From Chromera velia (taxonomy: Eukaryota): a stretch of DNA of 64,000 nt. The notes beneath the pieces were generated by a model. The model saw nothing but the letters and a program-made list of their open reading frames with translations. It made no database searches and was not told where the DNA came from. This document shows, piece after piece, positions 1 through 64,000 of the stretch. Position 1 is the stretch's first letter. Each line of letters starts with the position of its first letter. Where the stretch lies: positions 124,001 to 188,000 of the forward strand of contig JAHBMJ010000001.1 of the NCBI GenBank assembly GCA_018398765.1, read 5' to 3'. Position numbers and translations under genes: made by a program.

Positions 1-265
1 TGAAAGAGAAGGACAGAGAGAAAAGGCAGTAGTGGCAGACAGCAAGTTCGTGACGCGCCCCAGAAAGAAGGACTAAGCACTCTATGAAAAAATGGAAGCA
101 GCTGATACCGCTCTGACTCTCAATCTCTTTGCTGTGGAAGAGAGAACTGTAGATGAGATGAGAAAGAAGTTTTTGATCTCTCTTTGCATCTCTGCAAACC
201 ACTTCAAACTCCCGTGTTTCTCTGAGAAGAGTGCAGAAACGGTCTTTTCAGACACTTTTGATTAA
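1..265 (+). pseudogene. Possible decayed C-terminal fragment of a transposase-like ORF entering from upstream
   Basis: One frame reads PRKKD*ALYEKMEAADTALTLNLFAVEERTVDEMRKKFLISLCISANHFKLPCF...FD*, followed by AT-rich sequence. The resemblance to a MULE transposase C-terminus is only an impression. Confidence 0.25.
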
Positions 266-2282
266 ATAAATGCATCATGTGTAATTGATCTATGTAGATA
301 GCGTTAATTCACTTTATTTCATTTTTTTTTTTTGCTCTTTAAAAATTGTATCTTAAAGTACTTTATAGCGTTCTCATTAATCTAGGTTCCCATACAGCTT
401 TTCCAACTTCTTGCTACTTAATTCCTCTTTGATGTCAATCAGATTGTTCGTTTAATTGAGTTTAATTCAATTTCGTGCTCCAAGCCGGCCACTTCAGGCG
501 GCGAATTCAGAAGAAACGTTTCAGTGCCCTAGTCAGTGCTAGTTAGTGCCTCCATATTACATGCATCTACTGCGGCTTTCCAGGGCTGCTCACACGCTTG
601 CGTGCGTCAGATGCCACGCCCCTTCTTCCATACACGAGAGTGGGCGCGCGCTGCACACCGACGTTGTTGTAGTGGGTACTCCCGTTGTCGAGTCTGGCAT
701 CAAAAGAGGGACACATACAAAAGTTCTTCTCTTTCGAGGCGTCGTGAGCGGTGCATGTCGGGAATTATCGGGATGCCTTTTTATGTACGCTCCTCTTTTG
801 CAACACTATGTACGACATTATTACTCAGAGAGACGGGGAACTCGCCAACCATTCATTCAACAATTGTCATGCAGTGTGCAGATTGAGTTGTACAACTCAA
901 GTGAAGTAAAGTGAACTTGAGTTTCGAAGGAAAATGATGTCCAAAAAGCTTCAGAGTAATTGCGGGGGCCGGCTTATATATAGAGAAATTTTTATGTGTC
1001 CCTTCCAGTTGGGCCCGAATGGCAACTATGTGCGCACAAATCACTACTTGGTTATAAGCTATAGTAAGATTTGGACATGATTTGGTCCCAAAATGCAAAT
1101 TTCTGCACAGGTGGTGCCCACGCAGTCATCTCAGACGCGAGTATAGTATAGTAAGATATATGGCACGCTCCGGATCAAACCTGCAGCCATATATTCGCAC
1201 ATGCACTTCCTTTTTTCACTATAGTCGATCGCGAGCATTGGTTATCCTGGCCAGCAAGGCGCTCTCACTGCCTGCGTTTTCATTGGTCAAAGACGTTCTC
1301 TTATCTCTCTACAACCCCTCTGATCTCTGTACAAAATCACAGGTTGGTCAAGGTCTTTTCCCGACACACTGAGAGCGCAAGACGTAGCAAGCGCCTTTCT
1401 TTCGTCTGGATTCACTGGAGCGTCCCATTGCATTCCACGACGGATAAATTCCCGGCTCGCGGCTCTTCATTGTAGTCTGGTGGTTTGCGAGAAAGGCGGG
1501 CTTCAAATGCGGAACTGATCTGTCCTTTCTTCAAGTACGGGAACGTGGTCTACGGCGGGGTGAAAAGTGCGAAAGAAATCGGTACGTGCAAAGAATCAGT
1601 CAGCCGTCTCCGACCGAATTCTCTATTGTGAAACCAGATTTGTGCAGACTTTTGAGCTTGCTCCTTTGCATGGGCACCTTTCTTGTCTGTGTGTGGAGTC
1701 CTTGTTGCCGGATGGCAATTTGCTTCCTGGGTGGGACATATGCGTAAACCGATTTTTGGCAAGTCGAGTCTTACTCCCTCACTGAGCCACTTCAGCTGCA
1801 GGGTCTGAATCTCGCAATAGCGCTCTGCCGCTTACTCCCCCGCGCCAGGAAGTCTTGTGCTCGCGGACTTTCACTTCGCTCTTGCACCTTTGAACCTGAC
1901 CTGTCTAATTTCTTGCGTGCCTTTATAGCGTCCTCCCTTTTGATGGTGTGTGGGTTGTGGTGGTGCTTTCTGGTATCCCTCTCTCCGGAGACGGAGAGGC
2001 CAAAAGAACCTAGAGCGCGCGGTGTTTTGACGGCGCGGAATGCGAATGGTGGATGGTTGTATTGACATCCATACATGCGGGTATACATATGTGGGAAGAA
2101 GGGAAACACACAGAACGTCATTTCGATCTGACCGATCTCAAGTTTCTTTCCTTCTGTCTCTCTCTTCTTCCCTTCTGTCTATCTGTCTCTGTGTCTGTGC
2201 AGAAAGAACAGGAAGGACCGGGAAGTGATTCTTCCTCTCTCTGTCTGGATCTCTCTTTGTCTTTCTCTCTCTCTGTCTCTGG

Positions 2283-3618
2283 ATGAGTCGGTTCAACCTG
2301 AGTGCGAAGGGGTCGGGCGACTCCCTCATGAACGGGGGGGGGGATTCCTCTTCCGCTGTGGGTGTGCCTGAGATTATCTCCATGTCGATGGACGAGAAGA
2401 TGGCCTACTCGGTGCATTTGATCAACGAGTACTCGGCCTCTCTGCACAACAACAACGTCAGGTGTGAGGTCTCGGAGGACAAGGGACGAGTTCTCTTCAG
2501 GTCGGGAGGGAGGGGGGGGGGAAGGAGGGCATCACCATGAATGAATCATCAAGCAAGAAGGGGGGGCCTCAGTGTGTTCGTGCGTGCTTCTATGTGTGGT
2601 CACGTGGGGGGAGGGGGGGCGAAAGGGAAGCTGTCGAGGGGAATTCCAGAAGAAGAAAGAAACGTCGGCATGCTGTTTTGTCAAACCTGGAGGGGGGGGG
2701 AAAGCAAGGAACTATGCAGGAAGGAACCGTGCATCAGTTTCCTTGGCAACAGCGCACACAGAAGTGAGTCAATGATCAGTCGCTTTGCTTTGCTTTGCTT
2801 CTTCACTCTCTTACTGCAGCAGAAACGTGCAGCCTCTGGTCTGCCCCCCCGCCACGCATCCGTTTCTTTCTGCGTATGTCTGTGCAGCAATCGGAATTTC
2901 AGACCTGGGGAGAGAATATTCATCCAGGTCCGTCCGTCCGTCTGTCTTTTTTTTTTGTAACGACACGTCTTCTGTTTGGGCCTGGTTTTTCGTTCTTTTG
3001 AAATGCGTGTTCGTTTCTGTCTCGCTGGGTGTCTTCCTTTCCGTAAGTCCTTTCACCAAAAGGACTGACTGCTGACACTCACCGAAGGATTATCCGCGAG
3101 TGACAATCTTGAGCAGAAAGGAGGAAGAAAAGGGGTTCCTTCCAAAAGCAAGCAGTTGAGTGAATAGATGAGATGAATGCATGGCGAGTGAGAAGAAGTC
3201 GAGAGAGAGAGCCCCCCCACTTCTCGCTCGCTCTCCAACAAAGTCTTTGATGGATGCGCTTGCATGTCGCATTGTGTCTTGATTTGTTTTTTTTCTCCTC
3301 TTTTCTCCCTGTGCGCCTAGGTAGGGCTCCTTCTGTCTGTTCTTTTTGACCATGAACTCCCAAAGGCCGTTTATGTTTTCCTTGGTCAATTGGTTTTCAT
3401 GTTCTATATTTTACCGGAGGACTCAGCGTCTTCGTATTCATATGTGTCCGTAGAGGAATAAGTTAATGAGGGGATATGTGAACGGATGGATGCATCGTAA
3501 CTAGCATGTGCGTAGCCTCCCCGCATTTCTTCTCTCTCTCCTCTCTGCTTTCATCACCACCCGTTTGTACTCTTCTATCCCTCCCCATCATTCCTTCCTT
3601 CCATTCGTCCCATGCATA

Positions 3619-3657
<39 letters not shown>

Positions 3658-4142
3658 GTGCATGTGAGCGTGTGTGTGTACGTGTGTGTGTGTGTGTGTG
3701 TGTGTGTGGCTGCAGCCCCCCCTGCACGTCGTTCAGGTCGGTCAGTTGTCAGCTCTCTCTCTTTCTGTGTATCTCTCCCTTTCGTCCTCTACTGTTTTCT
3801 TGTGCCGACATGTGCATGCAAATCCGTTTCCTTTCCTTTCCTTTGCTTCTTCTCTGACAAAGTTCTGGCCATTCGGTGTCTTCTGCCTCTGTCTGTCAAT
3901 TGTTGCCAGCCAGAGAGAGAGAGAGAGAGAGAGAGAGAGTCTGCACATGGTCGCTCTGGGAGTCCTTTTTGTTTTGTCGTTCTCTCCCCTTTTGTTCGAC
4001 GTTGGACACCCACAAATGATGACAGGATCTCTCTGGTGTCGGTCGGACACACACACACCCACACACACAAACACACACACACATATACACATACATCCAC
4101 ACACACACACACATCCACACACACATCCACACACACACACAC

Positions 4143-4178
<36 letters not shown>

Positions 4179-4300
4179 NNNNNNNNNNNNNNNNNNNNNN
4201 NNNNNNNNNNNNNNNNNNNNNNNNNNNNNNNNNNNNNNNNNNNNNNNNNNNNNNNNNNNNNNNNNNNNNNNNNNNNNNNNNNNNNNNNNNNNNNCACACA

Positions 4301-4337
<37 letters not shown>

Positions 4338-4378
4338 ACACACACCCACCCACACACACCCACCCACACAGACACACA

Positions 4379-4418
<40 letters not shown>

Positions 4419-5167
4419 TTCATGGAGGGATTTCTCTCTGTCTGTCTGTCTGACTGTCTTTCTGGCTGGCTGCAGGAAGATCCGAACAGCGACCTCTTCA
4501 AGAGGATCAAGAAGGCCTCCAAAGACAAAAAGCTGGACTTTGAACCCCTCTGGTACTGGTCAGTCTCTCTCCCTCTCAGTCTCTCTCTCTCTCTCTCTCT
4601 GTCTGTCTTCTCTCTCTTGTCTTGCCAGTCGTGTATGTGTGCACAGGTGCGCCCTTCCTGCCCTTCCTTGGAATCCCTCCCACATCATGACATTGATGGA
4701 TGGATGGAGGAAACGATATGCCTGCCTGCCTGCCTGCCTGCAGGTGCGCCCTGAACACCCAATTCAACGAGGGCACCCAGACCCTCCCCCCCGCACTGGC
4801 CGTCTCAGGGCTCCAACGGATGACTCCCATAGATCAGCAGAGGTTCCTCATGCTCTTCGCCCCCGACTGCCAGGAACCCTCAGACGACAGTCAGTCAGTC
4901 AGTCAGGCCCCCTCTTTCAACATTCTCGACATTCAGTCGGCCAGTCAGCCATTCAGATAGACAGTTTGTGACTTTCACACAGACAGTCAGTCAGTCAGTC
5001 AGCCAATCAGACAGGCATTTTGTGACTTTCAGACAGACAGACTCGATTACTGAAAGAATAAGTGAGTACGCAGCCGAGGAAATTCGTCGGTCAGTCATCC
5101 ATGCTCAAGAAGCATCGCACTGAAGGCGGGGGGAAGAAACGAGTGAAAAGACGCAAAGGAAAGGAGC

Positions 5168-5248
<81 letters not shown>

Positions 5249-6251
5249 CAGCGAAATTGCTGATGCAAACCCTGGGGTTGAGTCAAAGTCTGGACCTCGT
5301 TCTGTTTGAGAAACTCTTGCAGGTCCGTCGGGTGTCCTTCGTCCTTCAATTAATCAACAGCTATGTGTAGCTCTTGTTATCTATCGCTCGGAGTGCATGG
5401 AGGTCTCCACTGCCCCTCCCTCCCAACTTTTGCATCCCCATCTTGCTCGAGCGCTCTCTGTTGCGTGAGGGAGGGAGGCACGTGGTTCCTCTTCTTTACC
5501 GTTGGCCTGACTTTTTTTCCGATTCCCTTTTTGCTGCATGTGCGAATTTATTGGCGGATGGGTCCCTCCTTTTCCCCCTTCTTCGTATCTTCTGCCGTTC
5601 CGCCTGTTGATTGTTGTCGAGCACCGTTGTTTAGACTCGTTTTCGACTTTTGTTTTATGCATGTATGTTTGGTGGTTCGTTCGCTCTCCTTGCGACCCTC
5701 CTTTTGTTCCTCGCCCTCCGTCCTTGTTCCACTCACGCACTCTCTGTCTCGGTGTGGGCCCATGTACACAATCAATTCAAATTACGTCAGTCTTTCTGTC
5801 TGTGTGGATGCAATGCAGGTCTGGATCCACAACTGCTTTGAATACTCAGACGCTCCTCTAGGGTAGGTTGGGGTGTGTGTGGTGTGTGAGTGTTCAGGCA
5901 TGTGGGGAGTGTGCACGAATGTTTGGATCTTGTCGTCGTCTGAGTTGGTGCTCTTGTTGCCGTTGTACTTGTGCTCTCACGCCAATCTCTCTTTCTCTTG
6001 CTCTTTCTCTCCGTCTCTCTCCTTTTCCCTCTTGTAGGGGTTTCTATTCTCTTTGTCCCCGTCCCCGTGAGTGCCTTTGAAGAAGCTGTTGCTTTGTCAG
6101 CTTGGAGCGTTTCTGCTAGTGATACTCTGACGTGTTGGCCTGGCATTTTCCGCTTTTTGCCTTCCCCCCACAATTTTGGCTTGTGGGCATTGCACTTTGT
6201 TGGGAGGCTTTGTGTCCATTCAGGTGCTTTTCCCTCTTCTTATCTTCTTGC

Positions 6252-6299
<48 letters not shown>

Positions 6300-8460
6300 T
6301 GTGTGTGCAGGTACAGCGTGTACTTCATCTCCTCGTTCCTTGCCCACAGCTGCTTGCCCAACTGTGTGTGGCATTACGACGACGATCAAAATTTTGTTTT
6401 GAGGGCACGCACAGAAATCCCGTCAGTTAGTCAATCAGTCAGTGAGGGGGTCTGGTGGTTCCAAGCAGAGCCGCCGTGCAGTCTATCTTCATCTTGGGAG
6501 GACATCTCATCATCATCCCGTTTGTTTGTTCGTTTGTTTGTTTGTTTTTCTTTGCACCGGCCTTGCGATCGACCTGGATCCTTTTTTCTTTCTTCCTCTC
6601 TTCCTTCCTTCCTTCCTCCCTCCTTACTTTGTTTCTTTCTTTCTTCTCTTCCTTCCTTTTCTCTTTCTCTTTCTTGTCTTCCTTCCTTCTTTTCTTTCTG
6701 TTCTTCCTTCCTTTTCTTTCTCTCTTTATTTATTTATTTCCTTCTTTCTTTCTGCTCTCAGGTTGTTTCCTCTTTACTTCATTTCTCTATTCCGCCATGC
6801 AAGAGCTGCTTCGCTGATCATCTGATCAGCTGAATGACCCACTGTGTGCCTCCCTCCCTGCCTGCCTGCCTGCCTCATTGGCTGACTGACTGACTGCAGG
6901 GCGGGAAGGGAACTGTCGGTGTCCTATTTGTCTGAGGACGCGCTGCTGCAGGTAAGTCTGTTTGTTTGCCCTTTTGTTTGTTTGTTTCTTTGTTTTGCCC
7001 CCCCCNNNNNNNNNNNNNNNNNNNNNNNNNNNNNNNNNNNNNNNNNNNNNNNNNNNNNNNNNNNNNNNNNNNNNNNNNNNNNNNNNNNNNNNNNNNNNNN
7101 NNNNNNNNNNNNNNNNNNNNNNNNNNNNNNNNNNNNNNNNNNNNNNNNNNNNNNNNNNNNNNNNNNNNNNNNNNNNNNNNNNNNNNNNNNNNNNNNNNNN
7201 NNNNNNNNNNNNNNNNNNNNNNNCCCCCTCTCTCTCCTGTGTCCGTTATTGTCCTCAGCCCTTTCACAGATCCAACAGTAAAGTGTTGCGATGGCCTCCC
7301 TCAAGTGTTGAGTGAGTCTCCTTTTTCGGTCTGCTTCCATTTCCGGGGCTCCTCTCGCCCTTCCTCTCTTTTCTCTTCTCTTCTCTTCCATAAACTTGCA
7401 CGAGTCAAAAGAAAAGCCTCTCACTCCATCTCTCAGGGTCCTTCTCTGAATTCATTTTCTTAATTCTCTCTCTTCTCGATCCCGCAGCCGAAGGCAGAAG
7501 ATTAACTAATTCTTCCACAATTAATTGATTCTTTCTGTTCTCAGCCCACCCCGAAGAGGCAAAAGGTGCTGGAGAGCACGAAGAGCTTCCTCTGCCAGTG
7601 CGAGAGGTGCACTGCCCGCATCGACCTCGGAAGAGGATTCCGGTGTCCCCACTGTAGAGAGGGCACTATCTTTCTCGCGTCAGTCCGTCAGGCAGGCAGG
7701 CAGGGAGGCAGTCAATCGATGCAGGCAGGCAGGGAGGCAGTCAATCGATGCAGGCAGGCAGGCAGTCGGTCGATACAAATGAAAGACTCCAGGCAAAAAG
7801 AAAGAAACGTCAGCGCCGAGCACAGAAAGATGGTCGCTCTGCGTGCGTCAATCCGTCAGAGGGTCTCACAGAAAGAAAGAAACCAAGCACAGGATTGAGG
7901 GAGAACGGAGAGTCGCCTTTCAGACAGACAAATCTGTTCTGTCTGGCTGTGTAAATGAAAGGAAAAAGAAGAAAGCCATATAGCCTGTCTGTGTGAGTGC
8001 TTTTGTTTATGCAGGCCCGCCTGGGGCACGAGCAGGGACTCTCATCGTTCGGTCGGGTCTCCTTCGCCTCCCTCGCAGCACTACTCGACGGTCGGGCACA
8101 GACGCTCGAATGTTGTGGAGGCCGGGATTTGCAGTCGTTGCGGTCGGGAGTTGAGTCACTTCGAGAGGCTGTTCCTGGTGCAGCAGGAACGTCACTACAT
8201 CCAGCAGATGTTGGCATTAGACGGGGAAGAGGAGGAGGAGGAGGTGGAGGAGAAAAAGAGAGATGGACTACAGGCGGGTGTGCCCATCCAGCCTCCTTTG
8301 GAAAATCCTTGTTTCATCAAGATGAACTCGGACATTCGCTTTCTCTTCACACAGCACTGGGTCCTCTCTCGGTGGGTTTACACTCTTTTTTTTTGTTTTG
8401 TTTTAATTTTTTTTTTTGGTTGTTGGTGCATATCTTGTCTGTTGGAAACAGGGGGACCTC

Positions 8461-8515
<55 letters not shown>

Positions 8516-8754
8516 TTGATTTGTTGGTGCATGGGTTCACAAGGAAGAATATTGTTGGAACTTTTCCTTTTTCTTGTACCAGATGCGCTCGTACTTCTCC
8601 TCTTTCTCATTCCGCACGTCGTTTCTTTTTTCGGGACATCGGTGAAAGAAAAGAAAAGGGGGAACTTCGCGTTGGCGCCTCGGTGCTTTCTTTCGTCTTT
8701 GCCTTCTTTCTTTCTTGTGCGTTCGGATGACCGATGGCTGTGGAAGTTGCTTGC

Positions 8755-8797
<43 letters not shown>

Positions 8798-8909
8798 TGT
8801 AATGCTTCGTACTTCCACCCATCCATCCAGTGATTGATTGAATGTTTGCCTATTCGAGAGAGAGAACCTGCACCCACGCGTGTTTGTTGGCTTCTCTCTC
8901 TCTCTTTGT

Positions 8910-8949
<40 letters not shown>

Positions 8950-9858
8950 CTTTCCCCATGCTACATTGTGCGCTTGTTGTTGTAGCGAATGAGCCATGCA
9001 TGCGTTCTACTGTCTGCATGTCGTCGGAATAAATGATTGAATGCCTGCAGGAGAAGGGACGCATCGGTAGCGCCGAAATGGCGCAAGCTCTGTGGGCAGA
9101 CAACGGGGTGGGTGGGTGGGTGGGTCTTTCTTTGAAGCAAATTTCCCTTTCTCAACTCTCTCTGCATCATGGGGTGGAAGGGGGGGACGTTGCGGGTAGG
9201 AAAGGAAGCTTATTCGGGAGTCGTTCCTTCTGTTCCTCATTCAGTGAGTGATATCTTTTGCTTCCCCCTTTTTTCCCACCAGGTTGTCTGTCTGGTTCTC
9301 TCTTTGTGGTCTGGGTGTATATCCTTTTCTTGTCGTACGTCCTGTCGCGTCAGTTTTTGTTTTGCTTCCTGTTGCTGGAAGGTATCCAGAACCCAATATT
9401 CTCCTTCGACCAACTTCCTGACGCAATGCAGTTGGTTGAAGGCACTGCACTAGTCGTTGAACGCACAATGAATGAATAAATGGATAATGCAGGCAATGGG
9501 ATTTGCGCGGCGGGCGCACGAAAGTTTGTCACTCCTCTTCGGAAGAGACCACGAATACGCCCTGAGCGTTGAGGAGAAGATGAAGACACTCAGGGTAAGT
9601 GAGTGGGCGGGTGGGTGGGTGGGTGGATGGGTGAGGTGTGAATCAATGAGAGGAAGATCAAGTTCCCCCTGCATGTCTTTGAGTTTTGGGTTGAATGATC
9701 GATTCGTCAACGTACATGCCTGTGTGCGTCCTTTCGTGTTGATGCTAGATCGGTCGATCCGTCATTTCGTTCGTTGTGTTCGACAGCCAGTGAAGAAAAC
9801 GTGAAGACAGATGTGCAGGATTGAAGTTGTGAGTATGACCGTTACTCTGTGAGCTCGC

Positions 9859-9895
<37 letters not shown>

Positions 9896-10120
9896 GGTGT
9901 GGGTGTGGGTGTGGGGGTGTGTGCGTGTGCATGTGTGTGCGTAAGTGTTCTCTGCCCATCTAGCCATGTCTCTTTCTCCCTGTGAGCCTATGCGTGTGTG
10001 AGAGACCCAGGGAAGCTGCCTGCGTATGCAAGTATCCCTGCGTGTCCCTTCCCTTCCCTTTCCTTCCAATCTCTCACCGTGCAGCGGAAAATCGATGAGG
10101 CCATCGGAATTCGAGATTGA
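2283..10120 (+). CDS. AKMT: SET-domain lysine methyltransferase of the AKMT/PfSET7 type (SMYD-related, no MYND finger, Cys-rich post-SET, helical TPR-like C-terminus); multi-exon
   Basis: Exons spliced by eye with GT..AG and consistent phase: 2283-2500, 2888-2927, 3716-3736, 4476-4558, 4744-4889, 5252-5322, 5819-5862, 6311-6421, 6900-6951, 7545-7678, 8015-8371, [unresolved 8372-9492], 9493-9594, 10085-10120 (TGA). The product reads KGRVLFSNRNFRPGERIFIQPPLHVVQED...EPLWYWCALN...VWIHNCFEY...ISSFLAHSCLPNCVWHYDDDQNFVLRARTEIPAGRELSVSYL...FLCQCERC...RGFRCPHC...CSRC...HW...LFGRDHEY. These are SET motifs plus post-SET CxCxxC and extra CxxC pairs, matching my recollection of apicomplexan AKMT/SET7. Confidence 0.85.
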
Positions 10121-11959
10121 TTGATTGATGGGTTGATGAATCGATGAATTGGTGTAAGAAAGAAAGAAAGGAAGAAAGTGTTGTTGTTTGTATTGCTCAT
10201 GGGGATCTCGTTGGGGGGTGCTTTGTCGAGGGAGACAGGGGGAGTGGGAGTGGGAGGGAGAACATTGAGAGAGAGAGAGAGAATGGAATCGAAGGGAATG
10301 GACAGACGAGGTCCATCCCACAAATGAATTCAATGAATCAATCAATCGCATGACATGCATGCATGCACTTGAGGGAGGGAGGCAATGGAATGGAGAGCCA
10401 GGCCGAGCTAGTGACAACAGGGAGCCATGCAGAATGAATGAATGAATGAGAGAGGGAGGGAGGGAGGGTGCTTCTGATGGAATGGGTGAAGAAGTTTCCC
10501 CCCTCCAGTCTTTCTCTTCTGCTCATTCTCTGTTTCGAGTTGGAGCCGGGATCATGGCGTTTTGTCGGGAAAGGAGGTTTTGTTTTGATGGGAAATTAAG
10601 AGAGGGGGCAAAGGGCAAGCTAGAACGTTGTCGCAGGCAGTGAGCAGGGAGGGATTTCCTCAGGAGTAGGTGGGAGGGGCGCATTGGGCTCTTTTGTCTA
10701 TTTCCTCTTACCTACCTAACCGTTTTTGTAACCGATCATTTCCTCATCCCTCCTCCCTTCCGTTTGTTTGGTCGTCACTTTCTCTCTCTTTCCGTCCATC
10801 TATCCATTCCATCCGTCTCTTCGCTGAGTGCGCCACTCACCGTCCCCTTCGTCCGTCTTTCCTTTCTCCCTGCTGTAGTTGTCCTTTTCTTTCCTCACTA
10901 AACCATTTGCCTTCACCTGTCGATGTATGTAATCGAGAAGGACGGTCACAGAAGGAAAGAATTAAAACGTAAGATTAAGTCATGTGAAAGGAAAACGCCC
11001 CGCTGACAATCCCAGCTCTCGGTCGAGCTAGTCCTCGTCAAAACCGCTCGCCCGACCTTGATCCACAATTCCCCGTTTCCCTCCCTTCGCGTTCGGCTTT
11101 TGGGCAATCGATCGAACAGACCTGCAGTCACCTGGCTGTGCGCAGTGTGTCAGATAGCATGTCGGCATTGCTCCCTTCTCTCCAGCACAGTGCACATTCC
11201 GAAATTGAATCCCGAACTGGATCCCCAAGAACCCCTCACAGGCAATCATGAACATCAATACAGCTCGATCGACTCCAAAGAAATTTGATCGGACACAAAC
11301 TAGCTAGCAAAGTTGTAGTTGAGAAAATCTACTGAAAAATAAAAGAACTCAAGAATAAAATCATATTATAATAATTATCATATGATTAGTGACTAGGTTT
11401 GATTTCAATGATATGATTTGATATGAGGTTAAGTTCAACCTTATATCAAATCTCAAGCCACAGAAAGTTCAGCTTGATATGTATGGCCTATCAAATTTTA
11501 CTGGAAATTTTATCAAATCCACTTTAAATCTGACCTCGGATCTGACCTCTTCACCTCAAATCTTTGAAATCAATTTCAATATCACGATCAATAAAAAAGC
11601 TTACATGTTTTCTTCATTATTTTTTTAAGTTCTAACGGAAAATGGCCTCTAAAAAAAAATCTCTCAGCCTTAGGTCTAGCCTCAGTTCTAGCCTGAGTTG
11701 GTGGGGGCTATAGAAGGAGAGACTTTTTGCCCCCCTCGAACCCACCCCAGCCCCCAGCCTTTGGCACCTTTGCCTAAGCCTTTACAAAAACCTGTGCCAT
11801 AAAAGGTTAGATAAAAGGCACAGGTCTTTGCAGAAGCCTAAGCAGGGACAAATTTGAAATTTCCCGGTAAAACATGTTTCTTTTCCCTCTTCTTTAAAGT
11901 TCTTTTGGAATTATGGACACAATTAATACTTCTAGTTAGACTTCTACTAGGTTTACTTA

Positions 11960-12502
11960 GGGGCAGCGCACTAAAGATTTTTGGTAACTTAGGTATATTA
12001 GGGGGCTGACCCCCCCTCCTCCCCCCCTTTTATTATTTAATTTAGTAACCCCCCCCCCCGGACCCCCGAGGTTTGGTGGGGGTGGTATAAAGTGAGAGGT
12101 GTGTTTCATTGCCTGTACGTTGACATGAATTGTAACTTTCTTTCCCCCTCCCCCNNNNNNNNNNNNNNNNNNNNNNNNNNNNNNNNNNNNNNNNNNNNNN
12201 NNNNNNNNNNNNNNNNNNNNNNNNNNNNNNNNNNNNNNNNNNNNNNNNNNNNNNNNNNNNNNNNNNNNNNNNNNNNNNNNNNNNNNNNNNNNNNNNNNNN
12301 NNNNNNNNNNNNNNNNNNNNNNNNNNNNNNNNNNNNNNNNNNNNNNNNNNNNNNNNNNNNNNNNNNNNNNNNNNNNNNNNNNNNNNNNNNNNNNNNNNNN
12401 NNNNNNNNNNNNNNNNNNNNNNNNNNNNNNNNNNNNNNNNNNNNNNNNNNNCCCCCCCCCCTAACATAACTGGGTTACCAAAAATCTTTAGTGCGCTGCC
12501 TC
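11960..12502. mobile_element. Non-autonomous PIF/Harbinger-type (Tourist-like) MITE
   Basis: 29-bp TIRs: GGGGCAGCGCACTAAAGATTTTTGGTAAC (11960-11988) and its reverse complement at 12474-12502 (1 mismatch). TTA on both flanks (11957-11959, 12503-12505), the 3-bp TSD typical of PIF/Harbinger. Interior partly N-gap. Confidence 0.8.
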
Positions 12503-12632
12503 TTACAGAAACACTCTATGAATATTAAAACATATATATGTATTTATCACTTTTAGCATTCAGGCTATAGTTGGCACTCATATTGGCTAAACTAAAAAAT
12601 AAATTTTAGCTAACGCTAAGCCAATAGTTTAG

Positions 12633-13435
12633 CTACCTCCCTGAACCTAATGTCCACTTGAAAAAAAAATATCAAGATCGTCCGCGCCTGCGGCGTGGCC
12701 AATCAAGTCTATCCAAATTTGTGGCCTAGCAAATCTCATTCAAAGAATATATTAAAAAAAATTAAAAAATAATAACGTATAAATAAATCGATATAGTGCC
12801 TTTAAAATACTATTCATACCTAGGTTCTGTACATATCATTATATATAATCATACAATATCAATATTACATCCTACATTACATTATACATAGCTCGGTGCC
12901 AGTATACGGTCATATATAACATCTCTATTCATTCATCTTCTGAATCAGAATCAGCAAGATTGCTTAACCTGCAGATTTCACGGGCTTACACCTACGTTTG
13001 GCGAGCTTGCACTCTGAGACCGCGCGCTTGACAAAGAGCAAGCCTCTTTTGTTGCTCTTGTCTCTCTGCCTCTCTCTGCTGGGCCTCAAAAGTCTGTCAA
13101 TCTCATCGATTTTTTTTTTTTTCAGGGTTATTTGGATATACTTACACTTTGGGAGACGGGTGAACATGCATGCAGCTGCGATTCTTTAGCATGCAGCTGC
13201 ATGCTGCCTTTCAAGACACCGCCCGCGCCTGCGGCACGGCCGGTCAAGACACTGCCCACGCCTGTGGCGCTGCCTTTCAAGACACCGCCCATGCCTGCGG
13301 CGCGGCCGGTCAAGACACTGCCCGCGCCTGCGGTGCGGGCCTTCAAGATACCGCCCACGCCTGCGGCGCGGGCGTTCAAGCCTATCTAAAAATGCGGCCC
13401 CACCATTCAAGTGGATCTTAGGTTCAGGGAGGTCG
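12633..13435. mobile_element. Non-autonomous DNA transposon with about 30-bp TIRs and GC-rich subterminal repeats
   Basis: Left end CTACCTCCCTGAACCTAATGTCCACTTGAA (12633-12662) is the inverted partner of TTCAAGTGGATCTTAGGTTCAGGGAGGTCG (13406-13435), 3 mismatches. Direct repeat GTTTAG at 12627-12632 and 13436-13441. Confidence 0.75.
13211..13380. repeat. 33-bp tandem repeat, 5 copies plus a partial (TCAAGACACCGCCCGCGCCTGCGGCGCGGCCNN)
   Basis: TCAAG recurs at 13211, 13244, 13277, 13310, 13343 and 13376. One related unit lies at about 12672-12709 near the other TIR. Confidence 0.9.
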
Positions 13436-14908
13436 GTTTAGCCAATCATTCAACAAGTTAATAACAACTATGTAACGTCTATGTTTTTTATCTCTCATTC
13501 TTCTTATCTAGCTACTTAAAGGAAATCCTAGAGAAAGTCATTAAATTTGTATCACAACGATCCTTCTGCTTGCTGTGCACGGTGCACCAGCATCGATCCA
13601 CTTTGGGAAAAGCACTGGTGACTTAAGTGGTGGCAGCAACGCGCTGCATGGAGCCCTGAGGCCGGCTCGAGAGTGGGAGTGTCAAACAAAGCGCATTAAT
13701 TCGAATCTGCAGGTCCGGTCTTTCAATAGCTTCCTCACAGCTTGCGAATTCTTTTCGAAGATTTCCTTCAGTCTCAACACAAGTCACGGCACAAGTTTTC
13801 AACACGAGAGGAGAAAGACGCGATCGAGATTCTTTTCTTAATTGCAGGAACTAGGGCGCCTGGCCGAATCGGATGCCATGCAGAGTGACCCTCGATCATA
13901 CAGCGTTTCCCGATGCGTCCACAGAGAGCGGCAGATTCTCGGCCGTGAAACAAAGCCTGTTGGAAGCACAGAAACCATGCACAGTCTGCATAAAAAATTG
14001 CCCACGCACCGTGCTTATGAAAATGGACCGAAGACTCTGAGATACCGAAGAGTCGCATACAGATAGACCCAGATATGAAAGGACGCGGAGGTTTGCTAGG
14101 AGGTTTGCTCAAAGGTGATCTAAGAGGAGGGGGGAGAAGGAAGGGGAAAGAGAGAGACGGGAGCTCAGAGAAAGGACAGAGACGCACAGAGTCAGACAAG
14201 ACAAAGAGAGGGAGAGAGTGAGAACCAGAGAGAGAAACTGAGACAGAGACAGAGACAGAGACAGAGAAAGACAGATGTGAAAGCTCTCTGCATGCATCAT
14301 ATGGAGGATGCAGTGTTTTTCTGTCGTTCTACTTGGATACTCTGACAGGCAAAGGATAGAAAAAGCGAGAAAAGGAAAAAAGAAAAAACATTTCAGACGG
14401 AGAGACTGACTGGCGGACCGGGAGACAGAGAGAGAGAAAGAAAGAAAAAACGAACATGATCAATTGGTCGAACGGACGGGAGAGAGCGCAGAAGAGACCT
14501 GTAAGGGACTTTCAATGAGNNNNNNNNNNNNNNNNNNNNNNNNNNNNNNNNNNNNNNNNNNNNNNNNNNNNNNNNNNNNNNNNNNNNNNNNNNNNNNNNN
14601 NNNNNNNNNNNNNNNNNNNNNNNNNNNNNNNNNNNNNNNNNNNNNNNNNNNNNNNNNNNNNNNNNNNNNNNNNNNNNNNNNNNNNNNNNNNNNNNNNNNN
14701 NNNNNNNNNNNNNNNNNNNNNNNNNNNNNNNNNNNNNNNNNNNNNNNNNNNNNNNNNNNNNNNNNNNNNNNNNNNNNNNNNNNNNNNNNNNNNNNNNNNN
14801 NNNNNNNNNNNNNNNNNNNNNNNNNNNNNNNNNNNNNNNNNNNNNNNNNNNNNNNNNNNNNNNNNNNNNNNNNNNNNNNNNNNNNNNNNNNNNNNNNNNN
14901 NNNNNNNN

Positions 14909-15928
14909 GGGGGGGGGGGGGGGGGGTGCTGGCTTCTGTATTCGTACCTTGCTGGCATGAAGTCGCGCTTGTTGCAGGTTGATCTCTTCAAAATTTTCGT
15001 GAAGGGATCGACAGCGGAGTCGCATCGGTACCGCGCGTAAAATTCCATATGGAACGAGTCGTACTCGCCGCTCTCAGTCAGGGCGTCGCTGGTGAGGTAG
15101 TACATAGCATTGTTTTTAGGGGTCGTGTACTGACTCTCCGGAACGAGCGTCGTGCCTGCATTCACGCACCACATGAAAAAGGAACGTTGCTGCACTGAAT
15201 ACGGAGAATCTCAAGTGTGTGTGCATACTGAATGATCCAATGAGATCCCAGAAAGGTTCTGCAGCACAGAGAGAGAGAACTTGTGACACCAGCAGTTGCT
15301 GAAAGGCGATCGAGGCAACACTTGTCCACCAGCGCAAAATTTATCTCCGGGTCTCGGAAGCTTTTTTGTGTTTGTTTCGGCATGCGGTTTTCTGCGACAT
15401 CTCCACGCTCCCTGGCTACAGCAGACTTTCGTGCTTCTCCCACACATCTTCAGATCTGAAGAGTCTGCCCTTCAAGATACTTCTGGCAGCAGAATTCGAC
15501 TGTTTCGGGCGGGACACACATGCAGGAAAGACCGGGTTGGTTTAGGGAGAGCTGCAAGTGGTGCGCTGAAAGTCTGCGTGTCTTCTCTTTCTCTCTCACG
15601 CACCTCTGTCGACACAGAGACCCGTCTCTTCGAACCCCTCGCGTTTCAGACTCCACTGGCACCTGCATCCCTGTTTGTTGCAGCAAGCTGCATCCCCTCC
15701 CGGTCTCGTGGGGTCGTCGCAGCAGTTCTTATGGCCGTAGACGGCGCCATCACACGTTGTCAATTTCACAGCGTCTCTTTTACAATTGGCCCATCGGTCC
15801 GGATCGGTCCTGTCGCAGACCTTGCGGGAGACTCTGGAGTCGGCTGACGCTCTCTGAAGGAGCATTGCATCAGTTACTGTCGCGAGGGACAAGAGAAGAG
15901 GCGTAAGGGTGAAAACCTTCATTTTCAT
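14909..15928 (-). CDS. Candidate secreted cysteine-rich protein, multi-exon; 3' end lost in the gap and possibly frameshifted
   Basis: ORF 15928-15596 starts with a signal-peptide-like MKMKVFTLTPLLLSLATVTDA, followed by many Cys (NCC, ACC, CRC). Donor GTGCGT at about 15603. Further Cys-rich segments downstream (EFCCQKY; MCGRSTKVCCSQ...KFCA; FFMWCVNAG...RYRCDS...TCNK) run into the N-gap. The frames do not join cleanly. Confidence 0.5.
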
Positions 15929-16383
15929 CTGACAGCTCAGCGACGGAGAGGAGAAGCTGCTTGGTGGCTCGAAGGGTCAAGTCAAAGAGGTGAATATTTC
16001 GAAGCGGGCTCTTGCTCACCAAGAAAAAGCGTGACCCAAGCTGCTTCCATGTCAGACAGCAAATTAAGTCGAGACGGATCACTTTGATGTGTGTGTATAT
16101 ATATATATATATATGTTCATGCATGCATGCATGCATGAACATTTTTTGTGAAACAAGTGAGTGCGCGCACAAAGCGCGCGCGGAAGTGACCAAGGACGTG
16201 TGAGTGTGTTATATAAACTATGACGGGCTGAAGGAAAACGTTAAAAGACATATAAACATACAGATTACAGTCTGATTCTACGGTCTGATTACTAAATCCT
16301 TTCCTGAGAAACTGATGATATCCAAATGTATCAATCACTCATTCACTCAATCAACCAATCAGTCGATGAATGTATACATTTAA

Positions 16384-17182
16384 TATAGATATACTGTCCG
16401 GAGCTCAGAAAGACGGGCCCCGAAGGGGAATTTGTTTGTTTCTGCCAAAATTAAGGATGCCTGGGGAATGGAATGCATGAAAAGGGGAGACAGGGAAGAA
16501 AGGGGCAACTTCCCCCTGTCTGCCTCTTTATCAGGACTACAGAGAGCTCTTCCGTCTTCTTTATGTTCTTCTCTATTTCTTTTGTCTTCAAAGAATAGCC
16601 CCAAGGTACGGATATCCTGTCTGCCAAGAAGTGCCTTATGTGAGAAGATTAAGCCACTCCTAAGGACATTGACACTAAATCGGAAGGGTCTAACGGGGGG
16701 GCCCAACTCTCTAGGAGAGGTGTTTTGTCTGGCAGAGGGTTGTTTAAATGGAAGAAAAATTGATGATCCCTGGCACCAGCTTTCAGTATGCTCTAATTGG
16801 GTTGAAGCAAGAAATAAACTAAACAAAGTGGTAGAGGGAAAGAAAGTAAAGCAAAAGATTCAGAGAGAAGGAATTGAGGGATCGGATACAGCCGAAACAG
16901 AAGCGAGGAAGATACTGCTTTTAGCTTTACAAGTCGATCCGTATGAAACATGCAGAGCCGTTTGCGATCTTTGTTACTCACTGTGCACGCCTGTCTCTGT
17001 ATGAACGCGACCTTTTCTTCTTCTGTTCGAGTCTTATATTGCCACCTACAATGCGCATGCACCTCAGAGGATCTTGCGCTTAGCCTTATCTCTAGAATGA
17101 TTGACGATCTCTTGCATGAACATGGGCTGCTGAGAGTACGGCTCCACTCTAGCAAAGCCAACTTCATTCACTAATAAATAAC
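16384..17182 (+). mobile_element. 5'-truncated 3' end of a non-LTR retrotransposon (C-terminal CCHC zinc knuckle plus 3' UTR)
   Basis: ORF 16432-17004 contains LRTL...FCLAEGC...IDDPWHQLSVCSNWVEAR, resembling the C-terminal C-x-C...H-x4-C knuckle of LINE ORF2. It is followed by an AATAAATAA tail-like run at about 17173-17181. Confidence 0.45.
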
Positions 17183-18459
17183 CTGTATACTAAAGTCGCC
17201 AAAATTAATTAAAGACCGCAACCTGTGGAGATTTTCTTACAGAGATGGCTGCACCTTGGAGTCCTCACGTATAAAGCTGTCCGCTCCACGCAACGAGTTC
17301 TCTGTCCACACCGACACGGGACAAAGGACACGGTTGAGCTGAAAGTTTTCTTAGTTTATGAAAGATGGAGAGATTGGGTGCTGGAATTTGTAAAACCAGC
17401 CTTCCGTCTCCTCACAGACAAAGATGAATTGATTCGACTTCTGGAGCTGGGAGAACGGAGAACGGAGGAGATCATTTGTCGTTACCTTGTCTCTCCTTTT
17501 TTCCTAGCATTTCTTTTCTTGCAACTCCTCTTTTCCATCCTTATCACTCCTCTGTATGCTGTCGTTCTGGCAAGGGGGTGGGAAGGCTTAAAGCTTGCAC
17601 CCATGTCACCACACTCAGATGGGTCGTCCTTGCACGAATGTCCATGACTATTGAAGAGGGACTCCAACTATGTCTTGAGGCAGCAACCGGGCATCGGCAG
17701 ACCCAGACAAGTCGAATCACTACACTTTTCCCCAGGCGGAGACCTCGAGAAAAAAGGTCAGTCGCTCGCATCATTGCTTGCACTGCCTTCTTCATTCTCG
17801 TTGCGTCTCCGGCGCTTGCCGCCCATTTGCCCCCTACGGCCCTGTGTACGCAGACGGTGAAAGGAATCCCTTGGAGTGTCCCTCCCCCTACCTTCCTCTA
17901 CGCACACATCCAGAGAGTGAGATGCTCTGGGCACTTAGCCTCCCCCACCTTTACATCCAAGCTCTGGGCAGCCGGCACAGCCCACCACATAGATCCCCCT
18001 GCAAGGTTGATCCACCGTTTTTGCTACCGCTGGCTCCGTCCCACCAACGTCCCCCTCTTAACCTCACAGGACATCTGCCGTCTAGATCTCTAGTCACTTT
18101 CCCCCTAGGATGTTTATCTTCTGGCAGGGCTCGTCGATGAACGTAAGTATACAGGGTTCTTCCACCCCCCACCCACAAAAGCAGACAGAAAGGAAGAAGC
18201 CGCAAAGAGAAGATGCACAGTAGCACCATGCTTTTCAGCACAAAGAGCAGACAGACAGCTGGGTCAAGTAAGGACTAGTTATATCCGAACCCCCTCCTCT
18301 ATACCCCCAGCCTCTTCCCCGCCTCACGCACGCCCCAACACCTGCCCGCAGCAAGCAGCCTTCTTTGTCGGTGGACTGCTTCAACTGAACTTCAAGAAGA
18401 GTTACCGCTGGAGCCAGCGCCCGGCCAGAGCCAAACCAATCTGCCCCTTCTCTCTCTTT

Positions 18460-21400
18460 TTGTTCCTTGCTGTTCTTGCGATATCACTCCACCCCACACA
18501 GCTTGTCCCCCCACAGCCAGGCCAACAGGCGCATGCAGGAGCATGGTTCCCCCTAGGAGGACAGGGGGGCAACAACCTTGCGGCCCACATTACCAATGGA
18601 AACATACCCGACCCCCTCCCTGACCCGCCTCTCAGACTGACAGGACAGGACAGCCAGCGCGGAGAACAGGAGGATGTTGTGATGGGCGGAAGCGCTGAAA
18701 GAGACCAACGAACGATGGAAACAGTTGGAGGGACAGTAGCAGCAAACAGACAGCCGCCGCCAAGACCACACCCCACCCAATTCCTAGGCTTTGACGCAAA
18801 CGGAAGGTGTCCCATATCAGAAGTAGAGTCTGTTGACGGAGAAGAGTCAGAGAGAGAAGCACCACCGGCAGCCAGGAGCAAAACACCACCCCCCAACAGG
18901 GTGACAAGAGGACTTACTCCAGAAAACCCAGACTCCAGCATGCGGGGGCCACAGGGAAAAAGAAAGAGACCAAGCGGACGGCATGCCGAGGACCACTGGG
19001 AGAATCCAATCCTCTTAGCAACCGCGCCATCCAACGAAGGGAAGGCGAGGGGGAGGCCCAAGGCCCGATCAGATGGAAGGAGTACAGCGGGGAGGGGGTG
19101 GGGGGGGGCTCCAGCTCAAGCAACAGCAGCAGTAGTAGCAGCAGCAGCTGTAACCCTGCCGCAGCTGTAGCCGTAACAGCAGCAAACTATGGTCAAATGC
19201 CTCTGCTTGGAAGGCCCTAAGGGAGGCCGCTCTCACAGATCTTCCAAATGCTCCATGGAGGGAATTAGGGAAGGTGAGAGAGAGGAGACAGGATGCAGAC
19301 CGACCATGATGCCGAGGAAGAGACGGAAGACGAAGGGGAAGGGAGGGCCGACATAGAAGCAGAAGAGGAAGAAGAAAGAGAGAAAAGAGAAGAAGGGGAA
19401 GGAGAGCCGTCAGATGGAGGGTCAGACATCGACGACCTCACAGATTTGTTGGAGAGACGGGAATGGGGGGAGGAGCCGCCGGAGGGGCAGCAAGGTGTCA
19501 GACGCCGGGCAGGTAGAGGTGCAGGCTCACAGCCCGCAGTGAGGGTTGCTCTGTCAGCAGAGGGAGCCAGAGAGAGAAAGGAAGAAGGGGGGGGGGGAGG
19601 AGAAAGAGAGGGAGGCAGGCCAAATGGGGAGAAAGAAGAGCCAGACATAACCATCGAAGAGTGGGAGGAAAAATGCAAGTTTTGGGACTCCGTAGACCTA
19701 GAAGCAGAAGCCTCCGACGACCTTGACATCCCAACCGACAAATACATCAGTGCGACCCTCCGCCCTGCACTGCTCGCCATCCTAGAAGAATGCACCTAGA
19801 GAATCCAGAGCGATGACCTTGCAGTTGAGGAGCGGGGGTGGAAAGTGCTCTTCTATTTTCTGTCCCTCTTCCTCAGGGTCGACAGGAGAGGGGGGAACGC
19901 ATCCCTCACAGCAAGGAAACGCCGAATCTCAGCCTTCTGGAGGGGAGATTTTGAAGTTCTGGTCTCATCACTAAGATCGGATATTGTTCGAATGAGAGAG
20001 AAGCAACTAGAGAAGAGAAAGGGAAGGAAGCCATCAAAGCAAGCCACAAAAAACAGCATGCGCTGCCATGTTGAGTCCCTCATCAAAGATGGGGCGCTCT
20101 TGAAAGCTGTCTCCTGCCTAGGCTCTCTGGGCATCGCAACACCAACCATGAAAACATACCGCAAGCTGAAAGAACTTCACCCCCCTCGCAGGACCCAATA
20201 TGAGACCAAGCCCCTTCCCGCAGACCCCCCCCGGCTAGAGCTCACACTAGACTCCCTCCTCCAAGTAGCCCGCTCAGCCGCCCATGGCTCTACACAGGGC
20301 ATTTCAGGGTGGCGCTACGAACATATCTGCTTCTTTCTCCCTGGTGATGGGTCAGGGGGGGGGGCGGGATTATGTGCCCTTCTCACGGTGGCACAGTGCC
20401 TTGCAGCGGGCAATGCCCCTCCGTCTCTCCTCCGCTTACTAGCAAGCGGGAGGTCTTTTGCCCTTAACAAGGATACAAAAGGAGATAAAGTGAGATCGAT
20501 CACCATCGAGGATATGCTCCGAAGATGGGTGACCAAGGCTATCTTGATTGAGTATGGGGAGAAGTTTAAGGAGCACCTCGGCGCTCTTCAGTATATAGTC
20601 AGAACTAGCGCAGGGGCAGACAAAATTTTCCGAGCCGTCCAAACCTGCTTGCAGCCCTATCCTAACTCCATCTTCCTTCAGATAGATGCAAACAATGCGT
20701 TCAACACGTGTGATAGACAGAAAGCGATGGATCAATTGCGGGAGCATTTCCCTGAGCTCTATCGTTTCTTTTCCCTCTGGTATGGCATCTCTGTCCCCAT
20801 CTTCTTTCGCGATCAGAAAAGCACACTGCGCACGTTCTTGAGTCAAGAAGGGGTACAGTAAGGAGATGTGGCAGGACTGCTTCTTTTTTGTCTTAGCCTA
20901 AAACCAGCACTAAAAAAGTTGTAAAAGAGGCTGTACGAGAAGCACGGGAGGGTGGGATGCTTTATAGGTGCATATATGGATGACCTCTCCCTCATTTTTC
21001 CTTCCAGCTCTGCTGATTGTCTGACCTCTGCCTGGTCAGATTGTATCAAAATTTTGGGGGAATATGGCCTGACGCTCAATCTGGGCAAAGATAAGAGCGC
21101 AGCCTTCTCTCCTAGTTGGAGGTGGAAAACAGAGAGAAAGATTCCGCAATGACGTCCCCCGGGACTTGAGGTGTCGACAGAGGGCTACAAACTAATGGGG
21201 GCAGCAGGGGGGGGGGACACGTTTGTCAACAGACTGTTTGAAAAGAAGTTGGGGGAGGCCACCAAGCTTGGAAAGCTGGTGGAAGGGTACGGGGACTCCC
21301 AGGGCTGCAGTCTGCTCTTCAAGTACTGTATCTTCCCTAAACTTGTCTACTTGGCCCGAGTGATGGCAGACAGACTGCACACTGATGTCTGGGAGCGGGT

Positions 21401-22950
21401 GGATAAGGAGTTGGGGGACTCTTTTGCCCGCAGTATGCGTCTGGCCCCAGAAGAATAGACCCAAAAGAAGGAGCAGATCTATCTCTTGTTGTGCCAGGGG
21501 GGGTTACTAGGAATCCCTTTCTTCCGTCATATCACGCCGGCAGCGCTAGTAGGCTGCGGTACGCAAACCCTCGCCGCAGTCAGAGGCAGGCTTACCGATC
21601 AAGGTTTTGTAACGCCAACACGATCGGATTTTGCCGGCTTACATTGGGTGAAAAGAGTGGCACAGGCATACACGGACTGCAGAGGGGGGGTGCAGAGGGA
21701 ACTCGGATAGAACCACATTCCCCGGGTGTTGCAAAGTGAGTGGGGGGAGAGAATTAATAATTTCTTAATTTATGAGAGGGGGGAGATGCAGCACTTGATA
21801 ATTGAAGCCCTCCACCTTATTTGCAGAGAATAACTTCTGAATGTGCTGTCCCCTCCAGGGAAAGCATGTTTGAAGTCCTGTTTGGGCACAGGGGCCTCAG
21901 CCTGGCTCACTGCGATGCCATCCTCTGGATGGACAAAAATTTCCCCTATGCTCTTCACCACCGCCGTTTGTCTCCGTCTTAGTCTTCCTATCCTAGAAAT
22001 CAAACGGAACCCAATCTGTGCTTGTGGGGCCACGCTGGACCATGAAGGCCAGCATACATAGACTTGTGGCACGGGGGGGGATGTCTGGTAGAGACATGAA
22101 CAGATGAAAGATACATTCTGCTCTCTTTTGCAGGGGCTCCGTCATTGCTATGTAATAAGAGAGCCAACCTTCGGACAGCTAGGCTTGTCCACTTCCACCC
22201 ATCTCGTCAATGAGAGACAAAAACGTCCCGATTTCCTTGTAGGTCTCCCATCAGGAGACACCGTACTAGGAGACGTCGCAGTGACCCATCTATTCTCAAT
22301 TGATCTAACCGCCTGTGAAGATTCGTAAAAACAGCAAGGTTGGCAGCAAGGGCGATGGAGAAGGTAAAAAATGATAGGTACGGTGAGATCTGTCATGAAA
22401 TCGGATTTCGGTTTGTTCCTCTTATGTTTGAGATATATGGGAGATCAGGAGAGGGGACAATTTGTTTTTTGAAAGAGATGGCGAAGTTGGAGGCTAGAAG
22501 AGTGAGAGGAGGAGAGGGAGACGAGGCAGTGCAGACAAGGCTGATGGACCGGTATTATAAAGTTCTTTCTTACACGCTCCAGCGTTTCGTTGCCGCAAAT
22601 CTTCTCTGTTCAATTCATAGTAGGAGGGGAACCAGAGGGCCCTTCCAGCTTGAGTGCCTTCTTGGTAGGGAGGTCGCAGCGTTCTCTGGGTCTTTCAACT
22701 CGGAGGACACAAACTAAGCGATCTTTTGGTGATTGATTCTTTGTATATAAATAAGATGCAAGCGCATCAGAGGAAAGAAAGAAAAGAAGGTTAAGAAAAT
22801 AAGGGGCAAAGTAATGGGGAGGGTCTTTTTGAAGTTGTTTTCCGCCATTAAAGGGTAGCCTTTGTCAAGGGGACAAACTTTTAGAAAGTTTTTGCCCTGC
22901 CTCTCCCCTCTTTTCATTATTCTCCGAGTCCTACTCTATCGCCGCTTCAG
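18460..22950 (+). mobile_element. Degenerate RLE-type (CRE-clade-like) non-LTR retrotransposon: N-terminal zinc finger, RT, CCHC, restriction-like endonuclease
   Basis: One ancestral ORF of about 18460-22717 with two frameshifts (about 19280 and 22330) and many stops. Motifs: CLC...H...C at about 19198-19250; RT GISGWRYEHI, KVRSITIEDMLRR, QIDANNAFN, EGVQ*GD, AYMDD, GYKLMG; CACG...DHEGQHT*TC...RH; REP; RPDFLV...LGDVAVTH; EKVKNDRY; FVPLMFEIYGR. Outer boundaries are approximate. Confidence 0.85.
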
Positions 22951-24206
22951 AAATAAACCGCAGTAAAAGTAATCAATAAGCAGTGTTCCTAGATTCAGAA
23001 CAGATGGAACAAACCAGAACCTTTTGACAGACTAGGCTAGATCAGCCTCTTATATATAGGGATGTGGCATGCATAACAAAAACTTCAATCATCATACACA
23101 TCATAAAATATTTTAAAAATTCTTAGACTTACGGGTAAAGATATTCTGTAACCTTCTTTACAGGATATTTTTTGATCAATGTTTTGTATACTAATTAATA
23201 AACTCATCAATAATCGGTCAAAAGAGTTTTGCAATCAGATATAAATTTTCTTAAATCTTCTCAAACAGCTTATAATTGTAAAAGAGTTTATATTTTTATG
23301 CAATAAGTGCAATAAGTGCTGATCGATGTTGACGATCAACTTACAAATCAAGTATGATCAAGTTAAGGAAACTTACTATGCAATACTATCATGAAAAACA
23401 TGTATTAAAAAGCAATTTAATGTTCAATAAATGCCAGTCAATATTGACAATCGAGTACAATCGAGTCGAGAAAACTTATCATGAAATAACTTTCAGGCGC
23501 TGTTATGAAAAAACAGGTAAGATAAGAGGTACATCCGGAGAGAGAAACGAAAGGGGGGAAGAGAATGAAGAAAACAGTGACAGAAAGAAAGAAGAAACAC
23601 AGAACAGATTCAACAGATAAAGAGGGAAGAAGAGGTGACGCGAGAAAAGATAGAAGAGCGGAAAAGCGAAATGTGGAAGGTTGTCAGACTAACAATTTTT
23701 TAAAGGCAGTGCTTAGAAAGGGCGGTCCAGTCAGAACTTTCCAGTGAATACGAGGAAACAGAAAGATTAAAATTCGGGAGGTAGTCAGGCAGACAGAATG
23801 GGCACCTGGGATGATGAGAAAGCAGTCAAACAGGCAGGGAAGCAGAACTTTGAGCACACTCAGAAAAAAAGACTAAATTAGGAATATGGTCAGGCACACA
23901 GGAAAGCATACCTTTGTACGACAGCCAACAGGCAGGTAGCCTAAGGTAGGAACATGCTCAGTCGTGCCGGAAGGAAACGTCAAGACGGAAACACAGTCAG
24001 ATTGCGACCTTAGACCCAGTCTAAATCTCACAGTTTATTTGTGAGATGGCATATGGAGATGTATACAGCTGAGAGGTTGGATAAGAGGTTGGAATTGAGA
24101 GAAATGGTATGAGAGAGGCAAGGTAAGAGAAGCGAAATACAATTAAGTGAAGAAATGAGATGTGAGCAAACAGGGTCACCAAGAGAGTAGCCTGTATGCC
24201 TGTCTC

Positions 24207-24238
<32 letters not shown>

Positions 24239-24254
24239 CCTGCCTGCCTGCCTA

Positions 24255-24530
24255 TGTCTGCATCTTTGCATGTCTCTCTGCCTTCCTGCTATTTTGCCAG
24301 TGTCATTCTCTCATTTTGCTGGTCTGCCTATTCTGCTGTTTGGGATATCTGCCTGTTTGCCTGCCTGTCTGCCTGCCAGCCTGCCTAACTATGTATGTCT
24401 GCATCTTTGCATGTCTCTCTGCCTTCCTGCTATTCTGCCAGTGTCATTCTCTCATTTTGCCGGTCTGCCTATTCTATCCTATTCTGCCGTTTAGGATATC
24501 TGCCTGTTTGTCTGCCTGCCTACCTGCCTG
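24255..24530. repeat. Tandem duplication of an approximately 140-bp unit embedded in (CTGC)/(CTGT) microsatellite
   Basis: TGTCTGCATCTTTGCATGTCTCTCTGCCTTCCTGCTATTYTGCCAGTGTCATTCTCTCATTTTGCYGGTCTGCCTATTCT occurs at about 24255 and about 24396. Confidence 0.8.
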
Positions 24531-25422
24531 CAACGCCATGCCCACCTGTCTGCACCGGGTGATAGCTAGGGTATAAGAGCAATCAAATGATGGCTGTGGG
24601 CAGGAAAAATCGAGAACCAAACACGGGAAAGTCTTAGAGTAAAGTGGGAAGAGGCCATACATTGAAATCAGAGTACTAAACTAAGAAGACGTTAAGATGA
24701 TGAGAGAGTCAGCTGTGGGTACTGAGATTTGATGAGAGCTGACGTAAGCGCAAAAGGCTGGGTGAAGAGGCAACTTAGATGATAGTGGGAGAGATGTGGC
24801 ATACAAAGGTGTAATATAAACAGTGAAATGAAATATTAAGCAGGGCAGTGGATTGTCATGCAAATTCAAAGCACGTAATGAAAGCGATCATTATGAGATC
24901 GAGCGGTAATAAGTATATATATACACGTGGAGTGAACACATGATCGAATGATATCGAATGCAAGCAGCAGACCTGCATGAGTGAACATATCAGCATAGTG
25001 GGCTAGCACGAACGCACAATTTTGGGCAGTCGGAGAGCTGCAGGATGCATGCAGACAACGAGGATCGCATACAATGATAGAAGCAGGTGGGAAGGAGAGA
25101 ATGGAGTGCAGTGGAATAAAGCAAACGAATAAGTCTCTGAGAGGCATTGAGAGCATGCAATGAGATGAAAGCAATTAATGTAAGAATGAGGCCATACAGT
25201 GTGAGCAGTATATATAAGTCACAGGTATGTATGGTACTGGTGGTCGTGGATTGTTTGGCCGAATTTTTTTGTTATAGACAAAAATATATAATCGGCTATA
25301 TATATGTATGCAGGAGTGCATCTCAGAGGGCAGTTCATGGTCTAACATTGCGAAGGGCCCTATATACCATGCGCAGTCATATAAACAATCAAGGTTTGTG
25401 CTCCGCATGCATGGACGTTTAA

Positions 25423-28400
25423 ATGAACCGTGACACGGCTGGTCGAGGCACTAACCTACTAGGTATTAGGTGTGTTACGCAACAGTGTAGTTACTTTGGC
25501 AAAAGTTCTGCACACACGGGATTATAATATATATACAGTTAGATCGATATATAGGCAGACATGCATATGGCGGCTCTCCCCTTAGTGCAGGGATTCTCCT
25601 CCTCTCCAGCAGCAGCAGCCGGAGGATCCCAGGCTGTAGCATCGCGGAGGTCAGGCAGGGGGGGTAAAGCGAAGCCTGGAGCCGCACCTCCGCAGGCCAT
25701 CGGAGGTAAACGAGATCGTGGACATCTGATGCCCCCTGACGATATCCAGACTGACGGTCTGACAAATCCCCCCTCGCCCTCAGCACAGAAAGACTCCCCT
25801 AAGCGCCCGAAGTCCGCTGTATTGCCCCCTCCCCCACCCCCTTTTCTGCCTAGTTACTCAAAATCGCTCTCACAGACCCTGACCAACAGTCTCAGAACCT
25901 CTCTTCCCGACCGCCACGTCGCTGCTTCCGCTATGGCGATGGTCCCACCCCCCTTGATCCCAATAGTCGAAAAAGCCCCCGGTCAGCCTCCTGGTAGGTC
26001 TAGAGAGACGGCTGCAGCGGGCTGTGGTAGTCCCTCCACACTTGGGAAACGGAATTAGGAGAGTGCTACAGCGGCAGCACTGTCTGCTTCAGCAGGAGGG
26101 AGGCCCTACCTGACCTTTCCGCATTTGACCGCTTCGACGCAGGGTGAATCGGTCTTTTCGACGCCCCCTCGCAGACAGTCCTCAGGACAGACCCTCCCTG
26201 AGTTCGGTCACGACACGCAGCCCCGCCTAGGGCCCAACACTAACGATGATACAGAACCTACAGCCCTCTCTCTGGCAGGGCTGCCCCCACTAGGGGCCCG
26301 CACCGAGGCCCCCACAAAGCAGCAGACGCGTGAAGGCCCTCCCGAAGGCATGCTAATGGATGCGTTTGTAGGGGACCGGGGTTTTTTCACAGGCTCAGCT
26401 GTCCCCCAGACAGCGGAGCCCTCCGTCTCCCTGTCTCCACCCCTCCACCAGCCCCCCCAACCGTCTAAGGTGACAGCTACCCCAGACCCGTTGCCCCCTC
26501 CAGGGCCTAGTCTGCTTTTTTTGCCCCCCGTTTCCTCACGCCCCCCACAGGACTCGGGTGGGGAGGACTTGGGGGCGATGTTGGGTCTCGGCAGGCACAA
26601 CTGTGAGTTCCCCCCCTGTGACTTATTTTTCGGATGCTCCCAGACACCTTAGTCGAAGCAGGAGTCTGACTCCCCGACTGTCCATATGGTTGCCTACTGA
26701 AGCCTCAACTGGGCCCCAGTCTGGTGGCACTGCACAGGTTTGCCCAGAGGGGACTGCTTTGAGTGGTCAGACTCCTGATGCCTTTAGGGGGGAATGTAAT
26801 AGTGAACTGACCGCTGGTGGTAGTGGGTGCCCCTCCGTGACTGGGGCCAGCGAGGACCCGACCCCTGACTTTCTCTTACCCCCGCTGAGATCTGATGGTA
26901 GCCTAGTAACGATGTTGATTGCAGGCCTGGCAATGGGCACAGCCATTGGAGGGTATCGAACGGAGTGGGAAAGCCCTCCTGGGCCACCCTAGATGACGAC
27001 AGCCACCCTCCGTCTGACGGCCAGTGAGGCTCGTGAACCCCTAGTAGACCCCCAGGGAGGTTTTCTGGGAGACTCGGCAGGCGGACCATCGGGGTGTGGA
27101 CTCTCTGTGTCTTGTTCTGAATTGTCTGATGGCTTCTCTGTATTCGATAGTCAGATGCTGACCATACTGTGTGTGAATGTCTGTGGACTGTCCGACCGCT
27201 TGCAGTGTCCCCGCTTCCGGGATCTCTTGGACTGCACGGACATCCTTGTATGTACAGAGACGCGCATGCTGTCAGAAGAACTCCACTTGGACACGCATTG
27301 GTGCCTGAATTTCCCGCACTACCATGAAACAGCAGATAATCCCATTAGGTTTACGGGAGGGGTAGCCTTTTTTGTGAATAAACAATTGTGCCCAGAGGTC
27401 CCAAGAAGCAATGCAATTGGCCCTTCTTGCGCCTCAATCAGGTTTCCAGCACCTGCTGAGCTTGCCTAGATCCCCGCAAATCCCCTTTGTGATAAAGCCC
27501 CTGTAACCGAGGCCCGGATGTTTACAATTGTAGGTGCTTACTTTCCCACCTCCTCTGCACAGCGTTACGCGGGTGTCTCCTCAAACGCCCTCTGGGATGG
27601 GATCTAAGGGGTCCTAATGTCCTCGCAAGCTGACTTCAGAGTCTTGTGTGGGGACTTCAATGCACACACGGCCAACCTTTGTACCAAAGTCCCCCTCCCG
27701 TCGTTATTAAACAACGCCCCGATGCCTCATGCCTCTGACCACATAGCTCTAGCTGGTAGAGAGCAGCGTTTGGGTCCTTCTCTCTATATCCAGATCCAAA
27801 GGGACAGTAGAGATCGCAGGAGGCCAGACCCACAGGGGAAAACCCTTATTGACAGGGCGTCAGAGTGTGAACTGACCATATTGAATGGGGCAAGACTCAT
27901 CCCTGCTGTTCAGCCCCCCCTCCCATTATGCCTGCCCCCCAACCCTCCTGCTATTGATGGTGCTCCGATCTTAGGACAGAGCTGTGAGCACCCATCTATG
28001 ACTCAGAGATCACCTGAAGAGAGCCGTGAGGACCCTCTCCTGGGGTCGGCCCTGTGGGACCCTTATCCGTCATCTGCCGAGCATACATATTTCCGAGAAG
28101 CTAGGGTTTCGGTTGTAGACTACATGTTCGTCAGTACAAACCTTCTTCCACTCCTTCGCTCCTTCTCCATCAGAAGGGACAGGGAGATAGCGCCGGATCA
28201 CACTCTCCTCTGTGCAGGGTTTGGGCAAGCTCAGGTTGCACGGCACAATGAATACCCAGTTGCAGAACCTAGGCGTCCAGGCCCCCCTCAGGGGTCGGAC
28301 GAGTATGGTCTAACCCGCGCTGTCCACAGCATGAGCAACGAGTCCCACTTGCCTCCTGGGCCCCCGCCTACCCTGCCTGAGGGGTGGGAATTCGCCTCCT

Positions 28401-31400
28401 GCCTTCGTGGCAGCTGGCCAAGGCCCGGTGCCCACTGCTCTATCCCGACTTTCGACTCACCAGGATTTGCCGATGCGTCGAACAAGTTGTGCTCCTACCT
28501 AAATACCCGTAAATCTCCCTGGATGGGCTTAGATGTAGGTGCAGTGCAGCCCTCTCCCCTACCCACTGGCATGGAGCAGGGGGATACGATTGATTCCATT
28601 TTCTCCGGATAGTTTTAGGCAGTGTGTGGTGAGGCAGGTGGCCGTCCCCCCTCGGTTGCTTCCTGCTCTCCTCTTTTGAACTCTGAGAGCCCGTCACCAC
28701 CTCCCAGATGTGTTGCTTCACCTAACGATGGACAAAGGAGGGTATCTGCGGGGGCGACCTGGAGGGCAGGAAGAAGGTCCAATGTGCCCCGAAACAGGCC
28801 CCCGATTCTCCAACCACTCCGATTAGAGGTGCGGTGGTGGGCAACTGAAGTGAAGAAACAAAAGTCGTTGTTGTTCGCTCCCGGACGACTTCCTGTAGGG
28901 TCCAGCCGACTGTTACACCTTGTCATCGCAGAGACCCACAAAAAGTACAGGGAGGCTAAAACAGCGTACAACCGAGCCTTATCAGCTTATGTGAAGTCGG
29001 AAGCAGTGGAGCGGGAAAGAGTGCTGCAAGCGGAACTGCAGAAAAGTTCATATAGAATCTATGAACTACTTAGAGACCTCCGCAAACGCGCAGCAGCAAG
29101 GTTGATGCCCTCTTGTGCCGACGATGGTACGTCAGCTGCCCCCACAACACGAGTCCCCTCCCCCTGGGCTTTTGCTGAGCACTTTACTCAAGTATTCCGC
29201 TGTCCTGAGGAATCCAGTCCCGGGGGATGCTGTTCAAGGCCCCTTCCGAGTTCTTCCTCTCTCACAGTCCCTGGCATATTGGTCTCAACTGTCTCACAGA
29301 ATGCCTATGCCCCTCCTGTACGAGGCTTGGCGCCCTTGAGCACGGAGATACCCCCACCACTTCAGGGGTCCTCTGCCCCCCTAATGCCACCGCCAAGTTT
29401 TCCTCCCCTCTCCCCCCTCTCAAACCCCCCCCCCCNNNNNNNNNNNNNNNNNNNNNNNNNNNNNNNNNNNNNNNNNNNNNNNNNNNNNNNNNNNNNNNNN
29501 NNNNNNNNNNNNNNNNNNNNNNNNNNNNNNNNNNNNNNNNNNNNNNNNNNNNNNNNNNNNNNNNNNNNNNNNNNNNNNNNNNNNNNNNNNNNNNNNNNNN
29601 NNNNNNNNNNNNNNNNNNNNNNNNNNNNNNNNNNNNNNNNNNNNNNNNNNNNNNNNNNNNNNNNNNNNNNNNNNNNNNNNNNNNNNNNNNNNNNNNNNNN
29701 NNNNNNNNNNNNNNNNNNNNNNNNNNNNNNNNNNNNNNNNNNNNNNNNNNNNNNNNNNNNNNNNCCCCAACCTGAGGCTTCTGACCCTAGAGCCCCGTCT
29801 GGTGTATGGGAAGCTACTGGTAGGGTATCGCCGTTCCTGGATCTCGAATTCTTCTCTCAGGAGGAAGTAAAGTCCTGTCTAAGGGCTGGTAAGAAAAAGA
29901 AAGCGGCTGGCATTGATGGGCTGGTGGTTGAAAACCTGAGGAAATGGTCCCAAAACCCGCTCTTCGTAGCCTTAGTCACAGACGTGTTTAACGTCTGCCT
30001 TGTAGAGGGCAGAATTCCGTCAATCTGGAATAGATGTCTTATCTTGCCGGTGCTGAAGCCCGGAAAGGACCCGGAGGACCTGGCCTCCTACAGACCGATC
30101 CACCTGCTTAGACACCTCTCGAAGATGTTCAGCTCACTCGTTGATCAGCGATTGAGGAAGATTGTTTCGCTTTCCCGGGTGCAGTTTGGATTTTAAAAGG
30201 GTAAAGGTACCAGGGACGCTCTGTTCGTTTTCAACCACATCCTCAAGAAGTATCACTTCCCGGGTATGCATTATATTTTTATCGACTTGAAGCAAGCATT
30301 TGACTCGGTAAGACATAAGTGTTTATGGGAGCGCTTAAAGGAGGAGTGGGTCCCCCCTCATTGGGTACGGGTTGTTCAAGGTATGTACACTGACGTGTGG
30401 GCAACGGTCTGTCAACCTGCCAGTGAGGGTATGCAGAATCGGTGTGTAGCGGGCTTAGCTCCCACTGCTGGCAAATTTTGGTTTAGAGAGAGCGTTGGGG
30501 TCAAGCAGGGCAATCCACTCTCGCCACTGTTATTTAATCTCTTTATAAATGACCTCCCGTCTTTTATCGCTGACCGACGTCTTACGGCCCTGTCAAATAG
30601 GACTGGGCCATCCGATCAGAATCCCCAACCCCCCCCTTCGTCTTCCGCTCTCCCTCCAGCCTTGCTGGCAGCTGTTTCGTCTGCCTCCTCTTCGTCTTCC
30701 AGTCACCCGACTTCCGCTAAGGTTAGGGTTGGGCCTTCTTCTGACTTCTGTGAGCTTGAGTGCCTCCTTTACGCTGATGATCTCGTTTTGTTCCACCCAG
30801 ATCCAGGTGAGCTGACTTGCATGCTTGATCGTTTGTCTGCCTACTGTTAGAAGAACGGATTATCTATGAATGTCTCAAAGTTATACTCGTTGTTTGTGGG
30901 GGAGGAATGGAGTTTGGGCGAAAGGAAGGTCTTTCTCTTTGGGGGGAAAGTCATACAACGTTGTTCAGAGTTTAAATATCTGGGTGCAATTTTCGACAGG
31001 AATGGGGCAGTCAGTCGCGCTTTTGAAATGCGTCTAAAAAAAGGGAAGAGAAAGGTGTTTGCATTACTTAGGGAACTTGCACTGCTTGCCAAGGTCTCCC
31101 CGGGGAGGTTGATAACAATGTGCAGGACTGCAGCCTCGTCAGTATTCCTCTATTCGGCGGAGACAGCGGGCTTGTCCCCTCGATAACTGCATCTTATTGA
31201 CGACTTCTGGTTAAGCCTCTGCCGGTCCCAGGTTGGCCTCCCCCAAACCTCTCCAAGGATTCTTACCCTCCTTGAGTTTGGTATCCTACCCGGAGCCGCA
31301 ACCCTAGCAGAAAGAGCGCTCAGGTTCCTGTGGGGAGTGGCGCAGAGGCCAGTGAATGACCTAACCAACCTCGTGTACAGAGAACTGTGTGAGAGGCGAC

Positions 31401-33408
31401 AACTGGCCATTTTAGACGACTTTGTTTCTTTCGTTTCGTCCTGTTGTCTTGTAGCAAAGCTAGACCCTGCTGATGTACTTCCACAAAGCTCTTTGTCTTC
31501 GAGTACGGTGATGTCATGGGGGGGGGAGCTCTTTTCATCGCCAATGGGTGGTGTGCAGAGAAGAGTCTGGGAGACGGCAACTCAACAGACAAATTGGTCT
31601 TCTCCGGGCATCCCCCCCCCTTTTTTCGTCTTACCTCTGTCTCCGTCCCCTCCTTATGGTTGCACACACCTTTCTGATGCCTTGTCAAGCAGGCTTGCAC
31701 GTCTGCTGTGGCGTCACGAGCCGTGGCCGTACTTTGAAAAACCGTTCCCCCGTTCCTACCTCCTGGAACGCTCGCTTCCCTTCCAGTCTCGTCGAGTTAT
31801 CTCTCTTTTCCGACTGGGGATCTGCCAGACCTCGGCCAGGACGGCTTTGTTTAGAGGTATGGCGGCTTTTTCCCCCCTCGCTCGCTGTTCATTTTGCAAA
31901 GAACGAAACCCAACGACCCCACCGCAAGATCTACCCATCGGTGATGAGCTTCACGCTCTTTCTGACTGCCCGGAATTTGACTCTGCTAGAGATCGATTCC
32001 AGCAGGTCTTGCGGGTCTTGCCGAAAGCGAAGTACTTCAGCCTCAGCACACTCGACTGCAGCGAGATATTCTTTGTCAAAGTCCTTGTCCCACTACTTTC
32101 TGAACGCCTTGGATTGGTGGGGTGAACGTTGGTAGGGATCAACGAGTCTTTAGTTCGCAAACAAAGAGACATAACGAGACAGGACACCCCTTTGGATGGA
32201 GAAGATGTGGGCCGACAAGGTTTGCCGAATCGGTCTGCTGGCACAGGGGGGGTAAGGGGCACAATATCTGCTAGACAGTCACATCAAGCCATCGTCATTC
32301 AGGGTCAGAGTCTTCCAATCCTCTCTTCAACGTCTGCAGCCCCCATCTAAGCCAGTCTGCTGCGTAGAGTCGCCGCTAAATCAACTCTTTCTGTAGGCTG
32401 GTGTTCCACCATGTTGCCTGCTATCCAGTCGTTAGATGCCCACCGTTCAGGCACTTACTCGCTTCCTCTCCTTCTGTCACTCTCATAAGTGTCAGTTATC
32501 TACACGGATGGCGCCAGCCGCTCTAATGGTACGCCGCACGCGAAGGCAGGTTATGGAACATATTGGGGTCCTGGACATTCATGTAACCTCAGTTGTAGAC
32601 TCAGAGGTAAGCAGACAAACAATCGAGCCGAGCTGAGTGCGATCATAGCTGCGCTTGAAACTGGAATTCTCCATGGTCCTCCTCGCACGCTGATAGTCAA
32701 ATCTGATTTGTGGTATGCTTGCCGAGCCCTGGAGTCATGGGTTCCGCAATGGGAAAGAAATGGTTAGAGAAGACCTGATGGAAAGCCAGTGTGCAATCAA
32801 GATTTGATTAGTAAGTTGGTCAGCCTTGTCAATGAATACGAATGGGTACTGGAGGGGACTGTGTCTATCCAATGGGTGAAGGCGCACAATAAAGAGCCTG
32901 GTAACGAGGTAGCAGATGCTCTCGCTGTCAAGGGTGCGTATCTTCCCATCCCTTGTGCGTAATGTTCTTGTCTGTAAAGGAGTAGGGGGTTGGGTGTATT
33001 GGTCTGATATACTGGGCCAGAGTGAGAAAGCGTAACTTGAGGTGGAGAGGGAGATTTGGTTCTGGCCTTGGAAGTCGAAGACTATCTGGTGCTGCACCCT
33101 ACTCTTAGAGCTAGAGGAGGTTGTGCTGACTGAATTTATCTATTCTTCTTCTCGGTCGTTGATGCAGCGTGCTTGGTAGGAGTCGGTTTTCCACGTTGGC
33201 CTGTTTTTCCTCATTAACTGGTACTGCATGCTGGAGGTTTTTTGTCCAGGACCACTCTAGGGAGCGGGCCGATAGACCGTATGTATGACCAGACACGTAG
33301 CGTGCGGCAGGTAATGCCGAGCAGTTACGTGATGTATGTGTATGGGGTGGAGGTACTACCTGAACGGGCGGATGCTCCCATACCTCCCCTTAATACCTAA
33401 TACCTAAT
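25423..33408 (+). mobile_element. Full-length degenerate APE-type non-LTR retrotransposon (RTEX-like architecture): Pro-rich N-terminus, AP endonuclease, RT, CCHC, RNase H; (TAATACC)n tail
   Basis: APE at about 27150-28250 (ILCVNVCGL, CTET, GGVAFFV, GAYFP, CGDFNAH, SVVDYMFVS, PDH). RT at about 29870-31000 (KAAGIDG, YRPIHLL, QFGF, FIDLKQAFDSV, GVKQGNPLSPLLFNLFINDL, LYADDL, FKYLG). Knuckle CSFC...GDELHALSDC at about 31885-31970. RNase H at 32489-32940. All lie in one frame from 26558 to 32962. Tail TAATACCTAATACCTAAT at 33391-33408. Candidate TSD ACGTTTAA (25415-25422) / ATGTTTAA (33409-33416). Confidence 0.9.
32489..32962 (+). pseudogene. RNase H1-like domain at the C-terminus of the retrotransposon ORF
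   Basis: VIYTDGAS..NG..AKAGYGTYWG...QTNNRAELSAII.ALE...IVKSD..Y......W...W..NG*...GKPVCNQDL...QWVKAH...PGNEVADALA. The D-E-D-H-D catalytic residues are present, with one TAG at the conserved Trp of NGW. Confidence 0.9.
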
Positions 33409-33671
33409 ATGTTTAATTCTATATGCGTACGTATATGTACATATATGGCTTTGTTTTTTTTTTCTGTAAAAAAAAAAATAATGCGTGCATGCATGCATAT
33501 ATTTAATTTTGGTGTTTTTTTTTTCGGCGTCAGCTAGTGCACAAGGAGGAGGAGGAGGAGGAGGAGAAAGAAGAGATTGTAGTGACCATATAGGTTTGAT
33601 TTGATAGTATGGTAGTATGCCAGTACCGTTTGGTTTTCCAAGGAGGAGTCTAATACAGAGACCCTCAACCA

Positions 33672-33989
33672 GAGTTGAAGTATAGGGTACCAGCCTGCCG
33701 CGTATCTATACTTGCTTCTGGACCCGGCGGGCCGAGCGTGCAGGCCGTGCCGCACGGTGCCGAAGCGCCGTGCTGGCCAGGATATATATTAGGATTGCCG
33801 CGCGTGCATTCGATTTTGTACGATTTGTGCCGTGCGCATTCAGCACAAGCCAGTTCAGATTGATCCACTTCGTGCAGTGTTAGCTGATTAAACGTTTTTC
33901 GGCTGTTCGTTCTACTCTGCCTTGATGGACAGACTATTTCATGAAGTAGTTCCACCGTCATGGAGATCTAGCTCTGTATTCCGTTTGAC
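33672..33989. repeat. Dispersed approximately 315-bp GC-rich repeat, copy 1 (likely element end)
   Basis: Aligns end to end with 35700-36011 (GAGTTRAAGTATAGGGTACCAGCCTGCCGCGTATC...ATTCCGTTTGAC), roughly 90% identical by eye. Confidence 0.9.
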
Positions 33990-35247
33990 CATCTCTTTGA
34001 TCATTCTCTTTTATGGTTGACAGCGCTCTATTGTGTCCCGTTTCGGTCAGTCAACGACCGCAATGATTTCCGTCTCCTCATCTCTCCAGCTATCTTTTGC
34101 TCCACCTTTCCACTGCTTGGAAGCCATCCGTTCCAGTTAGAGGTAGAATGAGAGAAAGTTTTCAGGAAGCTTTCTCCTTCCAATCTGGAAGCTGTGGAGG
34201 AAGGATAAACCTGCAGCCACTGCTGCGCCTGTAGGTCTCTGCTGGGAGACGTCATGTTGCTAGTCATGTTGCACGATGATGTTCGTTTATTAAAGACTCC
34301 AACGTGGACGCCAGATGAAAAACTAAGTCTCCACTGTTCCCCCAAGCTCTTTCGGCTTCTCTCCTCAACAACATCACCCAGATCGAGCACGTGGACAAGG
34401 ACCGCCAGTAGCATGATTGCTGCTATTTCTGCCGAGAGCCGCCCTCACCTCAGCTGCCACTAGCTGCTGTCTGGACCGCACTGAGCCATCAGTGCACCAT
34501 CTGCTCGTAGCTGTTTTCTGGACCGCCAAGAGCTGAGAGTGCTGCAGCTTTTCTACTATGACTTCGCTTATCTGCTCGCCAAGGATCATAAAGGAAGGCA
34601 AGGTTTCGGAAGCACCTCTTTGGGGGGGGGGATTCTTGATGACTTTTTTATCCGTGCTTGGCTGTCTCCGTGTCTTCTGCCAGTCAACATCCATCCGTGT
34701 GTACACTGGAGTGAGAGAGGATACAAGGACGCTCCGCTGAGTTGCGAATGCAAGGTTTGCAGTGTTTGTTTTCTCTTGTTAGGCAGTGAGTGCAAACTGT
34801 GCATGTGATTGAACTCTTTGATGGAGAAGCATACAAGGCACGATTTGTTCTATCTTTCTGCACAGCCACTGCATGGATTCTTTCTTTCCCTGTTGCTTTT
34901 CCAGTGTTGTGAAGCGCTCATCTTTTGAAAGGCAACAGACAGCCAGACCTAAGAGGCAGGCCAAAGAAAGGCAGACTTAAGAGGCACTGCCAGGCCGGAG
35001 ATAAACAGTCTTATGATGCTTAGCCCTCTGACCTTGTTCTTGTGATGCCTAGCCCTCTGTCTCTCTATTATCCTTTCATGTGTGCTTTTCAATCTTCAAC
35101 ACTGGCAGGCAAGTGAAAGCAAGAAAAGATTTCATTGACTCTCAGGCAGTCAGACCAAAATGCTGTTTCATTCCCTTTGTCTTTATCTTTCTCTAGTGTT
35201 TCGCTTCCGTTTCTTTCACTTTGCAAAGCTTGCTAGGATATGACCTA

Positions 35248-35678
35248 GGGTATGACACTTAAAAAATAAATAAATATAATTTAATTACAAACCCTAAGGG
35301 CATGTATCCCTCTGATTAGCTATAACTCTAAAAAGTAGTTTTTTAAGGTTTTTAGGATACACTGACCTTATTTCTACGATAACACAACCTTTTAAATTAA
35401 ATCTTATAACCTTTTATATATAGGATCAATCAATCAATAGGAAAGTCAATTCGCCCTCGGAGGTTTGCAAATGCTCATGACGTCGCTTTGCAAACCTAAT
35501 CCCCCAACCTGACCAAACATGTCTAAACTTATCTAAACCTGGTTCCAAATGGCTTTTGCTATAAGTTTTGCATAAATACAGAGAAGATGTAAAGCAAACA
35601 CAGCCTGGTATTTTACCATAAAACATCAGACAAACCGATTATTCAACGAATGTAGGATAAACTTAAGAACATAAAAGA
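35248..35678. mobile_element. Truncated copy (one end) of the AT-rich element at 38668-39756
   Basis: Starts GGGTATGACAC. Reverse complement of about 39355-39753 over roughly 400 bp. Confidence 0.75.
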
Positions 35679-35699
35679 TAGAAATGTAATTGAGGGGGG

Positions 35700-36011
35700 G
35701 AGTTAAAGTATAGGGTACCAGCCTGCCGCGTATCCATGCTTGCTTCTGGACCCGGCGGGCCGAGTGTACAGGCCGTGCCGCGCAGTGCTGAAGCGCCGTG
35801 CTGGCCGGGATATTAGGATTGCCGCGCGCATTCGATTTTGTACGATTTGTGCCGTGCGTATTCAGCACGAGCCAGTTCAGATCGATCCACTTCATGCAGT
35901 ATTAGCTGATCAAATGCCTTTCGGCTGTTCGTTCTACTCTGCCTTGACAGACAGACTATTTCATGAAGTAGTTCCACCATCATGAAAATTTAGCTCTGCA
36001 TTCCGTTTGAC
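35700..36011. repeat. Dispersed approximately 315-bp GC-rich repeat, copy 2
   Basis: Direct repeat of 33672-33989, followed by different downstream sequence. Confidence 0.9.
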
Positions 36012-36954
36012 TCTAGCGTTTGACTGTCTCTTTGGTTATTCTTTTTTACTAGTGAGACACACATCAAGTGAGTCAAGGCCTTCGTTTGCTCTTTGTAAAC
36101 TTCTAGCTTTCTTTGATTCTTTATTCTGTCTGCCTTCTTTCTGCTTTCGTTGTTTGTTCTTCCTCTTTCTTCTGATGGGGTGCTGCTAATCGAAGGCAAC
36201 TGGCAGTGGGATGACCGCCCTGCAGGCCCTGCAGGGCCTGGTTATTACTGGTTGTTCCTTCAGTGGGGAGGGGCACGAGGACCACCATGGTCATCTGCCA
36301 GTACCGCTTGGCTGGCTGTGCAGATTTCCACCACCAGTCTGTCTTCTGCGTGGCCTCGGGCCCAGGGGGGCAGAGAGGCTGGGAGGCGGAATACCGCAGG
36401 GGCATCGGAGCGACCATCAAGCAGACATCTATCAATGTAATGGCGGCAGTCCCCAACATAGATGGGGACCGCTGCTATCATGTGGTGGTGTTCGAGATCG
36501 GTGCACCTGCTACTTAGCGGGCCTGACAACGTGGGAATACCGGTGGAGAATCGGGGCCGCCGTCTAGCTGACCACCTGCGATAACTTGCAAGGCAGTGGC
36601 GGCTACCGAAAACATCGATGGGACACGGATCTACCGTGTCGTCGTGTTCGATGGAGATCGGCTGGCCGATTTCCATTAGTGCGCCGTCTACTTGGCGAGC
36701 CTGAGGACATAGGATGGCCAGCAGTACCGTCGTCTCTACCACAACTGCTGGGACTTTACCAGGGCTAGCCAGGGCTCTATGCACCCTGATGGGTGCAAAC
36801 TACTACAACACCTGGGAGCATGAGCTCCCAACTGCCATCGCGGGTCAACCCTGTGTAAAGTAAGTGGTTCTTTCTTTTCAGACTCGCGCTGACTTTGCAT
36901 CATACAAAAATCTTTTCTTCGTTCTCTACGATGCAAAGTTTAACTTTGGACCAG

Positions 36955-37118
36955 CTTTTTTTACTCATTTCCCTTGCTTTCTTTCTTTCTTTCTTTCTTC
37001 CTTCTTTCCTTTCCATTTTTCGTTCCATCTTTCTTTCTTTTTTTCTTTGTTTCTTTCTTTCTTTTGTTTCTTTCTTTCTTTCTTTCTTTTTTTCTTTCTT
37101 TTTTTCTAAGACTAAGAC

Positions 37119-37150
<32 letters not shown>

Positions 37151-37725
37151 TTTTTTATTTTTTTCTTTCTTTGTTTTTTTTTTTCATTCTTTCTTTGCTT
37201 TCTTTCTTTCTTTCGTTCGTCTGTTCGTTTGTTTATTCTTTCGTTCTTTCTTTCTTTCGTTCTTTTATTCTTTTGTTCTTTCATTCTTTTGTTCTTTCTT
37301 TTCTTTCTTTCTTTCTTTGCTTTCTTGCTTTCTTTCTTTCTTTTTTTTTTTCTTTCTTTCTTTCTTTTTTTTCTTTCTTTCTTTATTTTTTTACTTTGCT
37401 TTCTTGCTTTCTTTCTTTCTTGCTTTCTTGCTTTCTTGCTTTCTTTCTTTCTTTCTTGCTTTCTTGCTTTCTTGCTTTCTTTCTTTCTTTCTTTCTGTCT
37501 TTCTTTCTTTCTTTCATTCTTTCATTCTTTTATTCTTTCATTCTTTCATTCTTTTTTTTTACCTTCGTTCTTTCGTTCTTTTGTTCTTTCTTTCTTTCTT
37601 TCTTTCTTCTTTCTTTCTCTCTTTTGTTCTTTTTTTTTTTTTCTTGCTTTCTTTTTTTCTTTCTTTCTTTCGTTTGTTTGTTCGTCTGTTCATTCATTCA
37701 TTCATTCTTTTCTGTTTGTTTTTTA
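36955..37725. repeat. Long degenerate (TTTC)n / pyrimidine-rich simple repeat
   Basis: About 770 bp made almost entirely of TTTC, TTCA and TTGC units. It explains the Phe/Leu/Ser-rich spurious ORFs. Confidence 0.95.
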
Positions 37726-38667
37726 GTCTGGTACCTTCTCATTGTGGTTGGTCTTTTCTTCCTTCCTGTCGGGGGCCTGTCTGCCCTCTATTATTCTCTC
37801 CTGCCAAGCTCCCTTAATTGTCTTTATACGTTAATCTTTGATGCCTTTCCATTCTGTTTGTCTCACCTTTTTGCAACCGAGGCCTTCCTGTTATACGTCA
37901 AGCATCTAGGTCAAGCGCCTTTATCGTTTTTGCTTCCGTCGCCAACTATATGATATCTCCTTACCTTTTCTCTGCAACTGTGTATGTTGTATGTCGGAAA
38001 GTATTCGGTTCTGTTGATTTCTGTGGGATCTCGTTTTTGTTTCATTCTCTGCCACCTTTCATTTGGCGACTCTGTGTTCTTACTGCTTGCCCAAAGCTTT
38101 TCTCGAAAATTCTGGTCAGACTTTGAGTCTTTAATCTAAGAACAGCTTTTAAAGGAGTATTAGCATACTCTTAGATCTTTTTTGCCGTGTTGTTTTCGTC
38201 TCATCTGCTCTTGTTTCTGCATCTGCAGGCTCTGTTGCTACGGTGACGGAACAACCTGAGGGGCCGGAAGAATAAAAGAAGGAAGGAAAGAAGGAAGGAT
38301 GAAAGGAAGGAAGAAAAGAAAGAAAGAGGCAGCTGTTGCTGAAGAAGGGCGCTCTCATAGGGACTGAGTGACTGACCGATTGACTAAACTAAGTGATTGA
38401 TGAAATTAATTAATCAATAGATTTTTTTTTGGTCTTTCTAGTAACACACACGGACAGGCTAGCAGGTTGGAGGTCAGAAGTCTTAGATGAAGGCCGGGGA
38501 AGTAGAAAGAAGAAGGAGTGCCTTGGGGGGCATAAAGGTGCATGGTTATGCACATATAAATTAAACATATTGCTCGGCAAAGTTCCGGGCAAACTGAGAA
38601 GTGCTGCTTATATATTGCTTTAATATGTATACATAGCCACAGTTCTAGCTACAGTTATTAGTAGCTA

Positions 38668-39756
38668 GGGTTTGACACTTTGTGAGGGTACCCTAGGTTT
38701 GAAGTTAGGTTTTTCAATAAAAACTTAAATTTTTGATGTTTTAAAAGAAATTTCTGGAGCTTAATTTTCTAGAAAAGCTTAAAAAATGCTAAAATAGGGT
38801 CAAGTGGCTAAGGTTAGGGTAAGTTAGGGTAGGTTTTGATGAATTTAAAACCCATTCGCTACGTCTAGTTTAGAATTGATTTAAAAACCATGGTCACACC
38901 AGATTTAAACCTTCCAAACCTCTTCAAACCTATCCAGACCTGGTCAAACTTCTGAAATCTATATGTGAATGATCTGTTAAAAGCATATTTTATATGTTTT
39001 CGCCAGTAAGACCACGTTTGTGACACTCTGTGTATAAGCATTTCAGAAAGGGGATATAGCCTCGCTTGCATCAGCATTCACAGTAACCGCTGCATTCTCT
39101 TTGTCCTGCCTCCCTCCCTTTTCCCCTCTCTTCTTTCCTGGTACGATATGGTACGATCTTTGTTTACTTGATCGCCTCTCCGTGGAAACCACACATATGA
39201 ATAAGGAATTTGGAAACCTACTGCACTAAACATTGATGGCGGCTTACAAATTGAAGATAGAGAATTGGAGCAAGTTGATCGGGCATTTGAAAAGGAAATT
39301 ACACCTCTGGAGAAGTGACTCAGAAGTTTGTTGAAGTGTGAAAGAATGAAAGCAGCTTTTGTGTTCTTGACTTTATCCTACATTTGTTGAATGATCGGTT
39401 TGTTTGATGTTTCCTGGTAAAATACCAGGTTGTGTTTGCTTTATATCTTCTCTATATTCATACAAAAGCCATTTGGAACCAGGTTTAGACAGGTTTAGAC
39501 AGGTTTGGTCAAGTTGGGGGATTAGGTTTGCAAACCGACGTCATGAGCGTTTGTGAACCTCAGAGGGCAAATTGACTTTCCTATATATAAAAGGTCATAA
39601 GATTTAATTTGAAAAGTTGTGTTATCGTAGGAATAAGGTCAGTTCATCCTAAAAACCTTAAAAAACCACTTTTTAGAGTTATAGCTAATCAGAGTGACAC
39701 ATACCCCTAGGGTTTGTAATTAAATTATATTTATTTCTTTTTTAGATGTCATACGT
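38668..39756. mobile_element. AT-rich non-autonomous DNA element with long imperfect inverted ends
   Basis: Left end GGGTTTGACACTT. The right end, reverse-complemented, resembles GGGTATGACAC as seen in the 35248 copy. Internal AAACC-rich tract (38895-38950) mirrors GGTTT tract (39475-39530). Flanks are CTA / TAG. Confidence 0.5.
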
Positions 39757-39905
39757 TAGATTAGTAGTTAGTATACAGTCTAGACGTTATTTTAAGTGAC
39801 TATGACTATGACGCGCCATCGTTATCTATATCCAGAGCTAGCTGAATACCTCTAACGTTAGGCAGGAAAAAGTTGTTATTTTCTAGGACGCCATGCTATA
39901 CTGCC

Positions 39906-40262
39906 TTAATCAATATATTTTAGATCAAAAGTTTCAACTAGAGCTTCAATCTCTCAAGAGGTATGCTTTTTCATCACTAGCTTCATCAAAGCTGCTGGCT
40001 CCTAGGTGAGGGTCTTCCACCCACCCCACTTTATGTGATAGCGGTGCCCTCTTCCACCGACAACTCGGTCCAAAATTTTTCCACTTCATATGCCAATACC
40101 TAGGCCAACACCATTCTGCCCCTCACTTCTCTTCTTTTCTTCCTCTTGAGTGTGGGTTGGTGAATTGGGTTGTCTTTATGTGCTTTCTATTAATGCACTC
40201 CGGCAGCACCCGGCATTCCCACCCACTTGTAAAGGTTCGTGCATCTGCAGAGAAGGCCTTAA
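39906..40262 (-). pseudogene. Decayed ORF with a C2H2-like zinc finger followed by a chromodomain
   Basis: Minus strand reads LLCRCTNLYKWVGMPGAAGVH**KAH...VLA*VLAYEVEK[1-nt frameshift]ILDRVVGGRGHRYHIKWGGWKTLT*EPAALMK...EIEALVETFDLKYID*. This matches the chromodomain pattern YEVEKILD...Y.IKW.G...TWEP. It is absent from the ORF track because of the stops. Confidence 0.75.
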
Positions 40263-41203
40263 AACGCCCCCGTATGCCTCCGTCACCTTCTTTTTCCTCA
40301 CCGTCTTTCTCTCTTGCTTCCTCTCTGCCTCTTCTCTAGCCCCCTCTCCCTCTGTCTCCTTCACCCCTTCTAACCCCTTCCCTCATTATCCTCCTCCATC
40401 CTTTTTTAATCATTGATGATCATCGTACAAAAATTTAGAATGGCTATACTACTACTATACTAATAGTATATAGACTAGTACTACTGAGTAGTAATTATGA
40501 ACAACTATTATTATCATTTAAACTGAATAAGTTAAGTTACATTAAGTGTTTAGACACATTTTTAATATACAAATTTTTGTTATACTAGAATCTATTATCT
40601 AGTCTATTATAATGCATCATTCAAATTTTTGGTCATATTCAACGTTCTTCACTTGCCAGCCTAAGTCGCCAGCATCATATGTAGTACCGTGACATTCAAA
40701 TTGTGATCAATCATTCATGAAAGGCGCCAACAATAACGCATGCAGGACCCTGCTCTAACACTCGGTTGACTGCTTTGTCATGTTCACGGCTTGCTACCTG
40801 CGTGTATAGCAGCGTGAGATGGCTCTAAGTTTGAGGGCGTGCTAATAGCCTGAGTTTTGGGCAAGCGGGCAGCATACGGAAAATTCAAGGATCAGACAAT
40901 CAATTTCTGGATATAGTTGATCAAAGTTGTCAAATGGTTCAGCAGACGTGCAGACAAACAGACAGACAGACAGACAGACAAACAGACTGTCTCAGACAGT
41001 CAAAAAACCGAACCGTGCAAGTAAGAGACTTTCAAGAAGAACTTCACTGCAGCATTTGAATTCTTTTCTGCCCTGTTCCTTTCCCTCCCGAGCTTCATTT
41101 ACTTTTCCCTCAATTGTCCACATCTCCCTTCCCATTCCCCCCCCAATCAGTCGATTCTCTTTCGTTCCCTTCAATGTTTTTTCGAAGGATTCTGCTTCAA
41201 AAA

Positions 41204-44200
41204 TTATCCTCCCCGCCGATCAGTTGATCCTCCCAAACCGCGACGACTGGTCCCCGGGGGGCGCTTTGCCGCCTGATGCTCTCCCTCGGCCTGTGGCTCC
41301 ATCTCGAACTCCCCTCCCCCGATCTCTCTCTCACTTCCACCTTCTCCCTCTATCTCGGTTTCAAATGGGGCACCGATCATGCGGTTAATTGAGACCGCAC
41401 TCGAGAGGGCACTGGGGGCGGGACTCCGGTTGCCCCCGCGGTCGCTGCTTCCCCCCTCGCTCCGGGGGGCGGCAGGCACAGGCAGACGGACCTGGACGCT
41501 GCTCCCACTCCCTGCAGCGACCCACCCACTGGCGTTCAAGTTCGAGTTCGAGTAACTGTTCTGTGCGGACAGCCCCCCAGCTCTCGAGCCAGTGTGCTCA
41601 GCCCGAGACGGCATGATGACTCCACGAGACGAGGTCCAAACGATCTCATCTGTCGCCCTCACAGCCACCACAATCTCAGGTTCCTCCTCCCCCATGCTGT
41701 TGTTGCTGCTGTCGGTCTGAGGGCTCCCCCCGTTGAGACGCCGGGACCCTTGGCGACTCGCTGCACGCTTCGGCTGCTTCCGTCCACTCTTTGTGGGACT
41801 CTGCTGAGGGCTCTGCTGGATGTACGCATAGAAGGGGCCCTGCACCGGCGCCCCCCGGAACTCCGAAGGGTCGGGGCCCTGCCACACGTAGGAGGCCCCA
41901 GTCGAAATCGCGGCAGCTCTTCGCGTTTGGGGACTTCCGGCGATTCCTCCCATTTCGTCATCATAGGACGCTCTCCTATTCGAACGTTGACCCGAAGAGG
42001 AAGAGGAAGAGGAGGTTCCTACCCACCCACCACTTCCCCCTCCTCCTGCTGCTGCTCCCGCCGCTTCACCACCAACCGCTTGAGCGAGACGGTTGGATGC
42101 CTCACTCCCTCCTCCACCCTTGCTGGAGTTTGCAGAGGGGATAAACATGACAGCGAGACGCCCCTCAGGTGTGAGGCAGAGCTCAAACTTCCCCTGCTGA
42201 CGCCTTCGAGACGATCGGCCAGTCATGGCAGCCAGAGAGCGAACTGTGAAGTCCCCAACCGCTGCGGCCATGTCTCTCAGACGAGACCTCACTGTCTCCC
42301 CCCCGCTTCTCTGCCCTCTGCTCGATCCTCTACTGCTGTTACTTCCTCCTCCTCCTCTCTTGTTTCGTCTGCTTCCAGAAGCACCCCCCCCGTCTCTCTC
42401 TCTCTCTCCGTCTGCACCACCACCAAAAAGCGCAAACCGCAGAGACCTGCCGGTCTTCCCCCCCCCATGATTGCGTGTCGTCATCGGTTGCCTCTCATCA
42501 GTCACCTCAGGGTCGTCTGCATCGTCCCGCACACCCGCACCCGCCCCCGAGACCGCCCCCCCGCTGGCAGAATTTGTTTCCCCCCCCGCGTCTTTTAATG
42601 CTACTTTGATCTGGGGAATGTCAAGCTCCTCGGACACCGCGGTCATCTCCGAGTCGCTGCCTCCGCGCCGCACAGGGGACGGGAGACCAGCAGCCACAGG
42701 GGTTGCAGGTTCTGCCTCCATCCTCATCTCCTCCTCCGTCGCCGCCACTGTAGGCGTGCACCACACAAGCCTTTCCCCCCCATCTGCCCAAAGCTGTGCC
42801 TGGCCCGTGGAGGCATCAAGCGAGAGGTACGCATTCGAGTCTCGTGCGTGCATCCACTCGCCCCCTCCCTCCAGGAAGCACCGTGTGTCGAGAGGGAGAC
42901 GGGAGCCCAGATGGGTACGCGAGTCGAGAAACACAATTTGGGAGGACGTCAGGGGTGATTTCTCTTCGGCAGCCGCAGCTCCCGCAGCAACCACCGTCTT
43001 ATTCCGACAGCAACAGCACCAGACGAGGAACAGGACAGCTAGAAGGATGCACAGAGGAACTGCGACAACCACCGGGATGAACCAGGGACAGTTCACCACA
43101 GACGCGGCACATGCATCCCCCCCCTCCCCTGAGGTCTGTTCTTCTTCGGTCGGGCTCTCTGGAGGAAGTTCTTGGACAGGACGCTGCTGCAGTGGGTCCT
43201 CAGCTGAGGGTGTTGCCGCGTCTCCTCCTTCATCTTCAGGAGAAGGGGGGACTGTCTCACTGCCGTCGGAGATCTCCACGGCTGTGGACGCGGAGAGAGA
43301 GAAGTCCGTCAGGTGGGAGCACGCGCACGTGACTGTGGGCCGCTCACTGCTGCTGCTACTGCTTGCCCACCCGGAAGGCCACGTGACACCCCTGACTGTG
43401 CAGCCCTCCGAGGCCCACGCACTCGCAGTCTCGTCAAGGAATCGACAAAAGACCGGCTGCTCCACGCGTCTGACGGCAGAAACCCTCCATCGGAGAGTTA
43501 CCCCCCCGTCTCCTCGGAGCTCCCACTCAGGCGGTGCCCCCTGTCTGAAGGCGGTTGCAATCACCTGATCTTGGACCGGCATTGATACCTCTATGGGGGG
43601 TCCGTGCACGTTGTTCAGACTCACCGAGTCACCGCACCGTCGGAAATTCACCGACACAACCGGACCCACGATCCCCCCCTCTCCATCTGCGCTCCCGAAG
43701 GTCTCCTCTGTCCAGGGGTTCAAAGGATTCTCCGACACTTCCAGGGTGATGGTAGGAGCGTTGATCCTTCCCCCGCAACGGGCAGCAGGCATCGAGGTGT
43801 CCTCGTCCAGCGCCATCGACTCAGAGGCACTCCAGAAGGTGTGCAGGGTCTCACCATGCCAGAGAACGGACACACCAGAGGAAGTGTCGACTGCAATCTG
43901 CGTGTCATTTGTCATCGACGATGGGGGAAAGGCGACTGTGCTGATTCGCATAACGGGATTCCCATCTGTGCTGCCAATCTGTTGTTCCCGCACCCCCGCC
44001 GTGGCACCCACCATGCCTTCAATCGATCCAGCCTCGCCTCCACCCCCTTGCAAGAGACGGATGCGCACCGAGCCGCCGACCCCGCCTCCCGAGGTCGGAG
44101 CCGTGGATGACAAGACAGTGAGGCGCTTCATGGCCACATTGAAAAGCTCTTCAATCACCTGAGCCCGGGGGGCACCTGGGATCTCCAAATCGTCCCGAAT

Positions 44201-47200
44201 TCTCAACACAGGACCCGCCCCCCGCCCCTCTGCCAAAGAGGAGCTTTCATCATCGCTCTCCCCCATTGTGTGTCTTGTGGTTACTGCATCTACAGCCTCA
44301 GCAAGAAGCTTCATGGCCCCACTCATAGCAGTCTGCAGTGCTGAGCGGACTTCGTTAGGCAGGCTCTCGTCCTCCGCGTTCGCCCTTGCATTCAGCAGAT
44401 GCTTCCCCCTCTGGAACGCCCTCTCTCCTGCCACCAGAGTCCGGAAGGTGAGATCGAGGTCGATGATGTCAAGACGACGCCCTAGGGACAACTGCAATCA
44501 ATCAACCAACCAATCCATCAGTTGATCAATTCATGAACCAACCAACCAACCAACCAATCAATCAATCAGTTTATTCGGATCAAACACCCGAGGAGGACCT
44601 GATCGGTCGAAAGAGAAAAAAAACTGGACAGAGGGAGAGAGAGACGGAGGCTGACCATTGAATTTGCTCCCTCAAGGAGCATGTCCAGAGTGTTCACTGT
44701 TCTGTCAAGGACTCCCGTCGGAAGATCAGTCACCGCACTCGCCAGACCGAAGATATTCCCTGCCACTTCCTGGTTGACGATGTCAATGGCAGACAATGCA
44801 ACGTTCTTCGCAGACTGCCGGGCCGACTGCTGCGTGGAGTTTTGGGCTTCAGGCATGTCAAGAATCCCGGCAGTCCGGGCAGTCTCCAGCGTCCATGCCC
44901 TCAGAAGGTTCACCTCGTTCATCGACTGCGTTCATAAACGAATCATTTTAATGATTGAATGAATCAATCGGACAATCAATGATCGGTCACTTGATTGTTG
45001 CCTTTCTCTCACGCTCATTTTCTCTCTGCGGTTCTAGCTGTCTTGAGAAAACCGAAAAACGGATAATGACACAGAGTAGATGTACGATACACGGGGACCT
45101 GCCTCAATGTATGGGGGATACCCTGGGGGTCTATCTTGCACTCCCCTACCTCATCAGCGGTGGATCGGGACCCTGACGTTGACGTTTGCAGTCGGCGGCG
45201 TCGTGTTCCTCCCTCTCCTTGTCCGACCCCCACGGAGACGCTGTCCTCTCCCCCAAACCACCCCTTTCGCCTCTCAGCCAGAACGTGGACGTCCGAGAGC
45301 TGCAGGCGGGTCCGCAGAGAGACCTCTCCCACCCGGGTGCCATACGCCTCCACGCTGACAGAGCACGCGGGGTCAGTCGATACAGAGCAGTCGAGAGACG
45401 CGTCGGGGGCCTGGGGGATCGTCAGGCCGACGGGGGCGCTGTCGACGGGATGCGACCGCCGCCCCCACCGGTCGATCGCTTGGAGGCTGAACACGTACCA
45501 GCCGTCGTGACCTTGGAGCGGCTGAATGTATGGTGGCAGGCAGGCAGGCAGGCAAGAGAACACAAGTGCAAGTAGACAATGAGAAAGAAATCGAAGGAAT
45601 TGATCGAGAAGCCGATCATGCAGAGGAACCGAGAAAGAGGGGAACAAAGGGGATTCGGCATGCAACACTGAATGAAACAGATGACTGCATGCAACGTCAG
45701 CAGATATCTCTCTGCCTACAATTAAGGGAGAATTGAATTGAAGGATCGACGATTGAATGAGTATTCCCCGAGACAAATTGAGGCTGACCAGGATGGGCAG
45801 AATCCTCAAAGACTGCCCCTGCAGAACCCTACCCAGATAGACTACAGGGGGCGCGTCCACCCCCAGCACCGGATTGCCTTGAGAGTCTGCCACTTCCTTG
45901 ACCCAAAGAGCGAAGGACAAAGGCAGGAACTCAGCAGGGGCCACCCAGTCGACATTCACGATGGCCACAAGGGAGGGCACCCCAGGAGGGACATTCCTCC
46001 AGTCCCCGTTCTGGATCGAGAACGGGGCTCCGTTTGAAGAGGGGGGCACAAGGAGCTCGACGTCATCTGCATGCAGAAAGACAGAAAGAATGAAAGGAAG
46101 CAAAATGGAAAAGGAGCGCACACAGCAAAGCAACACGGCCGACTCGGAGACATCCAAACGCGCACAGAAAAGGACTGCCGAAGCGCTGTAAATTGAGCAG
46201 TTTGGCATCGCAGTAGAAAGATGCTCTAATCTGTCTGTACAAGAGGCGAAAAACCGAAGCTGCTGCCTTTCTGCCTTGATTGATTGATTGCCCCCTGCAG
46301 GATGACTGCTGACCGAAGCACCGGACCCCAGGTCCAAATTTCCCCTCAGGGCACTGGCAGGTGAACGATCCGAAGGCCTCTGTGCAGGTGGCCTCGGCAT
46401 CACAGTTGTGGAGGCCCTCTGTGCATTCGTCGACGTCTGCACGTGAAATGGATGGACTGAATCAAGGCGGTAGAATTGCATGAATTCAGACCAACAGCAG
46501 TAAAAATCAGGAAAGACGAAGAAAGCGGGTCATTTAAATGCAGGGAGAAGAAAAGAAACAAACAAGTCAATGCAAAATGGTTAAACTAGTGCAGACTGAC
46601 TTTCACACTGCGCCCCGTCTCCTCTGAATCCATCCCTGCATCTGCACGTCTGCTCAGAGAGGTACCCGATGACTGTCGCGTGGGGGGAACACCAGTCGTA
46701 CTGAACGATCGGCGGCTCCCCTGCATACACATATATTCATATATACGCATATGCACAAACGATTTCGATTTACTTATCCCGGCCCGCTTTTTAGATTTTC
46801 GTCGTCGTCTCAAAGGACAAACCGTATTGAATGCCTGTGAAATTTTGGATTCGCCAAAACACATCAGAAAGCGAGAGCAACAACAAAAACAATACGGCCT
46901 CAAGCAGACAGCACGTACGCACCGACCTGTGGTGCACGTGCGACCGTCCCCGAAGTACCCCTGTTTGCACTTGCAGAAGAACTTGAAGAAGGAGCCCTGA
47001 GAGTCGTCCCAGTCCACGCACTCTGCATTGCTCGGACAGTCGTGGACGCCCTCAGCACACTCGTCGATGTCTGCAGACATGCATATGAACATGGGCAGAC
47101 AGGCAGGCAGGCAGACATATCGATCGGAAGAAGTCACGAACAGTTCCGGCGGGCAAACATCACTGATACAGACAACATCTGTCCACCTTGCAGAGACCAA

Positions 47201-50200
47201 AATATCCAAAAATGCGAACAAAGCTCCATTTCGAACAAGCGTTCGAGCCTTCCAACTGAGTCGCGAACGAAGCTGAATGTCCAACCAGAAAGAGACAAAA
47301 GCTACTTCATTCCGACTCCCTCCCTCCCTCCCTCCCTCCCTCCCTCCCTTCCTCACTCACTCACTCACTCGAGCAGGGCACTCCAGGGTCAGGGCATCTA
47401 AATCCGTCCTCCAATCTCCCTATCAGATCGCAGCCGTCTCCGGACTCTTCGTTCCCGTCGTCGCACTCCTCGGGGCCTGTCAGGAGACCGTCTCCGATGT
47501 TCACTGCACGCGAATACTCAGTCAGGTGTGTGCGTGCATGCGTGTCAGTGCGACCTTGTGATTCACTGTCCATGTCGATAAAGGAGAGAGCAGAGGAAAC
47601 GATGCACAAGTGTGGAGAAAGATCCGCAAATTTTATATCCGCTTGACAACTGCCTCTAGACTTCCGCACAAATAGACCCGCCCAAAGAAAAAAGAACACT
47701 CGTAAGTCGACATACCTTCGCAGACCTGCCCGTCCCCCTCATACCCAAGGTTGCACGTGCAGGTGTAGCTGCCGATCGTGTCCAGACAGGTCGCCAGAGT
47801 GTTGCACAACGGACTCTGTGCAGACGAACACTCGTTGATGTCTGCATGCAGTCGCGGAGAGAAAATGGACATTTGTTTCCCGCAGACTGTAGACACGTTT
47901 TGTGATGATCTGTACATCATCGGGGCATTCAGCACGTCAACGTTCTTCTACGCCGTTCAAAAGAACCCATTCTGGGGCGAAAGGGCCTCTGAGAGAAAGA
48001 CCCACACAACCACGTGCCCCTCCTTTCCCGAAAGGCGCAATCGCACACTCACTCACTCACTCTCGCACAGGGCGCCTTCCACCAGACAGGCAAATCCAGG
48101 TTCAGGAATCCCGATGGCAGAGCACCCGTCGAAGCTGTCACCGTTCCCGTCGTCGCACAACTCCACACCGGGGGCGATGATGCCGTCTCCCACGAGGGCT
48201 GCATGGACGCATTTGTTTTCATACAGAATTCTTTATTTATTCATACAGAATAAATGCATTCATACAGTATGAATGCACACACAAGGGGCGATGATGCCGT
48301 CTCCTACAAGGGCTGCATGCTCAGACACGCCATGCAGTCCGGCAGGGAGGTAATCATGAGGCAGGAAGGAAACTCGGCGATCGACGGACAAGGAAAGAAG
48401 AAGAACAAGTCAAAAGGCAAAAGCAAGAAAGAAATATGGAACATCTAAAGCTATCCCTCCTCCATTCAGCCTCTCTCTGTGAAGCGACCCCCCTGCACAG
48501 GAACCCTCCTCTGCATTTCTACCGCGCCACCTTGGTTCGTTCATTTTTGTCTTTCTTGCCTGTCTGTCTGCCTGGCTCACCCACTCACTTCCTACATGTC
48601 AAGTTTCCCCCTGCCTTCCTCTCTGCCTGCCTGACTGACTTGAGCATGTGGTTCCCGGAGGGGCGGCTGGGTCCTCCCAGTGCCACCCGAGGCGGCAGTC
48701 ACAGGAGAAGCTGCCCTGGGTGTTGGTGCACGAGGCAAAGTCTGAGCAGTCGTCGGTGCCCCTGGCGCACTCGTCGATCTCTGCATGCAATGAGAAGAGA
48801 AGATGTGCATGTCCGTCCAAAGATTTCCTTCCACACAGACTCACACAAACACACAAAATCCATGGAAGAAGAGAATTGACAGCGGGACGAATCACCGTGG
48901 AAGGACAAGAAATTGATATTGACAAACAGCTTCATGCAATTACGGCTCAGGCTCTATTGATAGAAAAGGCATCGCCTGCCCCCCCACACAAATAAATAGC
49001 CACGCACCAGAGCAGGAGACGCCATCCCCCTCGAATCCCAAATTGCACGCGCAGGTGAATCTTCCCTCCAGGGCCCCCTTATTTTCGCAGCTCGCTTGGG
49101 AATTGCAGTTGTGGACCCCCAGCAGGCACTCGTTCTTGTCTGCATGCATGCACAGATTCGTTCAAGTTGGGTGCGTGCAGAGGGGGGTTCATGTTTGGAG
49201 AGAGAGAATTAAGCAAGAGGAGGAAGATGCAATGAGATGATTGAAGGTCAAACTCCCAAATCAGTGGAGCACTAATTTGAATTGTTCCCGCGAACTGCCG
49301 CCAGACGCATTTTGTTTGAGAAGAATTTTCTTCTGCAAGATTTGATTGATTTGCAGACCTGCCGGATACACTCAAATGAAATCACGGCAAGACAGAGGTG
49401 AAATGCCGACACAACTGCATGCCGACAGACCTTGACACACAGAGGGGGCGTTGTCGAAGTTCTGGCACTCCCAGCCTTCCTCCACACGGCCCTCGAAACA
49501 ACCGTCGTTTGCGTCCGTGTCCCCGTCGTCGCACTCCTCCCATCCGACTCGGGTGCCGTCTCCAAACGTCGCTGTGTGGATGCATTGACGTGCAGGAGAA
49601 TCATCAACTACGATGTTTCTTTTTGACTCTCTACTCAAATATCAATGGGGTGACAAGCGCTTCAGAGTGTTCATGCTGTGAAACCTCATAGAGACTCCTT
49701 TTGAATCTTTCACTCAGACGAACGAGCTAGCGTGCTGAACACGCGTGTGTCAAAGAGATCCTTTCTAAAGTCCAAAAAAATGCCGATCAGATGGACAGAA
49801 TCCGATGCACCCTGACAGTCACACTGAGGAAAAAGAAGACTGACGAATGCAGTCGCTGCAGAGCGTCGGACATTCCCACCCGTCCTCGATGAGGGAAGTG
49901 GAGGAGCACCCGTCTCCACTCCTAGAGTTGCCATCGGCACACTCTTCGCCCCCAACAAGCACGCAGTCCCACACGTTGGCTGCATGCATGCAGGTTTGTG
50001 TGCGGGCAGGGGGAGACAAGATGAAACAAATCAATCACTGATGAAGAGATAAAGACCGATGAAGAAGTAAGAGTCAGCGATTAAGCATAGGAACGAAACT
50101 AGCGAGGAATGTGATAATGGAAGCAAGCAACTTGGACTGCAGCACAAAACAAGTTCCATACACAATCCATCCGTTTACAAGAGGCATTTCTGACGTGCCA

Positions 50201-53200
50201 CTGACGTCCGCAGTGTTCAGTCGAGGCAGAGCAGATGAACCCTTCTTCCACGCGGCCATCCGGAGAGCAGCCGTCCCCTCCCGCACTGTTGTTGTCGATG
50301 CACCCGTCCCCCTCATTCAACACGTCTGCAACCAACCAAGCAAACAGCAGGCAAAGGGACACAAGGGACGCATTTTAGATGAATTCAGGCTCAAGGTGTA
50401 GGGAGGGAACTGTGTGAAACCTCTGTAGGCAGAAAATACAGCGGGCCGTCAGAAAGCACAGCAACGTCGAGCAACAAGCGTACCGGTCTCCTGTTCGCAT
50501 GGCTCGCCCTCGGCAAGGCACGTGTAGCCGTCCTCCACGTTGCCGTTCGAGTCGCACCCGTCTCCGCTCTGCGCGTTCCCATCGTCGCATTTCTCGTCTC
50601 CGGCCATGATTCCGTCGCCAACAACAGCTGCACGCACACACAGGGAGGGACCCAGAGACCGTACACGTGAAGGCTTGATGTGAGCGTCTGCTTTCTCTAT
50701 TGCCCTGAAACTTGGAAAATTCGGTGAAGAATTTGCAAATTCAAATGAAAACATCAACTCATTTCGTTTGCCTTCTTTCTGGGATGACGGCCCAAACAGT
50801 GTTTCATTTTGCAACGTGTATGGCTTTTTCTCGTTCAGTCTTCCGATGTTTTGAATTCCAAGCGACAAAGACTCACTTTGACATTCTGTGCCTGTCGCCT
50901 TCGAGCCGTCGCTGGTGGTGTTGCTCCACCCATTCTTGCACGCGCACGAGAAAGAGCCGGCAGAGTTTGTGCAAAGCGCGTGATCGGAGTCGCAATCGTG
51001 TGCACCGTTGCACTCGTTGACATCTGCAGACCACACAAACAGAGACAAAGTGAGTGTTGCTTAGACTTTCGGAGTTTGATGACCCGGATGAAGACGCAAA
51101 AGCAGTAGAGACTTGCAACATGCAAACTGCTTGAGAAAGGAAGGAAGAGGGAAAACACATATGAGTGAAGAGGCACTTCATTGCTTCTGACCAGTGCAAG
51201 TGTGGCCGTCCCCACTCCAGCCCTCATTGCACGCGCACTCGTAGCGTCCTCCCGACGGTGACAGATTTGTGCAGGTGGCCTTTGTAGAGCACGTGTGCTT
51301 CGGGTCGTTTTCGTCGCATTCGTTCAGGTCTGCAGCCAGCAATTGAGACACAGCGACAAACAGATGAAAACAACGAGAACGGCTGTAAGCGTAAGCCCAT
51401 TGAAGTATGCGTGGCAGAAAAGAATTTGCTGCGTTCAAGAATGGAGCAGAGAACTAGAGGCTGCCAGGCAATTAACGAAGACACATCACCGCTCGCTTTG
51501 GAATGTCCTTCTTGACTCACCCGTGCACACAGAAAGCTCCCCCGTACAGGTCCACCCCTCTTCTATTTGACCATTGTGGCACCCGTCTCCGGCATCTGTG
51601 TCTCCGTCGTCGCAGTTTTCATCTCCGACGATCTTGCCGTCTCCGTGAATTTCTGCACGATTTCAATTAATTGAGCTCAACCACGGCTTCACTATTTGCA
51701 TGGACGACATTTATCAATCCTTTGGCTTCCGGAGGTCCGGCCTCGGGTACTGACGAAGTGTTTTGGGAGACGCACGCAAGAGTGCCTGCCGAAGCGACTA
51801 AGTGAAAAATATCTTGCATGATGTGGAACGAGAGTAGGATCCGAAAGGGGAGAAAAGCAGGTGAGCATAGGTGAAAAACGAAAATTGTATGCAGCCTAAA
51901 AGAATGGAGGGCTGCCGTACCGCTCGGTCCCTTTCCTCACTTGCACATGAGCTGCATGCTGACGTACCGTTGCAATCCTCGCAGACGACTGGACATTCCC
52001 ACCCGTCTTCAATCAGTCCGTCTTGAGAGCAGCCGTCTCTGTTCACTCTGTTCCTGTCGGCACACTCCTCCCCTCCCACCAACAGACAGTCGTCCAGGTT
52101 GGCTGATGGACAGACAGAAGGACCGACAGACGGACAGTGAGATTGCATGAAAAATGGTGAACAGACATCAAAAGGGGATGCGGGGATGGGGAAGAGGGGA
52201 ATCATTTCATTTACTTCTCAACTCGATCCAAAAGGCTGAGTGGTGGAAAATTAATCTGAAACGAAAGACCTGAAAAAAAAGCAAGCAAGAAAGAAAGAGA
52301 GACAGACAGACAGACAGAAAGAGAGAGAGAGAGAACGAAAGAAAGGCCGGATTAGAATGTCCGGTAAAAAAGCACACTCAAAAACGAAGGAAGCAAGCAA
52401 GCACGGAGGGAAGGAAAACTCACGAGTGCATTTGCCTCCCGCTGGAGGGCAAATCCATGCTGTGTCGTGTTCCTTCTGGCACACAGCGTCGCACCCGTCG
52501 TTAGGCTCTGTCCCTCCGTCGTCGCATGTTTCGTCGCCTCTAATCAGGAGATCGCCACAAACGGCTGCATACACGACAGTGGGAGTGGCAAAAAAATTTC
52601 CATGGGATAGAAATTTCAGTCTCTCGTTTGCTTGTCAAGGTCAGCACGACATGCCCCCGTCTGAAGATGCAACGGATAGCTGTGGACGGGATCCATTCTT
52701 CGCATGCTTACACCGTCAATCCATGCACATAGGGAAGAAGAGAAAGCTGTGACCAGCACGGAAAGTTTCCCGGGTGTCAAGAAATCGACTTCACACGAAC
52801 ATGCGAAAAACAGGTTTCTGCTTCTATAATCATTGCATACATCATGCAGTGACTAACGTGTACAGTCACTCCCTGGAGTCGGACAGTCCCATCCTGTTTC
52901 CGTTTTCCCCTCAGAGCTGCACCCGTCTCCGTTTTGTGCGTTCCCGTCGTCGCATTCCTCGTCTCCCCGAACCAAACCATCACCGATGATCTCTGCGCAC
53001 AGATGGAAAAAGACGAAGACAGAGACCGATCAAAAAAGAAAAAGACAGAGACAGATCAAAAAAGACAAAGACAGAGACAGATCAAAAGAGCTAGACAGGG
53101 ACAGAGCCAGATCGAGACAGCATGCATGTACGGAGAGCTGGTATGTTCATCGAAGGGATTCATCTCTTCAAGCATGTGGAACTGCCTAGCTGCCTTGAGC

Positions 53201-56200
53201 GAAGAGTCCGCATGTCCTCGTCAACTCATGCATGCATGCCGTGACTGACCTTCACACTCTGTCCCTGGATCTGTGGGTGAGTGGAAGCCCTCGGGGCATT
53301 CGCAGAGGAACGCCGCGTCCGTGTTGGTGCACGTCGCCAGTCCGACACATCCGTGGGTTCCCTCTGTGCACTCGTTGATGTCTGCAGGGAATTAAGCAGG
53401 CGGACACATTAATGCAAGCGCGTGCAGTGCTAGGGTCTCTCTTTCCTTGTCCTTTCTGCCTAGACAGAATAAACAGCAATGTCGACACTCTTCTGAAGAA
53501 AGAACTCGGGATGACCCTGGAGAGAAGCTGCTTACTTGAAGTCAGAGCTAAGTGAGAGATGGATAGAGCGATTCAGGACCGACCATTGCAATCCCCAGGT
53601 CCACTCGGACAGGTGTACCCGTCCTCCACCTTCCCGTCCGAACTGCAGCCATCACCATTCTCTGTGTTGCTGTCGTCGCATTCCTCGTCTCCCACAACTT
53701 TGCCGTCTCCGATGATCTCTGCATGATAGGCAAAAAAAGGGCCAATTTAAGAAGGAAGAAAACGTCGCTTCAGGCAACAACGACACTTGCCTTCAGAAGA
53801 GCCATGGTGTCAGCCAAAGCAATGTCGAAACGTGAACCGGAATTAACGCATTTGACATCCTCAACTACCCAACAAGTAAGTCGGTTGACTGACCTTCACA
53901 AGGCTCGCAGACAGTCGGGCACTCCCACCCATCCTCGATCTGGTTCGTCGAGCTGCACCCGTCCCCGTCCTGTCTGTTCTCGTCTTCGCATTTTTCCTCT
54001 CCGACAAGGAGACAGTCATCCCACACAGCTGAAATGATCATCGATAAGCAGAGACATGCATGCGAGGGGAGAGAATTAGTTTTGAGCCATACACAAACAA
54101 GACAATGGGTTTGGGGTTCCAATCGACCAAAAAGTAAAATGGGCCCAGAAAATGGGAAGGAATAGGTACCTTGAAAGAGCAACAGACACAGACAGAAGAT
54201 CAAGCTCACGTTCGCACTGGCCCCCTCCTTGAGGGCAGGTCCATCCCGTCTCTTTCTGACAGGAGCTGGAGCACCCGTCGCCACTCTCCAAGTCTCCGTC
54301 ATCGCATCCCTCTGCTCCCAGCTGCACTCCGTCTCCGCAGATTTCTGCAGTCAGTCGGTGGTTTCGAAAACGAAAAAAAAGTATATGGAGGCGTGCATGC
54401 ACGGTGACCCATGACACAATGGTTTTTAGAAGGTAATCCGTTCTCACTTGGACTGAGGAATTGGGAAGACAAAGCAGCACACAATTAAGAGAACACACAA
54501 AAGAACACACATACAGAAAGACGGACCCGAACAGGGGGTGTTTGCCTGGTTGCATTCCCACCCGTCTTCGATGTTTCCCTCAGAGTCGCACCCATCGCCG
54601 CTCTGAGAGTTCCCATCGTCGCACTCTTCGTCTCCGACGATCTCACCGTCCCCGTGGATTTCTGCACAACAAGTAACGGGTGGGGGCGCGGGAGTGGAGT
54701 TCGAGTACATAAGTCACCATCTGGCAGTGCCGAAAACGCAGCAAAAGTCAGCGGGAGAAAAATAAATGCAACGCCCTCCAAGAAAAGAAAAAGCCGTAAG
54801 AATCCATTGAGACAAGTCAAACCGACCAGTGCAAGGGGAGCAAATAGTCGGGCACTCCCATCCGTCCTCGATGGTGTTCAGAGCGCTGCACCCGTCTCCG
54901 TCGTCGCTGTTCCTGTCGGCGCACCTCTCTGTACCCACCAGCAGGCAGTCGTCCCAGGTGGCTGCATGACAGAAAGAAATGCATACAGTGAAAAGAACAC
55001 AATGAATGATTCCTCACAGGATTCGATTCGATGAATAGTGTAGGTGCGGGCGCATGGAAAGACAGCTTCATGTCCGCAGTTGCTGTGTGCCTCTCTGTTT
55101 CTGCGACTCGCACGCTTCCCTTTTTCCAACTCGGCCTTCAAGGCTTCGGTAGAAGAAATTGAAAAGTGGGTTCCACATGCAACAGACAGAAGAAAGGTAC
55201 TCACGTGAGCACCCTCCTCCGTCCTGAGGACACGTCCATCCTGTCTCTGTCTGACAGGTACTGGAGCACCCGTCTCCGCTTTCTGTGTCCCCGTCGTCGC
55301 ACGTTTCTGTTCTAAGACGATCCCCGTCACCACAGACCGCTGCAGAGATATTTCAAGCATCAGATCCTTGAAACTCAGCACGCAATCACAAAACAAGGAC
55401 AATAACACTAAGTGGGAAAGAAAGAGAGAACAAGTGCGGAGTCGTAGATGGTCTCCCTCAAGACCTTCTTCAAAGACATCAGATGATTCTCACGCACGCA
55501 CCTGTGCAGACAGACACTCCGGCACTTGGAGAGAAGGTGCACTCCCATCCGTCCTCCACCTTTCCGTTCGAATCGCACCCGTCTCCACTCTCACTGTCCC
55601 CGTCATCGCACTCTTCGTCTCCAACCACCGCGCCGTCTCCGATAATCTCTGCATGCATTCAGCACTCAGGCAAGACAATTAAAGAAATTTGGAACCGAAA
55701 ACCTCAAAATGACGGCCCACAACCTACAGCTCGAAAACCACATAACATTAGAAAAGAAACAAACAATCACGCCTTAAAAGCAGACAAGTCATCCGACGAA
55801 CTAACCTTGACAGTCCTCGCACACGGTCGGGCACTCCCACCCAGATTCGATTTGGTGTGTGGAGCTGCACCCGTCTCCGTTGGCGCTGTTTCCGTCGGTG
55901 CATCTCTCAGAGCCCACCAGGAGACAATCGTTCATCAAAGCTGCAAATTAGCACAAAGACGCGCAGCTCTCTCAATTGAATGGCAATACTTATGACATAA
56001 AACACCTCGTCTACACTCTTGTTTTGTACCCGTATGAAGCTCTTTTGGAGAGGGCCGGAGAGAGGGAGAGGGAGGGGGGAGAAAGAAAATTTTACAAAAG
56101 AAAAGGAGACGTCATCCAGCGTGATTGCCTCAGACCCACATCTCCCCTCTTATCAGACAGAAGGTAGACAGAGACAGCAGCCGAGAAAAGAAAACAGCAG

Positions 56201-59200
56201 AGGCGACTCACGTTGGCACGGAAGTCCTTCTTGAGGGCACGTCCATCCCGTCTCCGTCTGACAGGAACTGGAGCACCCGTCTCCGCTTTCTGTGTCCCCG
56301 TCGTCGCAGGTTTCAAGGCCCAGCTTCTTCCCATCGCCACACACGGCTGCAAACAAAGCACAGAGGATTCAAGCAGGTCGCAGAACCGCGCGTACATCTA
56401 GAGAAACGTTCTTGGAGGGAGAAAGAGGGCGGCAGAGACGTGGATAAATGCATGAATGAACCAAGCAGAAGAAACAAAAGACACCTCCAGAAATGGTCTC
56501 AGGGGCCCCGAGAGGGAAAGGGTCAACGCAAATTGTATAACGAGGAGCCTTTACGCACTTACCTGTACAGGGGGTGTTTGCCTGGTTGCACTCCCAGCCG
56601 TCCTCGATGTTTCCCTCAGAGTCGCACCCGTCGCCGCTCTGAGAGTTCCCGTCGTCGCACTCTTCGTCTCCGGCAATCTTTCCGTCTCCGTGGATTTCTG
56701 CGAAACAAAGAAATGGAAAGCCACACGAAGGAAAAAATGCAAAGACCGAATGCCTCAATGATTTGCAAAAAAAGTGATGCATGGATCAATTAAAAGAACC
56801 GGCAGAAGGAAGCCATGCATGCGAAGGATTTACATTCTTAAAGTTTCAAGTCACTCAACCCTTCTTACAGACGATCGTCAGGCATCACTGGAAGAGCTCG
56901 TGAACAACAACCACATACGGGCGTACCTTCACACAGTTGACAGTGGGTTGAGCAGCTCCATCCCGTCTCGACTCTGTTTGTTGTACTGCACCCGTCTCCG
57001 TTCTCTCTGTTCCCGTCTGTGCACTCCTCTTCTCCCACCACCAGGCAGTCATCCCAAACGGCTGCATGCGTTGGTGAATGGAATGGAGAGAGCCGACATG
57101 CATCATTGAGATCGCTAGAGAATGAAAAACAGCTTCGGCCAGGACACAAAAAGATGCAGCTAGGGCACTTTCATCGCTTTTTTACAGGAGACAAAGATGA
57201 AAGAGGTCGAGCAAAAGGGGAGGCCAGAAGAGAACAGAAACAGCTGACGTTCGCATACGCCCCCTTGAGGCATGGGAAACAAACCCTAGTTTCGGATGTT
57301 TGATGGCATTGCTGCCTGGCGATTATGATTATTTGCATGCATGGGCACGGATTGACCCATACACGTGGTGCAAGAGAAAAATCTACTCACGTGAGCACTC
57401 GCCGCCGTCCTGAGGACACGTCCATCCCGTCTCCGTCTGACAGGTACTGGAGCACCCGTCTCCACTTTCGGAGTCCCCGTCGTCGCAGGTTTCCGTTCCG
57501 TGTCGCTCCCCGTTTCCGCAAATGGCTGCAGTCAAAGACAGAAATGGGGAGAGCTCAAGACACGAGAGTCGCGAACAATAGAACAAAACAACAAACTCCA
57601 AATGTTCGAATCCAATCCGCGAAGGTCGCCATTGCAGTGCACCACGACCAGCCCCCGAAATGACGCCCCCCATTCAATCCAGATCACTGCACTGTTCGTC
57701 TTGATCCTCACCTGAGCACGAGATGCCGTCTCCCTGCCACCCGTCATTGCAGGTGCAACTGAAGCCTCCGTCTGAGTTGGTGCATGTCGCTTGAGCGTTG
57801 CAGTTGTGAGTACTGTCCGAGCACTCGTCAATGTCTGCGCGAAAGGAGAGGAGCATATAGGCCGACAGTTGAGGTTCACCTATGCACTCCTTGCCTGTAT
57901 CCATGCGTGTCTTGTCTCAACAGGAAAAACATTCCATCCAGACAGGACTTCATCCCGGAGAGAAAGACCCACATCCAAGATCATGTGCGGAATGTGTATA
58001 GTCGGAATTTGTAAATCACCAATGTATCCTATCCTAAGAAGCCTCCAATGACAAAGGAACTTTTCGACTCCCCAAACACAAACTTACCACTGCATGCCCC
58101 CCCGCCGACAGGACAGGTGTAGCCGTCCTCCACCTGCCCATCAGAATCGCAGCCGTCTCCGCTCTGAGTGTTGCTGTCGTCGCACTCTTCGTCTCCGGCC
58201 ACGTCGCCGTCACCGACAACGGCTGCATTCTCACAAACAGAACTCAAGTTTGTGCATAATAAGGTCACAGGTTTGTTCAATCGGTCACAGGATTCTCGTA
58301 CAGAGAAAGGGGGAACATTAGTGGTAAAAAGAAATCAACAAACAGGGATAGACACTCGTTATCAAAGGGAGACTGCTTCGATGCGTATTGGAACAAGCCA
58401 CTGAAGTGACAGTTCCCCCGTGTACTGACTTTGACATTCTGTGCCTGTCGCCTTCGAGCCGTCGGTGGTGGTGTCGCTCCACCCATTCTTGCACGCGCAC
58501 GAGAACGACCCCATGGAGTTCGTGCACACGGCATTCGGGACGTCGCAGTTGTGACCGCCCCCTTGGCATTCGTTGATGTCTGCACATGCAACCATGCAAA
58601 TAGATACACCCACATACAAAGACGCACACACGCCGACATGATAAGAAATCCAACGAGATGGAGAACATTCATCCTGGATCTGCAATCGGGGATCGCCGCA
58701 ACATTTGATCGGCTAGCGAAACGGAAATACACACTAATGCGCTAATGCGCTTAAGAACGGGAGGCCCTCCTCACTGCACCCGACTACACTACCCACCAGT
58801 GCACGTGTAGCCATCCCCTGAGTACCCTCTATTGCAGTTGCAGTCGTAGCGTCCTCCTAACGGAGGGAGATTTGTGCAGGTGGCCTGGGCAGAGCACGTG
58901 TGCTTCGGGTCGTTTTCGTCGCACTCGTTCAGGTCTGCAGGCAGACAAGAAGGTAGGCATGAAGTGGACATCAAGATTCTTTTGCATCCACATACACGGG
59001 GGGGTGAAGAAGGGGACTCCAGGCAGAAAGGAGACGAGAAGACTCCAAGCCATAGACCAACAACGCTCTCGATTGCAATGAATCCACCACCCCAGCTACC
59101 TGTGCACACAGAAGGCTCCCCCGTGCACGTCCACCCATCCTCCACTCGGCCACCAGAGCACCCGTCTCCAGCATCTGTGTCTCCGTCGTCGCACTCTTCG

Positions 59201-62200
59201 TCGCCTTGCAGATCGCCGTCTCCGTGCACTACTGCAAAAGCAAAGGCAGGCAGATGAGTTTCTCATCTTTCATAGTGGAGTCTGCCTAGACTCAGACAGA
59301 CACTCCATAAGAATGCAGTTTTCATACAACAGGTGCACACTAAGATGCCAAGAACGCAGGAGGAGAACCCCCCAGGAAGGCAGGCAACGCAGCTGCTCCC
59401 ATATGAACCTTTGCAGTCGTCTCCTGACCTGAGCACGAGATGCCATCTCCCTGCCAGCCCTGGTTGCAGGCGCAACTGAAGCCTCCGTCTGAGTTGGTGC
59501 ACGTCGCTTGAGCGTTGCAGTTGTGGGAATTGTCGGCGCACTCGTCGACATCTGCAAGCATGCACAGCCGAAAATCTCACGAACGTGTAGACACACAACA
59601 CCAAGGTGGCGTTGATCTCATATTAACCACCGATAAAAAATAGGAAGATGAAGCTCAATAGCCGGCACACTTATGCACAGTCACCCCTCACCTGTGCAAG
59701 CCCCAGCGGTCACCGGGCACACCCATCCGTCTTCTTCCTTTCCGTCAGAATCGCATCCGTCTCCGCTCTGAGTGTTGCCGTCGTCGCACTCTTCGTCTCC
59801 GGCCACCACATCGTCTCCCACAACAGCTGCATTGTTGTAAAGAGGCAGGAAAAGAGGGCAAATGCTGTGTGGTTGGCAGGGAGACAGAAACTCGGAAAAA
59901 GAAGAGACGGGCTTTTTTCTTTTCTGTTGTTGTACCATGGACCCACTTTGACATTCTGTGCCCGTCGCCTTCGAGCCGTCGCTTGTGGTGTCGCTCCACC
60001 CGTTCTTGCATGCGCACGAGAACGACCCCATGGAGTTTGTGCACACGGCATTCCGGACGTCGCAGTTGTGACCGCCCCCTTGGCACTCGTTGACGTCTGC
60101 AGGGAAGCGAATGTGCCAAAAGAATTCAAAAGAGACGGTCGATGCACTTTTGAGAAGATGCCACAAGGACGCCTGCACGAGTTGATACTGTCTCTTTGCG
60201 CATGCATTGAACTGGAAGCAAGGAACGTGACACACAGAGGAAGAATGGAACGCCAACTCGGACAAGCAACCCTGCTACACAGCGTTCGTTTATCAGCCGC
60301 ACTCACCTGTGCAGACATGGCCGTCTCCACTCCAACCCTCATTGCACGCGCACTCGTAGCGTCCTCCCGACGGTGACAGATTTGTGCAGGTAGCCTGGGC
60401 AGAACACGTGTGCTTCGGGTCGTTTTCGTCGCACTCGTTCAGGTCTGCAGGCAGACAAGCACACAACAAAAGACAATCAAGATTCCTATGCATCCACATA
60501 AACTGACTGCAGCCGATAAAGGAGAAGTCAGTATGGCCCAAAACGGAGTCTTTGGGCGAGAAAGAAAAGACAGAGACAGAAAATGCAGGTTCAGGTCTCA
60601 CGGAGAGATACGCTTGTACAAAGTGACAGAAGCAAGAGTCCAGCGGGCATGCAGGCGGGGGCAATCGACTCATGAGGAGAAAGATATTGCAGGAAAGAGC
60701 GCAGATTCACGAGAATGCACAAAAGAGAAAATCTTCACATGCTCACCCGTGCACACAGAAGGCTCCCCCGTGCACGTCCACCCCTCTTCTATTTGACCGT
60801 TGTTGCACCCGTCTCCGGCATCTGTGTCTCCGTCGTCGCAATTTTCGTCTCCGACGATATTTCCGTCTCCATTTACCTCTGCAAGTCCATACACAGAGAG
60901 GCAGATGTCACACACCTGTTACATACATCCACACACAGACTGAGGGACGAATGCACAAACACACACACACGTATACACACATTTCTACAAATGCACTTAC
61001 GTACAGACAGTCGACGTTGCCTAAACAATCGAATCTTCAAACCGGCAGTCACAGGCCATTTACAAGCTTGAAACATCCATAAGTGATCTGAACGTGGTGT
61101 CCTCTCCTCTGACCATTGCAAGGAGAGCAAATCTGCGGACAGGCCCATCCAGTTTCGATCTGATTTGTCGCACTGCACCCGTCCGAGTTCTGTCTGTTCG
61201 CGTCTTCGCATTCCTCCGGGGGCACGAGCATGCAGTCGTCCAAAATCGCTGCACACACAGATCGAGGGGAGCAATGTGACAAGAGAAAAAATCAAATTCT
61301 ACATGTGTCAGTGGATGTAATGCGGAAATGTACTAATTTCAGAGGAACCAAGAAATGGAAGAGAGCCAGATCATTCTGAGTTCTGTGCTTCAGACTGACG
61401 GCTGCATTCGCCCCCACTTTGAGGGCAAGAGTATCCCGTCTCCGTCTGACAGGTACTGGAGCACCCGTCTCCGCTTTCTGCGTCCCCGTCGTCGCAGGTC
61501 TCTGTGCCGTGTCGCGCTCTGTCTCCACACACAGCTGCAAACAGAGACGCGAATCCAAAGTTGTGGAAGGGTCACCCACGTAGTACCTCTGCTCTGTAAC
61601 AACAAGGAATCCGTCAGAATTCAATTCCTACCTAACTGTTTGTCTGCCTGTCGGTCTATCTGTCACTCTGTCTACGACAAAAGTTCGCCGCAAAAACCAT
61701 AATTAAAAATGTCTGAGCGCCTGATTTTCTTCATGACTTCTCTGCATGGCCCGAAAAAAGAAAAACAGTTTCAGAGACACTGCGTGTGCTACAGCAAAGA
61801 GCGAAAGATGACCAGCATAGGAGTGATTGTTTTACGTGTGCAAAAGATGTGTGACATAAAAGAGGCAGGCTCTGCATTTAAAGCACGAACTCAGTAAATT
61901 GAAACGGAGAGTAATCAATCACATGCTGCATACGAACACAGAAAAGCATAGCAATCAATAATCAGGAAAAGGGTCGTCCTTTATCGAGCACCTTCAAGTG
62001 CCCAACACCACCCGAAGAAAGGGTGCGGAAGACTCACGTTCGCACGGGGCGCCTTCCTGAGCACACGACCACCCAGGCTCTGTCTGACAGGAACTTGAGC
62101 ATCCGTCGCCACTCTCGGTGTCCCCGTCGTCGCAGGTCTCGAGACCCAAACGTTTCCCGTCACCACATATAGCTGCAATAGAGAAAGGGCGTCTGTCTCA

Positions 62201-63835
62201 TTCAGCAACTCATCAAACTTGCATGCATAGACAAGCAAAACCTGCATGGTGACGAGCAAAAAATCAGCAGAGAATAAATATTCTTACCAATCCAAATATC
62301 CTTTCCCCCCATTCTATCGAGGAACATCCATGCGAAGTCCAAAATTGAATTTTGTACGTGTCCTCTGACCTGTGCAAGAAGCCCCGACAACGTTGCACTC
62401 CCAGCCGTCCTCGATGTTTCCCTCAGAGTCGCACCCGTCGCCGCTCTGAGAGTTCCCATCGTCGCACTCTTCGTCTCCGACAATCTCACCGTCTCCGATG
62501 ATTTCTGCAACAGACAACGAGGAGAAGGAGGGAGCGGAATACGAGCATGGGACTCACAACTCGGCAGAAGCGCAAATATAGCCAAAGCCAGAGGAAGTAA
62601 CATAAGGGCAACGCCCATCCACCACCCCCCAATAAAACACCAGAGAAGCCCACAGATGAATTCATTATTTGTGGATTCTCACATCTATTCAGACAAATGT
62701 AACACACCGGTGCAAGGGGTCCCTCTGGTAACCCACCCATGGGCGAAAAACTCTGATTGACTTACCTTGACAGGGATCGCAAATAGTCGGGCACTCCCAT
62801 CCGTCTTCGATGGTGTTCAGAGCGCTGCACCCGTCTCCGTCGTCGCTGTTTCTGTCGGCGCACCTCTCTGTACCCACCAGCAGGCAATCGTCCCAGGTCG
62901 CTGCAAGAGGGTGCACAGAAAAGCGATGTAAATTCTACAATCTCCAGGGGGCTCTGCGACTGCGTCTCGCTAGTCGCTAAAGACAGCACCGGCGACTGGC
63001 GGAAAGATAGCGAGAGGGAGGGGGAGCGGTGAGGGAAGTGAAGTTCAAATGTGAGAGAAGCAAACTCACGTGAACACTCTCCACCGTCCTGAGGACACGT
63101 CCATCCCGTCTCCGTCTGACAGGAGGATGAGCACCCGTCTCCGCCTTCTGTATCGCCGTCATCGCAGGTTTCTGTTCCGAGACGATCCCCGTCACCACAG
63201 ACGGCTGCAGGGGGTTGATCAAAACAACACAATAGGAGAGGTCAAGTGCCTTCAAGACACACCTGGAAATGAATACATGAAGCGATACACAAGCGTGCAT
63301 TGCGAATCCTGCATCACGGCATAGTCGTTCTCAGGGGATAATAGAAATCAGGGACACCTGTCAGATGCATAATTCTGAGTCTCGATTTCTTGGCCGAGTC
63401 ACTCATCGAACGACGAGCTGGCCTCCACAGAGTTTCTCCCTTTCGGCTGACCTGTACAGACTACTCCGTCTCCCTGCCAGCCCTGGAAGCAGAGACAGCC
63501 GAAGGTGCCGTCAGAATTCAAACAGACAGCCTTGCTGTCACAGTTGTGAGCGTCCGTCGCGCATTCATCGATATCTGCACTCACTCACCCACTCACATGA
63601 GGAGGGGTCAAGGGGTATCGATTCAATATATCAAAGCCAACAAAGACATTCATGAATTTTGAAAAGAGAGGACTTGAAGAACCGAGATCTCATCGCTGAC
63701 CCGAGCAGGCACCGCCATCCACAGGACAGTCCCAGCCATCTTCCACGTTGCCGTCGGAGTCGCAGCCATCTCCGCTCTGAGTGTTGCCGTCGTCGCACTC
63801 TTCGTCTCCGGCCACGTCTCCGTCACCAACCACGG
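41204..63835 (-). CDS. Very large type I membrane protein (5' part beyond window): about 33 Myxococcus-type Cys-rich repeats (DUF4215-like), about 16 EGF/Ca-EGF modules, GPS motif, single TM, long cytoplasmic tail
   Basis: About 50 short exons between 46313 and 63835, each encoding either (C/V)GDG...[12 protein letters not shown]...EDGW.C or D[IV][DN]EC...C...C.N..G.[FY].C.C..G[WFY].GDG..C. Then exons at about 45790-46066, 45150-45522 and 44656-44926, and a terminal exon 41204-44491 (ORF 1097 aa) with CRFLDE...W.SEGC...[36 protein letters not shown] and CCCC. Confidence 0.9.
43295..43447 (-). other. GPS (GPCR proteolysis site) motif with intact H-L|T consensus
   Basis: [18 protein letters not shown]...[15 protein letters not shown]. 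Predicted cleavage between Leu (43310-43312) and Thr (43307-43309). Confidence 0.85.
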
Positions 63836-63852
63836 CTGCACTCAGACCACAC

Positions 63853-63952
63853 AAGACAGAAGCGGAAAGATCATTCAAACCAGACAGAAGCGGAAAGATC
63901 ATTCAAACCAGACAGAAGCGGAAAGATCATTCAAACCAGACAGAAGCGGAAA
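63853..63952. repeat. Intronic 28-bp minisatellite, about 3.5 copies
   Basis: CAGACAGAAGCGGAAAGATCATTCAAAC units at 63881 and 63909, a partial unit at 63937 and a near-copy at 63853. Confidence 0.9.
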
Positions 63953-64000
63953 TGGAATGCTGCTTGGAGGCAAGAGTAAAACCAAAAAGTCAGTTGGGAA

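What the first reader, a model, noticed from the sequence alone, without database searches (positions are those of the whole stretch)
26558..32962. RIP-like nonsense signature: a 6.4-kb retrotransposon frame with 12 stops and no frameshift
Seen: every ORF fragment from 26558 to 32962 is in the same frame, broken only by stops at 26990, 27467, 27605, 28610, 28616, 30194, 30848, 31184, 32123, 32348, 32486 and 32765. Where the consensus is known, the stop replaces a codon one transition away (RNase H NGW to NG*; QFGF[Q/R]KG to QFGF*KG). Established: in filamentous fungi, repeat-induced point mutation gives C>T changes at CpA/TpG, producing TAA/TAG without indels. Inference: a young element was hit by directed C>T hypermutation, suggesting a RIP-like or methylation-deamination genome defence in a non-fungal, probably alveolate, lineage. 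I know of no description of this in that group but cannot check the literature.
Basis: partly seen in the sequence, partly recalled or inferred. Interest (0 to 1): 0.85.

Follow-up and report, generated by a model that had tools for sequence, protein, structure and literature searches.

The report
C-to-T hypermutated transposons in chromerid alga
A young retrotransposon in an alga related to malaria parasites, like its sister copies, has been broken almost entirely by C-to-T changes on both DNA strands, likely the scar of a repeat-targeted cytosine-marking defence rather than of classical fungal RIP.

Summary
The 12 in-frame stops are real. The element is a multi-copy non-LTR retrotransposon (endonuclease, RT, RNase H); its closest named proteins (84-94% identical) are from Chromera velia. 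Other copies show that 11 of 12 stops replace Gln (8), Trp (2) or Arg (1), each by one C>T or G>A; one is unresolved. Across copies, C:G>T:A changes occur about 30 times more often per opportunity than transversions and about 5 times more than the reverse transition, equally on both strands. A sister LINE family and two non-coding repeat pairs show the same excess; a small host-gene control does not. It is not a Neurospora-type signature: CpA equals CpG (about 2.8 times CpC/CpT), all contexts are raised, there are no same-strand runs, and RIP indices are not reached. 'No frameshift' crosses a 329-N gap that other copies show to be empty. Best reading: dispersed, likely methylation-linked C>T mutation of repeats, most like Dim2-dependent mutation in Zymoseptoria. 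A published table lists only DNMT2-type enzymes for Chromera (weak evidence), so the enzyme is open. A genome-wide mutation bias is not excluded.

The parts
26714..32962 (+). Pol-type reading frame of a non-LTR retrotransposon, 12 internal stops, terminal TAA at 32960
   Evidence: homologous models align from 26714
27150..28200 (+). AP-endonuclease-like domain (bounds approximate)
   Evidence: Pfam Exo_endo_phos only weak on this copy (E 0.017-0.05, below cut-off), E 4.9e-7 on sister-family protein P0095; UniRef names
30060..30900 (+). Reverse transcriptase domain (bounds approximate), YADD motif intact
   Evidence: RVT_1 E 7e-29 with X at stops
32495..32940 (+). RNase H domain
   Evidence: RNase_H E 9.2e-28
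29436..29764 (.). 329-N assembly gap inside a poly-C run; no sequence is missing by comparison with other copies
25564..26650 (+). Possible 5' ORF1-like frame of the element (other frame, one internal stop at 26056); inferred only
   Evidence: no Pfam match
32963..33480 (+). Probable 3' UTR ending in short repeats and an A run; end not fixed
   Evidence: multi-copy depth continues to 33100; sequence
33672..33989 (+). Non-coding repeat, copy 1 of a direct pair with 35700-36011 (90%): 26 transitions, 2 transversions
35700..36011 (+). Copy 2 of that direct pair
35245..35680 (+). Non-coding repeat, arm 1 of an inverted pair with 39350-39760 (85%): 31 transitions, 10 transversions
39350..39760 (-). 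Arm 2 of that inverted pair
41204..64000 (-). Host gene (EGF-like and Cys-rich repeat exons, GPS motif), used as control

Best explanation
This is a recently inserted non-LTR retrotransposon copy whose cytosines have mutated to thymine on both strands far faster than anything else has changed, likely because repeats in this alga carry a dense cytosine mark (probably 5mC, mostly at CpG and CpA) that is deaminated or mis-repaired one site at a time. Shown: multi-copy element; stops arise from single C>T/G>A changes; directional, strand-symmetric, CpA=CpG > CpT=CpC spectrum; same excess in a sister family and two non-coding repeat pairs; no same-strand runs. Inferred: that it is targeted to repeats (small indirect controls), that it happens after insertion on double-stranded DNA (strand symmetry, non-retro-looking repeats also hit), that a methyl mark and a methyltransferase-type enzyme are the cause (untested), and that it works as a defence (about 9 stops expected from this copy's own rate, 12 seen, so the ORF dies long before indels would break it).
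For: Base level, 29770-33100, differences at >=5% share: transitions/transversions 319/32 (X1), 291/26 (X2), 203/16 (X5), 184/11 (X7); changes towards C/G (window copy mutated) stay at 104-122 while changes towards T/A rise from 80-95 in the two sparse runs to 169-199 in the two many-copy runs. Amino-acid level, 1297 columns, 10 gene models plus 1 transcript ORF: C:G>T:A 148 events (6 are stops) per 1197 opportunities, T:A>C:G 22/991, transversions 21/5327; window copy alone 50, 4, 3. Context CpA 47/247, CpG 41/194, CpC 29/426, CpT 25/330, chi-square P=1.7e-8; same on both strands, no CHG effect; 31 of the 40 displayed read rows that are window-private C>T: CpA 14, CpG 10, CpC 4, CpT 3. 8 of 8 models whose C-terminus aligns (of 11) end at a Gln or Trp site. 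Sister family, 286 columns: 27 of 34 changes C>T-compatible, 5 reverse, 2 transversion-only. Repeat pairs: 57 transitions, 12 transversions. Controls: 4-fold sites of 10 independent duplicated host exon pairs 11 transitions, 13 transversions, CpA 1 of 10 assigned (P=0.001 vs repeat pairs); 32 host introns GC 0.47, TpA o/e 0.42 against a simulated equilibrium of GC 0.13-0.18, TpA o/e 1.1 under the element's rates. Precedent: Dim2 5mC in Zymoseptoria TEs prefers CG, then CA, CC and drives mitotic C>T (PMC8016269, passages).
Against: No methylation data and no enzyme were seen. PMC12344493 Supplementary Table 1 lists for Chromera velia no DNMT1/3/4/5/6 or orphan enzyme, only 4 DNMT2, and its text says DNMT2-only species have undetectable 5mC; but the same table gives all zeros for Phaeodactylum, which PMC9998398 says has DNMT3, 5a and 6, so its zeros are weak. 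In Zymoseptoria >98% of the mitotic C>T were at CA, not CG, unlike here. The host control is small (24 changes), coding, and itself CpG-biased (8 of 10), so CpG mutability is not confined to repeats. Reverse transitions are also 5-6 times above transversions, partly mis-polarisation, partly perhaps a generally high transition rate. The family is still abundant and contigs of two runs guessed to be RNA, and one transcript ORF (P0096), come from mutated copies, so silencing is incomplete. Contexts at protein level use the window's codons and neighbours, cover only non-synonymous changes and favour stop-poor stretches. A base-level test on a second family and on single-copy DNA could not be obtained.
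Confidence: 0.5

Rival explanations
1. Genome-wide extreme GC-to-AT mutation bias. All DNA mutates this way; a young, unselected copy simply displays it, while genes and introns keep their GC through selection, biased gene conversion or transcription-coupled repair.
For: All four CpN contexts are raised 17-54 times over transversions with only a 2.8-fold CpR preference; reverse transitions are also raised; no DNA methyltransferase is on record; no true single-copy neutral control was available (no genome). Rhizoctonia shows CpG-biased C>T in genes and repeats alike (PMC4014442, passages).
Against: Host duplicated exons have transitions = transversions at 4-fold sites and almost no CpA change; introns are 47% GC and TpA-poor (o/e 0.42) while repeat-rich intergenic DNA is 37-42% GC with TpA o/e 0.83-0.97.
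Confidence: 0.25
2. A true RIP-like process: duplication itself is detected by homologous pairing and an enzyme (methyltransferase-like or deaminase) converts C to T in the paired copies.
For: Several unrelated repeat types are hit, including two linked non-coding pairs of 320-430 bp, while 130-150 bp duplicated exons are not, in line with RIP's length threshold of about 400 bp (PMC3318451 introduction); target context varies among fungi; CpA is raised only in repeats; load varies among copies, 3/307 to 11/176 codons.
Against: No same-strand runs: 75 of 139 adjacent pairs vs 69.6 in shuffles, P=0.18 (clustering as a RIP trait is recalled, not from a call). 0 of 9 element windows reach RIP index thresholds (thresholds recalled). 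DNMT4/RID described as confined to fungi and absent in Chromera's row, though diatom DNMT4s exist. Tens of similar copies persist (rough, from depth).
Confidence: 0.17
3. Editing or error during retrotransposition (APOBEC-type deamination of cDNA, or an error-prone RT).
For: The element is a retroelement and the changes are transitions.
Against: cDNA editing gives one strand's change (own knowledge); here C>T and G>A are equal in number and context. Non-coding repeat pairs with no sign of retro origin share the spectrum. No strong 5' base preference.
Confidence: 0.05
4. Alternative genetic code (TAA/TAG read as Gln) or a sequencing/assembly artefact.
For: 8 of 11 resolved stops sit at Gln positions.
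Against: Other copies have C at 30194 and Gln/Trp/Arg at the stop sites, two TAG replacing Trp; the host's 1096-codon last exon has 40 CAA/CAG, no internal stop, and ends in TAA. A diverged copy contig (31981-32277, 297 nt, 36 differences) is listed with the same extent and count in two DNA runs of different studies.
Confidence: 0.02

Closest known systems
Dim2-dependent mitotic C>T mutation of repeats in Zymoseptoria tritici (PMC8016269, passages read)
   Same: Repeat-associated, C>T-dominated, includes non-CpG (CpA) sites, no need for a sexual stage; the 5mC preference there (CG, then CA) resembles the mutation context here.
   Different: There >98% of new C>T were at CA and CG was spared; here CpA = CpG and CpC/CpT are also raised. 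Dim2 is known there; no such enzyme is on record for Chromera.
Repeat-induced point mutation, RID/DNMT4-dependent, Neurospora and other ascomycetes (PMC3318451 introduction read)
   Same: C>T in duplicated DNA, nonsense codons at Gln/Trp, few indels.
   Different: No dominant CpA target, no same-strand runs, low load (about 4% of C in this copy), indices not reached, no RID on record; homology trigger and timing untested.
Passive deamination of 5mC in methylated transposons (plants, animals, basidiomycetes; PMC3318451 and PMC4014442 passages)
   Same: Both strands, dispersed, CpG raised.
   Different: CpA is as mutable as CpG and a CpG-only tenfold model is rejected by the stop types; no plant-type CHG effect.
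Non-LTR retrotransposons with AP endonuclease, RT and RNase H
   Same: Domain order and motifs.
   Different: No close relative outside Chromera (next hits 22-34% in RT); clade not assigned.

Membership tests
Fungal RIP | Excess of directional C>T in repeated DNA | tested here: met
Fungal RIP | One preferred target context (CpA in Neurospora) | tested here: not met
   CpA 47/247 = CpG 41/194; CpC, CpT also raised
Fungal RIP | Clustered same-strand changes (feature recalled) | tested here: not met
   75 of 139 vs 69.6 expected, P=0.18; low power if many rounds overlap
Fungal RIP | RIP composition indices (thresholds recalled) | tested here: not met
   0 of 9 N-free 500-nt windows
Fungal RIP | Single-copy DNA spared | tested here: inconclusive
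   indirect only: host exon duplicates and intron composition
Fungal RIP | Triggered by homology above a length and identity threshold | not testable with these tools
   needs an engineered duplication
Fungal RIP | RID/DNMT4 enzyme, premeiotic timing | not testable with these tools
   no genome held; published table lists none but is unreliable for absence
5mC-linked repeat mutation (Dim2-type or passive deamination) | Strand-symmetric, dispersed C>T | tested here: met
5mC-linked repeat mutation (Dim2-type or passive deamination) | Rate highest in CpG and/or CpA | tested here: met
   CpR vs CpY odds ratio 2.8, P=1e-8; 24 of 31 read rows
5mC-linked repeat mutation (Dim2-type or passive deamination) | 5mC present on repeats and a DNA C5-methyltransferase in the genome | not testable with these tools
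   no methylome found in the searches; table lists only DNMT2 x4
APOBEC-type cDNA editing | One-strand G>A bias | tested here: not met
Non-LTR retrotransposon (APE-RT-RNase H) | RT and RNase H domains in one frame | tested here: met
Non-LTR retrotransposon (APE-RT-RNase H) | N-terminal AP endonuclease | tested here: inconclusive
   below Pfam cut-off on this copy, above it on P0095 (35% identical)
Non-LTR retrotransposon (APE-RT-RNase H) | No long terminal repeats | tested here: met
   window self-BLAST shows no flanking direct repeat of 60 nt or more
Non-LTR retrotransposon (APE-RT-RNase H) | Target-site duplication, defined 3' tail, clade by phylogeny | not tested
   ends not fixed

The most novel reading that the evidence does not exclude
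Chromera, the photosynthetic sister of apicomplexans, runs a mutagenic anti-repeat defence with no DNMT1/3/5/RID: an unrecognised enzyme (for instance one of its four 'DNMT2' paralogues turned to DNA, or a deaminase) marks or directly converts cytosines in repeats, giving an independently evolved RIP analogue with a CpR preference in alveolates.
Probability: 0.25. Interest if true: 0.88.

Novelty: new variant of a known kind. Interest (0 to 1): 0.62.

Why it matters
Repeat-targeted C>T hypermutation with strong non-CpG involvement is documented mainly in fungi. Finding it in a chromerid, which holds about 30 Mb of transposons against 1.5 Mb in Vitrella (PMC4501334, passage) and is listed without DNA-type methyltransferases, would either reveal an overlooked methylation system next to the apicomplexans or a new mutator. 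It is cheap to test: the genome is public and two strains are in culture (bioRxiv 10.64898/2026.10.21.760691, start of abstract). It also warns that many Chromera gene models are fragments of nonsense-riddled transposons.

Tried and rejected
No whole genome is held, so no RIPCAL-style census and no search for methyltransferases or deaminases. No RNA holder on record was listed; runs X5 and X7 are only guessed to be RNA, so nothing is concluded on expression level. Only 40 of about 540 difference rows were displayed. A base-level spectrum for the second retroelement and flanking single-copy DNA was not obtained. Rejected: stop read-through; library damage or assembly error; cDNA editing; CpG-only deamination (would give mostly TGA stops); plant-type CHG methylation (CHG 28/239 vs CHH 73/764); TpCpG targeting as in Microbotryum (TCG 12/60, not above ACG 13/44). 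Literature: 'repeat-induced point mutation'+'Chromera' 0 papers; Chromera+5mC+TE+DNMT 0; Chromera+DNA methylation+methyltransferase+cytosine 7 papers, 5 listed, none on this by title and abstract start; Chromera+methylcytosine 2, unrelated; some searches gave only context papers; hypermutation+Bigelowiella+RIP 0, so that lead stays unchecked. The library lacks most subscription papers. Supplements: 12 of 23 files of PMC9998398 searched, no Chromera; 12 of 16 of PMC4501334 searched, no methyltransferase or Argonaute identifiers; unseen files, and closed bioRxiv supplements of 10.1101/2021.11.30.470311 (passages only), may bear on the enzyme question. Earlier scan notes on this genome: none.
Full report
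Observation. The frame starting at 26558 has exactly the 12 internal stops listed (6 TAG, 5 TAA, 1 TGA) and ends at TAA 32960; the other frames have 54-111 stops. The frame crosses 329 N at 29436-29764. Three protein models of other copies align continuously from 29434 to 29765, so the gap is empty, the element frame is about 6.07 kb, and the frame match across the gap reflects the gap size; the 11 C's on the left contig would keep the frame if the run is complete. Homologues support the frame only from 26714.

Identity. With X at the stops, Pfam finds RT (E 7e-29) and RNase H (E 9e-28); the endonuclease is below cut-off on this copy but above it on a 35%-identical sister protein. No flanking long repeat exists: a non-LTR retrotransposon. 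The closest proteins, 84-94% identical, are UniRef entries for Chromera velia; outside that species RT identity falls to 22-34%. One listed protein is the window's own translation and was left out. Summed contig depth is roughly 5-55 times that of single diverged contigs (the tool warns this is no copy number), so tens of copies is a rough figure.

What made the stops. Other copies have Gln at 26990, 27467, 27605, 28616, 30194, 31184, 32348, 32486, Trp at 28610, Arg at 32123 and G at 32766, i.e. Trp; 30848 is unresolved. All 11 are one C>T or G>A away. Only 155 of 692 possible stop-making changes are of that type, P about 7e-8 under equal rates. The copy's own non-synonymous C>T rates predict 8.9 stops, 12 seen (P=0.19): neutral decay. 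Eight of 11 models align to their C-terminus and all 8 end at a Gln or Trp site, so sister copies die the same way. Read-through is excluded by these residues and by the host's 1096-codon exon with 40 CAA/CAG and a terminal TAA.

Spectrum. Contigs of four runs laid on 29770-33100 differ by 319/32, 291/26, 203/16 and 184/11 transitions/transversions. Differences towards C/G, where the window copy is the mutated one, stay at 104-122; those towards T/A grow with the number of copies, which gives the direction. At protein level (1297 columns with at least two other copies, 14 without majority dropped) C:G>T:A has 148 events per 1197 opportunities, T:A>C:G 22/991 and transversions 21/5327, with 8 ambiguous and 3 multi-step events set aside; the window copy alone has 50, 4 and 3. 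Requiring three other copies gives the same picture (94/683, 15/554, 13/2987). Context: CpA 47/247, CpG 41/194, CpC 29/426, CpT 25/330 (P=1.7e-8; CpA vs CpG P=0.72), alike on both strands, with no CHG or TpCpG preference. The 31 window-private C>T rows among the 40 displayed agree: 14, 10, 4, 3. No same-strand runs: 75 of 139 adjacent pairs vs 69.6. RIP index thresholds (recalled) are met by 0 of 9 element windows. Limits: protein-level inference borrows the window's codons, sees only non-synonymous changes and favours stop-poor stretches; majority polarisation can mislabel shared changes.

Generality and controls. A sister LINE family (about 40-50% identical in RT; 3 models, 286 columns) has 27 of 34 changes C>T-compatible, 5 reverse, 2 transversion-only, matching the measured rates (P=0.46) and rejecting a 4-fold symmetric transition bias (P=9e-8). 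Two non-coding repeat pairs in the window differ by 57 transitions and 12 transversions, CpA 23 and CpG 13 of 49 assignable. A second retroelement at about 19250-22720 has 12 stops in one frame before a frame change near 22330; its copies were not compared. Control: 10 independent pairs of duplicated host exons (from 33 of 40 parsed exons) have 11 transitions and 13 transversions at 124 four-fold sites, 8 of 10 assignable transitions at CpG and 1 at CpA (P=0.001 vs the repeat pairs). 32 host introns are 47% GC with TpA o/e 0.42, whereas the element's rates run to equilibrium give 13-18% GC and TpA o/e 1.1, and repeat-rich intergenic DNA is 37-42% GC with TpA o/e 0.83-0.97. These controls favour repeat targeting but are small, partly coding and indirect; the CpG bias in host exons shows some context effect outside repeats. 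No single-copy polymorphism data were available.

Mechanism. Strand symmetry and involvement of non-coding repeats point to mutation of double-stranded DNA after insertion (inferred). Dispersed changes with CpG = CpA > CpT = CpC fit a dense cytosine mark on repeats that is deaminated or poorly repaired (0.5) better than processive RIP (0.17); a genome-wide bias masked in genes remains (0.25); cDNA editing (0.05) and code or artefact (0.02) are unlikely. The enzyme is the open point: PMC12344493 Supplementary Table 1 (part 2 read; passages) lists only four DNMT2 for Chromera and none for Vitrella, and says DNMT2-only species lack detectable 5mC; but the table also shows none for Phaeodactylum, which has DNMT3/5a/6 according to PMC9998398 (passages).

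Known systems. Closest is Dim2-dependent mitotic C>T in Zymoseptoria repeats (PMC8016269, passages), which differs in being almost all CpA. It works partly like RIP (PMC3318451, introduction and passages) but fails the target-context, clustering and index tests, so it is not filed as RIP. Rhizoctonia (PMC4014442, passages) is the precedent for the genome-wide rival. The Chromera genome paper (PMC4501334, passages) reports about 30 Mb of TEs and has no occurrence of 'methylation' or 'methyltransferase' in its main text. Searches found no description in chromerids; the library is partial. An unchecked note from this scan mentions a different, TpA-type hypermutation in Bigelowiella, so non-fungal targeted hypermutation may have precedent; I could not find that paper.

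Verdict. A real, strong and apparently undescribed C>T hypermutation of repeats in a chromerid; a new variant of a known kind, with mechanism and strict repeat-specificity still to be shown. Interest 0.62.

Noticed in passing
window:19250-22720 (+): A second, unrelated-looking retroelement (RT-like and restriction-endonuclease-like motifs recognised from memory; two ORF pieces had no Pfam hit) with 12 stops in one frame (7 TAG, 3 TAA... for the list) and a frame change near 22330; CpG o/e 0.53.
   Followed up: partly
window:41204-64000 (-): Very large host gene with at least 40 short exons of alternating EGF-like and CDDGN-type Cys-rich repeats, duplicated in blocks (up to 97% identical), then a GPS motif and a long last exon; adhesion-receptor-like. 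Used as control.
   Followed up: partly
window:2229-8300 (+): Intron-rich host gene with a weak SET-domain match in one exon (E 0.0018, below cut-off); probably a SMYD-type lysine methyltransferase (motif recalled).
   Followed up: partly
window:35245-35680 and 39350-39760: Inverted repeat pair about 430 bp long, 3.7 kb apart, enclosing a copy of another repeat, gene-like fragments (36190-36860, no Pfam hit for one piece) and a long TTTC microsatellite; possibly a non-autonomous DNA transposon.
   Followed up: partly
window:4179-4294, 7006-7223, 12155-12451, 14520-14908, 29436-29764: Assembly gaps sit at poly-C/poly-G or microsatellite runs; the one tested holds no missing sequence, so the others may be overestimated too.
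   Followed up: partly
window:30194 and 32348: Two other copies' gene models end at the same positions as stops in this copy: recurrent hits or shared descent from an already mutated copy.
   Followed up: no
window:32220: Contigs of both RNA-guessed runs carry 6 extra bases here relative to the window copy; in-frame length differences among copies also at 27713, 27779, 28322, 28529.
   Followed up: no
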